A program made the translations under genes and the position numbers. Positions 1 through 64,000 of a stretch of DNA of 64,000 nucleotides are shown here, piece by piece; the stretch's first letter is position 1, and the number at the start of each line of letters is the position of its first letter. The notes beneath the pieces were generated by a model. It had not been told where the DNA came from and made no database searches. It saw nothing but the letters and a program-made list of their open reading frames with translations. This DNA comes from Phototrophicaceae bacterium. GTDB taxonomy: Bacteria > Chloroflexota > Anaerolineae > Aggregatilineales > Phototrophicaceae. The DNA lies in the NCBI GenBank assembly GCA_965237765.1, contig OZ250157.1, positions 1,295,508 through 1,359,507 on the forward strand. Direction: 5' to 3'.

Positions 1-893
1 TCGACGATGAAAGCCGCGTGCAGGGTGGGCAGCAGGTCAGCCGCTTCCGGCGCCGTGAGCGCGTCTTCCGGCCGCGGCTCGCGCAGGATGTGCTCGATTT
101 CGGCGCGCAGGCGGCTGCCGCTGAGGCGGGCCAGGATCGGTAACGATTCCTGCGCCCAGCGGGCCGTCTCTTCCTCCCAGCGCAGGCCGAGGCGGGCCGC
201 CAGCCGCAAACCGCGCAGGATGCGCGTCGGGTCGTCGCGGAAGCTGGCCGGGTGCAGGGCGCGCAGGCGTCGCTCTTGCAGGTCGCGCTGGCCGCCGCAA
301 GGGTCGAGCAGCTGCCCGAAGGCCGGCGGCGGGCTGAGCTGCAGGGCGAGCGCGTTGACGCTGAAATCGCGCCGCCAGAGGTCCTCTTCGGCCGTGCCGG
401 GGTAGGGCTGGGGCAGCTGGCCGGGGCGCGGGTAACGTTCGCGGCGCGCGTTGGCGAAATCGACCGCGATGTTCTCTATCGCCGCGATGTTCTCTATCGC
501 CGCGATGTTCTCTATCGCCGCGATGTTCTCTATCGCCGCGATGCCGCTCGGTGCCAGCCACTGCGCGGTGCCGAAGCGGGCGTGGGTTCGCAGCTCGCCG
601 CCGAGATCGGCCTGGAGGGCGCGGGCGAATTGGATGGCATCCTGGAGCGAAGGGCCGGCCAGCATCAGGTCCAGCTCATTTCCAGGATAGCCGAGCAGCC
701 AATCACGCACCACACCACCGACGAGGTAAAGGGGGCGCGTGCCGGCACTTCGCGGCCGTAAGAAGCGCGTGCCGGCACTTCGCGGCCGTAAGAAGCGCAC
801 GTCGGCGCGGGCGACGATCTCGAAGAGGAGGGCGGCGCGCTCCGGGCCGAGCTGCTGGCGAGCCTGGGCGTGGGTGAAGGTAGGGGTGATCAT
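1..893 (-). CDS. tRNA nucleotidyltransferase (CCA-adding) / poly(A) polymerase family protein; 3' end runs off the window
   Basis: Own minus-strand translation from ATG at 893..891: MITPTF...LYLVGGVVRDWLLG...FGTAQW...VDFANARRERY...RRDFSVNALA...FRDDPTRILRGLRLAARLG. Not in the supplied track because there is no stop in the window. Carries two in-frame repeat insertions (737-796 and 466-545). Confidence 0.8.
   Translation of the reverse strand, partial: MITPTFTHAQARQQLGPERAALLFEIVARADVRFLRPRSAGTRFLRPRSAGTRPLYLVGGVVRDWLLGYPGNELDLMLAGPSLQDAIQFARALQADLGGELRTHARFGTAQWLAPSGIAAIENIAAIENIAAIENIAAIENIAVDFANARRERYPRPGQLPQPYPGTAEEDLWRRDFSVNALALQLSPPPAFGQLLDPCGGQRDLQERRLRALHPASFRDDPTRILRGLRLAARLGLRWEEETARWAQESLPILARLSGSRLRAEIEHILREPRPEDALTAPEAADLLPTLHAAFIV
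466..545. repeat. 18-bp tandem repeat GCGATGTTCTCTATCGCC, about 4.4 copies, in-frame inside the CCA-enzyme gene (IAAIEN x4)
   Basis: Perfect units at 466-483, 484-501, 502-519 and 520-537, plus a partial unit. The unit has inverted ends GCGAT...ATCGC. Confidence 0.95.
737..796 (+). repeat. Dispersed 30-nt repeat, 2 tandem units (C:G variant), inside the CCA-enzyme gene
   Basis: GCGTGCCGGCACTTCGCGGCCGTAAGAAGC x2. Read on the gene strand as RFLRPRSAGT x2, directly before LYLVGGVVRD. Confidence 0.95.
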
Positions 894-1020
894 GGGGTTA
901 GGATAGCGGGCGATGCGTTGCATCGCAGGCCGGCGCTTTGTGACTGCAGTCGCCGTCGAGAAAAGGGTCAAAGAGCGCATGTTACAATGTGGCCGCGGCC
1001 AGCAATGGATGGGGGCCACT

Positions 1021-1560
1021 ATGGACGAACCGAGGCAAGAATTCAACCAGGCGAAAGCCCTGGCGGTCGTCCTGTATCTGGCGATTCGCACCCCTCGTCC
1101 CAGCTTCATGAGCATCGCCAAACTGATGTACTTCGCGGACAAAACCCATCTGGAGCGCTATGGCCGCCTGATCAGCAGCGATCACTATGTCGCCAGGCAA
1201 CACGGGCCGGTGCCGAGCAACACCTACCAACTGATGCGCGACTCCGGAATCTACAGCCCATATGGCTTTAAGGTCGTCGACGATTACTTCATCGAGGCGA
1301 TTGACGCCCCGGACCTGGGCGAACTGGCGGACCAGGAGGTCCAATGCCTGGATGAGATCATCGCGCGTTTCGGCGACGCGCCTACCTGGTACCTGCAGCA
1401 ACTGAGTCAGGATCGCGCCTGGCAGCGCGCCTGGCAGGGTGGGCAGGAGCAGGGCGAAGCGAGCCACCCGATTCCCGAAGCGGAGCTGCTCCGCATGTTG
1501 TTCGCGGACCAGGGCGAGCAATGGCCGTCCTTTATCCAGGAACTCCGGGACAACCTTTAA
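1021..1560 (+). CDS. Panacea/DUF4065 (SocA/GepA-like) domain protein, putative antitoxin
   Basis: IAKLMYFADKTHLERYGRLISSDHYVARQHGPVPSNTY matches the DUF4065 core as I remember it. The track ORF starts at 913, and ATG 1021 (MDEPRQEF) is my preferred start. Confidence 0.6.
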   Translation: MDEPRQEFNQAKALAVVLYLAIRTPRPSFMSIAKLMYFADKTHLERYGRLISSDHYVARQHGPVPSNTYQLMRDSGIYSPYGFKVVDDYFIEAIDAPDLGELADQEVQCLDEIIARFGDAPTWYLQQLSQDRAWQRAWQGGQEQGEASHPIPEAELLRMLFADQGEQWPSFIQELRDNL

Positions 1561-1976
1561 TGCCCCTCCGCGAGGCAAAAGCCTGGCGTGTCTTCCGTTA
1601 CCAGAATCCGGACGACGAACCGGATGGAGCGTTGATTCTCGCCTTGTGGGTGGCAAGTGACACCATCCATGGAGTCAGGATCCATGCCAAACCGGCGAGG
1701 ATCAAGCCCTTGCAGGAAAGCGAGACGCTCCTCACGCTGGATTTCCTGCCACGACCGCTGGCTTACATCCGTTTCGACACGCTATTCAGCGGCAGCTTCG
1801 AAGCGTTCACCTCGAGCGACCAGGAGAAGAATTGGGTGGTCACGGGCCGCGCGCGCTATCAGGTGCTGGCCAAAGCCCTCAGTCCCGAATCGCGCTTATC
1901 GGGCAGAGTGAAAGGACTTTTGCGGCAGGAAAACCTCGCGTTCTTGAACCATTGGGCGAAGCGATTGCGGCTCTAA
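1560..1976 (+). CDS. Hypothetical protein, candidate toxin partner of the Panacea-domain protein
   Basis: ATG at 1560 overlaps the upstream TAA (TAATG). The 138 aa contain no motif I recognise. The 3' end overlaps the convergent methyltransferase gene by 4 nt. Confidence 0.45.
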   Translation: MPLREAKAWRVFRYQNPDDEPDGALILALWVASDTIHGVRIHAKPARIKPLQESETLLTLDFLPRPLAYIRFDTLFSGSFEAFTSSDQEKNWVVTGRARYQVLAKALSPESRLSGRVKGLLRQENLAFLNHWAKRLRL

Positions 1977-3427
1977 TTTACTCCCGCATCCAACCGCCGC
2001 TGCCAGGCCTGCGGGCGCAGCAGCTCCAGCGTCTCGCCCGCGCCGACCAGCGGCGGTACCGGCGCGCCACGGCGCCCTTCCAGCCAATCCTCCACGCTCC
2101 AGACACCGATGCGCGGCCCGCTCCACCCATTCAGTTGCACGCGCTCCTGAGCGCCGAGGTGGCCGCGCAGTCTATCAGCGATGCGCTCTTCGAGGACAAC
2201 CAGCAGCCCCGCCGCGCAGCCGTTCATCGTGAGCGCGCCGTGGAAGGCATCCAGCACCGGCCGGCCGACCGTTTGCCCGCCTTTGACCTGGAAGCCGAAG
2301 AGCGGTTGCGGCCGTTTGGCGCTGGCGATGACGGCGCGCCCATCCAGCCCGCCATCACCGCTCTGCTTGAAATTCGGCTGGGCGCCGGGGATGAGGCGGA
2401 TCGCCCAGCGCTCGAATTCGTAAGGGGCATTGGCGGCGAGGCGCTGGGCCTGCTCGAAATCGTAGGGGATGCCGCGGATCTGCGGGTCGACGCCGCAACG
2501 GTCGCGCAGGCGGCGGGCCATCAGGTCGACGGCCAAGGGTTCGACATCGATGCCCAACCAGCGACGCCCGAGGTTCTGGGCGGCTTCGACGGCCGTGCCG
2601 CAGCCGCAGAAGGGATCGAGGACGAGGTCGCCCTCGTCGCTGCTGGCCTGGATGATGCGTTCGAGTAGGGCGAGCGGCTTTTGGGTGGGGTAGCCGAGGC
2701 GTTCTTTTGATCTAGAAGAGAGGGTGATCTGCCATACATTATCAATTCGCTTGCCGTCTGGATTTATGTAGTATTTCTTCCCATTATTGGTTCGATAAAT
2801 TCCAATCTCATCACTTTGCCATTTTCGCAGTGTTGTTTTCGGCCATTTCTCTCTTAATACATTGAAGCAGTTTTTTGATTCCTTAGCATAAAACAAAATG
2901 GTGTCCGTATTCTTGATGAAATGTCGCAGTGGGTTGCCAGATGATGTCTGATAATGCCAAATTACTTCGTTCCGAAACTGTCGCGTCCCAAACACCCCAT
3001 CCATCAACAGCTTCAAATAATGCCCGGCAGTCGGGTCGCAGTGCAGGTAAATGCTGCCGCTCTCTTTGAGGACGCGCTTGCAAGCCAGCAGGCGCGCGGC
3101 CATGTAAGCCAGGTAGGCGGGCAGGCCACCCCCGGCGGCGATGTTGCCCCCGGAAGCGAAATTGAGCAAAAAACCCAGCTGCTGGTAGAGGGTGGCGTCG
3201 CGCTCGGCGACGTAATCGAGGGCCTCGTCCTGAGTATCCGACCAGACCCAGGTATCCTGAAAGACGCTGGCCTGGGCCTTGCCGCCGAGCGGGATGTTGT
3301 AATCGCGCTTGGAGTTGAAGGGCGGGTCCAGGTAGATGAGGTCGACACTGGCGGCAGGGATGTCGTCTGTAAGGATGCGCAGGCAATCGCCATAGAAGAG
3401 GGTGTTTTCGGGAGTTGTGGCTTGCAT
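1973..3427 (-). CDS. DNA methyltransferase (N6-adenine/N4-cytosine, beta-class) fused to a C-terminal Mrr-like PD-(D/E)xK nuclease domain
   Basis: Motif IV is IYLDPPFNS and motif I is LDPFCGCGTAVEAAQNLGRRWLGIDV. The C-terminal GDGGLDGRAV...FGFQVKGG resembles the Mrr catalytic core. The central 2700-3010 segment is strikingly low in GC. Confidence 0.85.
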   Translation of the reverse strand: MQATTPENTLFYGDCLRILTDDIPAASVDLIYLDPPFNSKRDYNIPLGGKAQASVFQDTWVWSDTQDEALDYVAERDATLYQQLGFLLNFASGGNIAAGGGLPAYLAYMAARLLACKRVLKESGSIYLHCDPTAGHYLKLLMDGVFGTRQFRNEVIWHYQTSSGNPLRHFIKNTDTILFYAKESKNCFNVLREKWPKTTLRKWQSDEIGIYRTNNGKKYYINPDGKRIDNVWQITLSSRSKERLGYPTQKPLALLERIIQASSDEGDLVLDPFCGCGTAVEAAQNLGRRWLGIDVEPLAVDLMARRLRDRCGVDPQIRGIPYDFEQAQRLAANAPYEFERWAIRLIPGAQPNFKQSGDGGLDGRAVIASAKRPQPLFGFQVKGGQTVGRPVLDAFHGALTMNGCAAGLLVVLEERIADRLRGHLGAQERVQLNGWSGPRIGVWSVEDWLEGRRGAPVPPLVGAGETLELLRPQAWQRRLDAGVN

Positions 3428-3521
3428 AACTCCGCACTATATCGTGGCGGCCCTCCCACGCAAGTTGCCGCTGCCGTCAGCGCGCCGAAACGATAGGTAC
3501 GCGGATGCGTTCGTTTCGCCC

Positions 3522-4082
3522 TCAGCCCTCCTCGTATTCGCGCCAGGGGATGAAGCGCTCGCGGTAGACGAGGTCCTGCCAGTAGCGGCGTTTGGCGGGC
3601 TTCATCACGAAGGAGGGGTTGGGCTGCGGGTGCCCCACACAGAGCACGATCCAGGGCGTGAAGCGCGGCGGCAGGTTGAGGATCTTGCGCAGCGCGGGCA
3701 CGTTGAAGGAGGACACCGGTCCGCTCGCCAGGCCGATGGAATGCGCCGCCAGCGCCATGGTCTGCGCCGCCTGACCCACGTCCATCAGGAAGACGGGGTC
3801 ATCGGCCTCTTCGTCGATGTAGGTGGGGAAGTTGCGCCGGTCGACGCAGACGAAAATGTAGAGGGGCGCGTTCGAATAGATGCCCGGCGAGACGCGGCGA
3901 ATCAGCTCGATCAGCTCCGGGTCCTGCACCGCGAGGAAGCGGGTGGGCAGGTTGTTGCTGCCGGTCGGCGACCAGCGGCCGGCCTCCAGGATGGTCTCCA
4001 GGTCCTGCTGCGAGACCGGTTCGTCGGTCATTTCGCGCACGACGCGGCGCGTCTTGATGTTCTTCAGCACGGGGTTGCTCAT
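3522..4082 (-). CDS. Nitroreductase family protein
   Basis: MSNPVLKNIKTRRVVREMTDEPVSQQDLETILEAGRWSPTGSNNLPTRF is a typical nitroreductase N-terminus. Start chosen at ATG 4082 rather than the track's 4361. Confidence 0.85.
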   Translation of the reverse strand: MSNPVLKNIKTRRVVREMTDEPVSQQDLETILEAGRWSPTGSNNLPTRFLAVQDPELIELIRRVSPGIYSNAPLYIFVCVDRRNFPTYIDEEADDPVFLMDVGQAAQTMALAAHSIGLASGPVSSFNVPALRKILNLPPRFTPWIVLCVGHPQPNPSFVMKPAKRRYWQDLVYRERFIPWREYEEG

Positions 4083-4438
4083 GCTACACCTCCTGTCGGC
4101 CCGATGCTTCGCATCGGCAGTCCGGCGCGCGCGACCAGGCAATCGCCCAGCGCCTCGTTGAGCTCGACCACGATCGCCTTGTATTGGTCCGGCATACCAG
4201 TGATCGTGTGCGAGACCGGGATGCGCTCCAGGGCCACTTCCAGGAGCACCCGCACTTCCGGCGATACGTCGTCGATGACCATCGCGGCCAGGCGCTCGGC
4301 GGCAGTCAGCTGGCGCAGCGGCCCGTAAAGCGCCGGCTCGCGCAGCAACAGCAAGGAGCAACTCAAGAAGAGCGACATCATCTCGACGACCTGGTCTTCC
4401 GTCAGGAATTTCCGTTCCTCATCCATGGGCACCTCCAC
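4079..4438 (-). CDS. Hypothetical protein, translationally coupled to the nitroreductase gene
   Basis: ATGA overlap at 4079-4082 with the downstream nitroreductase start. Coding-like composition but no recognised motif. Confidence 0.5.
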   Translation of the reverse strand: MEVPMDEERKFLTEDQVVEMMSLFLSCSLLLLREPALYGPLRQLTAAERLAAMVIDDVSPEVRVLLEVALERIPVSHTITGMPDQYKAIVVELNEALGDCLVARAGLPMRSIGPTGGVA

Positions 4439-4541
4439 CGCTGCGCGGCACTGCGTTCACCCGGCAGTATAACACCGGCCGGCTGGGCGCTGCCACCGAT
4501 CTCGTTTCCCATACAATGCCTGTTATGTGGGTATTGGTGAG

Positions 4542-5939
4542 ATGAAGCGCGAGCCGGCACTTCGCGGCGCGAGCGGGCACTTCGCCGCCGTAAGAAGCCG
4601 TAAGAAGCGCGGGTGTGGCGGCTGCGTGCTGCTGTTGCTGCTCGTCGCGCTGGCGGTGGCGGTCTACCTGTTGGTGGCACGCAGCGAGGTGTCGTCCTTG
4701 CGCTGGCGGGTGGCGCTGCTCGGTCAGGGGGAGGCGCTGAACCGGCCGGCGGGCGCGGATGACACGCCGGTGCGCGTCCTGCTCCGCCCCGGGCAGAGCG
4801 CGCCGAGCCTGGCGGCGGCCTTGGCGGCAGCCGAGCTGATCCATTCCGAGCGCCTCTTCCTCGCCCATTTGCGCGCGGAGGGGTTGGATCGGCAGCTGGT
4901 CGCCGGCGAATACTACCTGGATTCGACGCGGAGCATCGTGGCGGTCGCGGCGGCGCTCGGCGCGCTCGGCAGCAGCCCCTTCCCGTATCCGTCCCTGGTC
5001 GCGCAGGACGCGGGGTCGCGCGTTCGCTTCACGGTGGCGGCGAGGGAGACGGTGGCGGGCATCGGTCAGCGCCTGCTCACGGCGGGTGTCATCGACGATG
5101 CGGCTTTCTTCGAGCGTTATGTGGCGCGCAATGGACTGGCGGCGGAAATCCAGCCGGCCATCTATTTCTTCTCACCCGCGCAGCATATTGGCGAGATCGC
5201 CCAGCGCCTGACGGACGCGGCCGCCAGCGTGATCCCGCTGCAGATCATGCCGGGGATGCGGCTGGAGGAGATCGCGCGCGCGCTGGATGAGAGCGCGCAC
5301 CCCTTCGCCTTCCGCGGCGCCGATTTCCTTTACTTAGTGGGGCAGGGCGCGGTGGTTGCGCCGGAATTTCGCGCGTTCGCCCAGTTGCCCACCGGCGCCT
5401 CGCTGGAGGGATTCTTCCTGCCGCAATTCCACCGCCTCAGCCCCGATATCAGCGCGCAGGAGCTGCGCGATCTACTGTTGGAGGCCTTCCCGCAGGCGCT
5501 GGCCGAGACGCCGCTGCCGGAAGAGGCGGCCGCGCAGGGCTGGACGATATACGAAGCGGTTACGCTGGCCGCGATTGTAGAGCGCGAGGCGATTTTCCCG
5601 GAGGAGTTTGCGGCGATCGCGGGGGTATACCGCAATCGGCTGGTGAACCGCTGGCGGTTGGAGGCAGACCCGACGGTGCAATACGCCCTGCAGGGCACGC
5701 GCGGGCGCTGGTGGCCGCAGATTTCGCCCGCCGATTACAGCAATGTCGTCTCCCCCTACAACACCTACCTGCAGACGGGCTTGCCGCCGGGGCCGATCGC
5801 CAGCCCGAGCCTGGCGGCCATCGAAGCGGCCCTGCGGCCCGAGCAATCGGATTATTTCTTCTTCCGCGCGCGCTGCGACGGGAGCGGCACCCATGCCTTC
5901 GCGGTTACCTACGAGGAGCACCTGGCGAATGGCTGCTGA
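4542..5939 (+). CDS. mltG: Endolytic murein transglycosylase MltG (YceG-like)
   Basis: YRNRL...LEADPTVQYAL...YNTYLQTGLPPGPIASPS...YFFFRA..GTHAF motifs. N-terminal TM segment. The cytoplasmic tail includes repeat-derived codons (4549-4608). Confidence 0.85.
   Translation: MKREPALRGASGHFAAVRSRKKRGCGGCVLLLLLVALAVAVYLLVARSEVSSLRWRVALLGQGEALNRPAGADDTPVRVLLRPGQSAPSLAAALAAAELIHSERLFLAHLRAEGLDRQLVAGEYYLDSTRSIVAVAAALGALGSSPFPYPSLVAQDAGSRVRFTVAARETVAGIGQRLLTAGVIDDAAFFERYVARNGLAAEIQPAIYFFSPAQHIGEIAQRLTDAAASVIPLQIMPGMRLEEIARALDESAHPFAFRGADFLYLVGQGAVVAPEFRAFAQLPTGASLEGFFLPQFHRLSPDISAQELRDLLLEAFPQALAETPLPEEAAAQGWTIYEAVTLAAIVEREAIFPEEFAAIAGVYRNRLVNRWRLEADPTVQYALQGTRGRWWPQISPADYSNVVSPYNTYLQTGLPPGPIASPSLAAIEAALRPEQSDYFFFRARCDGSGTHAFAVTYEEHLANGC
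4549..4608 (+). repeat. Dispersed repeat: 20-nt module (C:G) + 30-nt unit (G:C) + duplicated 10-nt tail
   Basis: GCGAGCCGGCACTTCGCGGC / GCGAGCGGGCACTTCGCCGCCGTAAGAAGC / CGTAAGAAGC. Confidence 0.9.
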
Positions 5940-5963
5940 GGGGGTGTGTTTGAGGGAGATGGG

Positions 5964-7622
5964 ATGGCGGCGCTCGCGAGCCTAGTATTCGCAAAGGCGG
6001 ATATCCTGCTTGCGCTACTGCTCTACCCGCTGCTCGGGTGGGTTTACTGGCGTTGGCTGCGGCCGCATTTGCCTGCGCCGGCGCGCTTTCTTTTTTACTC
6101 GCTCCTCGGCGGTCAGCTGTTGTTGCTGGTGGCTTTCGCGGCGACGTTAGAGCAGTACGGTAGTGACCTGCGCTGGTTGTGGCATCTCGATGGCGAATGG
6201 AATATCGTTGCGAGCTTCGCGGCGCTGCAGCTGGCACTCGTAGGTAGCCTGGCGCTGGTGGGCGCCCGGTCGCTATTCCCCCGGGGCGATTGGCGCTATT
6301 GGCTGGCCGTGAGCGTCAGCTTTTACCTGATGGCTGGCTATGAGTATTTATCGATACAAGCGGTGGCTCCTGCGACTATCCTGCGCGCTGTCCTGGGTGG
6401 AAGTGCGTTGGGGTTGGCGCTGGCGACGATCGTATGGTTGCCGCGTGTGGCAGGAGCACAGGCGCGTTTTGGCCGTTGGCTCGTCGCCGGCCTCGCGCTG
6501 AGCGTGTTGGGTGCTGAGATATTGGACCGTTTCGAGAACCTGTGTGTACCAGCGGGCATTTTAGGGGCGACGAAGCGTTGTGTGTGGCTTTTGCCGCTCG
6601 AAGAAGTGGCGGAAAACGCAGGTGCCCTGATCGCTGTGCTGGCGGCGCTGGGGATCACGCTGCATGCCCGGTCGGGCGCGGAATGGCGAGCGGTGGGGAA
6701 GCGTACGCTGGTGGCGCTCGGCCTGGCCGCACTGGTGCTCTACGCATTGGGCTGGCTAATCATGCCGCCGGCCCAACGCATTTTCCTGGATAACCGTCCG
6801 GCGATACTGACCGTACAGGGCGTTGAGCATGATCCTCTGGTCGCGGGAGAGGAGATAAAAATACAAGTTGAGCTAACGGCCCGCAAAGCGTTGCCGGCGC
6901 CGATCGGTTATTCGTTGCAGTTGACCGACTCTTTGAACGGAGAGGTGCTGGCATCTGTAGATCGGTGGTCGAAACGCCGGCCGGAGCGTTGGCCGGTGGA
7001 GGAGGTGGTAGCGCAGGAGCTGACGCTCCATATCCCAGAAGATGCGCCAGTGAACCGCGTGCTCTGGTTGGCGATGAGTCTCTGGTGGCATGATGGCGTG
7101 AATTTTTCGCCGCTGTCTCTTGACGCTGGCGAGTGGCAGCAAGTAACGGAGACACTCGTCAAGATCTCGGAAGTGATCTTGCAGGCGCCGACGGTGGAAG
7201 AGATGGAAGATGTGGGCAATACCTTCGCGACGGGTTTCACCCTTTTGCGCGCGGATTACCCCACTACAGCGCGGGCAGGGGAAGAATTTGCGGTCACTTT
7301 CCATTGGCAAGCGGAAGCGGCTGGGCAAGAAGATTGGCAACAGTTCTTGCATTTCACCCATGAAGAAAGCGGCGCGCTCTGGAATCACGACCAGCCGCCA
7401 CTCGGCGAACGCCTGCCGACGCACCTCTGGTATACGGGATTGGTAGACCAGGAGCGCTGGCAATTCACCCTGCCGGAAGATCTGGCGCCAGGTCGCTATC
7501 AGGTCCACACCGGCCTGTACCGTCTGTCGGATTTGCAGCGCGCGCCGGCCTGGGATGCGGCGGGGTTGCCCTGGCCGGAAGCGAAAGTAGCGCTGGGCAC
7601 GATCGAGATCGTCGCGCCTTGA
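5964..7622 (+). CDS. Integral membrane protein with a large extracytoplasmic C-terminal region
   Basis: Multiple hydrophobic segments in the N-terminal half. The C-terminal module (FAVTFHWQ...LPTHLWYTG...GRYQVHTGLYR) resembles the C-terminus of the DUF2723 protein at 41138-43123. ATG 5964 is preceded by GGGAG. Confidence 0.6.
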   Translation: MAALASLVFAKADILLALLLYPLLGWVYWRWLRPHLPAPARFLFYSLLGGQLLLLVAFAATLEQYGSDLRWLWHLDGEWNIVASFAALQLALVGSLALVGARSLFPRGDWRYWLAVSVSFYLMAGYEYLSIQAVAPATILRAVLGGSALGLALATIVWLPRVAGAQARFGRWLVAGLALSVLGAEILDRFENLCVPAGILGATKRCVWLLPLEEVAENAGALIAVLAALGITLHARSGAEWRAVGKRTLVALGLAALVLYALGWLIMPPAQRIFLDNRPAILTVQGVEHDPLVAGEEIKIQVELTARKALPAPIGYSLQLTDSLNGEVLASVDRWSKRRPERWPVEEVVAQELTLHIPEDAPVNRVLWLAMSLWWHDGVNFSPLSLDAGEWQQVTETLVKISEVILQAPTVEEMEDVGNTFATGFTLLRADYPTTARAGEEFAVTFHWQAEAAGQEDWQQFLHFTHEESGALWNHDQPPLGERLPTHLWYTGLVDQERWQFTLPEDLAPGRYQVHTGLYRLSDLQRAPAWDAAGLPWPEAKVALGTIEIVAP

Positions 7623-7723
7623 ACGGCACTGCCGGGGAAACGGTTGTTTGCCCAACCGGCCCGGTTGCCCAACCGACATGCATCCATATACTGAATCGGG
7701 AGTGGAAACGGAAGCAGCGGCAT

Positions 7724-8482
7724 ATGCCCGAAGAATTTGGCGGCTTCCCGGCCGCCAGCCAGCAATTCCTGGCGGAGCTGGCTGCCAACAACCGGCGCGA
7801 ATGGTTTCAGGAGCAGCGCGAGCGCTATCAGCGCGACCTGCTGGCGCCGGCGCAGGCCTTCTGCGTCGCCCTTGGTGAGCAGCTGCAAGCGATTGCGCCC
7901 GGCATCCGCTATGACCCGCGCGCGAATGGACAAGGCTCGCTGCTGCGCATCCAACGCGACACGCGCTTCTTACGGCCGCGAAGTGCCGGCACGCGCTTCA
8001 GCCGCGACAAATCGCCCTATAAGACCGTCGTCGGCATACTCTTTTGGGAAGGGCCGGGCAAGAAGATGGCACATCCCGCTTTCGGCTTTGAGTTGAGCGC
8101 GGCCGGCGCGCGCATGATGGCGGGCATGTTCGCCTTCGATAAAACGATGCTCGCCGCCTACCGCGCCGCCGTCGCTGATAGCCAGCGCGGTGCTGAATTG
8201 GAGAGGGCCATCGCCGCCCTGCGCGCCGCCGGCGAATATGAAATCAGGGGCGAGCGATACGCGCGGGTGCCGGCGGGGTATGCGGCCGACCACCCGCGCG
8301 CGGATTGGCTGCGCTATAAGAACCTGTACGCCGCTATGCCGCCCATCCCAGCGGCGCTCATCACGACGCCTGAATTGGTGGAGCATTGCCGCGTGCTCTG
8401 TGAAGGGGCGGCGCCCTTATTCGCCTGGCTGGTAGCGCTACAGTCGGGTACGGAAAATCATTTCATCGTAGGAGGTGGCTGA
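7724..8482 (+). CDS. DUF2461 (TIGR02453) family protein
   Basis: FGGFPAASQQFLAELAANNRREWFQEQRERY and RDTRF..SRDKSPYKT motifs. A 30-nt repeat (7965-7994) splits the RDxRFSxDKxPYK motif. Confidence 0.75.
   Translation: MPEEFGGFPAASQQFLAELAANNRREWFQEQRERYQRDLLAPAQAFCVALGEQLQAIAPGIRYDPRANGQGSLLRIQRDTRFLRPRSAGTRFSRDKSPYKTVVGILFWEGPGKKMAHPAFGFELSAAGARMMAGMFAFDKTMLAAYRAAVADSQRGAELERAIAALRAAGEYEIRGERYARVPAGYAADHPRADWLRYKNLYAAMPPIPAALITTPELVEHCRVLCEGAAPLFAWLVALQSGTENHFIVGGG
7965..7994 (-). repeat. Dispersed 30-nt repeat, single unit (C:G), in-frame inside the DUF2461 gene
   Basis: GCTTCTTACGGCCGCGAAGTGCCGGCACGC, flanked on both sides by ACGCGCTTC. Confidence 0.95.
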
Positions 8483-8910
8483 TGCGTCTCTGGCCGTTTA
8501 AACGACGCCGCGCGCTCCCAGCAGGCGCCGCAAGCGCATTGCGCGCGGGCGAATTCCCGCCGAATGAATGGCAAATCGGCGCCGATTTGGAGCAGTGGTT
8601 GCCGCAACGCGCCGCGCGATCGCAAACCAGGCGTGCCCAAGCGAGCAGCGGGCGGGGCTCCTCCATGGTTCTATTGCTGGTGCTCGTGGCGGTGGCCGCG
8701 CTGGTTTATTTTGTTTTCTTGGCGCCGGAGGGAGTGAACCTCTCGACCATCTGGAATAATATCATCACGGCCATCAGAAATATATTCTTGGGTCCGAGCG
8801 CTGACACCGAAGGCACAACCGAAACCGAAGCTGAGAAACATGTCGCGCCAGCCAAGCACGCGCCGCCCGCCCTGATCACCTCTACGCCGATACCCGCCGC
8901 CGAGAGCTGA
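8482..8910 (+). CDS. Hypothetical single-pass membrane protein
   Basis: TGATG overlap with the upstream gene. Central hydrophobic segment MVLLLVLVAVAALVYFVFL. Confidence 0.4.
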   Translation: MRLWPFKRRRALPAGAASALRAGEFPPNEWQIGADLEQWLPQRAARSQTRRAQASSGRGSSMVLLLVLVAVAALVYFVFLAPEGVNLSTIWNNIITAIRNIFLGPSADTEGTTETEAEKHVAPAKHAPPALITSTPIPAAES

Positions 8911-8917
8911 GCGCCAA

Positions 8918-9688
8918 TTGCGCGGGGAACGCTACGATAGCACGCGGCAGGCCTGGGAGGATATCTGGGCGAATGCCAACGTCCCACGCGAACTGGCGAC
9001 GATGCGTTACCCGCGCGCGCAGGAAATCCTCCGCGCGTACCTCCCCTGGTTGCCGCGCGATGGCGTCATTTTGGAGGCGGGTAGCGGCCTCGGCGCGGTG
9101 CTGCTGACCCTGCAGCCGCTGGGTTACCGCGTCCATGGTCTGGATTACGCATTGGGCGCGTTGCGCGCGACGCGGGAATACGAAGCGAGCCTGCCGCTCA
9201 CCGCCGGCGACGTGCACCAGCTGCCCTACGCGACGGGCTCGCTGGCGGCTTACCTTTCCTTCGGCGTGCTGGAGCATTTTGAGCAGGGGATGGCGCCGGC
9301 CTTACGCGAGGCTTATCGTGCCCTGCGGCCGGGCGGATTGCTCGTCTTGACGATCCCCTATCCGAATTGGTTGGAGCGCGCGGTGCGCTGGCGGAAGCGG
9401 CGGCGTGGTGGCAGCGGTTTGCGCGATGATGATTTCTACGAGAGCGCCTACGATGCGCGCCAGCTACGCGCTGAAGTGGAAGCGGCCGGCTTCACCATCC
9501 GGAAGGTCTTGCCGACCTCACACGCGTACACCTTTTGGGGGTTGGGGCCGCTCTTCCGCGCGCCGGGCTACTATGAGACGAATGGCCTGGCGCGGCTCTG
9601 CGGTCGCATTGCGCGCTGGCTCTTGCCCTGGCCGCTGAATTTTAACACACTGGTGCTTGCCGCGAAACCGGAAACGGACGTGTCTTAA
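8918..9688 (+). CDS. Class I SAM-dependent methyltransferase
   Basis: ILEAGSGLGAVLL (motif I) and LRPGGLLVLTIP. The start codon is uncertain (TTG in the track). Confidence 0.7.
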   Translation: MRGERYDSTRQAWEDIWANANVPRELATMRYPRAQEILRAYLPWLPRDGVILEAGSGLGAVLLTLQPLGYRVHGLDYALGALRATREYEASLPLTAGDVHQLPYATGSLAAYLSFGVLEHFEQGMAPALREAYRALRPGGLLVLTIPYPNWLERAVRWRKRRRGGSGLRDDDFYESAYDARQLRAEVEAAGFTIRKVLPTSHAYTFWGLGPLFRAPGYYETNGLARLCGRIARWLLPWPLNFNTLVLAAKPETDVS

Positions 9689-9895
9689 TGATTTAACGGT
9701 GATGTATTAACCTTTGCGCGGACCCACTTTGAACAGAACAACTGATCTTGCGCGCCTCGGGCGTGCTCCGCTCTCGCCCCACTCCTCCAAAAGAGCTAGT
9801 CAGTGTAGATAGCATGGGTGGTAGTATGGCGTCGCCCCTTTCCTTCGTTCGCGTCGGCCCGTGGCGCTTCCTCTCCGCGCTTTGTGGGGTTAATG

Positions 9896-10144
9896 TTAAG
9901 GCGTGTCCACTTCAGCGGATTTATATTTCAGCAAACGATAAAGCCCTTTAGATGGTTTGTAAATCTTGTCAGGATATTTTTCGATAAGTTTCCAGACGCA
10001 ACCGTTGATCGTCTTGGGATGAAAGGTGGGATCTGATTCCTTAATTATTGATAGCAGTACTGACCAACAGAGACCCTCTGGATGCTGTTCCAGCAACTCC
10101 AATGCTATTGCGTTTATGCGTCCTGTAACGGTGGATTTGTTCAT
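9896..10144 (-). CDS. Small winged-helix-like protein in an AT-rich islet
   Basis: 82-aa ORF in the low-GC segment 9690-10310. The pattern ALELLEQHPEGL...KGLYRLL is reminiscent of HARE-HTH / Mrr_N-type wHTH domains (tentative). Confidence 0.4.
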   Translation of the reverse strand: MNKSTVTGRINAIALELLEQHPEGLCWSVLLSIIKESDPTFHPKTINGCVWKLIEKYPDKIYKPSKGLYRLLKYKSAEVDTP

Positions 10145-10311
10145 TTTCTATAAAAAGGTTATCCATCACCATCTACCCGAAGTGCACACAACAACTTATA
10201 CCCCTATAACTATTCCTTGCCCGCCTTCTCTAAGTCAGCAATGATGAATTTATTCATCTTTCGGGTTTAGACTATCACCGGTTTCCTTTCAGAAGCGGCA
10301 GTTACATTTGA

Positions 10312-10396
10312 CGGAGAGGGTGGGATTCGAACCCACGACGGCTTTCGCCGTACTCGCTCTCCAAGCGAGCGCATTAGGCCTCTATGCTACCTCTCC
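10312..10396 (-). tRNA. tRNA-Ser (anticodon GGA)
   Basis: Hand-folded cloverleaf: acceptor GGAGAGG/CCTCTCC, anticodon stem CTCGC/GCGAG with loop TTGGAGA, long variable arm CGGC-GAAA-GCCG, T-arm GTGGG-TTCGAAT-CCCAC. No encoded CCA. Confidence 0.9.
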
Positions 10397-10479
10397 GTGA
10401 GCATTCGAGCATCGAATGCTGGAGCAATCTAGTGTCGATTGCCTCGCCATATTAGCAATGAGGCCACCACCGCGCTAGC

Positions 10480-10597
10480 GCGTGCTGGCACCATGCAGCC
10501 GTAAGAAGCGCGTGCTGGCACCATGCAGCCGTAAGAAGCGCGTGTTGGCACTTCGCAGCGCGAGCTGGCACTTCGCAGCCGCAAGACGCCGTAAGAC
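10480..10597 (+). repeat. Dispersed repeat array, 4 modules (all T:A variant), between tRNA-Ser and the CMD-like gene
   Basis: Two 30-nt units GCGTGCTGGCACCATGCAGCCGTAAGAAGC, one 20-nt module, and one module with two CAA-type tails. Confidence 0.9.
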
Positions 10598-10649
10598 GCA
10601 CGTGCTGGGGTATGCTTGTGCTGTGAGGGATCAAGAAGGGAGGCGCGGT

Positions 10650-11237
10650 ATGCCTTACATCCGACAGGTGAGTGACGCAGAGGCACAAGGCGCCGCCAAA
10701 CGTGAACTGGATGCGGCGCGGAAGCGTGCCGGTGGCCGCGTCTGGAATATCGTGCGCATCATGACGCCCAATCCCGCTGCCCTGCGCGCTTCCATGAGCC
10801 TCTATAGTGCGTTGATGTTCGGCGAATCGCCCCTGACTCGCGCGCAACGGGAGCTGCTGGCCGTCGTCGTCAGCCGCGCCAACGATTGCCGTTACTGAAT
10901 CCACGCCCATGCCCACGACCTCCGTGCAGAGGTGCCGGGCGAGGATGTCGAGGCGGCGGATGCCTTCGTGCACCAGGTCGCGCGGGATTGGCGCGGGGCG
11001 GAGCTAAGCGCGGCCGAGCGGTCGCTTTGCGAATTCGCGGAGCGCCTCTCGCAAGACACCGGCGCGATGGGCGAGGGTGATATCCAGGCGTTGCGCGCGC
11101 AGGGCTGGGATGACCGCGCCATCCACGACGCCACGCAAATCATCGCCTATTTCAATTACATCAACCGCGTGGCCGACGCGCTGGGGGTCGAGCCAGAAAT
11201 TTTCGTGCGCCCCTGGGGGGAAAGCGACGGTCGATGA
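10650..11237 (+). CDS. Carboxymuconolactone decarboxylase / AhpD-like peroxidase-related protein with in-frame TGA (candidate selenocysteine) at 10896-10898
   Basis: Track ORFs 10482-10898 and 10932-11237 share a frame. The TGA sits at the second Cys position of the redox motif: SRANDC-R-Y-[TGA]-IHAHAHDL. ATG 10650 is preceded by GAAGGGAGG. Confidence 0.65.
10911..10940 (+). promoter_or_regulatory. Candidate bacterial SECIS-like stem-loop
   Basis: Lower stem 10911-10914/10937-10940 and upper stem 10918-10922/10929-10933. The apical loop CGUGCA starts 25 nt after the UGA. Hand-folded only. Confidence 0.3.
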
Positions 11238-11652
11238 CCAGCATCGAGAACCCCGACGTCGCGCGGGTGTTCGACCGCTACCCGGAGCCCATGCGCAAGA
11301 AGCTGCTGCACCTCCGCCAGATCATTTTGGACACAGCGTCGGAGACAGAGGGTGTCAACGAACTGGAGGAGACCCTGAAGTGGGGAGAGCCCAGCTACCT
11401 AACAGAGGGCGGTAGCACAGTCAGAATAGGCTGGAAGAAAAAGGCGCCGGAGCAGTACGCGATCTATTTCAATTGCAACACTTCACTGGTCGACACGTTC
11501 AGAGGCGTCTACGGGAATACATTCAACTTTGAGGGCACCGAGCCATCGTCTTCGGTGAAACCGACGAGCTACCCACCGACGAGTTGAAGCACTGCATCTC
11601 ACTCGTTCTGACATACCATCGTGTGAAGCACTTGCCATTGCTGGGTGTTTGA
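11234..11652 (+). pseudogene. DUF1801/YdhG-like protein gene with an apparent frameshift near 11535-11540
   Basis: The track ORF ends at 11587 with a low-complexity tail (EPSSSVKPTSYPPTS). The alternative frame continues protein-like (RAIVFGETDELPTDELKHCISLVLTYHRVKHLPLLGV*) to 11652. The family call is tentative. Confidence 0.5.
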
Positions 11653-11669
11653 ACGCTCCGTGCGCCCCT

Positions 11670-11684
11670 GGGGGGGGGGGGGGG
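11670..11684. repeat. Homopolymeric G15 tract
   Basis: Counted directly. It lies in a duplicated copy of the CMD-gene 3' end, where the original copy has G6 (11215-11220). Confidence 0.95.
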
Positions 11685-11737
11685 AATCCGGACGTAGCAC
11701 TCGCGCAGCCGTCTGCACGCAAAATGTCGTTTAAGTC

Positions 11738-12656
11738 ATGGATGAGGAGATACTGATGAACGAGCCGGCCGGGAACATCCGCCCAGATTGGGTATCGGAC
11801 GAGATGTACCCGTTTGAAAGTCGTTTTTTCCACACGCTCGATGGTCATGAGCTGCATTACGTGGACGAAGGTGCCGGTGCGCCGATCGTATTCGTGCATG
11901 GCAACCCATCCTGGTCTTTTGAATTTCGGCACCTGATCCGGGGCTTGCGGTCTGATTTCCACTGTGTAGCGCCAGATCATATCGGTTTCGGGCTCTCCTC
12001 CCGCAGTGAGCGATGGGAGGATTACCACCCCAAGGCGCATGCGGAGCGGCTCGCCGCGCTGCTCGAACAACTAGATCTTCGGGAAATCACGCTATTCCTG
12101 GTGGATTGGGGTGGCCCGATCGGGTTGGATTTCGCACGGAAGCGGCCAGAGCGGGTCAAGCGGATTGTGATTGCGAACACTTGGTGCTGGCCTGTGGCGG
12201 ATGATCGATATTATGTGATGTTCAGCGCTTTCATGTCGAGCTGGATCGGGCAACTCTTCATCCAACGTTTCAATATGTTCGTGAATCAGGTCATGCCCAT
12301 GGCGGTCGGGAACAAAGGCTGCCTGACGGCGCCGGTGCTGGAGCACTATCGCCAGGCGCAACCGACACCGCAAGCGCGGCGCGGCTGTGCGGCCCTGCCG
12401 GGGCATATCGTGGGGGCGACGGATTGGTTGGCGAGCATCTGGGGTGAGCCGGGCGAAATTCGCGGGGAAGCCGACGCTCCTATTTTGGGGCTTCAAAGAC
12501 ATTGCGTTTCGGGAGAAGGAACTCGGGAGGTGGAAATCCGAGTTGCAGGATTACGAGTTACACGAATTCCGGGACTGCGGACATTTCCTGGCGGAAGAGG
12601 CGCCGGAGCGGATGCTGCCAGCACTGCGCTCATTCATGGAAGCGCGGGGTCGCTGA
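11738..12656 (+). pseudogene. Haloalkane dehalogenase-like alpha/beta hydrolase with an apparent +1 frameshift near 12440-12450
   Basis: HGNPSWSFEFRHLI and VDWGGPIG motifs lie in frame 1. The family C-terminus (KPTLLFWGFKDIAF...FRDCGHFLAEEAPE) lies in the track ORF 12387-12656 frame. The switch occurs at a CTGGGG run. Confidence 0.7.
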
Positions 12657-12657
12657 A

Positions 12658-13377
12658 TCAGCGGCGCAAAATGCGGTAGGCATTCAGCGCGCCGCTGGCG
12701 CCATCGGCCGCGAAGGATTGCGCCAGCGAGAGGCCGCTGGCGGCGACTAGTTCACGCTCCTCTGCTCCATCGAAGTGATGGCAATAGCGGATGGCGCCCG
12801 CGGCGACATCCCCCCAAGGCAGCAGGAAATCATTCGCTTCGACCTGATCGGCGAAGGCGGGCGGCCAGGGTAGGGTGCGGCCGCGGAGGCGTGGATCCGC
12901 ACCGAAACGCCAGAAAGTGACGATGAGGACGCCATCGGCGCTCAAGCGCTCCCCCAAGGCGCGCAACAGGGCGGCGCGGCGCGCGCGGGCCGGGATGTGG
13001 TGCAGGACGCCCAGCAGGGCGATGAGCGGATAGCGGCCGTGGCGCGGTGGGTCGCTGCTGATATCACGCCATTCGAGGCGAGTCTTCGCCATTGGGAAGG
13101 TGCGCAGGGCGCGGGCTGCTTCGCGCAGGAGGGGCAGACTGGCGTCGACGGCGTGGTAGTGGAGCGGCGCGCCGGCGGGGTTGGCGCCCGCCCAGAAGCG
13201 CCCGAAGCGGCCGTTGCCGCAACCGACATCGAGCAGGCGCGCGCGGCCGCGGAGCAGGGGGAGCAGCTGTTGCCAGCCGGCCCAGGCCTGGCGGCGCGTG
13301 CGCGCGAAATCGGCCGCGTGGCGCTGGTAAAAGGAGCGGTTGATGGCCAGCAGGCGGCGGGCGGTGTCGATATTCAT
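12658..13377 (-). CDS. Class I SAM-dependent methyltransferase
   Basis: LLDVGCGNGRFG motif I, and a full-length ORF with coding-like composition. Confidence 0.75.
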   Translation of the reverse strand: MNIDTARRLLAINRSFYQRHAADFARTRRQAWAGWQQLLPLLRGRARLLDVGCGNGRFGRFWAGANPAGAPLHYHAVDASLPLLREAARALRTFPMAKTRLEWRDISSDPPRHGRYPLIALLGVLHHIPARARRAALLRALGERLSADGVLIVTFWRFGADPRLRGRTLPWPPAFADQVEANDFLLPWGDVAAGAIRYCHHFDGAEERELVAASGLSLAQSFAADGASGALNAYRILRR

Positions 13378-13404
13378 ACAGGAAGTGTAGTACGGGCGGC
13401 GCGT

Positions 13405-14784
13405 TTATCCCGAAATCGTCTCGTAGATCAGCGGCGGCGGGTCAGCACGGGTCTCGCCGATGGTGAAAGGCGAGCCGGTCGAATCGTGCGAGTTTGAGGA
13501 AGCGCTCCCTTCCCCACCGGAGAGCATCCGGCGCGCCGCGGCCAGCTGCCCTTCATCGTTGGCGTGTATTGTCAACAACGGTGCGCCTTTTTCCACCATA
13601 TCGCCCAGCTCCGCGCGCATCACCAGGCCGACGGCGGGGTCGATCACATCTTCTTTGCGCAGGCGGCCGGCGCCCAGCGCGGTGCAGGCGCGCCCGAGCA
13701 CAGGCGCATCGATCGCGTTCAGGTAGCCGCTGGCGGGGGCGGGGAAATCCTCGCGCAGGCGTGCCTGGGGCAGGCGGTGCATGTCCTCTAGCTGGCGCGG
13801 GTCGCCGCCCTGGGCGGCCACCAACTGCTGCAATTTCTCGAAGGCGCTGCCATCAGCCAGGCGCGCTTCCAGCTCGGCGCGCGCATCTTCTGGGCTTACT
13901 TTGCGCGCTTCTTGCGGCCGCGAAGTGCCGGCACGCGCCAGTTGCAACATAGCGGCGGCGACGATGAGGCAATGTTCGCGCAGGCGGGTGGGCGGATTGT
14001 GGCACAGGGTGCGGCAGGCCTCGGCCACCTCTAGCGCGTTGCCGACGGCGCGGCCGAGTGGCTGGTTCATGTCGGCGATTAAGGCGACCATATCGCGCCC
14101 GGCGGCGTGCCCGACGGCCACCATCTCCTGGGCGAGCTGACGCGCCTCGGCATATTCGGCGGTGAACGCGCCACTGCCCACTTTGACATCCAGCACGATG
14201 CCCTGTGCGCCGCCGGCCAGCTTTTTGCTCATGATGCTGGCGGCAATCAGGGGGATGCTGTTGACGGTAGCCGTCACGTCACGCAGGGCGTAGAACTTGC
14301 CATCGGCCGGCGCGAGGTCGGCGCTTTGTCCGGCGAGGGCGAGGCCGACTTTCTCCACCTGTGCGCGCATCTCCGCCACGCTGAGCTGGTGACGGAAACC
14401 GGTGATCGCTTCGATCTTATCCAGCGTGCCGCCGGAGTGGCCGAGGCCGCGGCCGCTCATCTTGACGACGGGCACGCCACAGGCGGCCACCAGCGGCAGA
14501 ACGACCAGCGTGGTCGTATCGCCCAGGCCGCCGGAAGAATGTTTATCGACGGCGTAGGGGAGCAGGTCGGACCAATCCAGCTGCTCACCGGAGGCGGCCA
14601 TGGCGGTGGTGAGGGCAGCAGTCTCGGCGCTGGTCATGCCGCGCAGGAAGACGGCCATGAGGAAGGCGGCGGCCTGGTAATCGGGCAGCTCGTCACGCGC
14701 GTAGGCCTGCACGAAATGGGAGATTTCGCTATCGCTGAGGGGGTGGCCATCGCGCTTGCGGGCGATGATATCGGTGGCTTGCAT
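13405..14784 (-). CDS. Thymidine / pyrimidine-nucleoside phosphorylase
   Basis: IIARKRDGHPLSDSEISHFV...AAFLMAVFLRGMT...DKHSSGGLGDTT...SGRGLGHSGGTLDK. Contains a 30-nt repeat insertion (ARAGTSRPQE). Confidence 0.9.
   Translation of the reverse strand: MQATDIIARKRDGHPLSDSEISHFVQAYARDELPDYQAAAFLMAVFLRGMTSAETAALTTAMAASGEQLDWSDLLPYAVDKHSSGGLGDTTTLVVLPLVAACGVPVVKMSGRGLGHSGGTLDKIEAITGFRHQLSVAEMRAQVEKVGLALAGQSADLAPADGKFYALRDVTATVNSIPLIAASIMSKKLAGGAQGIVLDVKVGSGAFTAEYAEARQLAQEMVAVGHAAGRDMVALIADMNQPLGRAVGNALEVAEACRTLCHNPPTRLREHCLIVAAAMLQLARAGTSRPQEARKVSPEDARAELEARLADGSAFEKLQQLVAAQGGDPRQLEDMHRLPQARLREDFPAPASGYLNAIDAPVLGRACTALGAGRLRKEDVIDPAVGLVMRAELGDMVEKGAPLLTIHANDEGQLAAARRMLSGGEGSASSNSHDSTGSPFTIGETRADPPPLIYETISG
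13907..13936 (-). repeat. Dispersed 30-nt repeat (C:G) in-frame in the phosphorylase gene, tail variant CAA instead of TAA
   Basis: GCTTCTTGCGGCCGCGAAGTGCCGGCACGC. The gene reads it in the one repeat frame that normally contains TAA. Confidence 0.95.
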
Positions 14785-14847
14785 GGGAGGTATCCGTGGC
14801 TGAGTTGCGTAGGATTGTTAATGATAGCGCGAGTCGGAATTTGCGGC

Positions 14848-14923
14848 GCGTGCTGGCACTTCGCAGCCGTAAGAAGCGCGAGCGATGTCCTTTATCGCCC
14901 GGCACTTCGCAGCCGCAAGAAGC
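14848..14923 (+). repeat. Dispersed repeat: one intact unit (T:A) plus one unit interrupted by a copy of the 18-bp element
   Basis: GCGTGCTGGCACTTCGCAGCCGTAAGAAGC, then GCGAG-[GCGATGTCCTTTATCGCC overlapping]-CGGCACTTCGCAGCCGCAAGAAGC. The 18-mer at 14882-14899 matches the 466-545 unit at 16 of 18 positions. Confidence 0.9.
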
Positions 14924-14944
14924 GGGCCGCTAAAAAAGCGGCGC

Positions 14945-16168
14945 TCATAAAAACCGCACGGCTACCCCTTCGCCACAGGCGCGCCAGGCCAGCGCCAAGG
15001 CCATCACCGTGTCATCGTGCGCGCCGCCGGCCGCGCCGTAGCGATAACCGCCCAGCGGCAGGCGCTCCTGCTGGTAGGCCGCCAGCTCCGCCAGCAGCGT
15101 CGGCTCGGGTTGGATGCGCAAATCATCCCGCTCGAGCGCCAGGGCCAGCGCCTCGATCAGCGGCGGCTTGTTGCGCGCCGTCGTGTAGAAGGGGCGGATG
15201 GGCAAACCCTCGTGCTGCAGCGCTTCCAGGTTGGGCTCGCCGATGCTATTCGCCTCCGCCAGCAGCAGGGCCGGCCGCCAGCGTTCGGTGAGAGCCAGGA
15301 TGCGCGAGCGCTGCAGCTCCCAGCCGATTTCGCGGAACCGTTCCAGGGCGACCATGCGGGTGACCGCTGGTGCCCCGCCCGCGCTCTCATGGGGGATTTC
15401 CAGCACGACCACGGCGGTGTAGTCATGGCTGCGGCCCCAATCGATACCGGCGACGTAATGGCCGCTGGCGCGCGGGGCGGTTGCCATGGGCGCGCTGGCG
15501 GCGCGGGCCGGTTCGCGAAAGACGCCCGCTTCGCCCGGCAGGAATTCGGCCAGGTATTCGCGGCGGAAGGTGGTATCGCGCGTGTGGCGGCGCAGCGAAT
15601 CCAACTCGGCGCGGGTGATGCGCGGGTTGTCGTAACTGGTGAAATGGAAGCTGCGCCATTCGCGCTCCGCCGGGTCTTGTCCGCGCGCGTAGCATTTGTG
15701 GAACCAGTTCAAGCCGTTGGGAGTGGAGAGCAGGAGGACGCTGCCGCGGCGGTCGATGAGCATGGGGCGGAGGATGTCTTCCCAGAGAGGCTGCGGCACG
15801 TGAGCGGCTTCGTCTACGACGAGGAAATCCAGGCCGGCGCCGCGCAGGGAATCGTGGCTGCGGGCGCTGCGGACGAGGATGGAGCCGCCGCCGGGGAAAT
15901 CCAGCCCGCGTTCGGATTGGGCGATGGTGGCGCCGCTGGTGGCCGCTTCCGCGCAGAGGGCGCGCCAGACCTGCAATGCGTTGTCGTAGGTGGGCGCCAC
16001 CCACCAGCATTCCTTTTTTCGCCGCGCCCGGGCGAATATCGCTCGCAGGCCGACGGTCGTCTTGCCGAAGCGCCGCCCGCAGGCGACGACGCGGAAGCGC
16101 TCGTCCGCGCTGGCGATTTGTTTCTGCGCGGGGTGCAGGGTGACATGGGGGAATCTGCGCGATGCCAT
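14945..16168 (-). CDS. Phage terminase large subunit-like protein (orphan)
   Basis: Walker A CGRRFGKTT, Walker B DFLVVDEAAH, and an RNaseH-like nuclease region YVAGIDWGRSHDYT...GAHDDTVMALALA. No other phage structural genes in the window. Confidence 0.8.
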   Translation of the reverse strand: MASRRFPHVTLHPAQKQIASADERFRVVACGRRFGKTTVGLRAIFARARRKKECWWVAPTYDNALQVWRALCAEAATSGATIAQSERGLDFPGGGSILVRSARSHDSLRGAGLDFLVVDEAAHVPQPLWEDILRPMLIDRRGSVLLLSTPNGLNWFHKCYARGQDPAEREWRSFHFTSYDNPRITRAELDSLRRHTRDTTFRREYLAEFLPGEAGVFREPARAASAPMATAPRASGHYVAGIDWGRSHDYTAVVVLEIPHESAGGAPAVTRMVALERFREIGWELQRSRILALTERWRPALLLAEANSIGEPNLEALQHEGLPIRPFYTTARNKPPLIEALALALERDDLRIQPEPTLLAELAAYQQERLPLGGYRYGAAGGAHDDTVMALALAWRACGEGVAVRFL

Positions 16169-16228
16169 GGCCCAGTATGGGGCGTGAGGCGGCGGGAGCG
16201 GTTGGGGGGAATTGGCCTTAGTTGGGGG

Positions 16229-18895
16229 TTAGGAGTTGGTAGCGCTCAACACGCGCTGGCGCTGCTCATCGGTCAAGCCGTAGAGCGAGCAGACGGCAAC
16301 GTCGATTTCGGCGTCGAGAGCGGCCAGCTGGCGGCTCAGCGATAATTGCTCGTTGCTGCCTTTAAAGGCGGCGGCCGCCTTTGGCGCGAGGACCAGGGCC
16401 CACTTCACGGCGCGCTCGATCGTTTGCCGCCGCTGGTCGTCCGCTGCCGCGCGCGGGATGGGGATGCGGGAGACGTGGACACTGCGCCATTCCAACCAAC
16501 CACCTTCATTGCCGCCGCCACCACCCAGGGCAGATGCGTGGTATTTGAAGTAATGAAATATTGGACTGGAATTGAGGACGCCCAATAAATAGGCATCATC
16601 TACAGGTATGAAGAACAATTTGTTGTTGAGGAAATAGCCTTCGGCATCCAGCGTGAAGCGACTTTCTCTGGCGATCTCGGGGTAGACAATTTTGTGCGAG
16701 TGAAACTTTTCCAAATACGCGCAGGCTCTTAGCTCCCACCAGAACTCACCTTTGTCTTGTCGGCGCCGGGCGCGCTCCACAAATGGTTCCAGGTGTTGCA
16801 TGAGCGCTGGATGATTTGCGCGCATCCATTCTTCAGGGTCAGCATCGCCGCAATATTCCCGCGTCCAGCCCTTGGGAATGTTGATGAGATAACGCCCCCT
16901 ATCGCTTACGGTAAAGCGTTGTACATCTTCGCCACCCAGTACTTGGTGTATGAGCGGCGTGCTTTGTGGGTTCAGGCGTACGATGCGGTCGCGCGTGCTC
17001 TTCCCGATGATGAAGGCTTCGTTGTAACCAGTTTTTGTGCCAAGATAAATTTTGAAATTACTACTCAGATATTCCTCCAGTGGCACGCCAACTTTGTGCA
17101 TCCGTAGGAAGATGTCCATGTCCTCTTTAGGCGCCAGCGCCCAGCTGTCACCCTGCAGCGAGCGCTCGTCCAGCACCGTGCCGTATTCGTTGACGGCCTC
17201 GTCCAGGTTGCCTTGGGATAAGTCGTTGACGGGCGCGTAGATAAAATCTTGCTTTTCGGGACGGCTTTCGGCCTTTTGCGTGATGACAATGGAGGTATAA
17301 GCGGCCACGCCCTCAAACACCGGCAAGCGGCCGAAGTCGATGATTTCTTCCAGATTGGTCACTTCCAGTAAATACTCACGCAGCCCTTTACCATAGGCGG
17401 CGCGCAAGAATTTGTTGGAGGAAATGAAGCTGAAGTAACCACCGGGCCGCAGCAGCTCGTGCGCGCGCTCGTAAAAGCAGACATAGAGATCGGCGCGGCC
17501 CGTGTAGCTGCGGTATTTCCTACGCGCATATTGCTTGAATTGGGACGGTTGCGCTTCCTGCCGCACATAGGGCGGGTTGCCGATGACCACATCGAAACCA
17601 CCGCCAGCTAAGGCTTCTGGGAATTCTTCGGGCCAATCGAATTCCTCGTCGATCAGGCTATCGCCATGGTGGATGTTCGGGATATCGGGCAGCCTGGCGC
17701 GCTGATCCACCGCCCGCAACCAGAGGTTCAGCCGCGTAACAGCGATAGCCTGCGGGTCCTTATCGACGCCATACAGGTTTTCGCGCAGGATGTGCTGTTT
17801 GCGTTGCGAAGTTTCGCGTAGCGTCGGGTCGTTATCCCGCAGCCATTCATCGATCACGTCAAAAGCGGCGATGAGGAAAGAGCCCGAACCGCAAGCCGGG
17901 TCCAGCACACGGATCTGGCGGGCGGCCGCGATTCCGCCGCGTTCAAAGGCCGCATCCAGCGCTTTGACGACCGTGTTGCGCACGATATAGCGGACAACGA
18001 AGCGCCGCGTGTAGTAGATGCCCTGTTGTTTGCGGTGTGCCTGCTTCGATTGCGCCAGTGACAGGTATTGCTCGTAAATGGTGCCGAGCACATCGGCGCC
18101 GATGACCGAGAAATCGTAGGGTATCAACGCCTTTTGGATGTGATAGTTGCGGTAGTGTAGACCATTGACAATATCCTGCAACAGCTTGGCGGAGCCTCCA
18201 TAATCCTCGAAAAAATAATTCTCACAATAGTGCTCCGCAAAGAGTTGGGCGTTGTAGATGGCATCCAATTCCCGGAAGAGGGATAAGAGGTGAGCGGGTA
18301 GTTTAGATACCGCCCGTCCTTCCAGCTGGCGCAAAACGGGGAGCAGCAGGGGATCCTCAATTTCTCGGTCCTCCACGTTGCGGATGAAGATGAGGCGATT
18401 GAGGATCAGTTGCACGGCCTCTTCGCGCTGCTCTTCGGTCCAGTCAGGGAGAAATTCGCGGAGGTTGGCGAGCAGGTCTTGTCGCCAACCGGCCAGGTCT
18501 TCGTAGAGTTGTTTGTCGACGGGTTGGCGGCGCGGGATGCCGACGGCACGTTCTTGGAGTTCGCGCGCTGTCATGGAAACTTTGCTGAGTAGCCAGAGCT
18601 TGTCGAAGCGGCACAGGAATTCCTCATGCCCCAGCGAGATGAAGGGGATGATGTGATGGGAGTACCGGCTGACGTAGTAGAGTTTCAGCTCACAGAAGTT
18701 GGTCAGCACGGCCCAATCGACGCCACGATTCCAGGCGTAATCGGTCGCTTGCCGGGCGTAATCGGGATTGGCGAGTTCGGCATCGAGGTTTTTCGCTTCG
18801 AGCAGGAAGCGCGTCACCCCTTTGATTTTGAAGGCATAATCGACGCGCTTGCGGCCGCTGGCTTCTTCGCGGGTGACTTCGGCGTTGTGGTGCAT
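16229..18895 (-). CDS. Type IIG restriction-modification enzyme (Eco57I-like: PD-(D/E)xK nuclease + N6-adenine methyltransferase + specificity region)
   Basis: DYAFKIKGVTRFLLEAKN (nuclease), VLDPACGSGSFL (motif I), VVIGNPPYV (motif IV). The same frame stays open and protein-like upstream to about 19060 with no in-frame start codon, so the true 5' end is uncertain. Confidence 0.85.
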   Translation of the reverse strand: MHHNAEVTREEASGRKRVDYAFKIKGVTRFLLEAKNLDAELANPDYARQATDYAWNRGVDWAVLTNFCELKLYYVSRYSHHIIPFISLGHEEFLCRFDKLWLLSKVSMTARELQERAVGIPRRQPVDKQLYEDLAGWRQDLLANLREFLPDWTEEQREEAVQLILNRLIFIRNVEDREIEDPLLLPVLRQLEGRAVSKLPAHLLSLFRELDAIYNAQLFAEHYCENYFFEDYGGSAKLLQDIVNGLHYRNYHIQKALIPYDFSVIGADVLGTIYEQYLSLAQSKQAHRKQQGIYYTRRFVVRYIVRNTVVKALDAAFERGGIAAARQIRVLDPACGSGSFLIAAFDVIDEWLRDNDPTLRETSQRKQHILRENLYGVDKDPQAIAVTRLNLWLRAVDQRARLPDIPNIHHGDSLIDEEFDWPEEFPEALAGGGFDVVIGNPPYVRQEAQPSQFKQYARRKYRSYTGRADLYVCFYERAHELLRPGGYFSFISSNKFLRAAYGKGLREYLLEVTNLEEIIDFGRLPVFEGVAAYTSIVITQKAESRPEKQDFIYAPVNDLSQGNLDEAVNEYGTVLDERSLQGDSWALAPKEDMDIFLRMHKVGVPLEEYLSSNFKIYLGTKTGYNEAFIIGKSTRDRIVRLNPQSTPLIHQVLGGEDVQRFTVSDRGRYLINIPKGWTREYCGDADPEEWMRANHPALMQHLEPFVERARRRQDKGEFWWELRACAYLEKFHSHKIVYPEIARESRFTLDAEGYFLNNKLFFIPVDDAYLLGVLNSSPIFHYFKYHASALGGGGGNEGGWLEWRSVHVSRIPIPRAAADDQRRQTIERAVKWALVLAPKAAAAFKGSNEQLSLSRQLAALDAEIDVAVCSLYGLTDEQRQRVLSATNS

Positions 18896-19151
18896 ATCCC
18901 AACCGAGCGCGGCGAAGAGCGGGTCGATGAAATTGGTACGTGTGGAAGTTTCGGTATAGTCGCTGCGCGCGGCGCGGCTGAGATTCTGATACGATTCGAC
19001 GAGTTCCTTAATTACGTTGGCGGGCGGCTTCCTGCATGCGGCCTTTCCTCTGTTGCTGGAGGAACAGTATAGCGCGCTGCTACGCTCCTCACGGCCGCAT
19101 AAGACCCACCCGCGCTATAATTAACCCCATCCACCAACAGAGAGGTTCTCC

Positions 19152-19847
19152 ATGTTTGCTACGCTCCATTACCACGGCCATTCCACCTTTTCGCTCGTGT
19201 TGAGCGGGGGCACGGTCGTTTTTGACCCCTTCCTGACCGGTAACCCGGCCGCCGTGGCCAATGTCTATGACCTCGCTGCCGACCTCATCTGCGTCTCCCA
19301 CGCGCATGGCGACCACGTCGCCGACGTCGCCGCCCTCGCCGGGCATACCGGCGCCACCGTCGTCTCCAATTTTGAAATCGCCAATCACTTCGCCAACCAG
19401 GGCATCGAAAACACCGTCGGCGTCAACCCGGGCGGCACCTACGACGCCGGCTTTTGCCGCGTGAAATGGACGATTGCCTTCCATTCCTCCTCCTTCGATG
19501 ACGGCAGCTACGGCGGCGAGGCCAACGGCATCCTGCTCACGACCGAATCGCTGCGCCTCTATTTCGCGGGCGATACGGCGCTCTTCAGCGATATGCGGCT
19601 CATCGGCGCCGGCAACCTGGATGTGGCGCTCCTGCCCATCGGCGACCATTTCACCATGGGCGTCGAAGATTCGCTGCAGGCGATCCGCTTCCTCGAGACG
19701 CGCATAGCCGTGCCGATGCATTACAACACCTTCCCGCCCATCGCGCAGGACGCGGCGGCCTGGGCGCGGCGCGTAGAAGCAGAGACGGATGCGCATCCGC
19801 TCGTCCTGCAGCCCGGCGCGAGCGCAGATTTGAGCGTCGGAGGCTGA
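19152..19847 (+). CDS. UPF0173-type metallo-beta-lactamase fold hydrolase
   Basis: LHYHGHSTFSL, FDPFLTGNP and CVSHAHGDHVAD motifs. Confidence 0.8.
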   Translation: MFATLHYHGHSTFSLVLSGGTVVFDPFLTGNPAAVANVYDLAADLICVSHAHGDHVADVAALAGHTGATVVSNFEIANHFANQGIENTVGVNPGGTYDAGFCRVKWTIAFHSSSFDDGSYGGEANGILLTTESLRLYFAGDTALFSDMRLIGAGNLDVALLPIGDHFTMGVEDSLQAIRFLETRIAVPMHYNTFPPIAQDAAAWARRVEAETDAHPLVLQPGASADLSVGG

Positions 19848-19877
19848 ATATGGCTATACTGAGCGTGACAATTATGA

Positions 19878-22184
19878 ATGATGGGGAGCGAGATGAGCGT
19901 CGCAAATAGCGAATCCACTGTCCTCGGCCAATCGTTGCGCTTGCAAGAAGGGCGCGAGAAGATCACCGGCCGCGCCCGTTACACACATGATCTGAAGCTG
20001 CCCGGCATGCTGCACGCGCGCCTGGTGCCGAGCCTCTACGCGCACGCCAACCTGCGCGGCATCGACGCGAGCGCCGCTTTGGCGCGCGAGGGCGTTGTCG
20101 CCGTCCTGACGGCCGAGGATATGCCCGATATCGAGCCGAGCAGCCGCTACCTGTTGCTGCTGGCGCGCGACCGCGTCATCTTCGCCGGGCAACCGGTAGC
20201 GTTGGTCCTGGCAGAAGACGAAGGGGCGGCGGAAGATGGCGCTTCCCTGGTGCAGGTGGATTATGAGGTGCTACCGGCAGCCATGAATATCGATGAGGCG
20301 CTGGCGGAAGGCGCGCCGCTGGTCTGGCCGGATGGCGTGCCGGGCCTGGATGCCGCCGCCGCCGAAGCTCATGGCGCCGCCGTTGCCGAGGGCGAAGAAG
20401 AGGCGGCCGCCCCCAGCAATCTGGCCGGCGAAACGGTGATGGAGAAGGGCGATGTGGCGGCGGGCTTCGCGGAAGCGGAGCACATCGTCGAGCGTGTTTT
20501 CGATACGCCGATGGTGCACCAGAACAGTTTGGAGACGCATGCCGTCATCTGCCAGCCGAATCCGCTCACCGGAGGAATGCAGGTTTGGGCGAGCACACAA
20601 GCGCCTTTCGGGATCCGTCAGATCGTTTCGTCGATTTTGGGCGTGCCGGAGAGCGATGTCACGGTGACGCCAGCGACGATCGGCGGCGCCTTTGGCGCGA
20701 AATTCGGCCTGTATGAACCGCTGGTAGCCATGGCGGCACACGCGCTGGGGCGGCCGGTGCGCCTGGCCCTGACGCGCAGCGAGGAACTGGCAGCCACCAA
20801 CCCGGCCCCGCCGATGCGGCAGCGCATCCGTATGGGCGCGCGCGCCGATGGTAGCCTGTGCGCGCTCGATGCGGAGATCATGGTGGAATCCGGTTGTTAC
20901 CCCTTCGGTCTGGGCGGGCTCATCTCGCTCATGGTGGGTAGTTTTTATCCGGTAGAGAACTCGAGCGTGGTAGCGCGGGAGGTATTGAGCTTCAAACAAT
21001 CGACGGGCGCCTACCGCGCGCCGGGGGCGACGGCCGTCATCTACGCGCTGGATACGGTGATGGATGAGCTGGCGGCGCAACTGGGCGAGGACACGATCGA
21101 ATACCGGCTGCGCCACTGCGCGCGCGCCGGCCAGCCGATGATGAACGGCGCCCCCTGGCAGAGCCTGGGCATGGCCGAAACGCTGGAGGCGCTGCGCGAC
21201 CACCCCGCCTGGCAGAAGCGCGAAGCGGCGCGGGCGCAGGGGCGTGGCGTCGGCATCGCCGTCGGCGGTTGGGCGGGGGCGACCGAGCCGGCCGCCGCCG
21301 TCTGCCAGTTGAACCGCGATGGAATGTTACACATTCATGCCGGCGCGGTGGATATCAGCGGCACGAACACCGGTTTCGCCATATTGGCGGCGGAGGCCTT
21401 TGGTGTTTCACCAGACCAAGTGCGCGTGCTCACCGGCGACACCAGTTACGCGCCTTATTCCGGCGGCAGCGGCGGCAGCAAGGTGACCTATAACACCGGC
21501 GCGGCCGTCCTTTTGGCGGCGCAGGCGGCGCGGCAGCAGGTGCTGGAGATCGCGGCCAACCAATTCGAGGCAGCGCCAGAAGATCTGGAGATCGTCGATG
21601 GCGCGGTGCGCGTCAAGGGCGTGCCGGATCAATCGATCACGCTCAGCAAGATCGCCGGTGGGGCGATGCGCTTCGCCGGCAAATACCCACCAATTCAGGC
21701 CAGCGGGCGCGTGGCCGTCACGGACCTTTCGCCGGCCTTCAGCGCGCAATTGGCTGAGGTATCGGTGGATGCGGATACGGGCGAAGTCACCTTGCACCGC
21801 CTGGTCATTGTGCAGGACGTGGGGCGGGCGCTGAACCCGGCGGCGATCGGCGGGCAGATGATGGGCGGCGCGGTGCAGGGCATCGGCTGGGCGCTGCACG
21901 AGGACCTGGCGTATGACGAAGGCGGCCAGCTCATCGCCGGCAGCTGGATGGATTATTCGGTCCCGGATGTGCTGCAGGTCGCGCCGGACCTGGATGTGGT
22001 GATCATCGAAGTGCCCTCGGAGCATGGCGTGCTGGGGATCCGCGGGGTCGGCGAAGCGCCGGTGGTGCCGACGCCGGCCGCGATCGCCAACGCGATCGCC
22101 GACGCGAGCGGCGCGCGCATGACGCGACTGCCGATCACCGCGCCGGCCCTGCGCGCGGCGCTGAATGGCAACGGCCGCGCGTAG
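19878..22184 (+). CDS. Xanthine dehydrogenase / aldehyde oxidase family molybdopterin-binding large subunit
   Basis: 768 aa. LRLQEGREKITGRARYTHD, QNSLETH and GGAFGAK-type motifs. No adjacent FeS or FAD subunit genes. Confidence 0.85.
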   Translation: MMGSEMSVANSESTVLGQSLRLQEGREKITGRARYTHDLKLPGMLHARLVPSLYAHANLRGIDASAALAREGVVAVLTAEDMPDIEPSSRYLLLLARDRVIFAGQPVALVLAEDEGAAEDGASLVQVDYEVLPAAMNIDEALAEGAPLVWPDGVPGLDAAAAEAHGAAVAEGEEEAAAPSNLAGETVMEKGDVAAGFAEAEHIVERVFDTPMVHQNSLETHAVICQPNPLTGGMQVWASTQAPFGIRQIVSSILGVPESDVTVTPATIGGAFGAKFGLYEPLVAMAAHALGRPVRLALTRSEELAATNPAPPMRQRIRMGARADGSLCALDAEIMVESGCYPFGLGGLISLMVGSFYPVENSSVVAREVLSFKQSTGAYRAPGATAVIYALDTVMDELAAQLGEDTIEYRLRHCARAGQPMMNGAPWQSLGMAETLEALRDHPAWQKREAARAQGRGVGIAVGGWAGATEPAAAVCQLNRDGMLHIHAGAVDISGTNTGFAILAAEAFGVSPDQVRVLTGDTSYAPYSGGSGGSKVTYNTGAAVLLAAQAARQQVLEIAANQFEAAPEDLEIVDGAVRVKGVPDQSITLSKIAGGAMRFAGKYPPIQASGRVAVTDLSPAFSAQLAEVSVDADTGEVTLHRLVIVQDVGRALNPAAIGGQMMGGAVQGIGWALHEDLAYDEGGQLIAGSWMDYSVPDVLQVAPDLDVVIIEVPSEHGVLGIRGVGEAPVVPTPAAIANAIADASGARMTRLPITAPALRAALNGNGRA

Positions 22185-22205
22185 GAAAAAGCCGCTGCGC
22201 AATCG

Positions 22206-22236
22206 AATCGCCCCCGGTGTTGCTTGGGGGGCGATT
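22206..22236 (+). terminator. Stem-loop downstream of the Mo-hydroxylase gene
   Basis: AATCGCCCCC (22206-22215) pairs with GGGGGCGATT (22227-22236). There is no clear T-tract. Confidence 0.35.
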
Positions 22237-22270
22237 GATGTCATGATGAGGCTGAGTCGGGGAGGGTAGC

Positions 22271-22510
22271 ATGTCCATTATCGATATCCTCACCAACATC
22301 TTCATGGATATCGGCATAATGGGTCGATTCGGAAAGAACGTAGACAGACTTGCGCACTCCACCAAGTCCACCAAGCATGATCCCAATCGCAGACAACAGA
22401 AATCCGCCGTACAAGCCGACATACGCGAGAAGGCCGCCGACGACCTGGTCAAATCTTTAGCGAGGATTGCGAAGCGTCACGAACGCCACCAGGACAGCAA
22501 TCTAACTTGA
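22271..22510 (+). CDS. Hypothetical small protein in a low-GC spacer
   Basis: 79-aa ORF with GGGGAGGG 5 nt upstream of the ATG. No recognisable motif. Confidence 0.3.
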   Translation: MSIIDILTNIFMDIGIMGRFGKNVDRLAHSTKSTKHDPNRRQQKSAVQADIREKAADDLVKSLARIAKRHERHQDSNLT

Positions 22511-22668
22511 CCCATCCACGCAATTCGAATCACACGAATTACATTGCCTGGTTTTACATACGCGGGCAACGTATTGGGATCACACGTGTATTTTGATGCA
22601 ATGCTTCACAGTTTTAATATTGCACCGCTTTCCACGCTTGCCGAGATGAGTGATTTCAAGCCGGTTTC

Positions 22669-22697
22669 TTGGAAAAAAAATACTATCCTGTTATAAT
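22669..22697 (+). promoter_or_regulatory. Sigma70-like promoter for the ABC importer operon
   Basis: TTGGAA (22669-22674), a 17-nt spacer, then TATAAT (22692-22697), about 68 nt upstream of ATG 22765. Confidence 0.5.
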
Positions 22698-22764
22698 TTC
22701 AAGGTGTGCTCGCGCGGGATGTCTGCGCGCGCGCCAGAACGCAAGATACAGCCTAGGAGGGCAG

Positions 22765-24363
22765 ATGATGAGAAAGAATGCGATGAGACTTTTGTTTGGG
22801 GCCCTGTTTTTGCTCCTGTTCGTTGGAATTGTTGGGGCGCAGGAGCCGGTATCCGGTGGCTCCCTGACCGTAGTGTTTTCTTCCGAGTGGGGCGTCTTGG
22901 ACCCAGCCGCCAACACCAATACCTTTGGCCGCAACATCATGCAGTTCATATACGACCCCTTGTTGCGCAAGCATCCCACAACGGGGGATATCGGCCCCGG
23001 ACTGGCGGAATCCTTCTCCTTCAGTGACGATGGCACGGTCATTACCCTGAACCTGCGCCAGGGCGTCACTTTTCATGATGGCACGCCCTTCAACGCAGAT
23101 GCGGTGCGCTTCTCCTTTGAGCGCATCAGCGATCCGGAACTGGCTTCGCCCTGGGCGGCCGCCATCGTCGGGCCGGTGGAGAGCATCGAGACGCCTGATG
23201 AGCACACCGTCGTGATGACCCTCAAAGAGCCCTTCGCTCCCTATCTCGATTCGCTGACGCAGATCGGCCTCGCGCCGGTTTCACCAGCGGCCGTGGCAGA
23301 GCATGGCGACGATTATGGGCTGAACCCCGTCGGCACCGGCCCCTTCCGCTTCGTCAGCACATCACCGGATGAAGAGGTCGTGATGGCGCGCAACGAAGAC
23401 TACAACTGGGCGCCGGATTATTATGACCATCAGGGCCCGGCCTATCTAGAAGAGTTGATCGCCCTCCATGTCGGCGAAGATAGCACCCGCATGGCGCTGG
23501 TGGAGACTTTCGAAGTTGACGTCGTCTACAGCCCGCTGGCGAGCCAGCTGCCGTTCTTCCAGGACGATCCGGATTTCTATGTGCCGACGGCCGCGCGCAC
23601 CGGCGTGCCGCGCATCCTGGTGCTGAATACGGAACGTTTCCCCTTCGATGATGCGGCCACCCGCCGTGCCGTCGCCTGGGCAGTCGACCGCGAGCGTATC
23701 CTGCACGAAGTCTTCGGTAGCATCGGCGCCGTCCCGCAGGCCATCCTGACACCCGGTCTCTTCGGCTACTGGAACGCGGGTATGGACCAGTGGCCCGGCT
23801 ACGATACCGGGATGGCGGCGTCCCTGCTGGCGGAAGCCGGCTGGGGTGATGCAGATGGCGATGGCATCCTGGATAAGGACGGACAAGCCTTCAGCATCAC
23901 CTACGGCATCAGCCCGGGCTTCCCCTTCGACCAATATGGCCAGATCGTCGTCAATGACCTGACGCAGCTGGGCATCGAAATCACGGTGGAGACGGAAGAA
24001 ATCGGCGCTTACCTGGCCGATATGCGCGCTGGCAAGTGGGAACTCGCCGGCATGCTCTTCCCAGCGACCGACCCCGATGTCTTCAACATCATCGCGCATT
24101 CTTCCTCGATCGATGCGGCCTGGAATACCGCGCGCTTCAATAACGCGGAGGTGGATGGGCTCATCGAAGAGGGGCGGCGCACGTTGGATCTGGACGCGCG
24201 AGCGGCCATCTACCATCGGATTCAGGAGATCATGCTCGACCAGATGCCCTATATCCCCTTCTACGTGATCGAGAACGCCTTCGTCGTCAATTCCCGCGTG
24301 CAGAACTTCCGCACCAACGCACAGGGCTTCTTCGATTTTTATGACACCTACGTCTCTGGCTGA
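22765..24363 (+). CDS. ABC transporter substrate-binding protein, peptide/nickel (family 5) type
   Basis: Signal peptide MMRKNAMRLLFGALFLLLFVGIVGA and family-5 SBP-like sequence throughout. AGGAGG lies upstream of ATG 22765. Confidence 0.9.
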   Translation: MMRKNAMRLLFGALFLLLFVGIVGAQEPVSGGSLTVVFSSEWGVLDPAANTNTFGRNIMQFIYDPLLRKHPTTGDIGPGLAESFSFSDDGTVITLNLRQGVTFHDGTPFNADAVRFSFERISDPELASPWAAAIVGPVESIETPDEHTVVMTLKEPFAPYLDSLTQIGLAPVSPAAVAEHGDDYGLNPVGTGPFRFVSTSPDEEVVMARNEDYNWAPDYYDHQGPAYLEELIALHVGEDSTRMALVETFEVDVVYSPLASQLPFFQDDPDFYVPTAARTGVPRILVLNTERFPFDDAATRRAVAWAVDRERILHEVFGSIGAVPQAILTPGLFGYWNAGMDQWPGYDTGMAASLLAEAGWGDADGDGILDKDGQAFSITYGISPGFPFDQYGQIVVNDLTQLGIEITVETEEIGAYLADMRAGKWELAGMLFPATDPDVFNIIAHSSSIDAAWNTARFNNAEVDGLIEEGRRTLDLDARAAIYHRIQEIMLDQMPYIPFYVIENAFVVNSRVQNFRTNAQGFFDFYDTYVSG

Positions 24364-24472
24364 GGCAGCTCAGCTTTAACCCCGACTGGAGCTCGGTCGA
24401 GGCACCTTCACGGTGCCTTGGCCGGGCTCTTATCTCACTAACACTCGCCCGGCGAAATAGGAGCCCCGTGGC

Positions 24473-25465
24473 GTGACCGTATACCTCATCCGCCGCTTGC
24501 TGGCTTCCATCGTGATCCTGCTGGGCGTCAGCGTATTGATCTTCTTGATGATCCACCTGGTGCCAGGCGACCCGGTGGCCATCATGCTGCACGAGGTGAA
24601 ATCCGGCCCCGGCGCCATCGAGGAGATGCGCCGTAACCTTGGCCTCGACCGGCCGCTCACCGAGCAATACCTCTTCTGGCTGCTCGGTAATGATTATGTG
24701 CGGGTGGATACCGATGGCGATGAGGTGGCCGATTCTTTCGGCACGCGGCACGGCGTCCTGCGCGGCGATTTTGGCCGCTCCATCTTCAAGCGCGCGCAGG
24801 TGAGTGACATCATCGCCAGCAAGTTCCCCGCCACGCTCAAGCTGACGCTGGCGGCGCTGTTCTTCGCGCTGCCGGTTGGCCTCTTCGCCGGCATCGTCTC
24901 CGCGGTGAAACGGGAGACGTTCTACGATTACACGACGATGCTCGGCGCGCTGGTGGGCGTTTCACTGCCGCCATTCTGGCTCGGCTTGATGCTGATGTAT
25001 GCGTTCGGTGTGGAGTTGCGTTGGGTGCGCCCCTTCGTCGGCGATCGCGGTTGGATCACACTGATTCTGCCCACCATCACGCTGGCGGCGCCGACGGTGG
25101 CCGTCATCGCGCGCCTTACACGCTCCAGCATGTTGAATGTGTTGGGCGAGGATTACGTCCGCACGGCGCGCGCCAAGGGGGTGCACGAGCGCCGCGTGCT
25201 GACGCGCCACGCCCTACACAACGCCATCATCCCCGTCCTCACCATCCTGGGTTTGCAATTCGGTTATTTGTTGGGTGGGGCGGTGATCGTGGAGACGGTG
25301 TTCGTTTTCCCGGGGCTGGGGCGCGAGGTGGTCACGGCGATCATCAACCGCGATTTCCCGCTGGTGCAGGGGGTGACGCTCTTCTCGGCGACGCTCTTCG
25401 TGATCATCAATTTCGCCGTCGATATGCTGTATACGGCAGTAGATCCGCGAATTCGCTATGCCTGA
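24473..25465 (+). CDS. ABC transporter permease (DppB/OppB-like)
   Basis: N-terminal YLIRRLL..I..L.GVS...F and the EAA-type loop YVRTARAKGV. Confidence 0.9.
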   Translation: MTVYLIRRLLASIVILLGVSVLIFLMIHLVPGDPVAIMLHEVKSGPGAIEEMRRNLGLDRPLTEQYLFWLLGNDYVRVDTDGDEVADSFGTRHGVLRGDFGRSIFKRAQVSDIIASKFPATLKLTLAALFFALPVGLFAGIVSAVKRETFYDYTTMLGALVGVSLPPFWLGLMLMYAFGVELRWVRPFVGDRGWITLILPTITLAAPTVAVIARLTRSSMLNVLGEDYVRTARAKGVHERRVLTRHALHNAIIPVLTILGLQFGYLLGGAVIVETVFVFPGLGREVVTAIINRDFPLVQGVTLFSATLFVIINFAVDMLYTAVDPRIRYA

Positions 25466-26390
25466 GAGCGCGCCACGAAGGGCGCGGCGCGTGCGCCCGG
25501 TCGTCCAGACGCTGACCGTTCCCCACACGCAGAATCAGTGGTTCTTCATCCGCCGGCAATTGCAGCGAGACAAGGCGGCGCTGGCGGGCGGCGCGTTGCT
25601 CCTGGTGATCATCGCGCTGACTTCGCTGGCGGCTCTCGTCGCCCCTTATGACCCGCTGGAGCAAAGCACGGATAGCGCGGACCTGCTCACACCGCCCAGC
25701 GCGCAGCATTGGATGGGCACCGACGATTTGCGGCGCGATGTTCTATCGCGCGTGCTGCATGGCGGACGGACGACCATCAGCGTCGGCGTCATCTCCATCA
25801 GCGCGGCGGTCAGCGTCGGCTTGGTGCTGGGCTTGGTGTCCGGATATTTCGGCGGCTATGTCGATGATGTCATCAGCCGCCTCCTCGATGTCCTGTTGAC
25901 GTTACCGGCGATCCTGTTGGCCATCGTCGTGATAACCATCCTCGGCGCAGGGCTGCAGAACGCGATGTTGGCCGTCGGCATCGCCAGCATGCCGGCCTTC
26001 GCGCGCCTGGTGCGCGGGGACACGCTGGTCGAGAAGAACAAGACCTATGTCGAAGGCTCGCGCGCGATGGGCGCCTCACACTGGCACATCATGTGGCAGC
26101 ATATTCTGCCGAACGTGCTCTCGTCGGTGATCGTCGTCAGCACCCTGCGCGTCGCCAGCGCCATACAGATCGCCGCCGGGCTCAGCTTCCTCGGGCTTGG
26201 CGCGCAGATTCCCCACCCCGAATGGGGGGCGATGCTCAGCCTGGGCCGCAATTACATGCGCTCCGGCCAATGGTGGATGACCGTCTTCCCCGGCCTGGCG
26301 ATTTTCATCACCGTGATGTGCATCAATTTGCTCGGGGATGGGCTGCGAGACGCCCTGGACCCGCGCTTGCGAGGGACGGATGGCGCATAG
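25458..26390 (+). CDS. ABC transporter permease (DppC/OppC-like)
   Basis: HWMGTDDLRRDVLSRVLHGGR and the YVEGSRAMGAS loop. Overlaps the upstream permease by 8 nt. Confidence 0.9.
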   Translation: MPESAPRRARRVRPVVQTLTVPHTQNQWFFIRRQLQRDKAALAGGALLLVIIALTSLAALVAPYDPLEQSTDSADLLTPPSAQHWMGTDDLRRDVLSRVLHGGRTTISVGVISISAAVSVGLVLGLVSGYFGGYVDDVISRLLDVLLTLPAILLAIVVITILGAGLQNAMLAVGIASMPAFARLVRGDTLVEKNKTYVEGSRAMGASHWHIMWQHILPNVLSSVIVVSTLRVASAIQIAAGLSFLGLGAQIPHPEWGAMLSLGRNYMRSGQWWMTVFPGLAIFITVMCINLLGDGLRDALDPRLRGTDGA

Positions 26391-26416
26391 GATGCGGGCT
26401 GCATGAGAGGCGGGGT

Positions 26417-27448
26417 ATGAAATTCATCTTTGGCGCCAAGCCGAAAGCGCCCATCACCAACTTCACGCGGCTCGTGCAGCTGGGCGAAAGCCTCGGCTAT
26501 GACGCCGCTTGGATCCCCGATCAGACCTTCTTCCCGGACCCTTTCGTGACGCTGGCCGTCGTCGCCAGCCAGACCGAGCGCATCGAGCTGGTCATTGGCG
26601 TCGCCAATCCTTATACGCGCCACCCTGTGCAGGTCGCCCGCGCGGCCGCCACCCTGGATGATCATTGCCCCGGCCGGGTCGCCCTCGGTTATGGCGCCGG
26701 CAACCGGCGCGAGCTGATCGTACCGCTCGGCGGCGAGCAGGAGCAGGCGGCCGCCCACTGTCGCGAGGCGCTGCAGCTGTGCCGTCGCTTGTTGCGCGGG
26801 GAATTCCTGCACCACCGCGGGGAGCACTTCATCGCCGATGGCGTCGAGCTGGAGATGGCGCCGCATCCGGATGTGCCGCTCTATCTGGCGGCGCGCGGCC
26901 CGCTGGTCTTGCAGGTGGCCGGCGAGCTTGCCGACTGCGCGGTGATCGGCGCGTTATTGGATGAGGGGGCGCTCGCTTGGTCGCTGGAACAGGTCGCCAT
27001 CGGGGCGCAAAAGAGCGGCCGCAACCTGGAAGAAATCGGGCGGATGATCTGGATCACCTGCCACATCACCGAGGACGCGCCGCAGTCTTACGGCCGCAAA
27101 GGGACGGCACGCGCCTGGCTGGATCATTGCCGCCCTTCGGCCGCGCATATCCTGGCCGGGGCGCCGCCCGCCGTCTTTGAAGCGTTGCGCTTGACGGATC
27201 GCTTTCGCGATGAATTGAAAGCAGTTTATGGGGAGCGCGGCAGCGATGGGGCCGCCTCGCTCGTCTCCGATGATCTGGTGCAGCGCTTGATGGCGATCGG
27301 CCGCCCGGAGGAGGTCGCGGCGCAGCTGCAGGCGGCAATCGATACGGGCATCAACGAGATCGGCATCCTCGTCAATGCGCCGACCGTCGCTGAATCCGAA
27401 GCGGCGATTCAACGCTTCGCCGATGAGGTGATGCCGCGCCTGTGCTAA
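26417..27448 (+). CDS. LLM-class flavin/F420-dependent oxidoreductase
   Basis: MKFIFG...LGYDAAWIPDQTFFPDPFV...IGVANPYTRHPV...GYGAGN. Paralog of 32132-33136. Start at ATG 26417, not the track's 26093. Confidence 0.85.
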   Translation: MKFIFGAKPKAPITNFTRLVQLGESLGYDAAWIPDQTFFPDPFVTLAVVASQTERIELVIGVANPYTRHPVQVARAAATLDDHCPGRVALGYGAGNRRELIVPLGGEQEQAAAHCREALQLCRRLLRGEFLHHRGEHFIADGVELEMAPHPDVPLYLAARGPLVLQVAGELADCAVIGALLDEGALAWSLEQVAIGAQKSGRNLEEIGRMIWITCHITEDAPQSYGRKGTARAWLDHCRPSAAHILAGAPPAVFEALRLTDRFRDELKAVYGERGSDGAASLVSDDLVQRLMAIGRPEEVAAQLQAAIDTGINEIGILVNAPTVAESEAAIQRFADEVMPRLC

Positions 27449-27491
27449 TCTCACCTGCGCGCGTGATCCCTCCCCGCCAGCCCCAACAGAA

Positions 27492-27525
27492 AGCCACCGC
27501 TCGCAATGAGCGGTGGCTCTTTTTC
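27492..27525. terminator. Bidirectional rho-independent terminator
   Basis: AGCCACCGCTC-GCAAT-GAGCGGTGGCT followed by CTTTTTC. It lies between convergent genes. Confidence 0.7.
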
Positions 27526-27544
27526 CTCTTCGAGCTTCTAGCTG

Positions 27545-28039
27545 TTACGGCGACGAAGTCGGCTCTGGCGAGAGAGTGCTCTCCCAAATACCCGCGCGAT
27601 TCGTTGCAGGCACCCCTCCTGAAGGTTTCGGCGGCTGGACAGGTTTTGGTGGATAGGGTATCGGAAAACCGCAGAGACGAAATTCTGGCTGCATTACAAC
27701 CGCGACCCAACTCGCCTCAGCAGGGGGAAGAAAATAGAAGAAATCCCAAAAAAGACCACCATTCTCCCAAGTAGCGCAGGGCGCGTCTGGGTAGGACTCC
27801 GCATATGCTGGATACGATCCTGGGCTATATTCAAATGGTGACATTGATTTCTCTGGGAAGAACAACGGTTGATCGACATGCGGCGGTGGCACTTGCCCAA
27901 GCGGGAATGAAGTCAGCGTCGGTGTCGCAAGCGGTGTGGAAGTACCAATGATAACCCCGAAAAGAACGTAACCAACCACCGATACAGCCATTACCGAGAA
28001 AAGCAAAAGCAGCAGGCCAACCTCTTTTTTGCCAAACAT
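27545..28039 (-). CDS. Membrane-anchored secreted protein, conserved Cys-containing C-terminal domain (paralog of 58196-58612)
   Basis: N-terminal TM segment and Pro-rich linker. Motifs shared with the paralog: YPAYAE.YPDAPCATW.NGGL and QPE.R.CGFP.PYP.KP. Confidence 0.55.
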   Translation of the reverse strand: MFGKKEVGLLLLLFSVMAVSVVGYVLFGVIIGTSTPLATPTLTSFPLGQVPPPHVDQPLFFPEKSMSPFEYSPGSYPAYAESYPDAPCATWENGGLFWDFFYFLPPAEASWVAVVMQPEFRLCGFPIPYPPKPVQPPKPSGGVPATNRAGIWESTLSPEPTSSP

Positions 28040-28051
28040 GGATACCCTTTC

Positions 28052-28309
28052 TTATGGGCTACAGTTTGAACTGAGGCATGGTTTATAAGCTGCATGGCCA
28101 CAAGGAGACTGATCGTAACACCAACATGTCCAGTATCCGCTTCCGGTTTCATAGTTCGTCGTAACAAAAACCAGAGTACAACGAATGGCGCTACCACCAG
28201 GACCGCCTGGATCAAGCGCTTTTGTCTTCACTTGCGCGAAAACCACTGCTGCTGAAATCGCAGACAGCAACAACACAACCACCAACAATCCCAAAGCTAA
28301 ACGCTTCAT
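28052..28309 (-). CDS. Small secreted Cys-rich peptide (about 85-aa precursor)
   Basis: Signal peptide MKRLALGLLVVVLLLSAISAAVVFAQ, then 6 Cys (IRCT...YWTCWCYDQSPCG...PCLSSNC). GGGAGG lies 7 nt upstream of ATG 28309. Confidence 0.5.
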   Translation of the reverse strand: MKRLALGLLVVVLLLSAISAAVVFAQVKTKALDPGGPGGSAIRCTLVFVTTNYETGSGYWTCWCYDQSPCGHAAYKPCLSSNCSP

Positions 28310-28382
28310 GAGAAACCTCCCTTTCATTGATGCCCACACTATTATATCGTGGATGTACTGAACGATAACTCATTGGTATTGA

Positions 28383-28415
28383 GCCGCCGAAGTAAAATAC
28401 AGCGAAATCGGCGGC
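28383..28415 (-). terminator. Stem-loop downstream of the M24 peptidase gene
   Basis: GCCGCCGA (28383-28390) pairs with TCGGCGGC (28408-28415). Weak T-tract context. Confidence 0.3.
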
Positions 28416-28462
28416 ATATTAGGGCTTTTTTGAAATGAGCGGCGCGCTCCCCTCGCGCGGCT

Positions 28463-29557
28463 CTAATCCACGATGCGCAACTCACGCGGGAAGTGATTCA
28501 GCCTTTCGGCGCCGGTCGCGGTCACGGCGACGATGTCCTCAATCCGCACGCCATATTTACCCGCCAGGTAGATGCCCGGCTCGATGCTGAAGGTCATCCC
28601 TTCTTCCAGGACGGTCGTATCCCCCTGCACGAGGTAGGGGTATTCGTGGCCATCGAGGCCGATGCCGTGGCCGGTGCGGTGCAGGAAGGCGGGCCCGTAG
28701 TCCTGCGCGGTGATGTAATCGCGCGCGACGGAATCGATCTGCGCGGTCGTCACCCCGGGGCGGACCGCTTCGAAGGCGAGTTGCTGGGCTTCCTGGGTGA
28801 TCTGGTAGATGCGGCGGAACTCAGGAGGCGGCTCGCCGACATGGAAGCTGCGCGTGATGTCGGAACGGTAGCCGCGCCAGCCGCCGCCAAAATCGATGAC
28901 GATGGCATCACCTTTGGCCAGGCGCCGCTCACTCGTCTTGTGGTGCGGCGAAGCGCTATTCGGCCCCGCGCCGACGATGCCACCGCCGCTCAGCTCCAAC
29001 CCGCGCTCCGCCAGGCCGCGGTGCAGGAAGCGGAGCACTTCCAGCTCCGTTTTGCCGACGATGGGCTGGGATAGCAGGGAGGCGAGCGCGTCTTCGGTCT
29101 TCGCCGCGGCATCGCGCAGGGCATCGATTTCAGAGGCGGTCTTGACCATACGGATGCGGGCCAGGACGTGGTTGCCTTCCAGCCAGCTGGCGCCAGCCAG
29201 GGCGGCCTGCAGGCGCAGGGTGAAGACGGTGTGCAATTGGTCGGCGATGGCGATCGTTTGCCCCGCGCCAGCGCCGACGACTTCGCGGACTTTCGCCACC
29301 GGGTCTTCGGTTTCTTCCCAGCCGATCAGGTCAAAGAAGCTCGCATAGGGCTGGAAGACGGGGATTTCGAAGGCGGGGACGACCATCTTCGCGCGCCCTT
29401 CGCGCGGCAGCAGGAAGAGCGCCAACCGTTCGCTGGGCCGTTTGGTGAAGCCGATGAGGTAGAGCAAGTCGGTGGAATGCGAGGCAAAGAGCCAGTCGCA
29501 ACCCGCCGCCGCCAGCGCGCCCTGGGCGCGCGCGCAACGTTCCGCATATTCGTTCAT
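28463..29557 (-). CDS. M24 family metallopeptidase (Xaa-Pro aminopeptidase/dipeptidase-like)
   Basis: DFGGGWRGYRSDITR, HRTGHGIGLDGHEYP and SIEPGIY metal-ligand motifs. Confidence 0.85.
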   Translation of the reverse strand: MNEYAERCARAQGALAAAGCDWLFASHSTDLLYLIGFTKRPSERLALFLLPREGRAKMVVPAFEIPVFQPYASFFDLIGWEETEDPVAKVREVVGAGAGQTIAIADQLHTVFTLRLQAALAGASWLEGNHVLARIRMVKTASEIDALRDAAAKTEDALASLLSQPIVGKTELEVLRFLHRGLAERGLELSGGGIVGAGPNSASPHHKTSERRLAKGDAIVIDFGGGWRGYRSDITRSFHVGEPPPEFRRIYQITQEAQQLAFEAVRPGVTTAQIDSVARDYITAQDYGPAFLHRTGHGIGLDGHEYPYLVQGDTTVLEEGMTFSIEPGIYLAGKYGVRIEDIVAVTATGAERLNHFPRELRIVD

Positions 29558-30765
29558 CAGAATTCAGCGATGTACAGCTCTTTGGGGAAAAGGCTGAGGA
29601 TTTCGCAGCCGTCTTGGGTAACCAGGAGGATATCCTCCAGCGCGAAATTGCCGATGACGTGCTCCGGCCGGTCCCAGTAGATCGGCTCGACGGTGAGCAC
29701 CATATTGGGCTGGATGACCAGGTTGCTGCCTTTGGCGAGCGAGGGCGGCTCGTGGACATCGAGGCCCAGCCCGTGGCCGACGCGTTCCAGGCCGGGGACG
29801 TGTTCTTTCATGCCATGTTCCATGAGTACGTTGTAGCAAGCGGCGAAGATCTCGTGCGCGGTGGCGCCCGGCTTGACGGCAGCGACGCCGGCCTTTTGCG
29901 CGGCGAGGTTGGCATCGAAGAAGCGGCGCTGCTCGGCGCTCGGCTCACCCATGGAGGCCATGCGCATGTAATCCGACCAGTAGTAGTGGTAATTGGCGCC
30001 AGCATCGACGACGATCAGCTCGCCGGGCTGGATCGCGCGTTCGAAGGGCTCGACGTTTACCATGCCGTATTTCTCCACGCCAGAGCGCACCATGATGAAG
30101 CCGGGCATCTCGCCAGTTTGCAGGACCATCTCGGAGAGGAGCAGGCTGCCCAGTTCGCGCTCGGTCATGCCGGGGCGTAGCTCGGCGAAAGCGCGTTCGT
30201 AGGCGCGCGTCGTCGCATCGGCGGCTTTGCGGAGCTTCTCGACTTCGCGCGGTGATTTGATCATGCGCAGTTCCCACATCAGCGGGCCGACATCGACGAA
30301 GGTGGCCTTGCTGAAACGGCCGGTCAGGTCCTGTAAATCCGCCTGCGACATGGCGATGCGCTGCCCATAACCCAGCTCGAGGCCAATCGTGCCATCCGCC
30401 ACGCCGAGCTGTTCGCAGGCATCGTAAATTGCCGTCAGCGGGTCGGGCGCGGCGTCGGCAATGCGCCAGCCGCCCCAGGGGCGCACCTCTTCGATCCATG
30501 AGGATTCATAAGCGACATCGAAAAGGCTTTCGGCGACGACGCTGATGACGGGCTTGCTGTTGTCCTGCGGCACGATGATGCCCAGCGGGCGATGCTTCGA
30601 ATTCCAGCCGATGGTGCGGATGCCGGAGAAATAGATGCCATTTTCTTTGGCGGTGAGGATGATGACGTCGATGCCGCGCGCGGCCATCCGTTCGCGCGCG
30701 CGTTCGACGCGGCTCAGGTATTCCTCGGTCGGAAACATGGCGTAGTTGGGTTCACGGTGAGACAT
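29557..30765 (-). CDS. M24 family metallopeptidase (creatinase/prolidase-like)
   Basis: VDAGANYHYYWSDYMR, GHGLGLDVHEPP and TVEPIYW. 1-nt stop/start overlap with the downstream M24 gene. Confidence 0.85.
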   Translation of the reverse strand: MSHREPNYAMFPTEEYLSRVERARERMAARGIDVIILTAKENGIYFSGIRTIGWNSKHRPLGIIVPQDNSKPVISVVAESLFDVAYESSWIEEVRPWGGWRIADAAPDPLTAIYDACEQLGVADGTIGLELGYGQRIAMSQADLQDLTGRFSKATFVDVGPLMWELRMIKSPREVEKLRKAADATTRAYERAFAELRPGMTERELGSLLLSEMVLQTGEMPGFIMVRSGVEKYGMVNVEPFERAIQPGELIVVDAGANYHYYWSDYMRMASMGEPSAEQRRFFDANLAAQKAGVAAVKPGATAHEIFAACYNVLMEHGMKEHVPGLERVGHGLGLDVHEPPSLAKGSNLVIQPNMVLTVEPIYWDRPEHVIGNFALEDILLVTQDGCEILSLFPKELYIAEF

Positions 30766-30795
30766 GCAAAATCTCCTCTCTTTTTTCCGAACGAA

Positions 30796-32106
30796 TCAAA
30801 CGGGAGCGAACTTCGGGTGGTAGCGCTGCCGAAAGCGCCAGCCGGTGAGCAGCGCCCGCACGAACATCTGCAGGAACATCGCCGACCAGACGCCCATCAG
30901 CCCCCAACCCAGGACGCCCGTGAACAGGACGATCAGCGGCAAGGAGACAAGCCAATGGCCAAAAATCGTCACCCGCATCGGGTAGCGTGTATCGCCCGCG
31001 CCGCGCAGCGCGCCAGTCAACACTTGGTTGATGGCCTCCAGCGGCACCGCGAGCAGCACCAGGCGCAGACCCGGCAGGGCCGCCGCCCGCACCACTTCAT
31101 CGCTAGAGAATAGACGAGTTACGCCCGGCCATGCAAAGAAGAGCAGCGCCAAACCGCCCATCACGAACCAGGCCTGGAGCTGCAATTGCGAAGCGCTGCT
31201 GTAGATCTGTTCGGTCTGGTCAGCGCCGGTCAGCTGGCCGATGATGGTGAGCGAGGCCAGCAAGAAACCCAGCCCCAGCATCAGGATGATGGAGAGGGTG
31301 TGGGAAGTTACGGCATAGGCGGCCAGGGCGGCCACACCGAGCTCGGTAACTAGGCGCAGCTGCAGCAGGCGGGCGCCGCGAATCGCCAGTTGTTCCAGGC
31401 CGACGGGCGTACCCAGGCGCAGCAGCCCTTGCATCGCGCGCCAGGAGGTCTGCCAGCCACGCCAGCGCAACGCGGCCGTGCCGCGCCAGAGCCAGAATCC
31501 CAGCAAGAGTAGACCGGCGACGCGGCTGACGAAATTGGCGAGCGCAAGACCCAGCAGGCCGACATCCAGCGCGAAGACCAGCAGCAGGGCCAGGGCGACG
31601 TGCAGGCCATTGGCCAATCCCATCACCATCAGCGGTCGACGCGCATCACCCGCGCCGCGCAGGCAGCCGTTGGCGCTCAAGAGCAGGAATTGCAGCGGCA
31701 AGGCGAGCGATAACGCGCGCATATAGGGGGTGCCCAGCTGCGCGACTGAACTCGAGACACCCATCAGAGCCATGAGCTGCGGGCTGAATGCCCAGACCAG
31801 CAGCATCACCCCGAAGCCGACGGCCAGGGAGAGCAGCGAGGCGCTGCGCAGGGTGAGCTCCGCGTCCTCCTCGTCGCCGCGGCCGATAGACTGGGCCACC
31901 AAGATCGAGCCGCCGATCGCGGTGATCTGGAAGAGCACTGCGGTCATCTGGACCAGGCGGGCGACGACGATCTGAGCGGCGAGCGGATCGACGCCCAATT
32001 GCCCCGCCAATACCGCATCGAAGAGGATGACGCCGTAAAGCAGCGTCTGCTCCACGGCCATCTGCAACGCGAGCGGTAGGGTCTTTCGGTGGCAGGCGAT
32101 CACCAA
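30796..32106 (-). CDS. MATE family efflux transporter
   Basis: 436 aa and about 12 hydrophobic segments. Typical GCLRGAGDARRPL / GALRGAGDTRYPM duplicated motifs. Confidence 0.85.
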   Translation of the reverse strand: MVIACHRKTLPLALQMAVEQTLLYGVILFDAVLAGQLGVDPLAAQIVVARLVQMTAVLFQITAIGGSILVAQSIGRGDEEDAELTLRSASLLSLAVGFGVMLLVWAFSPQLMALMGVSSSVAQLGTPYMRALSLALPLQFLLLSANGCLRGAGDARRPLMVMGLANGLHVALALLLVFALDVGLLGLALANFVSRVAGLLLLGFWLWRGTAALRWRGWQTSWRAMQGLLRLGTPVGLEQLAIRGARLLQLRLVTELGVAALAAYAVTSHTLSIILMLGLGFLLASLTIIGQLTGADQTEQIYSSASQLQLQAWFVMGGLALLFFAWPGVTRLFSSDEVVRAAALPGLRLVLLAVPLEAINQVLTGALRGAGDTRYPMRVTIFGHWLVSLPLIVLFTGVLGWGLMGVWSAMFLQMFVRALLTGWRFRQRYHPKFAPV

Positions 32107-32131
32107 TCCGCGCTAGCGGAAATGCGCCGCA

Positions 32132-33136
32132 TTAACTGAAATGCGGCATCACGTCGCGGGCGATCCGCTCCAGCACGCGGCAATTGCTACCGGCATCTGC
32201 GCCGGTGAGCAAAATGCCGATCTGCCCGACGCCGCGCGCCGCCAGCCGTTCGCAAGTTTCGCGCACCCGCGCGGCGTTGCCCACGATGGTGAGCATATTG
32301 ATCTCACGCCGGGTAACCAGGGGTGCTGCGCCGGCCGGGCCGCCCTGGGCGTAGGCGCGTTTCAGGGCGTCGATCGTCCCTTCTTCCATGCCGATAGCCC
32401 GCAACAGTGATAAGGGCGCGCCGCCGATGATGTGCGCCACGCTGGGTTTGAGGCGCTCGTGGGCGGCCTCCTCGTCATCCTCCACACGGCAGGTTACCCA
32501 GCTGACGATTTCTAGCTCGCTCAGATTACGGCTCGAGCGAGCAGCGCCGCGTTCCAGCGCCGAAAAGGCGTAATCCAATCCGGCTTCGGAGACGAGTGCG
32601 CCGATGGCCGCGCCATCAGCCAGCTCGCCTGCCACTTCCAGCATGCGGGCGCCGCGGGCGGCAATGTAGATCGGGATGGCCGCGCGCTCCGGTTGCCAGG
32701 AAAGCTGCAGGTCCCTGGCGGTTACGTAGCTGGATTCATGTTGCAAGGTCTCCCCCTGCAGCAAGGCGCGCACCAGGGTCAGCATCTCCCGCGTGCGCGC
32801 CGCCGCGGCGTCCTGCTCGTAACCCATGGGCAGCAGTAGTTCGCGCCGATTGCCGCTGCCGATGCCCAGGTGGGCGCGGCCGCCGCTGATCTCGTCCACC
32901 GTCGCGATGGCGCGGGCGACCTGGGCCGGGTGGCGCGTATAGGGGTTGGTCACGCCGATCATGAGCTGGATGTTTTCAGTCGCCTGCGCCCAGTGGGCCA
33001 TCACCAGGAAAGGATCACGGAAGAAGGTCTGGTCCGGGATCCAGGCCATCTCGTAACCCAGCTGCTCGCCCCATTGGACGACGCGCAGGCCTTCCGAGAG
33101 CGGTTGGGTGGGTACGAAACCAAAGCCGAAGCGCAT
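32132..33136 (-). CDS. LLM-class flavin/F420-dependent oxidoreductase
   Basis: MRFGFGFVP...LGYEMAWIPDQTFFRDPF...IGVTNPYTRHPA...GIGSGN. Confidence 0.85.
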   Translation of the reverse strand: MRFGFGFVPTQPLSEGLRVVQWGEQLGYEMAWIPDQTFFRDPFLVMAHWAQATENIQLMIGVTNPYTRHPAQVARAIATVDEISGGRAHLGIGSGNRRELLLPMGYEQDAAAARTREMLTLVRALLQGETLQHESSYVTARDLQLSWQPERAAIPIYIAARGARMLEVAGELADGAAIGALVSEAGLDYAFSALERGAARSSRNLSELEIVSWVTCRVEDDEEAAHERLKPSVAHIIGGAPLSLLRAIGMEEGTIDALKRAYAQGGPAGAAPLVTRREINMLTIVGNAARVRETCERLAARGVGQIGILLTGADAGSNCRVLERIARDVMPHFS

Positions 33137-33173
33137 CTATACCTACTCCTTTGTGGGATTAATCCGGACGGAC

Positions 33174-34304
33174 TCAGTCCGGGTGAACTTCGAAGGAATC
33201 GATCTGGTAGCGGGCGACCTGGTCGGGGTCCAGATCACCACCGAGGCCGGGGCCCTGCGGCACGACCAGCGCGCCATCCTCGAAGGGGACGGGCTCCGCG
33301 CTCAAGTCGGCTTCGAGCAGGAATTGGCCGCCCATCTCGCAGCCCCAGGTCACGTTCGGTGTGGAGGCGGCGAAATGCAGGCAGGCGCGCGTGGCGATGG
33401 CCCCTTCGAGGGCGCCGCCGACGTAGCAACCGATGCCGGCCGGCTCGGCGACGATGGCCATCTTCTTGGCGTTGATGATGCCGCCACCGTTGTTGATGTA
33501 GACGCTGATGAGGTCGCAGGCGCGCTTCTTGGCGAGCTCCAGGACGTCGCGCGGGGAATTGGCGCTCTCGTCGGCCATGATGTAGGTGTTGGTGGCGCGG
33601 CGCACCTCGGCCATGCCGTCCAGATCCCAGACCTTCACCGGTTGCTCCATGAAATCCAGGCCGCTTTCGGCGAGGGAGTTGATGACGTAGATGGCTGTAT
33701 TGACATCCCAGGCCTGGTTGGCGTCGGCGCGCAGGCTGACCTCGTCGCCGGCGACGGCGCGGACGCGGCGCGTGCGCTCGATGTCGTGGTCGGGGTCTTC
33801 GTGGCCGGTCTTCATTTTGAGGATGCGGACGCCGCGGGAGATGGCCATTTCGGCATCTTCTGCGGCATGGTCGTGGTCGGTGATGGGGATGGACCAGCTG
33901 AGCGGGATGCGGTCGCGCACGATGCCACCGAGCAGGTTGTAGACTGGCGTATTCAGGGCCTTGCCGACGATGTCATAAAGGGCGATGTTGATGGCGCTCT
34001 TGGCGCGCGGGTTCCAGGGCAGGGCGCGCTCCATATCCAGCTGGCGCGCTTCGATCTCGCGCGGGTCTTTGCCGAAAACGGCGGGCAGCAGGCGCTCGCG
34101 CAGCTGGAGGGCGACGGTCGCTTGCGTCTCCCCCGCGCCGGAAAAGCCCGCCATATGTGGTGCCTCGCCCAGCCCTACGATCCCCTCGTCAGTATGCAGG
34201 CGCAGGTAGACGCATTCTTGATGGCGCGTCGTGGCGAAGGACATGCGGTGCGAGCGCACGGTCGGCACTTTGGTCAGAATCAGTTCGGCATGCGTAATTT
34301 TCAT
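33174..34304 (-). CDS. Enolase superfamily enzyme (mandelate racemase / muconate cycloisomerase family)
   Basis: ILKMKTG (KxK), RADANQAWD, FMEQP and MADES metal-ligand pattern. Confidence 0.85.
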   Translation of the reverse strand: MKITHAELILTKVPTVRSHRMSFATTRHQECVYLRLHTDEGIVGLGEAPHMAGFSGAGETQATVALQLRERLLPAVFGKDPREIEARQLDMERALPWNPRAKSAINIALYDIVGKALNTPVYNLLGGIVRDRIPLSWSIPITDHDHAAEDAEMAISRGVRILKMKTGHEDPDHDIERTRRVRAVAGDEVSLRADANQAWDVNTAIYVINSLAESGLDFMEQPVKVWDLDGMAEVRRATNTYIMADESANSPRDVLELAKKRACDLISVYINNGGGIINAKKMAIVAEPAGIGCYVGGALEGAIATRACLHFAASTPNVTWGCEMGGQFLLEADLSAEPVPFEDGALVVPQGPGLGGDLDPDQVARYQIDSFEVHPD

Positions 34305-34353
34305 GGAGCTCCCTTTCTTGCGAAGTTACCTATTACTTCGCCAGTCTTCCAGA

Positions 34354-35550
34354 TCAATCCAGATGGGCGAGTAAGGTGCGCGCGGCCGCGCCGCGTTCGC
34401 GGATGAGCTGCCCGGCCCCTTCCAGGAAAATTTCCAGCAAGGTGACCAGCGCGAGCAGGAAAGTCGGTTGCGCCGAATGGCCGAGGATGCCCACACGCCA
34501 GATTCTGCCGCGCAATTCGCCCAAGCCGCCACCGATATCGATGCGGTAGGGCGCCAACAGCTGCTGGCGGATGGCTTCGGCGTCCACCCCGGCGGGCACT
34601 TGGATGGCGGTGACGGTCGGCAGGCGGAAATCGAGCTGCGCGTAGACAGCCAGTCCTAGCTCCTCGATGGCGGCGACCAGCGCATCGCGCCGGTTCACCA
34701 TGCGGTCGGCGCGGTAGGCCATCCCCTGCTCGGAGATCAGCTGGAGCAGCTCGGTGAGGGCGTAGACGATGGGCGCGGGCATGGTCTGGGCGGCGCGCTC
34801 ATCTTCGCGGAAGCGGCGCAGCTGCGCCAGATCCAGCGAAGGACTGCGGACGGGCTGCTGGCGCTCGGCGTAAGCGGCCGCCGCGCGCTCGCTGAAGCTG
34901 ATCAGGCCCAGCCCGGGGTAGGCGCTGATCGCTTTCTGGCTACCGGCGACGCAAATGTCGATGCCCAGCGCGTCGAGCGGCACATCGACCGCGCTCAGCG
35001 TCCAGCGGGAATCGACCAGGAGCAGGGCGCCGTGCGCGTGCGCCAGCTCGCCCAGTCCCGCCAGGGGCTGCTGGACGCCGGTCGAGCCTTCACCGTGCAG
35101 GGTGGCAAGCAAGCGCGTCGGTTGTCCGCTGAGGGCTTCGCGCAGGGCAGCCTGCGAGACGGCTTCCCCCGGCGGCGCCACGACGCGGATGACGTTGGCA
35201 CCGCAGCGCTCGGCCGCATCCGCCAGCCGTTCGCCGAAGAAGCCGCTGCTGGCGACGACGGCCGTTTCGCCCGGTTGCAGCGCGTTCAGCAGGGCCGCTT
35301 CGAGCGCCGTCTCTTCGGAGCCGGGGATCAGGAAGGTATCTGCGTTCTCCGTGCGCCAGAGGTGGCGCAGCCGCGCGATCGCTTCCTCCAACACCGCCAG
35401 GAAGCTGGGGTCGTTGGCGCCTTCCAGGACGCCAATCAAACCCTGGCGCGCGCGCGGCGAAGCGTTGCTGAGGTCCGGGCCGAGGAGGGTGCGTTCCGGC
35501 GGGTTGAGGCGCCGGTAGGGGAGGGGTGGGGGCGCGGCGTCGTCACTCAT
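34354..35550 (-). CDS. Class V aminotransferase (alanine-glyoxylate / serine-pyruvate type)
   Basis: VAGSQKAISAYPGLG (PLP lysine) and a general AGXT-like layout. Confidence 0.85.
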   Translation of the reverse strand: MSDDAAPPPLPYRRLNPPERTLLGPDLSNASPRARQGLIGVLEGANDPSFLAVLEEAIARLRHLWRTENADTFLIPGSEETALEAALLNALQPGETAVVASSGFFGERLADAAERCGANVIRVVAPPGEAVSQAALREALSGQPTRLLATLHGEGSTGVQQPLAGLGELAHAHGALLLVDSRWTLSAVDVPLDALGIDICVAGSQKAISAYPGLGLISFSERAAAAYAERQQPVRSPSLDLAQLRRFREDERAAQTMPAPIVYALTELLQLISEQGMAYRADRMVNRRDALVAAIEELGLAVYAQLDFRLPTVTAIQVPAGVDAEAIRQQLLAPYRIDIGGGLGELRGRIWRVGILGHSAQPTFLLALVTLLEIFLEGAGQLIRERGAAARTLLAHLD

Positions 35551-36590
35551 TGCAGCTCAGGGATCAGGAATTGGCCCGCTTCCATAACCTGCAAGTCATC
35601 GAGCCAGATGCTCTTGTTGCGGCAGGGGAAATCCATATGCGCTTTGGAGACATTCTGGCCGCGGAAGATGGCCGTATTAGCGCCGAAGGCGATCTGCATG
35701 TTGCCATAGTAGGCTTCCTGATCCTGCACAGCGCCTTCCATCAAATACGCACCCATGCGGTTCCAATCGGCGCGGTGCTCGCAACCCCAGCCGATGTGGG
35801 CGATGCGGTAGGCCGTCTCGTCGTTGAAGGCGGCGAACCAATCCTCCAGCAGGCGCGCATCCAGGCCGCCCTCGATCTTGACGATGAGACCATCACGCAG
35901 CGTCATCTTCACGGGCGCGGTTACGTAGCGCCCCAGCCGCAAAATCACATCGTTGATATCGAGCACCAATGTCCCGTTGGCGCTGAATTCATCCGGGCCG
36001 ACGGTTACCATGCCGCTCGGCCAGTTGTCCCAGCGCCCGGGCTCATCGGCGAGGCTATAGAGGCCCAAAACGACGCGGTCTTTGACATTGCAGGTCAGGT
36101 CCGTACCCATGGCGGAAGTAACGCGCATCGTCTCTGCCTGGCGCAGCAAGTTGGCGCCGGCCAACGCGCGGCGGCGGATGACGGGATCCGGCGCCAGGCG
36201 CATCAGGACATCTTGGGGTTGTCCGCAACGGAGGACGCGGCCGCCATTCTCGAGCGCTGCCGCGTTGAGTAGCGAATAGGCGTGGGCGACGGTGCTGACC
36301 AGATCGATCACCATATCAACACCGGCCCAGATATCGGCGACGATGCCGCGGTCGTTCTCCGGCACGGTGGTGGGTACGGTGACCTGGAAGGCCTCCACGC
36401 CCAGATCCAGCGCTGCGCCCAGGGCGGCGGCCGGATAATGCGGCGAGGTGTGCGTGTCGCAGTAGATGAGCAACGTCTCGCCCGCGTGCAGGTTGCACAG
36501 CTCGAAGCTGCGCTTGAACAGGGGGATCAACTCCGTCGATGCGCTGTAATTCAGTGGAAATTTCTTCACTATCGCCTCACTTTTGGCCAA
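35547..36590 (-). CDS. NicX-like (2,5-dihydroxypyridine dioxygenase / aminopeptidase-T fold) protein, paralog 1
   Basis: DEPGRWDNWPSG, IAHIGWG and AHMDFPCRN..IWLDD resemble NicX as I remember it. 4-nt overlap with the aminotransferase gene. Confidence 0.65.
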   Translation of the reverse strand: MAKSEAIVKKFPLNYSASTELIPLFKRSFELCNLHAGETLLIYCDTHTSPHYPAAALGAALDLGVEAFQVTVPTTVPENDRGIVADIWAGVDMVIDLVSTVAHAYSLLNAAALENGGRVLRCGQPQDVLMRLAPDPVIRRRALAGANLLRQAETMRVTSAMGTDLTCNVKDRVVLGLYSLADEPGRWDNWPSGMVTVGPDEFSANGTLVLDINDVILRLGRYVTAPVKMTLRDGLIVKIEGGLDARLLEDWFAAFNDETAYRIAHIGWGCEHRADWNRMGAYLMEGAVQDQEAYYGNMQIAFGANTAIFRGQNVSKAHMDFPCRNKSIWLDDLQVMEAGQFLIPELQ

Positions 36591-36654
36591 CTCGCTGGCG
36601 CGAATTATACTCGGGCACAGCGGGTGGCCGCAAACGAGAGGGGCGGGAGGATTT

Positions 36655-37701
36655 ATGTTTCACTGGACATACCGCGATTCTGGCGGGGCGACGACGGACT
36701 TGATTCCGCTCTTCCAGCACACGCTCCAGCTCTGCAACCTGCGCGAGGGCGAGCAGGTGATGGTCTATGGCGACCACCACACGCCGATGCACTACGCCAA
36801 GGCGGCCATGGCCGCGGCGCAGAACGCTGGCGCGCAGGTCTTCCAGCTGGAGGTGCCCACCGAAGGGGGCGATATCCTCTCCGGCCCGGTCTGGGATATC
36901 TGGCATGCGGTGGATTTGGTGGTGGATCTGGAATCGATCGGCACGAGCATTTACCGGCCGCTGCGGGTCAGCGCGCTGGAGGCGGGCATTCGCGTCTTGC
37001 GGGTGACCCAGCCGGAGGATGTGCTCTTCCGCCTCAAGCCCTTACCCGTGTTGCGGGACCGCGTGCGCCGCTGCGAGGCCCTATTGGCCGCGGCACGTGA
37101 GCTGCGGGCCACCTCGCCAGCGGGGACGGATCTGGTGTTGAATACCGCCGATCGTAAGGCTTTTGGGCTCTGGGGCGCGGCCGATCAACCCGGCAAGTGG
37201 GATCACTGGTCGGTGGCGGTCGTCGTCGGGGGCGCCAGCCGCCCGCGCAGCAATGGGCGCCTGGTGATCGATGTCGGCGATATCATCCTCGGCATGCGGC
37301 GCTACGCGACCACCCGCATCGATCTCATCATCGAGGAAGGCATCATCACCCGCATCGAGGGCGAGGGCCTGGACGCGCATTTGTTGCGGAATTGGTTCGC
37401 CAGCTGGGGCGACGAGCGCGCCTATCATATTTCGCATGTCGGTTGGGGCTGTGATGAGCGCGCCGATTGGGGGCGGATGGCCGGGCCGACCGGCGGCATC
37501 GGCGACGCGGAATCCTACCCGGGCGTCTTCCAGATCGCCTTCGGGCGCGATACCTCTTGGTATATCGGCGACGGCACCAACGACGTCGTCGCCCATATCG
37601 ATTTCAACGGGCTAGCGCATAGCATCACGCTGGATGGCGTGCCGATCACGGAAAATGGGCGCTTCGTGCACCCGGATTTGGCTCATATCACGATCGATTG
37701 A
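36655..37701 (+). CDS. NicX-like protein, paralog 2
   Basis: DQPGKWDHWS, ISHVGWG and AHIDFNG. GGGAGG lies upstream of ATG 36655. Divergent from paralog 1. Confidence 0.65.
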   Translation: MFHWTYRDSGGATTDLIPLFQHTLQLCNLREGEQVMVYGDHHTPMHYAKAAMAAAQNAGAQVFQLEVPTEGGDILSGPVWDIWHAVDLVVDLESIGTSIYRPLRVSALEAGIRVLRVTQPEDVLFRLKPLPVLRDRVRRCEALLAAARELRATSPAGTDLVLNTADRKAFGLWGAADQPGKWDHWSVAVVVGGASRPRSNGRLVIDVGDIILGMRRYATTRIDLIIEEGIITRIEGEGLDAHLLRNWFASWGDERAYHISHVGWGCDERADWGRMAGPTGGIGDAESYPGVFQIAFGRDTSWYIGDGTNDVVAHIDFNGLAHSITLDGVPITENGRFVHPDLAHITID

Positions 37702-37737
37702 GTGCGGTCGCCGACCGACGACGACTGAGCAGTCGCC

Positions 37738-38826
37738 CTAGATTCGCTCGCCCGTTTCCAGGTAGTGCAACAATTGCTCGCGGTTCATGCCGGCGATGCC
37801 CATCGCTGCGGCGTTGCGCCCTGTCGCCCAATAATCCTCTTCTTCCGTAACGCAGAAGAGGTGATTGATGCTGTCGTTGATGGGCGTCGGTACCTCGAGC
37901 AGGCGCCCCAGCGACGAATAGAGCACCGAGCCATAGGGCACGTCTTCGGTGATGTAGCGGTCCCAGATGCGGTCACGCAAGTTGAAGGGTTCTCCCTGTA
38001 CGCGGTAGACATGGGGGCCGCTGCCAGTTTGGCGGTAGAGGTCATCGATGAATACGACCTCCAGCCCCAGCGCGCGCTGCAAGGCCATCTTCTCCTCATC
38101 GACGGCATCCAGCAGGCGCAGCACGCCGGGCGTCATCCCTTCGTTCATGATGGAGAGGTAGCCATCCTGGCGTTCGACGGCGGCGTAATTCAGCAACATC
38201 GGCGCGGGGTGGATCATGAAATTGGGGTTGTTGAGGCCGGGATCCAGCACGTTGGGTTTGGGGATGAGGCGCAATGTATCGCCCAGCCGCTCCATCAGCC
38301 GCTCGGTATTGCGGCCGGGGAAGGCGGCGCAGCGCAGGTTGGACGGCAGGCGGATGCGCAGCTTGCCGGGGCCGACCATGCGCGCTGATTGCGGCAGGGT
38401 GACGGTTTCGCCCAGCAGGATGTCATCCAGGCTGTGGCCGGCCGCGCGCAGCAGCGGCGCCAGCTCCAGCGAGCCGGCCGAGCCGGTGAGTAGCAGGATG
38501 ATCTGCCCGGCGCGCAGGTAGGGCAAACAGGCCTCCAGCATCGGTTTTTGCCCGTAGGCGGGCACGGCGATGAGGATCAGATCGACATCCGCCATAGCCG
38601 CGGCGATGTCGGTGGTAATCAGGGCGAGCGGCACCAGCTCCTCGGCCTCGTCCCCGCCGACCAAATCCCCTTCGATTACGACGCCGCCCTGCTCGAGGAT
38701 GGCCGCGATGCGCTCGCGGGTGCGGTTGTAGAGGTGGACGGTATAACCACGGCGGGCGAGGGCAGCGGCGGCTGCCATGCCCCCCGGGCCAGCGCCCATC
38801 ACCAGGATGCGTTCGATCGCGCTCAT
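37738..38826 (-). CDS. NAD(P)-dependent octopine/nopaline (opine) dehydrogenase family protein
   Basis: Rossmann motif MGAGPGGMAAAAALARRG. C-terminal NNPNFMIHPAPMLLN...EGMTPGVLRLLDAVDEEKMAL is typical of the family. Confidence 0.75.
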   Translation of the reverse strand: MSAIERILVMGAGPGGMAAAAALARRGYTVHLYNRTRERIAAILEQGGVVIEGDLVGGDEAEELVPLALITTDIAAAMADVDLILIAVPAYGQKPMLEACLPYLRAGQIILLLTGSAGSLELAPLLRAAGHSLDDILLGETVTLPQSARMVGPGKLRIRLPSNLRCAAFPGRNTERLMERLGDTLRLIPKPNVLDPGLNNPNFMIHPAPMLLNYAAVERQDGYLSIMNEGMTPGVLRLLDAVDEEKMALQRALGLEVVFIDDLYRQTGSGPHVYRVQGEPFNLRDRIWDRYITEDVPYGSVLYSSLGRLLEVPTPINDSINHLFCVTEEEDYWATGRNAAAMGIAGMNREQLLHYLETGERI

Positions 38827-39953
38827 GGGTGCAAGATCTGCAATTCGTGTGTGCTCTGATTGAAACGGCGCGCGCCGTCGGCCGTCACGGTGACGATGTC
38901 TTCGATGCGCACGCCGAAGCGCCCTTTCAAGTAGATGCCGGGTTCGATGCTGAAGACCATCCCTTCGCGCAGGACGGTGGTATCGCCCTGGACGATGTAA
39001 GGCGCTTCGTGGATATCGAAACCGAGGCCGTGGCCGGTGCGGTGCAGGAAAGCCTCGCCATAGCCCGCTGCGGTGATATGCCCGCGAGCGACGGCATCGA
39101 TCGATTCGGCCGTCACGCCCGGCCGCACCGCCTCGAAAGCGAGTTGGTTAGCTTCGTTGACGGTGTCATAGACACGCCGATATTCCTCCGAGGGCGGGCC
39201 GACGTGGAAGCTGCGCGTCATATCGGACCAGTAGCCATTCACGGAGCTACCGAAATCGATGACGACGGCATCGCCCGGCGCGATGCGGCGCGGGCCGACG
39301 TGGTGGTGCGGCGAAGCGCCGTTCTCGCCGACGCCGACGATGGCGCCGGCCGGGGCGCCACTATCGTGGCCGTGTTGCGGCAGGAGCGCCATCAGTTGCT
39401 GCTTGACTTCGGCTTCGCTCATGCCGACCAACGGCAGCTCCAGCAGGGCGAGGTAAGTGCGGTCGGCCGCGGCGCCCGCCTGGGTCAGGTATTCCAGCTC
39501 GCGCGCTTCTTTGACCATGCGGATGGGGTTGAGCAAGGCGCCGCCGGGCACGAATTCGGCTTCGGATGCGGCGGCCTGCAGGCGATAGAGGAAATGCGAG
39601 AAGATCTGGTCGGCCACGCCCAGGCGCAACGCTCGCCCATGGGGAGCGTCGGGCAGCGAGGCGGCGAAACGCTCGAAGGGGCTTTCAGTTTCTTCCCAGG
39701 GGATGAGGTCGAAGAAATGCGCTAGCGGCTCCGCCAGAGCCGTCTCGAAGCTGGGGAGGAGGAGGCGTGGCCTTTCACTTTCGGCGGCGGGCAGGATGAA
39801 GAGCGTCAGACGCTCGGATTGCGGTCGGCTCAGGCCGATCAGGTAGAAGAGGTCGCTCGAGGGGCCGACGAGCAAGGCATCGGCGCCCGCGGCGCGCAGG
39901 CCCTCTTGTACCCGCTGGCAGCGCGCCGCGTAATCAAAAGGTTGGTTATCCAT
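38823..39953 (-). CDS. M24 family metallopeptidase (Xaa-Pro aminopeptidase-like)
   Basis: DFGSSVNGYWSDMTR, HRTGHGLGFDIHEAP and SIEPGIY. 4-nt overlap with the opine dehydrogenase gene. Confidence 0.85.
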   Translation of the reverse strand: MDNQPFDYAARCQRVQEGLRAAGADALLVGPSSDLFYLIGLSRPQSERLTLFILPAAESERPRLLLPSFETALAEPLAHFFDLIPWEETESPFERFAASLPDAPHGRALRLGVADQIFSHFLYRLQAAASEAEFVPGGALLNPIRMVKEARELEYLTQAGAAADRTYLALLELPLVGMSEAEVKQQLMALLPQHGHDSGAPAGAIVGVGENGASPHHHVGPRRIAPGDAVVIDFGSSVNGYWSDMTRSFHVGPPSEEYRRVYDTVNEANQLAFEAVRPGVTAESIDAVARGHITAAGYGEAFLHRTGHGLGFDIHEAPYIVQGDTTVLREGMVFSIEPGIYLKGRFGVRIEDIVTVTADGARRFNQSTHELQILHP

Positions 39954-39971
39954 GGCTGTTTTGCAACCGCA

Positions 39972-41030
39972 TCAACCGGGGCGGGTGCCGTGGCCGGTCT
40001 GCGTGCCGCCGGTTTCCGTGGTGATACCGACCTCGCCTTGGTGGCGCAGCTCTTCGCGCACGAATTCGCCGTTCTCCATGATGTGGATGTCATCCACCCA
40101 GTAGCTGTTGTTGAGGCAGGGGAAATCGATATGCGAATTGGTGAGGGTAGTGGCGCCTTTGAAGATGCCGATGTTGGAGCCGAAGGCGATCTGCATGTTG
40201 GCGTACATGCACTCGTTATCCTGCCCGGGGATGAGCCAATTGGCGCGCTTCTCGCAACCCCAGCCGACGTGGGCGATGCGGTAGGAATCTTCCGAATTGA
40301 ATTGCGCGAACCAGCGCTTGAGCAGTTCGGCTTGCATGCCGCCTTTGATGCTGGTGATGCGGCCGTCTTCCATTTCCAGATGGACGGTATCGTGAACGTA
40401 TTGATTGAGTACGAGCATGTAATCACCCGGGGAAAGCACGAGGACACCGCCGCCTTTGTGCTCTTCCGGCGCGCAGCAGACCATCCCGCTCGGCCAGATA
40501 TCCCAACGGCCGGGGACGTCAGAGACGCTGTAGATGCCCATCGGGTCGCGCCCTTCTTTATGGAAGGTGAGGTCCGTGCCGCCGGGGGAAGTGATGCGCA
40601 TGGTGCTGGCGGCCTGCATGAGTTTTTGGCCGGCGAGGACGCGCTCTTTCAGTTCGGTCGTGGGGAAGAGGCGGCGCATGGTGTTGACGGGCACGCCGAT
40701 GCGCTGCAGGCGCGTGTTGGCTTCGATGGCATCGCGCATGATGGTGCCGTAGGCGTGTGGCCCGGAGGAGACATCGATGACCAGGTCGGCGCGCCTCCAG
40801 GCGTCGACGACCGCTGTTTCTTCGCGGTTGGGGTGCACGATCTGGAAGACATCGGCGCCGAGCTGAATCGCGGCACCCATGTAGGCGGCGGCGTAGTGGG
40901 GATAGCTGCCCGGGTCGGTATGGATGAGGACATGTTCGCCGGGTTGCACCTGGCATAGTTCGAGGTGACTCCGGAACATCTCCACCAATTGCGTGCTCGC
41001 CGCGTAATTCAGAGCCAGCCGTTCTACCAT
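39972..41030 (-). CDS. NicX-like protein, paralog 3
   Basis: DVPGRWDIWPSG, IAHVGWG and SHIDFPCLN..YWVDD. Confidence 0.65.
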   Translation of the reverse strand: MVERLALNYAASTQLVEMFRSHLELCQVQPGEHVLIHTDPGSYPHYAAAYMGAAIQLGADVFQIVHPNREETAVVDAWRRADLVIDVSSGPHAYGTIMRDAIEANTRLQRIGVPVNTMRRLFPTTELKERVLAGQKLMQAASTMRITSPGGTDLTFHKEGRDPMGIYSVSDVPGRWDIWPSGMVCCAPEEHKGGGVLVLSPGDYMLVLNQYVHDTVHLEMEDGRITSIKGGMQAELLKRWFAQFNSEDSYRIAHVGWGCEKRANWLIPGQDNECMYANMQIAFGSNIGIFKGATTLTNSHIDFPCLNNSYWVDDIHIMENGEFVREELRHQGEVGITTETGGTQTGHGTRPG

Positions 41031-41137
41031 GTTATATCTCCTAAATTAATCCTAAACGTGCCCCGCAAGATAGCACGAAGCGCGTACGGAATTCAAATTA
41101 CCGCAGCGCCGCGAGCGAAGGCATCCACTCAGGATAC

Positions 41138-43123
41138 TTACTGGCAATCCGGGTAGATCTCGTACGAGAGCGTATCCTCATACTCACCCGGCGCGGCCGT
41201 TCGGTAAAGACCGTAGCGGATGAGCGAGACGCTCTCTGGAGCGGCGGCCAGCGGGTAGATATCGTGGATCGATTCACCAGCGAGCCAGCTCGTGAGGGGG
41301 CGCCAACCATATACCGGCGCGACTTGATCGCCCTGCGCCACCAGTTCCCCGGCAGGGTCGTAAGCCTTGACGAAAACGCTCAGGTTTTCTTCCGGTATGG
41401 TCGCACCCGTCTGCCAGGTTACCGCGAGCGAAAGGCTGCCTTCCTCACAACGCACGGATGCCGATTGGGCGCGCAGCGGCCCGGCCGCTGGCAGCGATAA
41501 CTGTGGCGTGATGGAGATCTGTGCCAGCTGCGGCGCGGCGGCCTGGAGGTATATCGGCCGCGCGAGGGTCCTGGCCCACCAGTCAGGCGGATGGTTGAAG
41601 AATGTGTAGGCGGGTGTGACGAGCGTGCCGCGGGCAACGATTGTGGCTAGGTCGCTTTTGTCGTTGACCAGCGTGATATGATCGAGCCGGTCCAGGTAGA
41701 GCTGCCCGGCCGCCGCGGCAAAATAGCGCGTCCCCCAGGCCAGCATCACGGTGGAATCCCGTGGCGCTGCCGCGAGCGTATCGATCGTTTCAAAGCCGGT
41801 GGTGTCGGTCGTCAAATCCTGAATATGGGGGAAATTCTGGCGAATCAGGAATGCCGCCACGCCGATGACGAGGATGGTGAGGGCGCCCTTCGCGGCCGGG
41901 CTTTCGTGCGCGGCGCGCAACAGCGCATCGCTCAGGAAGAGCCAACCAAAGGCCAGGCTGAATGTTATGGGCAAGAGCAGCGCCACGAGTACGTCATGGT
42001 ACCAGAGCACATGGAAGACCCAGGCGGCGAGCGCGTTCAGCGCCAGGGGCAAGGCGAATCGCTGCCGACGGCGCAGGGCAATCGCAAGGCCGACGATGCC
42101 CAGGAATAACCCCGGCAGCGTCAGATTGGCAATCAGCGCGTGGTTGACCGTCTGGAAATTCTCGAACAGGGCGGGTAACGACGCCGGCCGGCCGATATAG
42201 ACGGCGGCTTCCGCGCCGACGATCTCATCCCAGACGCCACGCAGGCTCCCTGGCTGGCCATATATCCAGTCCGCGCCGGCTCGCGCGCGCAGGATCAGCC
42301 AGAGGTATTGGCTGAGGCCGAGCGAACCCAGCAACAGGCTGCCGCCCAGCGTACGCAGCGCGCGGCGAAATGAGCCATGTGCGGCGCGCCATCGCGCCTC
42401 CGTTATGTCTGCAGCAGTGAATGCTGCGTCTGTAGTCAATACTGCGCCCGCAGTTAATGTTGCGGCAAGCAGAGCGGGGATACTTGTGACGATGGCGCGA
42501 TGATGGAAGAGCGCGAAGCCGCCGAGCAATGCCAGTGTGTAGACGCGGCCGCGCCCTCCGCCCTCCGCCAGCAAAAATAACAGCAACAGTAGCAAGAGCG
42601 TAAACGTGTAGATTTCGGCGATGACGGCATGTAACCAGTAATCGCGCGTGAGGCCAAAGAGCAGTAACATCCCGGCTGCCAACCAGGGTCGGAACGTCAG
42701 TCGCAGGGCCAACAGGTACACCAGGGCCAGAGCGAGCAACCCCCAGAATAAGGAGACCAGCGCCGCGGCGAAGATGGGTCCGACGCCGAACCAACCGGCG
42801 AAAGTGGTCAGGATGTTGCCGCTGATGACGTAGAGCGGGTAGCCCGTCGCATGCAGGCTGCCCCATTCGTTCAGGACGATTTGCGCTTCGCCCACATCCA
42901 CCATGAAACGCTGGCTGGAACCGTTGGGAATGGTCTGGAGGGTGGGCAGGTAGCAGGCGAGCAGGATGATGAGGGCAGCGATCGCCGGCAGCCAGTCTTC
43001 CTTTTGGTTGGATATTCGCGCCCGCGCCGCCTTCATCCAGCGATTTGACCCATGAGCGGCGCGCCTGATGATCGCGCCGGATTGCCAACGGGCGATAGGA
43101 GGCACAATGTGCGCCGGTGGCAC
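41138..43123 (-). CDS. DUF2723 (TMEM260-like glycosyltransferase fold) membrane protein
   Basis: RFMVDVGEAQIVLNEWGSLHATGYPLY N-terminal motif and many TM segments. The start may be the internal ATG 43036. Confidence 0.7.
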   Translation of the reverse strand: MPPAHIVPPIARWQSGAIIRRAAHGSNRWMKAARARISNQKEDWLPAIAALIILLACYLPTLQTIPNGSSQRFMVDVGEAQIVLNEWGSLHATGYPLYVISGNILTTFAGWFGVGPIFAAALVSLFWGLLALALVYLLALRLTFRPWLAAGMLLLFGLTRDYWLHAVIAEIYTFTLLLLLLLFLLAEGGGRGRVYTLALLGGFALFHHRAIVTSIPALLAATLTAGAVLTTDAAFTAADITEARWRAAHGSFRRALRTLGGSLLLGSLGLSQYLWLILRARAGADWIYGQPGSLRGVWDEIVGAEAAVYIGRPASLPALFENFQTVNHALIANLTLPGLFLGIVGLAIALRRRQRFALPLALNALAAWVFHVLWYHDVLVALLLPITFSLAFGWLFLSDALLRAAHESPAAKGALTILVIGVAAFLIRQNFPHIQDLTTDTTGFETIDTLAAAPRDSTVMLAWGTRYFAAAAGQLYLDRLDHITLVNDKSDLATIVARGTLVTPAYTFFNHPPDWWARTLARPIYLQAAAPQLAQISITPQLSLPAAGPLRAQSASVRCEEGSLSLAVTWQTGATIPEENLSVFVKAYDPAGELVAQGDQVAPVYGWRPLTSWLAGESIHDIYPLAAAPESVSLIRYGLYRTAAPGEYEDTLSYEIYPDCQ

Positions 43124-43124
43124 G

Positions 43125-43559
43125 TCACAATTTTTCCCGACAATCCGCGCAATGGGCGTAAAACTCGAGCAGGTGTCCGCGCATCGTCACGCCGTAGTCG
43201 CGCTCCAGTTGATAAGTCAACGCCGCCAGGCCGCAATCTTCGAATTCGAACACGCGCTGGCAGCTGATGCAGACCACGTGGTGGTGGTGGCCGCCATCCA
43301 AACGCACGTAGACCGGCGCCTGGCTGCCATGCAGGTAGGTGGGGCGGATGAAGGCGAGGCGCGTGAACAGGTCCAGCGCGCGGAAGACGCTGGCGCGGCC
43401 CACCGTCGGCGCCCGCCGCTGCACGCGCGCCAGGATATCGGCGGAATTCCGATGGTCGCCATCGTCGGCGAAAATCGTATCCAGCACCGTCTGCCGTGCC
43501 CGCGTGAGGCGATGCCCCGCGGCGCGCAAGCGGTCTGCGTAGCTGTCCTGCGTTGTCAT
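43125..43559 (-). CDS. Fur family transcriptional regulator
   Basis: RLTRARQTVLDTI...RASVFRALDLF...HHHHVVCISC...CADC (winged helix plus metal sites). The stop lies 1 nt from the downstream DUF2723 gene start. Confidence 0.85.
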   Translation of the reverse strand: MTTQDSYADRLRAAGHRLTRARQTVLDTIFADDGDHRNSADILARVQRRAPTVGRASVFRALDLFTRLAFIRPTYLHGSQAPVYVRLDGGHHHHVVCISCQRVFEFEDCGLAALTYQLERDYGVTMRGHLLEFYAHCADCREKL

Positions 43560-43638
43560 TGGGGTCGTACAGGTTCTAGATTCATAGCCAGAATGTAACC
43601 CACGGCGCGCGTATGGTCTATATCATCGCGTTGCGCGC

Positions 43639-43845
43639 TCATAAGAATCGCTTCACCAGGGCCAGCGCCCTCTGCTTCCAGGGTTGGCGATGACCGATGC
43701 CCGCGCCGCCTGCGAATTGCGCCCGGTTTGTCACGAACCAATCGTAATTCCGGATCAGGGCCTCGCGGTTGGAATAACGCGGCGCGTAGCCCAGGCGCTC
43801 CTCGGCGTCGCTATCACCTGTAGCGGCCGCTATTTCGGTAGCCAT
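43639..43845 (-). pseudogene. 3' fragment of an NAD-dependent epimerase gene (diverged duplicate of the 3' end of 45843-47009)
   Basis: [54 protein letters not shown] aligns with [54 protein letters not shown]. Confidence 0.6.
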
Positions 43846-43975
43846 AGTAAAATATAGCGCAGGCGTGTGCTGAGGCGAAATTCTTCATGGAATACCCTAT
43901 CCAGCCCGATTCCCTGTACTATGGCGATTGTCGCGAAGCGGTTGCCGCGAAAGGAAAAGTCATGCCGAGCGCGCT

Positions 43976-44003
43976 CTCTTACGGCTGCAAGTGCCAGCAC
44001 GCG
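43976..44003 (-). repeat. Dispersed repeat copy (T:A), slightly degenerate
   Basis: CTCTTACGGCTGCAAGTGCCAGCACGC. Confidence 0.85.
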
Positions 44004-44004
44004 C

Positions 44005-44245
44005 ATGGCGGGGGATCTGGGTTTTCGCGTGGTTGTCGTGGCGGACGCCACCGCCGCGCACGAGGCATACAGCTATGATGGCCGTCCGACCCAATGGGGT
44101 CGGCACTACTCGGCGCAGACGGTGCACGAGGTGGCGCTCTCTTACGGCTGCGAAGTGCCAGCACGCGCTGGCGAACCTGAACGGGGAATTCGCCACCATC
44201 CAGACGACCGAGCAGCTGATCGCGGCGGTGGGCGACTTCGGTTGA
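44005..44245 (+). pseudogene. Isochorismatase/cysteine-hydrolase family 3' fragment, frame broken by a 31-nt repeat insertion
   Basis: GDLGFRVVVVADATAAH...TVHEVAL | repeat | ANLNGEFATIQTTEQLIAAV. The two halves lie in different frames. Confidence 0.5.
44135..44166 (-). repeat. Dispersed repeat copy (T:A); the net insertion is 31 nt
   Basis: GCTCTCTTACGGCTGCGAAGTGCCAGCACGC, bracketed by GCGCT. Confidence 0.9.
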
Positions 44246-44319
44246 CAGCGCCCTTTCGGTGTGAATCGTATGGGTGTTTATTTCGGAGGGGAAGTCGTAG
44301 AGTCTATTTCCAAGCGCCT

Positions 44320-44955
44320 CTAATTCCGAGACTCGTATTCCTGCAAGTAATCGATCGCATTTTGTAAGTGATTCTCCCCATTCTTAAAACGCCCTAAACC
44401 GGTGTTACATGAATCGCAAATGATTCCTCTTGGTTGTCGACGCTCTTGATCATGATCCACCACTAAATTAGCGGTCACATTGGCAATCGTTATCTTTCGA
44501 CATACCGGACATTGCCAACAATCGCCCTTATCTGGTGCGCCAACGGATTCTTTGAATCTTACTTTAACTCTGGTGGAGAGAGGTGGCCCGCTTTCCAACT
44601 CATAACATTCTTTACAGCGTGGTCGTGTAATTGGACCGAGGCGGTTATTTTGGTTTAATGGAAATTCACTTAAGCTTTTTAGCCGATGGCAAGATAAACA
44701 TATCTTTGGATCTGTTCGCGGGCCACTGGTAGTAGGGTCAAAAGTCTCAATATCCTCATTGTTGACTAGATACTCCCTTTGTTTCCCTAGAATAAACACA
44801 ACACTGCGTTGCGAGCCAACTTTAACACGGTAACCGATTGACATCGCACCAAAATTTTCTGGCGGATTTATCCCAGGTCGACGATTATCATTTGGCCAAC
44901 CTAGTCCATTTCTGATGAGTACGCAGTCCTCACGCTGAAAGAGGCTCAATGTCAC
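44320..44955 (-). CDS. Putative restriction endonuclease with a His-Me finger (endonuclease VII / HNH-like) domain
   Basis: VVDHDQERRQPRGIICDSCNTGLGRFKNG matches the EndoVII-type DHDxxxGxxRGxLCxxCN motif. Low GC. 4-nt overlap with the upstream methyltransferase gene. Confidence 0.6.
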   Translation of the reverse strand: MTLSLFQREDCVLIRNGLGWPNDNRRPGINPPENFGAMSIGYRVKVGSQRSVVFILGKQREYLVNNEDIETFDPTTSGPRTDPKICLSCHRLKSLSEFPLNQNNRLGPITRPRCKECYELESGPPLSTRVKVRFKESVGAPDKGDCWQCPVCRKITIANVTANLVVDHDQERRQPRGIICDSCNTGLGRFKNGENHLQNAIDYLQEYESRN

Positions 44956-45830
44956 AGTAAAAATTTCCTCAACCGTTTCTCTGCTATGTCAATATACTCA
45001 CTCGCAATATCAATTCCGATGTATCGTCGTTTGTTCAGCATCGCCATTTTGCAAGTTGTGCCTGAGCCGCACATCGGATCCAGGACGATTTCCCCGGGGT
45101 TGCTCCAGGATAAGATATGATCCTCAGCCAACCGTTCTGGGAATACGGCCGGATGCTGGAAGGCGATCTTATCCCTTGTCGTCCCGCCAAGACCTACCGC
45201 ATAAGACCAGATATTGGTGAGAGTCTTCTCCCGTTTCAGCATGGCACGCCGTTTCTTATTGATACCATCCGGCAATTTGTTGTGTGTTAACATCTCTTCA
45301 CCGCTGCGCACTGTCGGCGCTTTCAGCGGGTTGAACGTCTTGGGCGGGCCACCCTTCGAAAGCACCACCATCAATTCGTAAGCATTGGTGTAGGCGTTTG
45401 AGCGCATAAATGGTGTGTTCTTCTTTTGGTATATCATCACATCATGGACTGTAAAACCAATTTCTTGAAAATGAATGGCTTGCCGGAAACTCGTTAGTGT
45501 GCGGCCACCATTGATTTTGTCTCCTACAACCCATACAACGACACCACCTTTTTTGGTGACACGGAATAGCTCAGCAGCAATACCTTCGAAGTCAAATTGA
45601 TAACCCTCATAATTTCGCAATGTGTCGTAGGGTGGTGACGTTACCGTCAAATCAATGCAATTATCCGACCAGCGTGACATAACATCCACACAATTGCCGT
45701 GATAAAGTGTATCGACTGAAAAAACCCTTTTACGCTTAATTTTCGCTGGGGATGAAATGACTGTACTTACCATAGTTGGCCACCCCAATATGATTGCTTG
45801 TATACTTGTTCTATAAATAATATACAACAA
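44952..45830 (-). CDS. DNA methyltransferase, beta-class, probably N4-cytosine (SPPY)
   Basis: Motif IV is LTVTSPPYDT and motif I is LDPMCGSGTTCKMAMLNKRRYIGIDI. Low GC. Confidence 0.85.
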   Translation of the reverse strand: MLYIIYRTSIQAIILGWPTMVSTVISSPAKIKRKRVFSVDTLYHGNCVDVMSRWSDNCIDLTVTSPPYDTLRNYEGYQFDFEGIAAELFRVTKKGGVVVWVVGDKINGGRTLTSFRQAIHFQEIGFTVHDVMIYQKKNTPFMRSNAYTNAYELMVVLSKGGPPKTFNPLKAPTVRSGEEMLTHNKLPDGINKKRRAMLKREKTLTNIWSYAVGLGGTTRDKIAFQHPAVFPERLAEDHILSWSNPGEIVLDPMCGSGTTCKMAMLNKRRYIGIDIASEYIDIAEKRLRKFLL

Positions 45831-45842
45831 TTACATAGTTTC

Positions 45843-47009
45843 TCAAAAAAACCGCTTCGCCAGCGCCAAGGCCCCCTGCTTCCACGGCTGGCGGTGGCCG
45901 ACACCGGCACCACCCTCGAATTCGGCGCGATTCGCCACGTACCAATCGTAATTGCGAATCAAGGCATCGCGGTTCGAATAACGCGGCGCGAAGCCCAGGC
46001 GCTCCTCGGCGCGGGCGATGCTGATGAAGGAATCCTTGGCCACGGTCTCATACACCCATTTGTAGAGCGGCGAAAGCCCCAGCTTCTCCAGCGCGCGCAG
46101 GGTCCAGATCGCCGGCATGACCGGCAGGGAGCGGACGCGCTTCCCGTGCCCCGCGTGGTCGAGCAGGGCCTGGAAATCCTCACGCACGGTGCCGAATTCG
46201 CGGGCGCCGATGTTGAAGGTCGCCTCGGCCCGTTCACGCGGCAAGGTCGCGCAGAGCCAGATGGCCACGCAAAGGTCTTCGACATCCAGATATTGGTAGC
46301 GGTTGCGCCCATTGCCGAGGATGGGGAAGCCATGGCCATCGGCGGCCCATTCGTAGAGCAGGGCGAAGACGCCGAGGCGCTCTTTGCCGATGAAGGTCTT
46401 GGGGCGGAGGATGGGCACGACGAAGCCTTCGTCCCGCGCAGCGCGCGCCAGCTTTTCCGCCTCGATCTTCGCTTCGCCATAAGGGCCGACGCCGACGAGT
46501 GGGTCGCCTTCGTGCAGCGGGTGGTGGTCGGGGATGCCATAGACGGCCGTGCTGGAAATGTGCACGATGCGTTGGCAGCCGGCGCGGCGTGCTTCTTCCA
46601 GGACGCGGCGCGTGCCTTCGATTTCGGTGGAGAAGATGTCGGCGCGCGAGTACAGGGGCAGGGCGGCGGCGCAGTGGACGACGATATCGACCCCCGCCAG
46701 CGCGGCGCGCAGATCCTCCCGCCGCCGGATGTCGCCCGTGAAGATGGTGACACGTTCCCGTTCTGGATAATCGAAGGGCGCGATGTCTAACGAGGCGACG
46801 TGTTGCCCGCGCGCGAGTAGGTAACGGGCCAGGTTGATGCCCAGGAAACCGGCGCCGCCAGTGATGAGGAAGCGCGTGCGGGCACTTCGCCGCCGTAAGA
46901 AGCGCGTGCGGGCACTTCGCCGCCGTAAGAAGCGCGTGCGGGCACTTCGCCGCCGTAAGAAGCGCCGCGCTGTTTCCGCCGCATCGGCCGGCTCTCCGTT
47001 AACTGGCAT
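45843..47009 (-). CDS. NAD-dependent epimerase/dehydratase with three repeat units in its N-terminus
   Basis: [17 protein letters not shown] Rossmann motif, preceded by [10 protein letters not shown] x3. No in-frame start lies between the repeats and the Rossmann motif. Confidence 0.85.
46874..46963 (+). repeat. Dispersed 30-nt repeat, 3 perfect tandem units (G:C variant)
   Basis: GCGTGCGGGCACTTCGCCGCCGTAAGAAGC x3. Confidence 0.95.
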
Positions 47010-48240
47010 AGTTCGGCCCGAAGAGCTGGCTCATCAGTTGCCACATCAACAATTGATCCGGCACGAGCACGTGCTGGCCATCTTCGGGGCGGACCCAGTC
47101 AGTTACGTAAGGCGCTCGGAGCACGGCGGTCTCGATATTCTCCGCGGAAAAATCCTTGAGGTACCAGGCGAGAGAAACCATATCATCCAGATCCAGGTTG
47201 GTATACAGGGAATCGCGCAGGTTGGCGAGCAGGCTGGGGATGCGGGCCAGCAAGACAGGCAACAGGCGCAAGCGCTGGATGCGCTCACGCAGGGCGAAGA
47301 GCACCTGTTGTTGGCGGGCGGAGCGTTGCATATCGCTGCCGCCATGGCGCGTGCGCGCGAATTTCAGCGCGTCTTCGCCATCCAGATGATGGGCGCCGGC
47401 CGAGAGGTAAAAGGGGTCGTAGCCGCGGTAAAGGTCCGGGTAGGCGGGGTCGTCGATGGCTTCTTCGAGGATGACGTCGATGCCGCCCACGGCATCCACC
47501 AGGGCGATGAAAGCCGAGAAATCCAGCAGAGCGTAAGCGTGCACGCGGATGCCCAGGTTGGCCTGCACGGTCTGGAGCAGCAAAGTGGGCCCATAGCCCC
47601 GCCACTGGGTCTCGCCGAAGAAAAGGGCCGCGTTGAGGCGTTGCTCTTCGTAGTTGGGGATGTGGACGTACAAATCACGCGGGAGGCTGAGGATGCCGAT
47701 GCGCTCGCTTTCGGGGTCGATGCTGATGAGCATCATGGAATCGGTGCGGAAAGCGAGGCCGCCCTCGTCGGGCCGGCGGTCGATACCAGCGACGAGCAGG
47801 GTGAAGCGCGAGCGGCCATCCCAGGCTTGCAGGGCGATTTCGCGGCCATCGTCCAGGGTGAGGAGGGGCGGCGGCGCTGCTGCGTCGAACGTGGCGGAGC
47901 TATCGCCGCCGGTGGGTAAGACGCGCACACCGAGGACGGGCGTGGGCATGGCAGCGGCGACCTGGATGGCCGGCGCGGCGGCCGGCGTGATGTCTGAGGG
48001 CGCGCGTTCCAACCGCGTGACGAATAGGGCGAGGGCGCCGAGGGCCAGGATGGCGAGGATGAGCGCCGCGCCCGCCACAGCGAGTAGCAGGGCGGCATGC
48101 CAGAGGCGGAAGCGCGTGCGGGCACTTCGCCGCCGGCGGCGGACGAGCTTTCGGGCGGCTGGCTGCACGCTATACTCGGCGGCGCGTGCGGGCACTTTGC
48201 CGCCGTAAGAAGCGCGCGCCGATGAGGCGGGAGGTGTCAT
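46999..48240 (-). CDS. LCP (LytR-CpsA-Psr) family protein
   Basis: [30 protein letters not shown]...[13 protein letters not shown]-terminal TM segment. The cytoplasmic tail contains repeat-derived codons. Confidence 0.85.
48114..48213 (+). repeat. Two dispersed-repeat copies (G:C): a truncated one at 48114-48134 and a full one at 48184-48213
   Basis: GCGTGCGGGCACTTCGCCGCC and GCGTGCGGGCACTTTGCCGCCGTAAGAAGC. Confidence 0.9.
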
Positions 48241-48362
48241 CGGTTGGCGGGAACCCTCTTAGCGTGACAGACGGATAGTGAATCTCCAGTATAGGGAGGC
48301 GGCGGGAACGCGCTAGCAGAGCCGCGCTAGGGGTTAGGGACATTGAGGGTGAAAGGCTAAAG

Positions 48363-49193
48363 ATGGCGTCACCAGATGCGCCGCGCTGGCATTTGATCCT
48401 GGATGGCGCGCATGGCGGCGCGGCGAATATGGCGCGCGATGAAGCGTTGCGGGAAGCCTGCTGGCAAGCGGGCGGCGCGCCCATCCTGCGCCTGTATGGC
48501 TGGCGGCCGCCCTGCCTTTCGTTGGGTTATGGGCAACGGGCGCGCGTGGTAGATGAGGAACGTTGCCGGGCGCGCGGCTGGCAGGTCGTGCGGCGGCCCA
48601 GCGGCGGCGGCGCCTTGCTGCATGCGGCCGAGCTGACCTATTGCCTCGTGTTGCCGCCGCAGCATCCGCTCCAGCGGGGCGATATCGTCTCCAGTTATGC
48701 GCGCTTGCGGCAGGGGTTGGTAGCTGGGCTTGTGCGCCTCGGCGTCGTGGCGGATGCGGGAGGCGAAGGCGCCGTGGGCGCGCGTCCCAACGAGGCGATT
48801 TGCTACCTACAGCCGGCCGCGCACGAGATCTGTGTGGGTGGGCGCAAGCTGATCGGCAGCGCGCAACTGCGGCGACGCGGTGTCCTCTTGCAGCACGGTA
48901 GCCTACCGCTCGGGGCGGATATCATGGCCATCGCCGACGCGCTGGTGTATGAGAACGAAGCGGCGCGCGCGGCAGCGAAGGGGGAATTGCGGCGCGGCGC
49001 CTGTTCGTTGGCGGAGGTTTTGGGCGGATCGGCGCCGGGTTGGGCGGAAGCGGCGGCGGCAATGGCGGCGGGTTTTACGGACGCTTTCGGGATTCGTTGG
49101 GAGGAGCGGGGGTTGAGCGGCGAGGAGGAAGCGCGCGCGCGGGAGCTCGCGGCGGCCCGCTATGGCGATGCGGCCTGGACGGCGCGGCGGTGA
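48363..49193 (+). CDS. Biotin/lipoate A/B protein ligase family protein (LplA/LipM-like)
   Basis: LRLYGWRPPCLSLGYGQ, VVRRPSGGGALLH and KLIGSAQLRRRGVLLQHGSL. Confidence 0.7.
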   Translation: MASPDAPRWHLILDGAHGGAANMARDEALREACWQAGGAPILRLYGWRPPCLSLGYGQRARVVDEERCRARGWQVVRRPSGGGALLHAAELTYCLVLPPQHPLQRGDIVSSYARLRQGLVAGLVRLGVVADAGGEGAVGARPNEAICYLQPAAHEICVGGRKLIGSAQLRRRGVLLQHGSLPLGADIMAIADALVYENEAARAAAKGELRRGACSLAEVLGGSAPGWAEAAAAMAAGFTDAFGIRWEERGLSGEEEARARELAAARYGDAAWTARR

Positions 49194-49221
49194 AGTAGTG
49201 TTCTGCCCTACCTAACCGCTT

Positions 49222-49968
49222 TTATTGGAAAGCCGCCGCTTCGATGATCGCGCTCAGTTGCGCGAAGTTGGGCGCGCCTTGTGCTTGCGTGATCTGGCCA
49301 TCGCGATAGCGGAAGGCCACTGAGGGCGTCCCGCGGACGCCGATGCTCGCCCCCAATTGCGTATCCACCGAGACTTGCCGCACCGACTGCGTGCAGTCGA
49401 GCAGTTCGTTATATGCCAGTCCCGTCTCTTCCGCGAGCAGGCGACCGGTGTCGTCGGAATAGAGACGGCCGCTGCTGCCGCGCGCGAAGAGGAACTCATG
49501 CGCCACCCAGAAGCGCTCGTCGGCCAATTCGCCCACGCAGGCGGCCAGCTTGGAGTGGTAGCCGCCGGTGCGCTGGTCGGTGGTGGGGAAGAAGCGATAT
49601 TCAAAGCGGGCGCGACCGGTCGCCACGTAGATTTCGATCACCCGGGCGATTTCGCTCTCGTAAGCCTGGCAATGGGAGCAGGCGAAATCTTCGAAGGCGA
49701 CGACGGTGATGGGCGCGCTCGGAAAGCCGAGCACGAAACCGCCATCGGGCAATCGCTGATGCGGGATGACTCCTTCGCTCGGCGCGCTGACCAGCTCGCT
49801 TTCCGATAGTTCGCTGAGCGAGCGGATCGAATAATCGCCGACGATAGCGGGCGGGCCGCCCTGGTTGGATATCACGACGATGATCACGGCGATGATGGCC
49901 AGAATCCCCGCGCCCGCCAACCAGAGCATGATCGGGTTCTTCTGCATTTGTTTGCGCAGGTCTTTCAT
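49222..49968 (-). CDS. DsbA-family thioredoxin-fold protein, membrane anchored
   Basis: N-terminal TM segment, the CSHC redox motif (FEDFACSHCQAY) and GTPSVAF. Confidence 0.7.
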   Translation of the reverse strand: MKDLRKQMQKNPIMLWLAGAGILAIIAVIIVVISNQGGPPAIVGDYSIRSLSELSESELVSAPSEGVIPHQRLPDGGFVLGFPSAPITVVAFEDFACSHCQAYESEIARVIEIYVATGRARFEYRFFPTTDQRTGGYHSKLAACVGELADERFWVAHEFLFARGSSGRLYSDDTGRLLAEETGLAYNELLDCTQSVRQVSVDTQLGASIGVRGTPSVAFRYRDGQITQAQGAPNFAQLSAIIEAAAFQ

Positions 49969-50275
49969 GGGCGGGCGCCTCCTATCGGCGAGGTAGCGCT
50001 TTCTGAGCGATTCCTTCGGGGTAACCTGCCCGCATTCTAATCTTGGCTGGCCGGCGCTGCAAGATACCCCTGAGGCGGCCCCACAGCCACCGATGATGAT
50101 TCCTATTTCACCGCAAAATCACTAAGGAGATGGAGAATTGCGACGGAATCGCCGATGGAATCGCACTAATTTCCGCATCCCGCGGGTATACCTGCCCCAT
50201 TTCCGCAACAGAGTTGCTAGGCGCGCGGAATTGCGTCATCTTTATGTCAGATACATACCTAAGAGAGGTCTATCC

Positions 50276-51145
50276 GTGAAAACCAAGTTATTGGCAGCCA
50301 TGATAGTAGTGTTTATGCTGCACAGTGTGGCATCGGCGCAGGAGGATTATTACATACGCACCGATTCGCGAATCAATTTGAGGGCTACCTATAGCATCGA
50401 AGGGGAAAAAGTGGAGACAGTCCCCGAAGGCACCACCCTGCAAGTCGTTGGCAGGTTTAACCGATGGCTGAAGATCGACCGAAACGGGGACGTATTGTGG
50501 ATGGCAGATTGGGTAAATTACACCCGCGTGGACAACGGCGGCAGCCAAGAACAAACTCGATCACTAGATCAATTTGATCCAGAATCACATCAAGTGGTGG
50601 ATAATTGTTGTCAAGTGGATCGGCAATGCAATACCGAACAGGATTGGACCAGCGGATATTGGGCTTTTCAGAACAATCATTGCAGTGCGCCTGTACAATC
50701 CACCGTGAGCGGGGTGTTAATAGAAGGCACAGAAATCTTTGTGAACTAGGTGAATAGAGCGCTCGATCTGCTGAAAAACCGAGCTCCGGAGTGGTATGCA
50801 TACGCGACCAGTGGGCTGTCTAGGATCAGAGAGGTGACAGAGTCGAACGGTGCCGGTGTTTGGGTGCAATTTAGAAGATTTGATATAACCCCAGGACATG
50901 CTTTTAGCGGGGGAACAACCGGCGAATCTTCCCTAATTTGGCTGACCGGCGTAATTGTTCATGATGCCTGCCATGTGCACCTATATGAGGCCGGGGCGAC
51001 ACATGGTGGTTTAGAAGGAGAGCGAGCCTGCCTACAAGCAAACATTGAAGCGCTGGAAGCAATTGATCCTAATGATCGGTTCACTTCTTCGCTTCGAAAC
51101 CTACTTGCAAATATCGAAAATCCGGAATATCAGTGGTGGCATTAG
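50276..51145 (+). pseudogene. Secreted SH3-like + Cys-rich linker + HExxH-like domain protein, interrupted by in-frame TAG at 50747-50749 (paralog of 51209-52090)
   Basis: Same architecture as the downstream paralog. The TAG aligns with CAG (Gln) in the paralog, and the motif here is HDACH rather than HEACH. GTG start 50276 follows AGAGAGG. Confidence 0.6.
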
Positions 51146-51208
51146 TATCCGCGCCTGCGAACCAAGCGGGTGAGCCAAGCTGTACTATCAAATAAAAGGG
51201 GTCTATCC

Positions 51209-52090
51209 GTGAAAACCAAGTTATTGGCAGCCATGATAGTAGTGTTTATGCTGCACAGTGTGGCATCGGCGCAGGAGGATTATTACATACGCACCGATTC
51301 GCGAATCAATCTGAGGGCTACCTATAGCCTCGAAGGGGAAAAGGTTGAGACGGTACCAGAAGGCACAACCCTGCATGTCGTTGGCCGGTTTAATCGCTGG
51401 CTGAAGATCGACCGAAATGGGGACGTATTGTGGTTGGCGGATTGGGTAAATTACACCCGCGTGGGCAACGGCGGCGGCCAAGAATCATCTCAGACACAAG
51501 AAGAATCTCAGTCAGAATCACCTCAAATTGTTGATAATTGTTGTTTCGTAGATCGGCAATGCCATACCGAACATGAATGGACAAGTGGGTATTGGGCTTT
51601 TCAGAATAATCATTGTAGCGCGCCGGCACGATCCACTGAGAGCGGGATAGTCATAGAGGGTTCAGAAACCTTTGCGATCCAGGTGGAAAGAGCGCTCGAC
51701 ATACTGAAGAACAGAGCTCCGATGTGGTATGCATACGTGATCGGTGGATTGGCTAAGATCAGAGAGGTGCCGTTATCGCAAGGTACGGGCGTAAATCCGG
51801 ATAGAAGGATATTTAGTTTGGGACCAAACCACGCTTTTTTGCCTGGATTTTCCAGCGAATCGGGCATCATCTGGCTGGCCGGTGTACTGGTTCATGAAGC
51901 CTGCCATGTACACCGGTATCGAGCCGGGTTTGTTGGCCGAACAGAATTCGAAGGGTTTAGAGAAGAGGTCGTGTGTCAGCAAATACAAATTGATGCGTTG
52001 GAAGTATTCGATCCTCAAAGACGATTCAACCAATATCTTCGAGGACTGATCGATGATTTCTTCAGTCGGGGATACACGTTATCCAATTAA
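51209..52090 (+). CDS. Secreted SH3-like + Cys-rich linker + putative HExxH metallopeptidase-like domain protein
   Basis: Signal peptide KTKLLAAMIVVFMLHSVASA, SH3b-like YYIRTDSRINLRATYS...WLKIDRNGDVLWLADWV, CCFVDRQCHTEHEWTSGYWAFQNNHC, and LVHEACHVH. Confidence 0.65.
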   Translation: MKTKLLAAMIVVFMLHSVASAQEDYYIRTDSRINLRATYSLEGEKVETVPEGTTLHVVGRFNRWLKIDRNGDVLWLADWVNYTRVGNGGGQESSQTQEESQSESPQIVDNCCFVDRQCHTEHEWTSGYWAFQNNHCSAPARSTESGIVIEGSETFAIQVERALDILKNRAPMWYAYVIGGLAKIREVPLSQGTGVNPDRRIFSLGPNHAFLPGFSSESGIIWLAGVLVHEACHVHRYRAGFVGRTEFEGFREEVVCQQIQIDALEVFDPQRRFNQYLRGLIDDFFSRGYTLSN

Positions 52091-52156
52091 CTCCTTAACG
52101 CCGTCGCGCTCGGGGCCAGCGGGTAGCGCCCAGGGCTCGGTTAGGCTGGCTCCCCC

Positions 52157-52186
52157 GCTTCTTACGGCTGCGGAGTGCCAGCATGC
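52157..52186 (-). repeat. Dispersed 30-nt repeat, single copy (T:A), just upstream of the Nfu_N-like gene
   Basis: GCTTCTTACGGCTGCGGAGTGCCAGCATGC. Confidence 0.9.
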
Positions 52187-52206
52187 GCTTTGCTACAATG
52201 CCGGCC

Positions 52207-52488
52207 ATGTCTGAATACGTCAGCTTCGAGTTCGAGATGAGTGCGGATCCGCTCGTCGCCGAAGTCTTCATCAACCAACCGCTCACCGCGGGCGCGACGG
52301 AGCGCTATGCCGATTATGCCGCCGGCGACGAAGGCTCCCCGCTCGCGCAGTTGCTCTTCAACGCCGTCGCGGGAATCGCCGCGCTGACCATCACGCCGGA
52401 CACGCTGCGAATCGAGCGCGAACCGACGGTGGAATGGGAAGCGCTGTTGGATGATTTGCGGGCCGCCCTGCGCGATTTTTTCTTGTAA
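52207..52488 (+). CDS. NifU/Nfu N-terminal-domain-like protein
   Basis: About 93 aa. The pattern DPLVAEVF...SPLAQLLFNAVAGIAALTITPDTLRIER....WEALLDDL resembles the Nfu_N domain (tentative). Confidence 0.55.
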   Translation: MSEYVSFEFEMSADPLVAEVFINQPLTAGATERYADYAAGDEGSPLAQLLFNAVAGIAALTITPDTLRIEREPTVEWEALLDDLRAALRDFFL

Positions 52489-52521
52489 CTGGCACAGCCG
52501 CTAGGCTGCAGCCAGCCGGTA

Positions 52522-53601
52522 TCAGAGCGAGAAGAGAGAATCTTCCCAATCGATGGGCGCGATCGTGTCCTCGCGTTCGGGTTGGCCGCCGCGCGTTTGC
52601 CAGGGCATGGCGCCCTCGCGGCTCCAATCGATGCGGCGGGCGTAGGCGCGGCCGGCATCTTCCAACAGATCCAGCGCGGCCGGCTTGGTGCTATCCAGGC
52701 CAATGAGGGCGGGCTCCGGCCGACCAGCGACGGTGACGCCCAGGTTGCGCGACAGGCTTTCGCGCGTGAAAAGCGGGTTGTAATAGCGGAAATCCAACCG
52801 TTGCCCATAGAGACGGCGCGTCGTGCTGACTTGTTGCTGGTTTGCTTGCGAGAAGCCGATTTGGAAGGCGTAAAAGGCCCAATCGAGCAGGTGGAAGCGG
52901 CGCGCGGCGCCATCGGCATAGAGTTCTGGCGTGTAACCGCTGCCCAACGTGATCAGGATGACCTGGCCATCTTGAAAGCCCTCGGCGGCGCCCAGGTATT
53001 CCATCGCTTCGATGGCCGCGGATAGGCAGGGGTTGAAATGCACGCCGACACCGCCATCGATGAGGTTGCCGCGCACCGGCGGGAAGAAGACGGGTGCCGC
53101 CGCGCTGGCCGCCACCGCCCCCGCTAAGGGCCAATTGGCGAAGCGCGCCCGCCCCGGCCCGCGCGAAACGATGTAATAGGTGTTGCCGGTGCGCGTGTCT
53201 GTCGTCGTCAGCAGCAAGATCGGCGCTTCGATATCGCCGACGCGTAGGTTGGCCACATAGGGCGAGAGGATGCGCGCGAATGGTTCCAGCGAATACATGT
53301 GGCGCGTGCCGCGCAGCAGGAAGCGCAACCAGAAACCCAGCCCGCGCCGCCCGAAGGCCCGCGGCAACGCCTCGCGGTAGATTTCGTTCAGGATGCGCTC
53401 GGCGCTCATGCCGACGGCGAAACCGGCGGCCATCAGCGCGCCCGTGCTCGTGCCGGCGATCATATCCACCTGTTCGTAGATGGGCCGGCCGCTGTAGCGC
53501 TCGAGCTCGGCCAGCATCGCCAGGCTGATCAGGCCGCGCATGCCGCCGCCGGAGAGCGAGAGGATGACCTTTTTTCCCTGGGGGTTGAAGACGCCGGGCA
53601 C
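52522..53601 (-). CDS. Patatin-like phospholipase
   Basis: LSGGGMRG oxyanion motif, GTSTG nucleophile elbow, and the DGG motif (LIDGGVG). Confidence 0.85.
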   Translation of the reverse strand: MPGVFNPQGKKVILSLSGGGMRGLISLAMLAELERYSGRPIYEQVDMIAGTSTGALMAAGFAVGMSAERILNEIYREALPRAFGRRGLGFWLRFLLRGTRHMYSLEPFARILSPYVANLRVGDIEAPILLLTTTDTRTGNTYYIVSRGPGRARFANWPLAGAVAASAAAPVFFPPVRGNLIDGGVGVHFNPCLSAAIEAMEYLGAAEGFQDGQVILITLGSGYTPELYADGAARRFHLLDWAFYAFQIGFSQANQQQVSTTRRLYGQRLDFRYYNPLFTRESLSRNLGVTVAGRPEPALIGLDSTKPAALDLLEDAGRAYARRIDWSREGAMPWQTRGGQPEREDTIAPIDWEDSLFSL

Positions 53602-53727
53602 CGCAGCTCCTTGTCAGACGGTTTGGGCGCGCGGCGCAGGCGAGCGACCGACGTTCCCCTGAGCGTCAGTATGGGCGCGGTATGGAGGGGCGCAAATTGC
53701 GCGCGCAATTTGTGGCGGGGCTGGTGT

Positions 53728-54342
53728 TTAGCGCGGCGTTGTGGTGGCTTCCGGCCAGGGGGCGCCGGTGTAGTGGTCGCGCAGGCCCTGGCGCTCAGCG
53801 AATTGGCGCCAGAGGGCGGCGCGCCTTTGTTGAAAGTGGGCGATGGCGGGCGCATCCAGATCCAGGCGCATGGTGAAAGCGTCTTCTGAATCGGCGTAAT
53901 AACGCGGGCGGCGCTCGGTGATGGCGAAGCCATTTTTGCGGTAGAGCGCCTGAGCGATGAGGTTGGAAACACGAACTTCCAACACGATATAGCTGGCGTC
54001 TGCGGTCAACGCGCGTTGGATGAGCGCTGTGAGCAGCAGTTCGCCCCAGCGCTCCCCGCGCTCGCTCGGCTGCACGGCCAGCGTGCTGATATGCCCCTCG
54101 TCTTCGATGACCCAGAGTCCGCCATAGCCGCCGGGTTGGGCGGGGGTATGGCGGCGCCGGAGCCGCCAGGGCCGCCATTCTTGCCAGCCGCGCTCGCTAG
54201 GCTGGGGCGAGGAGCTTTCCAGGATGAGCATGTAGGAATAATTGGAAGTGCAGACTTCGTGGCGGAAGGCGGACGCCGACCAGGGGGTGGCGAAGGAGAG
54301 GCGGTCGAGGGCGACGACGGCCGGGATGTCGGCGGCGACCAT
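53728..54342 (-). CDS. rimI: Ribosomal-protein-alanine N-acetyltransferase RimI
   Basis: MVAADIPAVVALDRLSFATPWSASAFRHEV...LAVQPSERGERWGELLL...LEVRVSNLIAQALYRKNGF. The ORF stays open upstream to 54591 through the repeat array, and the conservative start ATG 54342 is used. Confidence 0.8.
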   Translation of the reverse strand: MVAADIPAVVALDRLSFATPWSASAFRHEVCTSNYSYMLILESSSPQPSERGWQEWRPWRLRRRHTPAQPGGYGGLWVIEDEGHISTLAVQPSERGERWGELLLTALIQRALTADASYIVLEVRVSNLIAQALYRKNGFAITERRPRYYADSEDAFTMRLDLDAPAIAHFQQRRAALWRQFAERQGLRDHYTGAPWPEATTTPR

Positions 54343-54358
54343 CGGGCGGAGGGCGAGG

Positions 54359-54578
54359 GCGTGCTGGCACTTCGCAGCGCGTGCGGGCACTTCGCCGCCG
54401 TAAGAAGCGCGTGCGGGCACTTCGCCGCCGTAAGAAGCGCGTGCGGGCACTTCGCCGCCGTAAGAAGCCGCAAGACGCCGTAAGAAGCGCGTGCCGGCAC
54501 TTCGCGGCTGTAAGAAGCGCGTGCCGGCACTTCGCGGCGCGTGCTGGCACTTCGCAGCCGCAAGACGCCGTAAGAAGC
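54359..54578 (+). repeat. Largest dispersed-repeat array: 7 hairpin modules with all three variants, plus duplicated tails (220 bp)
   Basis: Units at 54359-78 (T:A), 54379-408, 54409-38 and 54439-68 (G:C). Tails at 54469-88. Then 54489-518 and 54519-38 (C:G) and 54539-78 (T:A). No spacers. Confidence 0.95.
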
Positions 54579-54587
54579 GCGCGTCAC

Positions 54588-55373
54588 TCACCCGACCGTC
54601 TCCTCAGCCGCGTAGATGGGCCGGATTGCCTCGGGCGGAAAGGCCAGGCGAGGCTCCTGCCCGGCCGCCATTGCTGCTCGCAGGCGTTGCCAGGCTAGCT
54701 CGGCCAGGTAGCCCGCGCGCCGCAGGTTCGCCGCTGGCGGGTAGCGATAGGGCCGCGCTTCGTCGATGCCCGCGTCCGCGTCGCTCATCGCCGCCATATC
54801 CCACTCGCCGATGAGGGCGTCATCGGCTGTGCAGCGGGCGCGCAGCTCCGCGCCGGTCAGCCGCAGCAAGGGGCCGTCCTCGCGCCAGGTGCCCGCTCGC
54901 CACAGGTAGCAGCGCGCGTAGAGGCGCCCTCGCCCCGCCGGCACGACCGCCCAGAGCCGCCCCGCGCGCGCGCCGCAAGACGCCACCAGCGCCGCGTGCG
55001 CGCCGATACCCACTAGCGGCAGGCCGCGCGCCTCTTGCGTCTTGCGGCTTCTTACGGCGGCGAAGTGCCCGCACGCGCTGCGAAGTGCCAGCACGCGCTG
55101 CGAAGTGCCAGCACGCGCCTCAGCCAGGCCCTGCGCCAGCCCAATGCCGCTGCGCAGCCCTGTATATGAGCCGGGGCCGAGCGAAACAGCCAGCGCGCCC
55201 AGCGCCGGGGCGCCGCCGAAAGCCGCCAGGCTGCGCGCCACGGCCGGCGCCAATTGCGTGGTCGGTTGCCGCGCGGCGCGCCAGCTGTGCTCGGCCAGGA
55301 GCGCTGCGCCATCATGCAGGGCGAAGCTGAGCGTATCGCCCGCCGTATCCAGCGCGAGGAGCAGCCCGTTCAT
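54588..55373 (-). CDS. tsaB: tRNA threonylcarbamoyladenosine biosynthesis protein TsaB, carrying an 87-nt repeat insertion
   Basis: LLLALDTAGDTLSFAL...GPGSYTGLRSGIGLAQGLAEA-[29 aa]-RGLPLVGI. Confidence 0.85.
   Translation of the reverse strand: MNGLLLALDTAGDTLSFALHDGAALLAEHSWRAARQPTTQLAPAVARSLAAFGGAPALGALAVSLGPGSYTGLRSGIGLAQGLAEARAGTSQRVLALRSACGHFAAVRSRKTQEARGLPLVGIGAHAALVASCGARAGRLWAVVPAGRGRLYARCYLWRAGTWREDGPLLRLTGAELRARCTADDALIGEWDMAAMSDADAGIDEARPYRYPPAANLRRAGYLAELAWQRLRAAMAAGQEPRLAFPPEAIRPIYAAEETVG
55027..55113 (-). repeat. Dispersed repeat: 3 modules (20+20+30 nt plus CAA-type tails) in-frame in tsaB
   Basis: Period of 87 nt between identical CGCGCCTC at 55027-55034 and 55114-55121. Encodes [29 protein letters not shown]. 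Confidence 0.95.
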
Positions 55374-55873
55374 GCGCGAGCCACCTCCAGCGCCGCCAGG
55401 CGTTGCAGGAGCGCACCGGCCTCGCCGCCATAGGCGCGCAACGTGAGCAGCCGTCCGCCGGTTTCGGGTTCGCTGAAAGAGATTGTGAGGCGCTCCGCCG
55501 GCAGGGCGTTACCGAAATGTTCCGGCCATTCCACGAGCAGGATCGCGTCGCCCGCCAGCAGCTCGTCAATGCCCAGGGCGCTTGCCTCGGATGGTGATTC
55601 CAGGCGGTAGCCATCCAGGTGGTAGAGGCGCTGCCCATCCTGGGCGCGTCGGTGTTCGTGGAGCAGGGTGAAGGTGGGGCTGGTGAGCGGGGTTTCGCTG
55701 CCCCAGCGGCGCCCGAAGGCGGCCGCGAAAAACGTCTTGCCGGCGCCGATCGGGCCACAGAGGGCGATCAGGGCGCGCTGGCCCTCGCAGGCATCCGCCA
55801 GGCGGGCGGCTACAACCTCCGTCGCGGCGGGGTCAGCGCAGGTGTAGCTCCGGGAGAGAGATTCGGTAGCCAT
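55370..55873 (-). CDS. tsaE: tRNA threonylcarbamoyladenosine biosynthesis ATPase TsaE
   Basis: LCGPIGAGKTFF (P-loop), TSPTFTLLHEH, LYHLDGYRL and LLVEWPE. Start at ATG 55873. Confidence 0.85.
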   Translation of the reverse strand: MATESLSRSYTCADPAATEVVAARLADACEGQRALIALCGPIGAGKTFFAAAFGRRWGSETPLTSPTFTLLHEHRRAQDGQRLYHLDGYRLESPSEASALGIDELLAGDAILLVEWPEHFGNALPAERLTISFSEPETGGRLLTLRAYGGEAGALLQRLAALEVARA

Positions 55874-55916
55874 CAGCGCGGGGATGGTAGCACAGAGGCG
55901 GCGCTCGTTCCGCCGC

Positions 55917-56645
55917 TCAGTCGAGCAGGGCGCCCAATTCGTGGAAGGAATCGACGAGCACATCTGGCTGCGCGGCGCGCAAATCCTCACGCGGCGAATA
56001 GCCGGTGGTGATGGCGATGGCGCGGGCCTGGATGGCGCGGGCGCAGGCGATATCGGCGGGCGTATCGCCGATGACGAAGACACGCTCGCGGGCGAATTCC
56101 TGGCCGCGCCATTCGGAAGCGCGTTTCAGGGCGAGCTGGGCCAGGCGATCGCGCTGCGGCGCTTCGTCGCCATAAGCGCCGATAGGGAACCAGGCCGGGT
56201 CGATCCGGGCGGCGCGCAATTTGACCGGGGCGCTGGCGTGGCTGTTGCCGGTGAGCAGGCCCAGCAGCACGTCGCTGCGGGCGCGCCACTGCGCGAGCCT
56301 TTCCAGGACACCGGGCAAGGCGCACACCTGGCGTCCCGGGATGATGCGGGCCATCTCCCGCGCCAGGGTGGCCGTGAATTGCGGTAGGTGAGCGTCGATG
56401 GTGGTGCTGGTGATCCCCAGGGGCAGCAGCAGCTCGCGCAGGGTTTGCGAATCCGGCTTACCGCCGAAGGAATGGCTATCGATATCGGCGCGCGCGCCTA
56501 CCTCGCCAAAGACGAGGCGCAGGCTGCTCTCCATCGCGGCGCGGCCGGCGCCATCGGCATGCAGCAGGGTGCCGTCGATGTCGAGGAGGATGAGGGCCGA
56601 TCGATGATCGGTCGCCCGGTGGGCGGTCGCCGCTGGGCGGGACAT
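55917..56645 (-). CDS. HAD-IA family hydrolase (phosphoglycolate phosphatase-like)
   Basis: LLDIDGTLL motif I, LLTGN, and VIGDTPADI motif IV. Confidence 0.8.
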   Translation of the reverse strand: MSRPAATAHRATDHRSALILLDIDGTLLHADGAGRAAMESSLRLVFGEVGARADIDSHSFGGKPDSQTLRELLLPLGITSTTIDAHLPQFTATLAREMARIIPGRQVCALPGVLERLAQWRARSDVLLGLLTGNSHASAPVKLRAARIDPAWFPIGAYGDEAPQRDRLAQLALKRASEWRGQEFARERVFVIGDTPADIACARAIQARAIAITTGYSPREDLRAAQPDVLVDSFHELGALLD

Positions 56646-57679
56646 CAGCGGGAACCGGGTAGGGTCACAGGGGCCGTCGGTGCGGCGGGTGGTTTCGATT
56701 TCGATCGGATCGCGCGCGTTTCACTGATGACGACGTAGAGCACGCCGGCCACCAGGATGAAGCTGCCCAGCGATTCGCTGCCTGTTGGCAATTCGGCGAA
56801 GAGGTAGTAGGCCACCACCGCGCTGCCCACCGTGATGACCGGCCCCATCATCGCCAGCAAGGTCGCCGGGAAGTAGACGATGCAGTAAGTGATGATGCCA
56901 TGCCCGACCAATTGGGTGAGCAGCGTCATCACCACCAGCCAGAAATAGGCGCTGTGGGAATGGCCAAAGAAAGAGGAGCCGCTCGCCAGCAGCGCCAGCG
57001 TCGACGAAAGCGCGGCGAAACCCATCACGAGCCAGAGGTAGGTGAGCAAGGGAACGGTCTTGCGCAGGCTGCGACCGACGATCATGTAAACGGCGAAGCC
57101 GAGCGTACTCAGCAGGGCGAAGCCGACGCCGGGCAGCGAAGAGACGCCGGCCGAGCCGCCCACCTGGCCGATGCTGGCCGCGGCGACCACCAGGCCACCG
57201 GACACCGAAATGCACAGGCCGATCCAGACCCCCTGCCGCAGGTGCTCGCGCAGGATGCTCACCTCCAGCAACGCGATCCAGAGCGGGCCGGTGTTGATGA
57301 TGGCTTGCGTGACGAGCACGTCGGTGGCTCGTAAGGCGAGCGACATCATCGCGAAATAGAGGCCGAGCAAGACGCCGCCGAGCGCGCCCAGGGCCAGCTG
57401 GCGTCGGCTCAGTTGGCGCAAGGCGGCGCGCTCAGCCGGCCGGCGCAGCAGGATGACGCTGAGGATGACCAGGGCGAGGGTGGGCCGGCCGGCGGCGACG
57501 GCCATGGGCGGTAGGCCAGCATCGAGCGTTATGCGCACCAGGGGGCTGGCGAAGACGAAGATGACGATGCCGATGCCGAGCGATATGTAAGCCAGGCGCG
57601 GGCGGGCGCTTTCGCTTGGTGCGGTGGGCTGCGGGTGAGCTGGGGCGATCGCTGTGGAAGCGATGGGTGGCGTGGGCAT
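56645..57679 (-). CDS. DMT superfamily (EamA-like) transporter
   Basis: About 10 hydrophobic segments and a two-EamA-repeat layout. Confidence 0.8.
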   Translation of the reverse strand: MPTPPIASTAIAPAHPQPTAPSESARPRLAYISLGIGIVIFVFASPLVRITLDAGLPPMAVAAGRPTLALVILSVILLRRPAERAALRQLSRRQLALGALGGVLLGLYFAMMSLALRATDVLVTQAIINTGPLWIALLEVSILREHLRQGVWIGLCISVSGGLVVAAASIGQVGGSAGVSSLPGVGFALLSTLGFAVYMIVGRSLRKTVPLLTYLWLVMGFAALSSTLALLASGSSFFGHSHSAYFWLVVMTLLTQLVGHGIITYCIVYFPATLLAMMGPVITVGSAVVAYYLFAELPTGSESLGSFILVAGVLYVVISETRAIRSKSKPPAAPTAPVTLPGSR

Positions 57680-57841
57680 CAGGCGGCGCCACTGGTGGCG
57701 TCATTCATCGGGACATCATAGCAGAGTCCGCCCGGTCGGATATGGACGCTTTTCATGTGCTCCTCAGTCCGGCCATGCAAGAAACCAGGGTCTTTACCTT
57801 TTTCACATCACATTCCACTCGACTTGGTGTTAATGGACTGG

Positions 57842-57869
57842 TTGACAACCGAGATAGGGAGAATATAAT
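57842..57869 (+). promoter_or_regulatory. Near-consensus sigma70-like promoter for the Cys-rich peptide cassette
   Basis: TTGACA (57842-57847), a 16-nt spacer, then TATAAT (57864-57869). GAGGAGGG RBS before ATG 57903. Confidence 0.55.
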
Positions 57870-57902
57870 TAACCTTGTCTGTATTGTGAGGAGGGAATGA
57901 TC

Positions 57903-58187
57903 ATGAAGAGATTTAGTTTCATATTTCTGCTGGTAGTGGTGTTGCTACTGGCTGTCGTTCCCGCGCTGGGTGTGGGAGAGAATGCTGGGTTTTGTATAGA
58001 CTAGGAGCGCGACGGTGGTGTCGGGGCGAGGTGTACCACCAACTGCGGCGGTTCCAACGGTAGCGATTGGGTCATAAGGTGCACAGTGCGTCATCATTGG
58101 GATCGAGGGTATTTTTGTACGTGTTGGTGGTGTAACAACAATACAGCGCCCGGTGGATGCGGTGCGGCCAGACCGTGTCCGATTTAG
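57903..58187 (+). pseudogene. Small secreted Cys-rich peptide gene (paralog of 28052-28309) with in-frame TAG at 58002-58004
   Basis: Own translation: MKRFSFIFLLVVVLLLAVVPALGVGENAGFCID*ERDGGVGARCTTNCGGSNGSDWVIRCTVRHHWDRGYFCTCWWCNNNTAPGGCGAARPCPI*. Not in the supplied track. Confidence 0.4.
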
Positions 58188-58195
58188 GGGATGCG

Positions 58196-58612
58196 ATGAC
58201 CAGTAAAAGGCTGCTGATCCTGCTGATGGTGGCGGTAGTTATGGTGGTGGGGTGTAACTACTTTGGGAAGAGATCTGATACGCCACCATCGCTTTCACCT
58301 TCTTCATCGTCAACGTCTGTGCCGCGCACTCTGCAACCGCCGCCAGCGGTGGATCGGCCGCTTTATTATTCAGAGAGCACGCTCGATAGTGGGATTCTGG
58401 TGTACGGGCCAGACCTTTATCCTGCCTATGCGGAGGCTTATCCCGACGCGCCCTGTGCGACCTGGGATAACGGTGGTCTCAATTGGGTTTATCTCGATAT
58501 GCCACCTGAAGAAAGGGGTTGGTTCGTTGAATTGAAACAACCCGAATATCGTTTTTGTGGCTTTCCGTCGCCATATCCGGAGAAACCAGCGGAGCCGACG
58601 GCGGCGCCATGA
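58196..58612 (+). CDS. Membrane-anchored secreted protein, paralog of 27545-28039
   Basis: MTSKRLLILLMVAVVMVVGC (TM segment or lipobox-like) and a Ser/Pro linker. Shared motifs YPAYAEAYPDAPCATWDNGGL and QPEYRFCGFPSPYPEKP. Confidence 0.55.
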   Translation: MTSKRLLILLMVAVVMVVGCNYFGKRSDTPPSLSPSSSSTSVPRTLQPPPAVDRPLYYSESTLDSGILVYGPDLYPAYAEAYPDAPCATWDNGGLNWVYLDMPPEERGWFVELKQPEYRFCGFPSPYPEKPAEPTAAP

Positions 58613-58874
58613 GTGAGGCATTCAGGCACTACCGAACACCGTCCGTATCAGCGGGCGGTGTCTTTTTTTGATGATGAGAACTTGGGATGCTTTTCGCCGG
58701 CATCAAGATGCGCGACTCCAGCAGCAATGGAGGGCCTGCGGGCCGCGGAATTCGTGGCCGTTGGGTCAGGCGCGCGCGGCCGCCTCAGCAATCGTCAACC
58801 AGGATATCATCCTGCAGGATGTCATCCTGCCATTCGGGCTGCGCTGGTTTGTCGCTAGACCCTCGGCTTAGCGA

Positions 58875-60218
58875 TCAACCCGCAGCCCGCGTGATCGCAT
58901 CGCCCATCGTATTGATGACGATATCGACCTCATCCGCTGTGATGCAAAGCGGTGGCGAAAAGGCGATCGTCCCGCCTAGTGGGCGCGCCCGCAAGCCCAT
59001 CTCCAACGCCAAATCGCTGATGATAGCTGCCGTAGCCGCATCCTCTGCACGACTTTCCTTATTGACGACGACGTCAATGCCCGCCAGCAAACCCACGCCG
59101 CGCGCATTGTCAATGTTCGGGAATTCATCCACCAAACCCTGCAAACCTTCCAGCAAACGCGCGCCCATATCCGCGCTGTTCTGCAGCAAACCATCGCGCT
59201 CGATGATATCGATATTGGCGATGCCCACCGCACAAGCCGCCGCATGACCGGAGTAGGTATATCCATGCATCCAGCTTTGATCGGCCGGCGCATTCAATAT
59301 CACATCGCGAATGGCATCCGTCACCTGCATACCGCCCAGCGGGATATAACCGCTCGTCACGCCTTTGGCAAACTGCATGATATCCGGCGCAATCGCGTAC
59401 TGATCACTACCAAACCAGGTGCCGGTGCGCCCAAATCCAGTAATCACCTCATCCACAATCAGCAAGACCTCGTATTTTTGGCAGATGTCCTGCACCAGAT
59501 CAAAATAACCCTCGTCCGGCAGCACCAAACCACCGGCGCCTTGAATCGGCTCGGCAATGAATGCCGCGACCGTGTCAGGTCCCTCGCGGATAATTGTCTC
59601 TTCCAAAGCGCGCGCCGCTGCTTGCGCCACCGACTCTCCCTCGTTGATGTCGCCGGCGTAACGATAGCCGTTCGGGTTAGGAATATGGATGAAGCCGTCA
59701 ACCAGCGGACCGAACATGCTGTGATATTTGCTGATGCCCGTCGCGCTCATGGCAGCCATCGTAATCCCGTGATAGCCAAACAAGCGCGAGATGATCTTGG
59801 TTTTGTCCATCTTACCCAACTGACGCCAATAAAATCGAGCCGTCTTGAACGAGGTGTCGCTCGATTCGGAGCCGCCCGAAGTAAAATAGGTGAAGTTCAT
59901 ATTGGGACGGAAGAAACCCGCCAGTTTGTCCGCCAGCATCGACGAGGGCGGATTGCTCATGCCGGCAAAACCCGCCGTATAGGGCAGATCAAGCATCTGC
60001 TCATAAGCGACCTTTGGCAATTCGGCGTTGCCATAGCCGATATTCACATTCCATAAGCCCGCCATGCCGTCGAGGATCTTCTTGCCATCCGTGGTATAGA
60101 GCCAAACCCCGTCCGCTTTGTTGACCATCGCCGGATTCTCCACACGCGAGGGATGGTGCAGCCCATGCAGCTGGTGCCTGTCCTGTTCAATCAATGTAGC
60201 GTGGTGATAATCGCTCAT
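58875..60218 (-). CDS. Class III (omega) aminotransferase
   Basis: GMAGLWNVNIGYG, DEVITGFGRTGTWFG and FAKGVTSGYIPLG (PLP lysine). Start at ATG 60218, with alternatives upstream. Confidence 0.85.
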   Translation of the reverse strand: MSDYHHATLIEQDRHQLHGLHHPSRVENPAMVNKADGVWLYTTDGKKILDGMAGLWNVNIGYGNAELPKVAYEQMLDLPYTAGFAGMSNPPSSMLADKLAGFFRPNMNFTYFTSGGSESSDTSFKTARFYWRQLGKMDKTKIISRLFGYHGITMAAMSATGISKYHSMFGPLVDGFIHIPNPNGYRYAGDINEGESVAQAAARALEETIIREGPDTVAAFIAEPIQGAGGLVLPDEGYFDLVQDICQKYEVLLIVDEVITGFGRTGTWFGSDQYAIAPDIMQFAKGVTSGYIPLGGMQVTDAIRDVILNAPADQSWMHGYTYSGHAAACAVGIANIDIIERDGLLQNSADMGARLLEGLQGLVDEFPNIDNARGVGLLAGIDVVVNKESRAEDAATAAIISDLALEMGLRARPLGGTIAFSPPLCITADEVDIVINTMGDAITRAAG

Positions 60219-60404
60219 CTCATCTCTTTTCTTTTCTCGCAGTTTGATAGTAGACATAAGAATACTGGATTGCGCCTCTTCCCCCAAGAATCGGTGGCGG
60301 CGCATGATCTTATAGCCGTCTGCATCGTCATTGGCGGCATCCCAATTAAGCGTGTCGCTGGCTGGCTGGGGCCGGGGCGACGACCGTGGCGACGGGCGCC
60401 GGTA

Positions 60405-61616
60405 TCAAGATGCGCGCTCCCAGCAACAATGCAAGGCGCGCGGGCCGCGGAATTCATGTCCGCGTGGGCGCGCCCGCTCGGCCGCCTCTTCATCGTCGCG
60501 CAGGCGCAGATTCGGCAACGCTTTGAAGAGCGCGCGCAGCCCGAGCTGCCCCTCCAGCCGCGCCAGCGCCGCCCCCAGGCAATAGTGCGGGCCGATGGCG
60601 AAGGAGAGGTGATCGCCCGCCCGCGCCCGGCGGATATCGAAACGCTCTGGCTCGGTGAAATGCGCCGCGTCGCGGTTGGCGGCGGAGAGAATGCATTGCG
60701 CCACCTCGCCGGCGGCCAAATCCACACCGCTCAGCGTCGTCGGCCGCGTAATATGGCGGGTGGCCGTTTGCACGGGCGCCTCCCAACGCAGGGCTTCCTC
60801 CAGCGCGTTTGGCAACAGCGACCAATCGGCGCGCAGGGCGGCGAGTTGGGCCGGGTGTTGCAGCAGCGCCCAGATCGTGTTGCCCAGCATGGCGGCCGTC
60901 GTCTCCCGGCCGCCGAAGATGGTCAGGATGGTGTTGGCGACGATGGCGTCTTCATCCAGGTGGTGCTGGGGGTGGCAGGCGATGGCGCTGAGCGTGGATT
61001 CATCCGGTTCATCGGCGAGGCGTTGCAGGTGCGCGCGGATCTCCGCGCCGAAGGCTTGGGTGGCGGCGCGGCCGCGGGCGCGGATTTCCTCGTCGCGCGT
61101 GAAGTTGGCGAGGGCGGCGGCGATGTCGTCATACCAGGCGCGGAACTGGTCGAGATCGGCCAACGGCAGGCCGAGCACCTGCGTGACGCTAATGATGGCG
61201 AGCGGGTCGCAGAATTCGCTCATCAGATCGCCTTCGCCGCGCGCCGCGAATTGACTGATGAGCGAGGCGACCAGCTCGCTGATGCCCTCGGTATGGAGGC
61301 GGCGCAGGCGGCGCGGTTGGTAGGCTTCGGCGAAAGGCGCGCGCTGACAGCGGTGCGCTTCGCCGTCGAGAGAGAGCATCATCTCGCCGATCGTGTCGCG
61401 TAGGAGCGAATGGGGGGAGGCGACGGTGTAGGTTGCCGTGTCGTAGAGCACGGTGAGGATGTCTTCGCGCCGGGTGACGTACCATTGTTGGGTTTCGCCG
61501 ACCCAGCTGATGGGCTCGCGCGCTTGTAGTTGTCGGTAATAGGGGTAGGGGTTCTCGGCGAGTTGAGCGAGGCGAATCCGGTCGCCGAGGGGGAATTGGC
61601 GCGCGCGCGGGTTCAT
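60405..61616 (-). CDS. Cytochrome P450
   Basis: Heme-binding loop FAIGPHYCLGAALARLE, the EALRWEAP (ExxR) motif, and FGGRETTA in the I-helix. Start at ATG 61616. The track extension to 61814 runs through repeats. Confidence 0.9.
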   Translation of the reverse strand: MNPRARQFPLGDRIRLAQLAENPYPYYRQLQAREPISWVGETQQWYVTRREDILTVLYDTATYTVASPHSLLRDTIGEMMLSLDGEAHRCQRAPFAEAYQPRRLRRLHTEGISELVASLISQFAARGEGDLMSEFCDPLAIISVTQVLGLPLADLDQFRAWYDDIAAALANFTRDEEIRARGRAATQAFGAEIRAHLQRLADEPDESTLSAIACHPQHHLDEDAIVANTILTIFGGRETTAAMLGNTIWALLQHPAQLAALRADWSLLPNALEEALRWEAPVQTATRHITRPTTLSGVDLAAGEVAQCILSAANRDAAHFTEPERFDIRRARAGDHLSFAIGPHYCLGAALARLEGQLGLRALFKALPNLRLRDDEEAAERARPRGHEFRGPRALHCCWERAS

Positions 61617-61631
61617 CTGGCGGAGTATAGC

Positions 61632-61765
61632 GCGTGCCGCCGATCCTCGGATCGGCACTTCGCGGCGCGTGCTGGCACTTCGCAGCGCGTGCGTAAGATG
61701 CCGCCTGTTGCCGTCACTTCGCGGCCGTAAGAAGCGCGTGTGGGCACTTCGCCATCGTAAGAGAG
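61632..61765 (+). repeat. Dispersed repeat cluster, about 4 modules (C:G with a nested 15-nt palindromic insert, T:A, one degenerate, G:C)
   Basis: GCGTGCC-[GCCGATCCTCGGATC]-GGCACTTCGCGGC, then GCGTGCTGGCACTTCGCAGC, a degenerate unit, then GCGTGTGGGCACTTCGCCATCGTAAGAGAG. Confidence 0.85.
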
Positions 61766-61866
61766 TGGCGCGGCGCGCAGAGCGCCTGTGGCACGCCACC
61801 CGAAATTGTCCCACTTAGGCAAAATGCTGGCATTTATAGAAAATATATTCTATTATCCAGCGCGCC

Positions 61867-63081
61867 ATGATGAGGAGCCCCACCATGCCGCGCACGATCC
61901 TGCACATCGATATGGATGCTTTTTATTGCGCGGTGGAGGAGCGCCGCGACCCGGCGCTGCGCAGCAAAGCCTTCGCCGTCGGCGGGCCGTCGTCACGCAG
62001 CGTCGTCGCCAGTTGTTCTTATCCGGCGCGACACCGTGGCGTGCGCACGGCCATGCCGTCGGGCCAGGCCCGCCGTATCTGTCCGGAGCTCATCTTCATC
62101 CGCGGCGATTACGAGGATTTCGTCCACACATCCAGGCAGATCCGGCGGATTCTGGCCGATTATTCCCCTCGGCTGGAGCCGCTCTCGGTGGATGAAGCCT
62201 GGTTACAGGTGGATGGCGACGCCAAGGCGGGGGAAGCGATCGCGCGAGCGCTGCGGGAGCGCATCAACCGCGAATTACGCCTGCCTTGCTCCATTGGCCT
62301 TTCCACTAACAAACTGGTGGCCAAGATCGCTTCCGGTGTGGGCAAGAAGCGCAAAGCCCGTTATTTTCCGCTGCGTTACCCCAACACGCTGGAGATCGTG
62401 CCGCCGGGCGAGGAGGCAGACTACCTCGCGCCCTTGCCCATTGAGGTGATCTGGGGCATCGGGTCACGCAGCGCTCCACGCTTGCATGCCCTCGGCATCC
62501 GTCGCATTGAGGAGCTGCGCACCCTCAGCCAGTTCACGCTACAGCGCGAATTCGGCGCCAGCGGCCGCGGTTTTTGGGAGCGCGCGCGTGGCATCGACGA
62601 CAGCCCGCTCATCACTGAGCCGTCTCCCAGCAAGTCAGTTGGCCGGGGGCGGACCTTCCCCTACGACCTGCGCCAGGAGAGTGACTTGCGCGAGCAACTG
62701 CGTTTGCTGGGGATGGATGTGATGAAACGCTTGCGGGGCGGGGAATTACGCGGCCGCGTTGTGTGTCTCAGCCTGCGCTGGTCTGATTTCACATCTTGCC
62801 AGCGTCAACGGCGGTTGCCCGCCCTGTGTGATGACCCGGATACTTTCCTGGCGATCGCGCAGCAGCTATTCACTGAGCTTTGGCAGCCCGGCCGGCCGGT
62901 GCGTAAGTTGACGGTGAGGATGGCCGCTTGTGTGCGAAGCAACCGGCTCTCCTGGGCGGGTACACTCTGGGATCTTCGGAGGGGCGGCGCAGCGCAGGCG
63001 CGAGATGACCGGCGCGGCGGGCAGATAGGGCGAGCGATGATGGTAGGAAGGGGAACCACCTGTTTTCACCATTTGGTATAA
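61867..63081 (+). CDS. dinB: DNA polymerase IV (Y-family)
   Basis: ILHIDMDAFYCAVEERRDP, SVDEAWL and GLSTNKLVAKIAS. The start may be ATG 61885. Confidence 0.9.
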   Translation: MMRSPTMPRTILHIDMDAFYCAVEERRDPALRSKAFAVGGPSSRSVVASCSYPARHRGVRTAMPSGQARRICPELIFIRGDYEDFVHTSRQIRRILADYSPRLEPLSVDEAWLQVDGDAKAGEAIARALRERINRELRLPCSIGLSTNKLVAKIASGVGKKRKARYFPLRYPNTLEIVPPGEEADYLAPLPIEVIWGIGSRSAPRLHALGIRRIEELRTLSQFTLQREFGASGRGFWERARGIDDSPLITEPSPSKSVGRGRTFPYDLRQESDLREQLRLLGMDVMKRLRGGELRGRVVCLSLRWSDFTSCQRQRRLPALCDDPDTFLAIAQQLFTELWQPGRPVRKLTVRMAACVRSNRLSWAGTLWDLRRGGAAQARDDRRGGQIGRAMMVGRGTTCFHHLV

Positions 63082-63082
63082 T
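63074..63082 (+). promoter_or_regulatory. Extended -10 promoter element (TGgTATAAT) upstream of the cfa-like gene
   Basis: TGGTATAAT at 63074-63082 overlaps the dinB stop codon. AGGGAGG RBS at 63103-63109, ATG at 63115. Confidence 0.35.
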
Positions 63083-63114
63083 TAGCACGATAAGCGATGT
63101 GTAGGGAGGCGGCC

Positions 63115-64000
63115 ATGGCAGAAATGAGCAGAACGATGGTCGCCAGTCAGGACCGCCATGCGCGTATTGCCCTAGATTTCCTACAGAACGTGCTTGGCGA
63201 TTATCACCCGCGCAATTTCGCCGTCGAACTCTGGGACGGCACGACCTGGGAAGCAGAGACGGGTAAGCCACTGTTCACCATCGTCCTCAAGCACCCCGGC
63301 GCGCTGCGGCGCATGTTCCTGCCGCCGAACGAGCTGACGATGGGCGAGGCTTATATCTTCGGCGATTTCGAGGTGCGCGGCTCGCTCCATGATATGATGC
63401 GATTGGCCGAATTCCTGCTCGACGAGCAAGAGTGGGGTCTGTGGCAACAGCTGAGCGCCGCCTGGTCGCTATTGCGGTTACCACGCGCTTTGCCCGTTGC
63501 CACCGAACACCGCGCCGAGCTCGGTGGCGAACAGCATTCCATCACGCGGGACCGCCAGGCCATCCGTTATCACTACGATGTCAGCAACGAGTTCTATTCC
63601 CTTTTCCTCGATGAGCGCATGGTCTATTCCTGCGCCTATTTCGCCGATGCCGAGGAAAGCCTGGATGCCGCGCAGGCGCGCAAGCTGGATTACATCTGCC
63701 GCAAATTGCGCTTGCAACCGGGCGACCGCCTGCTGGATATCGGCTGCGGCTGGGGCGCGCTCGTGATGCACGCCGCGCAGTACTACGGCGCATACGCGCA
63801 TGGCATCACCCTCAGCGAGCGCCAGGCCGATCTGGCCGAGGAGCGCATCGCCGCTGCCGGCCTCAGCGACCGTTGCCGCGTGGAAGTTCTCGATTACCGC
63901 GAGATCGAAGAAGAAGGTGGCTATGACAAGCTGGTGAGCGTCGGCATGGTCGAGCATGTGGGCTCACAGGCGTTGCCGATCTATTTCGCACAGGCCTGGC
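63115..64000 (+). CDS. cfa: Cyclopropane-fatty-acyl-phospholipid synthase family methyltransferase; 3' end runs off the window
   Basis: Own translation: IRYHYDVSNEFYSLFLDERMVYSCAYF...LDYICRKLRLQPGDRLLDIGCGWGAL...DKLVSVGMVEHVG. Not in the supplied track because there is no stop in the window. Confidence 0.85.
   Translation, partial: MAEMSRTMVASQDRHARIALDFLQNVLGDYHPRNFAVELWDGTTWEAETGKPLFTIVLKHPGALRRMFLPPNELTMGEAYIFGDFEVRGSLHDMMRLAEFLLDEQEWGLWQQLSAAWSLLRLPRALPVATEHRAELGGEQHSITRDRQAIRYHYDVSNEFYSLFLDERMVYSCAYFADAEESLDAAQARKLDYICRKLRLQPGDRLLDIGCGWGALVMHAAQYYGAYAHGITLSERQADLAEERIAAAGLSDRCRVEVLDYREIEEEGGYDKLVSVGMVEHVGSQALPIYFAQAW

Follow-up and report, generated by a model that had tools for sequence, protein, structure and literature searches.

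A predicted AhpD-like selenoprotein gene with a constrained SECIS-like hairpin in a Chloroflexota-like genome

Within the 64,000-nucleotide stretch of DNA analyzed here (the window), we found a gene whose codon 83, an in-frame UGA, is in all probability decoded as selenocysteine (Sec), which would make its product a selenoprotein of the AhpD-like TIGR01926/COG2128 type. We favor this prediction because the codon lines up with the second Cys of a redox motif, because TGA is retained at that codon throughout the family, because the frame beyond it remains under selection and because the hairpin that follows it is constrained. The locus is a further member of an established family of predicted selenoproteins, in agreement with it on every criterion that can be tested computationally, and its novelty is low since the AhpD-like CxxU proteins already form such a family.

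The open reading frames at 10482-10898 and 10932-11237 lie in one frame and are parted only by the TGA at 10896-10898, as the first-pass annotation of this DNA had proposed and as re-reading of the sequence confirmed. Read through from the ATG at 10650 to the stop TGA at 11235-11237, they yield 195 codons, matching the protein of about 195 residues expected earlier, and the gene contains no stops or frameshifts besides the TGA at codon 83. The peptide around this codon is VVSRANDC80-R-Y-[TGA]83-I-H-A-H87-A-H-D-L-R-A-E-V, in which the motif SRANDC-R-Y-[TGA]-IHAHAHDL reads exactly as previously described. The 5′ extension of the first frame, starting at 10482, crosses a 30-nt tandem repeat and lies outside the gene; the relatives share an M-P-[YWF]-I start, represented by M-P-Y-I in the window gene. 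A promoter and terminator scan around 10650-11237 gave no match. The coordinates of all features, including those of the corresponding codon in related loci, are collected in Table 1.

Table 1. Features of the predicted selenoprotein gene and codons found at the Sec position in related loci
Feature	Locus	Position	Strand	Basis or remark
Shine-Dalgarno-like GGGAGG	Window	10638..10643	+	Read from sequence; 6 nt upstream of ATG 10650
AhpD-like (TIGR01926) selenoprotein gene, predicted	Window	10650..11237	+	195 codons including Sec83; profile and structure alignments
Glu68 codon, putative proton-relay Glu	Window	10851..10853	+	12 residues before Cys80; invariant in 81/81
Cys80 codon TGC, first position of C-x-x-U, presumed resolving thiol	Window	10887..10889	+	Invariant in 81/81 TGA-containing sequences
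In-frame TGA, predicted selenocysteine 83	Window	10896..10898	+	Family-wide TGA; aligns with second Cys of C-x-Y-C
His87 codon, histidine of C-x-x-U-x-x-x-H	Window	10908..10910	+	Invariant in 81/81
Bacterial SECIS-like stem-loop	Window	10910..10941	+	Fold, covariation, synonymous-site constraint; agrees with bSECIS criteria
117-aa DUF1801-like ORF	Window	11234..11587	+	ATG overlaps stop of selenoprotein gene (ATGA)
TGG (Trp) at Sec position	L082/L083	10244-10246
AGA (Arg) at Sec position	L084	3244-3246
AGA (Arg) at Sec position	L085	881-883
CGA (Arg) at Sec position	L094
GGA (Gly) at Sec position	L093
TGA behind 'W' records P0001, P0003, P0064	L087	519-521
	L088	389-391
	L089	548-550
	L090	451-453

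When the read-through protein was searched against family profiles with codon 83 entered as Cys, it matched the Pfam CMD domain (PF02627, E = 1.5e-10) and scored 144.7 bits against NCBIfam TIGR01926, 'peroxidase-related enzyme', well above the cut-off of 81.8, with the match extending over residues 3-182 of the protein and positions 2-175 of the 178-position profile. These results bear out the earlier assignment to the carboxymuconolactone decarboxylase/AhpD-like peroxidase-related family. Although the CMD domain is present, the protein does not belong to the PcaC type: NCBIfam gave no PcaC equivalog match, and no pca genes were found nearby among the scanned window ORFs. Each of the solved homologues 6K40, 2OYO, 3C1L, 2PFX and 2PRR produced a single unbroken alignment across the TGA, these alignments together spanning residues 26-183 (E = 9e-27 for 6K40 to 2e-19), and therefore the two ORFs are halves of one domain, as they had appeared to be on first inspection. 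The C-x-Y-C of 6K40, 2OYO and 3C1L falls on C80 and U83, and two Cys forms among the relatives, P0012 and P0076, have TGC at the codon aligned with the window TGA, so that the position suspected from the sequence alone, the second Cys of a C-x-x-C motif, is also the one indicated by alignment.

The residues around this position follow a known active-site arrangement. E68, C80, Y82 and H87 are invariant in all 81 sequences compared. The relay layout of AhpD, Glu-x11-Cys-x-Tyr/His-Cys-x3-His (PMC3141380), maps to E68, C80, Y82, U83 and H87, and the spacing between E68 and C80 is that of the proton relays of PA0269 (Glu36/Cys48) and Mycobacterium tuberculosis AhpD (Glu118/Cys130) (PMC3141380).

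To place the gene among its relatives we relied on one scan of species-representative genomes, which returned 587 relatives, and kept the best 80. These comprise approximately 51 from Chloroflexota, 18 from Gemmatimonadota, 6 from Planctomycetota, 3 from Actinomycetota and 2 from unclassified metagenome-assembled genomes (MAGs), and the top relative is a Chloroflexi MAG with 81% identity. All of the best 80 of 587 loci (80/80), from four phyla, have TGA at codon 83, embedded in the motif C-x-Y-TGA-x-x-[ASG]-H-A-[HYN]-D-L. Purifying selection acts on both halves of the gene: pairwise dN/dS ranges from 0.02 to 0.27 in the N-terminal half and, with a single very close pair as the exception, from 0.09 to 0.26 after the hairpin, and for most pairs the values on either side of the TGA lie within 0.09-0.27.

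Database records of the family are affected by the TGA in two ways. Dozens of relatives are stored as fragments of approximately 110 aa that begin just after it, the mark of split gene calls, and several full-length homologues carry W at the Sec column. For P0001, P0003 and P0064 the 'W' goes back to a TGA in the DNA, on contigs of about 1 kb to which the gene callers applied table 4. P0064 is a cluster of 550 sequences with 'W' at this column, and the table-4 translation of P0001 continues past its true stop. We considered the 'W' homologues as an argument against Sec and rejected it, three of the four that were checked being TGA read by table 4. Artefacts of this kind conceal selenoproteins and can make alignments misleading.

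A stem-loop with the apical loop CGUGCA had been drawn from the sequence 3′ of the TGA, and the minimum free energy (MFE) fold reproduces it: a lower stem (10910-10914/10937-10941), an upper stem (10918-10922/10929-10933) and the loop at 10923-10928. The published model of bacterial SECIS elements (bSECIS) asks for 3-9 nt in the loop, 4-16 bp in the upper stem and a spacing of 16-37 nt from the UGA (PMC13188914), together with a G in loop position 1 or 2 (G[G/U]) and an MFE of at most -7.5 kcal/mol (PMC13188914). The window element satisfies all of these, with a 6-nt loop beginning 24 nt after the UGA, a stem of 5 bp, GU at loop positions 2-3 and a fold energy of -15.6 kcal/mol for 10910-10942; the placement of a SECIS-like hairpin at this distance, claimed earlier, was thus right. 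Compared with shuffled versions of this G+C-rich sequence, the single-sequence fold is no better (z = -0.5). One sequence alone therefore proves nothing, and it is the comparative data that carry the case for the hairpin.

In alignment A2 (81 sequences, ungapped), the codons for D-L-R-A-E-V read GACCUC-CGKGNN-GAGGUC and form a family-wide hairpin of 6-7 bp with a 6-nt loop that starts 24 nt after the UGA, its sequence nearly unchanged across four phyla. Of the hairpin cells in these 81 sequences 96.2% are paired; sliding the 3′ partners lowers this to 17-44%. At the closing pair (21-40), 33 sequences have CG, 15 have UA and 15 have UG, and at pair 24-37 there are 74 with CG and 3 with UA, with three C-G to U-A double changes (GAU...AUC). 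The synonymous sites are frozen as well: the hairpin Leu is CTC in 81 of 81 sequences, compared with 30% of the Leu codons elsewhere in the same genes, and the hairpin Glu is GAG in 81 of 81 against a background of 54%. The Arg of the loop is always CGT or CGG (81/81) and never CGC (0/81), the codon used for 52% of Arg elsewhere in these genes, from which it follows that a G and then a U or G are maintained at loop positions 2-3. Covariation and frozen synonymous sites together point to constraint acting on the hairpin at the level of RNA, and we regard this comparative evidence as decisive.

The window copy departs from the family-wide form in its details. Its upper stem has 5 bp, with G10917/G10934 and C10916/C10935 unpaired; the sixth pair is broken because Val95 is encoded by GTG, and a seventh cannot form at C10916/C10935. 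The lower stem, with which the fold reaches -15.6 kcal/mol, is seen only in the window and in two other loci, L001 and L002; the two-stem structure of the first-pass annotation therefore stands as a description of the window fold, but family-wide it is the upper hairpin alone that is conserved. Rfam gave no relevant family, either for the whole window at the gathering threshold or in a permissive search of 10600-11300. Some part of the hairpin conservation may be due to the D-L-R-A-E-V peptide or to recent ancestry, a caveat we raise because the hairpin persists in relatives with a sense codon and largely in one T-x-x-C form.

True sense codons (TGG, AGA, CGA or GGA, each one nucleotide from TGA) occur at the Sec position in a few metagenomic relatives, the TGG form being read on 10 contigs of which the longest is 199 kb, and in all four variants the hairpin is fully intact. 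Such codons may have arisen as rescue mutations once Sec decoding was lost, or the genes that carry them may be paralogues with altered redox properties. Among the distant Cys forms, P0076 has no hairpin and P0012 a degraded one. In the T-x-x-C subgroup (the P0021 group, including L091), Thr replaces the first Cys and Cys stands at the U position, and L091 keeps 6 of 7 hairpin pairs (GACUAU-CGGGAA-GAGGUC), which suggests that this subgroup descends from a Sec-containing ancestor and that its hairpin is a relic SECIS. Retention of the U position as Cys, with the first Cys lost, agrees with the U position being essential. That the hairpin or the D-L-R-A-E-V peptide has a second function, or that Sec is recurrently replaced by Trp, Arg or Gly (not Cys) in a way that rescues a full-length single-Cys protein once Sec decoding is lost, we consider improbable.

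It is very unlikely that the locus encodes two small products, an 82-aa peptide and a separately initiated C-terminal protein of about 100 aa, or that a near-cognate tRNA (Trp, Cys or Arg), aided by the hairpin, reads through the UGA independently of SelB. Such a reading could draw on the GTG at 10932, on the TGG, AGA, CGA and GGA relatives, in which a full-length protein without Sec is evidently tolerated somewhere, and on the searches of the 64 kb window, which turned up no Sec machinery. ARAGORN found no tRNA-Sec in the window or in 80 related loci, and none of selA, selB or selD was found among 50 window ORFs with NCBIfam and Pfam, a span of 64 kb that says little about the whole genome. 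Six-frame regex scans for SelD, SelA and GTPase motifs over the window and approximately 1.2 Mb of the relatives' flanks returned nothing credible. Against it, the solved homologues contain both halves within a single domain, and in the relatives no conserved start codon or ribosome-binding site follows the TGA, the called fragment starts varying from one to another. The codon also coincides with the catalytic Cys, and the loop retains the SelB-type G[G/U] signature in spite of codon bias. Sec-using Chloroflexi have been reported in the literature, and the gene, as read here from its sequence, would imply that its source organism decodes Sec.

A decayed gene or a sequencing error, by which a Cys or other codon was mutated or misread to TGA and the protein truncated after residue 82, is hardly credible. 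At least one lesion does appear to lie nearby in the assembly or the genome, since the alpha/beta hydrolase gene at 11738-12679 looks frameshifted near 12440, but neither decay nor error would put TGA at this same codon in every one of 80 independent genomes of four phyla (the best 80 of 587), keep the gene free of other stops and frameshifts, hold dN/dS at 0.1-0.3 in the frame after the TGA and conserve a SECIS-like hairpin 3′ of it. Reassignment of every TGA to Trp (table 4) or Gly (table 25), giving C-x-x-W or C-x-x-G, has the W of several database homologues in its favor and a negligible probability, given that the W residues checked (P0001, P0003 and P0064) are TGA under table-4 calling, that the window has a G+C content of 63%, that its scan gave no other convincing in-frame TGA and that 31 of the window's 58 candidate ORFs, this gene among them, stop at TGA, more than at any other stop codon, which excludes recoding. 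Code reassignment, pseudogene and sequencing error can thus be excluded for practical purposes, and we retain Sec decoding as the preferred reading.

In this preferred reading, the UGA-proximal hairpin of the mRNA would be a bacterial SECIS element, whose loop would bring SelB-GTP-Sec-tRNA(Sec) to a ribosome paused with UGA 83 in its A site, so that delivery by SelB would outcompete release factor 2 at this codon. By comparison with characterized Cys homologues, the product would be a CxxU thiol/selenol oxidoreductase in which the U83 selenolate may act as nucleophile on a peroxiredoxin sulfenate or disulfide, or on a hydroperoxide, with Cys80 then forming a selenenylsulfide to resolve the adduct. 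On the model of M. tuberculosis AhpD and PA0269, an AhpD-type proton relay would consist of Glu68, Tyr82 and His87.

Upstream of the selenoprotein gene is a tRNA-Ser(GGA) at 10310-10397 on the minus strand, and the earlier remark that the neighboring tRNA is this one and not tRNA-Sec was correct. There is no peroxiredoxin or ahpC gene beside the selenoprotein gene in the window, and neither tblastn of the window neighbors nor clustering of ORFs within 3 kb (≤3 kb) across 80 loci revealed a universally conserved neighbor. The best partner candidates are an Ogt/Ada-like gene in 14 of 80 loci and ThyX in seven Gemmatimonadota loci; at L082, one of the loci with the TGG variant, an AhpC-TSA gene lies 2 kb away. 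Synteny extends only to L001 and L002, which share the upstream tRNA-Ser(GGA) and, downstream, a methyltransferase and a thymidine phosphorylase. A scan of the window for other selenoprotein candidates with an in-frame TGA gave only adjacent genes or shadow frames.

The DUF1801-like ORF that overlaps the end of the selenoprotein gene is absent from L001, L002 and all other loci and is therefore not a conserved partner. Together with the following hydrolase gene it makes up an insertion (window 11234-12679) relative to L001 and L002, where the methyltransferase (window 12658-13377) lies directly 3′ of the selenoprotein gene. The hydrolase, a haloalkane-dehalogenase-like alpha/beta hydrolase at 11738-12679, appears frameshifted: it matches its family up to residue 237, with the change of frame near 12440, and its conserved C-terminus (KPTLLFWGFKD...DCGHFLAEEAPE) resumes in another frame, in the ORF at 12387-12656; this would be either an indel error of the assembly or the sign of a pseudogene. 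Between the tRNA-Ser(GGA) and the selenoprotein gene we also observed tandem repeats (10477-10599), made up of 2.5 copies of the 30-nt unit AGCGCGTGCTGGCACCATGCAGCCGTAAGA and then of degenerate units of 20 nt and 10 nt, with TGGCAC in each. The syntenic intergenic regions of L001 and L002 do not contain these repeats.

Elsewhere in the window, genes of defense or mobile type occur at 913-3427, 14945-18895 and 52522-53601. These comprise an ORF like the SocA/Panacea antitoxin, a DNA methylase with a fused Mrr-like nuclease and an ORF resembling a CBASS-type patatin phospholipase, as well as a Terminase_6N/6C-like ORF that adjoins a BREX PglX-like methyltransferase, the last two being present also in L001 and L002.

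The main value of the locus lies in annotation, because many relatives are stored, in the collection of public proteins that we searched, as fragments or as table-4 'Trp' proteins, and the gene provides a clean example for fixing selenoprotein calls in MAGs of Chloroflexota, Gemmatimonadota, Planctomycetota and Actinomycetota. In addition, the set of 81 sequences defines a bacterial SECIS under unusually tight constraint, which could be used as the family's covariance model. For biology the gene adds little, being one more antioxidant-type CxxU protein in a family that is already abundant.

The remark made when the TGA was first noticed, that AhpD-like proteins are reported to include Sec-containing members, agrees with the literature. 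The AhpD-like CxxU family (COG2128) was predicted in 2005 by Zhang, Fomenko and Gladyshev from 27 Sargasso Sea sequences (PMC1088965). In 2008 'AhpD-like 1' was among the most abundant families of the GOS data with 299 sequences (PMC2398784), and the AhpD-like family is listed under TIGR01926 in reviews of 2022 (PMC9312934) and 2026 (PMC13188914). We found no published experiment that demonstrates Sec in any AhpD-like CxxU member.

A second family with a related AhpD-type domain and the same C-x-Y-U motif, NF041238 (AhpD_rel_CFYUT), has about 357 residues; the window protein scores 66.9 bits against its cut-off of 175, over the C-terminal 174 positions of the model (161-334), and as judged from this profile comparison it is not a member. 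Likewise, it stays far below the threshold of AhpD proper (TIGR00777; 23.4 versus 191.95 bits), with only residues 56-100 matching. The TIGR00777 protein M. tuberculosis AhpD, an AhpC reductant, shares the layout of the proton relay with the window protein, which by this analogy probably works in the same way. The two differ in that the active site is in the C-terminal half of M. tuberculosis AhpD and in the N-terminal half of the window protein and PA0269, and in that His132 of the former is Tyr in the window protein.

The solved Cys homologues, DR_1765 (the AhpD of Deinococcus radiodurans, 6K40) and the structural-genomics entries 2OYO, 3C1L, 2PFX and 2PRR ('uncharacterized peroxidase-related protein'), have the same length as the window protein (approximately 190 aa) and align with it as a single domain. 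In 6K40, 2OYO and 3C1L the C-x-Y-C-x-x-x-H motif and the Glu 12 residues upstream are placed as in the window protein. The solved homologues have Cys where the window protein has UGA, and the hairpin-encoding segment D-L-R-A-E-V is missing from them, 6K40 for instance reading GAALREFSG there. With the AhpD-like CxxU family itself (COG2128 YciW/TIGR01926), the window gene shares the profile, Sec predicted at the second position of the motif, a hairpin with G in the loop and the existence of Cys homologues. That family was first known from marine metagenomes and the window copy comes from an uncultured Chloroflexota-like genome; we see no essential difference between the two.

What the first reader, a model, noticed from the sequence alone, without database searches (positions are those of the whole stretch)
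27545..28309. Two paralogous low-GC cassettes: a small secreted Cys-rich peptide followed by a membrane-anchored partner with a conserved two-Cys domain
Locus A lies on the minus strand (peptide 28052-28309, partner 27545-28039). Locus B lies on the plus strand (peptide 57903-58187, partner 58196-58612). They share architecture and motifs despite low overall identity.

The peptides have a signal peptide and a conserved core: IRCT-x(7-12)-Y(W/F)-TC-(x)-CW-(x)-C-x(5-6)-CG-x(3-4)-PC. Peptide A has 6 Cys, and peptide B has 8 or more.

The partners have an N-terminal TM anchor and a Pro/Ser-rich linker. Their conserved motifs are YPAYAE(S/A)YPDAPCATW(E/D)NGGL and QPE(F/Y)R(L/F)CGFP-x-PYP-x-KP.

Both loci are AT-rich islets with their own promoter-like and strong RBS signals. 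Locus A is bounded by a clear bidirectional terminator.

I do not recognise either family. Candidate roles are a disulfide-rich bacteriocin or signal peptide with an immunity, receptor or maturation partner, or a small toxin/anchor pair.
Basis: seen in the sequence. Interest (0 to 1): 0.7.

Follow-up and report, generated by a model that had tools for sequence, protein, structure and literature searches.

The report
Secreted cysteine peptide plus tethered partner
Two small self-contained operons in this Chloroflexota genome each encode an exported cysteine-rich peptide followed by a membrane-tethered partner protein; both families are uncharacterised and confined to one lineage, and they most plausibly form a toxin-plus-immunity pair, though no function has been shown.

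Summary
Both loci are two-gene, low-GC (0.48-0.55 against 0.63) cassettes. The partners are clear paralogues (55% identity over 88 aa, E 3e-32). The peptides are weak but real relatives. Peptide B is not an open frame: it has an in-frame TAG at 58002-58004, where the syntenic orthologue has Gln.

Neither family matches Pfam, NCBIfam, PADLOC, PHROGs, PDB sequences or any solved fold. The partner family has about 33 clusters among 1.84 billion representatives. All named members are Chloroflexota or Anaerolineaceae MAG proteins, with five or more paralogues per genome.

Of 15 partner loci examined, 14 have a signal-peptide plus Cys-rich ORF directly upstream. Ten are intact and four are independently broken while the partner stays intact. 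One 0.9-kb cassette is present in a 94%-identical relative at a site that is empty in this window (39947-39968). The peptide core is under purifying selection (dN/dS 0.13).

Best reading (confidence about 0.4): a Sec-exported, disulfide-rich antagonistic peptide with a surface-tethered immunity or sequestering protein. This parallels Sec-dependent class II bacteriocins and LanI-type immunity lipoproteins, without homology to either. Rival readings are a ligand/receptor pair or a maturation partner.

The parts
28341..28346 (-). Locus A: perfect -10 hexamer TATAAT, 31 nt upstream of the pepA ATG. The -35 is weak (best 3/6).
   Evidence: Read from the sequence. The consensus scan did not call a full promoter.
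28316..28321 (-). Locus A: ribosome-binding site GGGAGG, 6 nt before the pepA ATG.
   Evidence: Comparable SD sites precede the peptide gene in nearly all related loci.
28052..28309 (-). pepA: 85-aa precursor. Sec-type signal peptide is residues 1-25 (28235-28309, ...VVFA|Q). The mature 60-aa peptide (28055-28234) has a Gly-rich spacer, 6 Cys, a C-x-C motif (TCWC) and a C-terminal ...PC...CSP.
   Evidence: The AF2 model is all-beta and hairpin-like but has low confidence (pLDDT 64.5).
27545..28039 (-). partA: 164 aa, starting 12 nt after the pepA stop in the same frame. Features: N-terminal signal anchor (about residues 8-31), a Pro/Thr-rich linker, the conserved two-Cys domain (residues 51-136, 27632-27889; Cys88 and Cys123), and a C-terminal tail NRAGIWE...PEPTSSP (27548-27601).
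   Evidence: AF2 model of the domain: pLDDT 82, pTM 0.73. No fold match.
27492..27518 (.). 12-bp-stem G+C-rich hairpin between the convergent partA and the luciferase-like monooxygenase gene. It probably acts as a bidirectional terminator.
   Evidence: -32.6 kcal/mol on the minus strand and -25.1 kcal/mol on the plus strand. No shuffle of 200 folds as well.
57842..57869 (+). Locus B: consensus sigma-70-type promoter, TTGACA-16 nt-TATAAT (12/12).
57888..57895 (+). Locus B: ribosome-binding site GAGGAGGG, 7 nt before the pepB ATG.
57903..58187 (+). pepB: a 94-codon peptide gene interrupted by an in-frame TAG at 58002-58004 (codon 34). The signal peptide lies before the stop. The Cys core (58005-58184) carries the CTTNC and CTCWWC motifs and the ...PCPI end. 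It is probably a recent pseudogene.
   Evidence: The syntenic orthologue L009 has CAA (Gln) at this codon and is intact. dN/dS of the post-stop core is 0.13.
58196..58612 (+). partB: 138-aa predicted lipoprotein (lipobox VVGC, Cys20 at 58253-58255). It has a Ser/Pro-rich linker and the conserved two-Cys domain (58337-58597). Its RBS overlaps the pepB stop codon.
58636..58669 (+). Locus B: intrinsic-terminator-like hairpin (11 pairs) followed by TTTTTTT, 24 nt after the partB stop.
39947..39968 (.). Empty site. An 18-nt spacer separates the NicX-like gene and an M24 peptidase gene. A 94%-identical relative (L023) carries a complete peptide+partner cassette of about 0.9 kb (P0028) at this position.

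Best explanation
Each locus is an autonomous two-gene operon with its own promoter, strong ribosome-binding site and terminator.

Gene 1 encodes a precursor with a Sec signal peptide. After export and signal-peptidase cleavage it yields a peptide of about 55-70 aa with a Gly-rich N-terminal spacer and an aromatic, disulfide-rich beta-hairpin-like core (conserved C-x-C...C...CP).

Gene 2 is translationally coupled 8-12 nt downstream. It encodes an acidic extracytoplasmic domain with one probable disulfide (PCATWENGGL...RFCGFP.PYP.KP). A Pro/Ser/Thr-rich stalk holds this domain on the outer face of the membrane, through a lipid anchor (partB) or an uncleaved signal anchor (partA).

I infer that the peptide is an antagonistic, bacteriocin-like molecule released against competitors. 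I also infer that the tethered partner binds and sequesters it at the producer's surface, that is, acts as its immunity protein.

Shown: the gene anatomy, the conserved pairing, coding selection, lineage restriction, copy number, strain-level gain and loss, and repeated peptide-gene inactivation with the partner retained. Inferred: export, disulfides, binding, toxicity and immunity.

Locus A looks functional. Locus B has lost its peptide (TAG) and would now be an orphan immunity gene.
For: 1. Pairing. Of 15 partner loci examined, 14 have a signal-peptide plus Cys ORF directly upstream on the same strand. L022 carries two cassettes in tandem.
2. Both genes are coding. dN/dS against the orthologue is 0.14 for the peptide and 0.27 for the partner. 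Strong SD sites are present.
3. Orphan-immunity pattern. Peptide genes are broken independently in four loci while the partner stays intact:
   - TAG in window locus B.
   - Frameshift in L008.
   - A 44-aa remnant without a signal peptide in L012.
   - In three near-identical genomes (L016, L017, L018), a shared TGA at codon 4 plus different 16-, 3- and 7-bp indels, while the partner differs by one synonymous SNP.
   - P0032 is a solo partner conserved in four or more MAGs.
4. Accessory behaviour.
   - One cassette is a clean indel of about 0.9 kb between the window and a 94%-identical relative.
   - partA has no homologue above 53% identity among 5.8 billion protein clusters, although another protein of the window is present there exactly.
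   - There are five or more divergent paralogues per genome.
   - No neighbouring gene recurs as a conserved partner of the cassettes.
5. Topology matches known systems. Sec-dependent class II bacteriocins have the immunity gene adjacent (PMC6700250). NisI, SpaI and PepI are immunity lipoproteins on the outer face of the membrane that share no sequence homology with each other (PMC4094520).
6. The partner ectodomain is acidic in 11 of 12 pairs.
Against: - There is no homology or fold similarity to any bacteriocin or immunity family.
- The mature peptides are not consistently cationic (net charge -2 to +4).
- The partner core is much more conserved than the peptides: PCATWENGGL is nearly invariant across about 30 clusters. 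That fits a common ligand or activity better than peptide-specific recognition.
- Between orthologues the peptide is under stronger purifying selection than the partner, with no sign of an arms race at that scale.
- The cassettes are scattered singly, with no transporter or regulator.
- One lineage also carries a frameshift in the second domain of a two-domain partner.
- There are no expression or activity data.
Confidence: 0.4

Rival explanations
1. A non-antagonistic secreted ligand with a tethered receptor or display module. The partner holds the peptide on a stalk at the cell surface for adhesion, host interaction or kin recognition, not for killing or immunity. The lineage may live in sponges, but that habitat is not verified.
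For: - The pairing is conserved and the partner is extracytoplasmic and tethered.
- The partner core is highly conserved while the peptides vary.
- The peptides are not cationic.
- Cassettes are multi-copy, divergent and strain-variable, as expected for polymorphic surface determinants.
- Losing the peptide could be a way to evade a host or a phage.
- The sample label ROBB21-1 may correspond to the sponge study PMC8163846. This is an unverified inference.
Against: - The partner has essentially no cytoplasmic part (6-10 residues), so it cannot signal inward.
- Solo partners persist without a peptide. That is odd if the partner's only role is to display its peptide.
- No adhesin-like or eukaryotic-like domains were detected.
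Confidence: 0.25
2. The partner is a dedicated extracytoplasmic maturation or folding factor for the peptide, for example thiol-disulfide exchange, removal of a propiece, or chaperoning. It would not be an immunity protein.
For: - The nearly invariant partner motif (C, W, N, G, W) looks like a conserved active or binding site acting on features common to all the peptides, namely the QDR-GGG N-terminus, the C-x-C motif and the C-terminal CP.
- A subset of partners has CPDC, CEEC or CADC where partA has SPGS. This falls at the N-cap of the predicted helix 27-32, the usual geometry of redox-active CxxC motifs.
- Translational coupling would give matched stoichiometry.
Against: - The window's two partners lack the CxxC motif.
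- No His is conserved, so a Cys-His protease is unlikely.
- Partners are retained intact after the cognate peptide gene is destroyed, and solo partners are conserved across MAGs. A peptide-specific foldase should decay together with its substrate.
- There is no fold similarity to thioredoxin or Dsb proteins.
Confidence: 0.15
3. The interruptions of the peptide genes are not defects but programmed recoding: stop-codon readthrough at TAG or TGA, or a -1 frameshift. Recoding would keep expression of a toxic peptide low.
For: - The lesions lie between the signal peptide and the core, or very early in the ORF, in several independent loci.
- The post-stop core of pepB shows a purifying-selection signature (dN/dS 0.13).
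- In L008 the two frames overlap at CUA-AAG, a possible -1 slip site.
Against: - The lesions differ in kind and position at each locus, and the orthologue of pepB is simply intact.
- L016 and L017 carry non-triplet indels of 16 and 7 bp.
- No suppressor tRNA or recoding signal was found in the window.
- The low dN/dS is explained by a recent mutation, because it averages over the whole divergence from the orthologue.
Confidence: 0.03
4. The small upstream ORFs are not genes. Only the partner family is real, and the peptide similarity is chance or signal-peptide bias.
For: - Pairwise similarity of pepA and pepB is weak (E 0.003).
- pepA alone has no database hit.
Against: - dN/dS is 0.13-0.14.
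- A profile built from non-window peptides, mature regions only, still ranks the pepB core (E 8e-6) and pepA (E 2e-3) top of 1177 segments.
- SD sites, promoters and Cys patterns are conserved in 14 of 15 loci.
- Public annotations call these peptides as genes (P0045-P0050).
Confidence: 0.02

Closest known systems
Sec-dependent class II (unmodified) bacteriocins with an adjacent immunity gene, for example enterocin P / enterocin Gr17 (PMC6700250)
   Same: - A small ribosomal peptide is made with an ordinary Sec signal peptide, so no dedicated ABC exporter is needed.
- The peptide is disulfide-stabilised.
- A small protective protein is encoded right next to the structural gene.
- The module is compact and strain-variable.
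   Different: - There is no sequence or profile similarity (no YGNGV motif, no Pfam bacteriocin or EntA_Immun hit).
- The peptides here are larger, richer in Cys (5-9) and not consistently cationic.
- Class IIa immunity proteins are cytoplasmic four-helix bundles, whereas this partner is extracytoplasmic and tethered.
- The host phylum is Chloroflexota, not Firmicutes.
LanI-type immunity lipoproteins (NisI, SpaI, PepI) (PMC4094520)
   Same: - The protein is anchored on the outer face of the cytoplasmic membrane by a lipobox Cys (partB, P0001, P0016, P0039).
- The proposed mechanism is sequestration of the producer's own peptide.
- The known LanI proteins share no sequence homology with each other either.
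   Different: - There is no lanthipeptide biosynthesis machinery and no LanFEG transporter nearby.
- partA and many other family members use a signal anchor instead of a lipid anchor.
- The predicted partner fold matches no solved structure.
- The domain is much smaller (about 90 aa).
Cystine-stabilised beta-hairpin or defensin-like antimicrobial peptides (from my own knowledge: for example laterosporulin, protegrin/tachyplesin-type C-x-C ladders)
   Same: - A C-x-C motif sits within a predicted beta-strand and several disulfides are likely.
- The core is rich in aromatic residues.
- The AF2 model is a long beta-hairpin.
   Different: - The model has low confidence (pLDDT 64.5) and no fold match.
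- The Pfam defensin-like hit is far below threshold (E 0.36).
- The resemblance is recalled from memory, not tested.

Membership tests
Class II Sec-dependent bacteriocin + immunity pair | A small, ribosomally made, unmodified peptide with an N-terminal leader or Sec signal peptide. | tested here: met
   pepA and 10 relatives have an n-region with K/R, a hydrophobic core (KD19 of 2.9-3.1) and an A-x-A-like cleavage site. No modification enzymes lie nearby.
Class II Sec-dependent bacteriocin + immunity pair | Sequence membership of a known bacteriocin or immunity family (Pfam/NCBIfam models). | tested here: not met
   There are no hits above threshold for 4 window proteins, 31 partners and 10 peptides. 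There are no PDB sequence hits either.
Class II Sec-dependent bacteriocin + immunity pair | The immunity gene is adjacent to the structural gene and co-transcribed with it. | tested here: inconclusive
   The arrangement fits: gaps of 8-12 nt, one promoter and one terminator per cassette. The immunity function itself is untested.
Class II Sec-dependent bacteriocin + immunity pair | Antimicrobial activity of the mature peptide and specific protection by the partner. | not testable with these tools
   This needs an experiment.
Class II Sec-dependent bacteriocin + immunity pair | A cationic, amphiphilic mature peptide. | tested here: not met
   Net charge is -2 to +4 over 12 peptides, +1 for pepA and 0 for pepB.
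LanI-type immunity lipoprotein | A lipoprotein signal peptide with a lipobox Cys. | tested here: inconclusive
   partB has VVGC (Cys20). partA has VVGY and no lipobox. The family as a whole mixes lipobox, signal-anchor and cleavable signal-peptide forms.
LanI-type immunity lipoprotein | Location in a lanthipeptide biosynthesis cluster (LanA/B/C/M/T, LanFEG). | tested here: not met
   The neighbours are a luciferase-like monooxygenase, M24 peptidases, an EamA transporter and an aminotransferase.
RiPP precursor (sactipeptide, ranthipeptide or another Cys-rich RiPP) | An adjacent maturase (radical SAM, cyclodehydratase or similar) and a leader peptide that is not a Sec signal. | tested here: not met
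   No such gene lies in any of about 10 different neighbourhoods. The N-terminus is a classical Sec signal peptide.
Defensin-like or knottin fold | A recognisable cystine-stabilised fold or profile match. | tested here: inconclusive
   Pfam AtDEF-like scores E 0.36, 11.6 bits against a cut-off of 25. The AF2 model has pLDDT 64.5 and Foldseek finds nothing with E <= 0.001.
Entericidin-type lipoprotein toxin/antitoxin | Match to the entericidin A/B models. | tested here: not met
   Only the signal peptide of partB aligns, at E 0.26 and 11 bits against a cut-off of 86.
Phage, plasmid or defence-system gene | Match to PHROGs or PADLOC, or presence on phage or plasmid records. | tested here: not met
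   There are no hits.

The most novel reading that the evidence does not exclude
The cassettes are not bacteriocin/immunity pairs. They would be a previously undescribed, Chloroflexota-specific surface system: a polymorphic exported cysteine-rich ligand captured by a stalked receptor domain of a new fold. The cells would use it for kin or host recognition (possibly in sponge symbiosis) or as a phage or host-defence decoy, with peptide loss and cassette turnover reflecting escape from recognition.
Probability: 0.25. Interest if true: 0.75.

Novelty: new variant of a known kind. Interest (0 to 1): 0.5.

Why it matters
If the toxin/immunity reading is right, these cassettes are the first antagonism modules described for this poorly studied, uncultured Chloroflexota lineage. 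They would add a new disulfide-rich peptide scaffold and a new immunity fold, both invisible to current bacteriocin-mining tools, which depend on known families or on neighbouring transporters.

The cassettes are tiny (about 0.9 kb), self-contained and easy to synthesise, so the hypothesis can be tested directly. Peptide loss with the partner retained, and presence or absence between 94%-identical genomes, also provide a compact natural example of producer and 'immune cheater' dynamics in a microbial community.

If the reading is wrong, the nearly invariant PCATWENGGL domain still marks an unknown extracytoplasmic function specific to this lineage.

Tried and rejected
- pepA alone against 5.8 billion protein clusters: no hit.
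- Scan of JGI metagenome contigs with the partner motif: nothing confirmed.
- Foldseek of the partner model against PDB and BFVD, and of the peptide model against PDB: nothing with E <= 0.001.
- PDB sequence searches with both profiles: nothing.
- PADLOC, PHROGs, and tblastn against phages and plasmids: nothing.
No complex model could be made.
- Exact look-ups of two genes flanking locus A (the M24 peptidase 28463-29557 and the monooxygenase 26417-27448), meant to fetch that region from close relatives: both failed. Presence or absence of locus A in relatives therefore rests only on the lack of any close partA homologue.
- Literature searches for the MAG and sample accessions did not confirm the habitat. 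The sponge origin remains an inference from sample labels.
- No third cassette is present in the window.
- The weak NCBIfam hits (ICE protein TIGR03758, entericidin, a DWW pheromone) are signal-peptide artefacts far below their cut-offs.
- Hits P0040-P0043 of the profile search are low-complexity repeat proteins, not family members.

Full report
**Observation**

Locus A lies on the minus strand.
- pepA (28052-28309) is an intact 85-aa ORF. partA (27545-28039, 164 aa) follows 12 nt later in the same frame.
- pepA has a Sec-type signal peptide (MKRLALGLLVVVLLLSAISAAVVFA|Q). Its mature part of 60 aa has a Gly-rich spacer and six Cys.
- Upstream are a perfect TATAAT (28341-28346) and GGGAGG (28316-28321).
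- Downstream, a 12-bp-stem hairpin (27492-27518) folds strongly on both strands.

Locus B lies on the plus strand.
- It has a 12/12 consensus promoter (57842-57869), a GAGGAGGG ribosome-binding site and a hairpin with a T-run (58636-58669).
- Its peptide gene (57903-58187) is not open. Codon 34 is TAG (58002-58004), between the signal peptide and the Cys-rich core.
- partB (58196-58612) has a lipobox (VVGC). partA has VVGY at the same place and is a signal-anchor protein.

Comparison of the two loci:
- The partners share 55% identity over 88 aa (E 3e-32).
- The peptides are only weakly alike pairwise (E 0.003).
- GC content is 0.48-0.54 in the four genes against 0.627 for the window.
- No third copy exists in the window.

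**Are the peptide ORFs real, and is the pairing conserved?**

The partner family is very small.
- partA finds three clusters among 5.8 billion.
- A profile of the domain finds 38 proteins among 1.84 billion representatives, of which about 33 are genuine.
- The members are 80-225 aa long. All have an N-terminal anchor or signal, a Pro-rich linker and PCATWENGGL..W..RFCG[FI]P.PYP.KP.

I examined the DNA upstream of 15 partner loci.

| State of the upstream peptide gene | Loci |
|---|---|
| Intact (10) | window A, L009, L005/L001, L011, L013, L019, L021, L022 (two tandem cassettes), L023 |
| Recognisable but broken (4) | window B (TAG); L008 (frameshift); L012 (44-aa remnant without a signal peptide); L016/L017/L018 |
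| None (1) | L024/L025, partner P0032 |

Further evidence that the peptide ORFs are genes:
- A profile built only from the non-window peptides ranks pepA (E 9e-12) and the pepB core (E 1e-10) first and second among the window's 1177 six-frame segments. With mature regions only, the E-values are 2e-3 and 8e-6, and the next best segment scores 0.25.
- Against its orthologue in the MAG WTGJ01 (L009), dN/dS is 0.14 for pepB, 0.13 for the part after the TAG, and 0.27 for partB.
- Nearly every peptide gene has a near-consensus Shine-Dalgarno site.

The small ORFs are therefore genes, and the cassette is a conserved unit. The TAG in pepB is a recent lesion: L009 has CAA (Gln) at that codon. Locus B is syntenic with L009.

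**Distribution and dynamics**

- In one-genome-per-species GTDB contigs, only one species representative matched the two motif patterns used, the MAG 'Chloroflexi bacterium CO36387bin_22'. It has four loci. The patterns would miss divergent members.
- All named members are hypothetical proteins of Chloroflexota or Anaerolineaceae MAGs. Individual MAGs (locus tags OXF22_, OXG02_) carry at least five paralogues.
- The neighbourhoods differ at every locus and hold ordinary metabolic genes.
- L023 is 93-95% identical to window 37514-42237 and colinear with it. It carries a complete cassette of about 0.9 kb (peptide plus P0028) between the NicX-like and M24 genes. In the window those two genes are 18 nt apart (39947-39968).
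- partA has no homologue above 53% identity in the 5.8-billion-cluster collection. Another protein of the window (M24, 38823-39953) is present there exactly, on a 2.68-Mb contig. Locus A therefore appears to be private to this strain. This is an inference, because the look-ups of its flanking genes failed.
- In three nearly identical genomes (L016-L018) the peptide gene shares a TGA at codon 4. It also carries different 16-, 3- and 7-bp indels, while the partner gene differs by one synonymous SNP.

**Structure and homology**

- Pfam, NCBIfam, PADLOC, PHROGs, PDB sequences, and phage and plasmid records give nothing.
- AF2 models the partner domain with fair confidence (pLDDT 82, pTM 0.73). It predicts a small alpha/beta unit of three strands and two short helices. 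Foldseek finds no similar solved or viral structure.
- The mature pepA model is an all-beta hairpin of low confidence (pLDDT 64.5), with no match.
- A complex could not be modelled.

**Mechanism**

What is established is the topology. A peptide is exported by Sec. An acidic two-Cys domain is held outside the membrane on a Pro/Ser/Thr stalk. Both are made from one short transcript.

Four points favour an antagonistic peptide with a surface immunity or sequestering protein:
- Peptide genes are lost repeatedly and independently while partners are retained, and solo partners exist.
- Cassettes are gained or lost between close strains.
- Each genome carries many divergent paralogues.
- The gene order is that of Sec-dependent class II bacteriocins (PMC6700250), and the location is that of LanI lipoproteins (PMC4094520).

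Five points count against this reading:
- The peptides are not consistently cationic.
- The partner core is far more conserved than the peptides.
- The peptide is under stronger purifying selection than the partner between orthologues.
- A partner domain can also decay: the P0003 allele has a 1-nt deletion and occurs in at least eight contigs.
- No functional data exist.

I put the toxin/immunity reading at about 0.4, a non-antagonistic ligand/receptor or display module at about 0.25, and a maturation factor at about 0.15. Recoding and non-coding readings are a few percent each.

**Novelty**

Both protein families are undescribed and have no detectable relatives. The architecture resembles known peptide-plus-immunity modules. 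I therefore file the finding as a new variant of a known kind, with moderate interest (0.5). The cassette is well defined, small and directly testable.

Noticed in passing
window 39947-39968 and L023 2120-3010: A relative that is 94% identical over window 37514-42237 carries a whole peptide+partner cassette between the NicX-like and M24 genes. The window has only an 18-nt spacer there. I did not look for flanking repeats or mobility genes.
   Followed up: yes
window 58629-60417 (aminotransferase class III gene 58875-60305, minus strand): This gene, with GC of 0.55-0.58, lies directly downstream of locus B. It is absent from the otherwise syntenic MAG locus L009, where positions 6382 and 6452 are contiguous. 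Conversely, L009 has an extra secreted protein gene (4739-5428) upstream of its cassette. The surroundings of locus B are an indel hotspot.
   Followed up: partly
L016, L017, L018, about 3780-3990: The peptide gene of the P0016 cassette is an indel hotspot in three near-identical long-read genomes. The 16-bp insertion in L016 (GTAGTTTAAGAGGTGT) exactly duplicates the stop codon and RBS segment at the 3' end of the same gene. All three genomes share a TGA at codon 4.
   Followed up: partly
L022 1154-2828: Two complete cassettes lie in tandem: a 79-aa peptide with P0020, then a CTTNC-type peptide with P0013. Their upstream regions are very similar, which points to tandem duplication of the whole unit.
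   Followed up: partly
partner family alignment A7 (partA residues 72-76 and the C-terminus): A subset of partners has CxxC (CPDC, CEEC, CADC) where partA has SPGS. Most partners end in T-x-x-P-COOH. Many carry extra tail motifs (EWxxW, NRxGIWE, PEPTSSP) of unknown meaning.
   Followed up: no
P0031 (from the profile search): One protein joins a signal peptide and an 'ACTTDC' peptide-type motif directly to a partner domain. This could be a natural peptide-partner fusion or a deletion chimera.
   Followed up: no
L001-L004 versus L005-L007, position about 6526: The two-domain partner occurs as an intact allele (P0001, 255 aa) and as an allele with a 1-nt deletion in the second domain (P0003, 274 aa). 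The frameshifted allele is found in at least 8 contigs from several samples, so it is a real variant and not an assembly error.
   Followed up: partly
window 28463-30765 and 38823-39953; L023 3011-4144: M24 (Xaa-Pro aminopeptidase or creatinase-like) genes lie next to cassettes at window locus A and at L023. This is two of about 13 neighbourhoods and may be coincidence.
   Followed up: no
window 44320-45830 (minus strand): Another low-GC islet (0.44-0.50) encodes an N6/N4 DNA methylase followed by a protein with His-Me finger and endonuclease VII domains. It looks like a restriction-modification module.
   Followed up: partly
window 50138-52090 (plus strand): A low-GC stretch (0.48-0.52) holds two ORFs with bacterial SH3_3 domains, probably secreted or cell-wall-binding proteins. 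The L009 and L001 neighbourhoods also hold SH3-type proteins.
   Followed up: no
peptides P0047-P0050 and L011: This peptide subfamily conserves an N-x-[ST] sequon (PGSNAT, PGTNSS) inside the Cys core.
   Followed up: no
window 10310-10397 (minus strand): tRNA-Ser(GGA), the only RNA gene found in the window, lies in a low-GC stretch (0.49).
   Followed up: no
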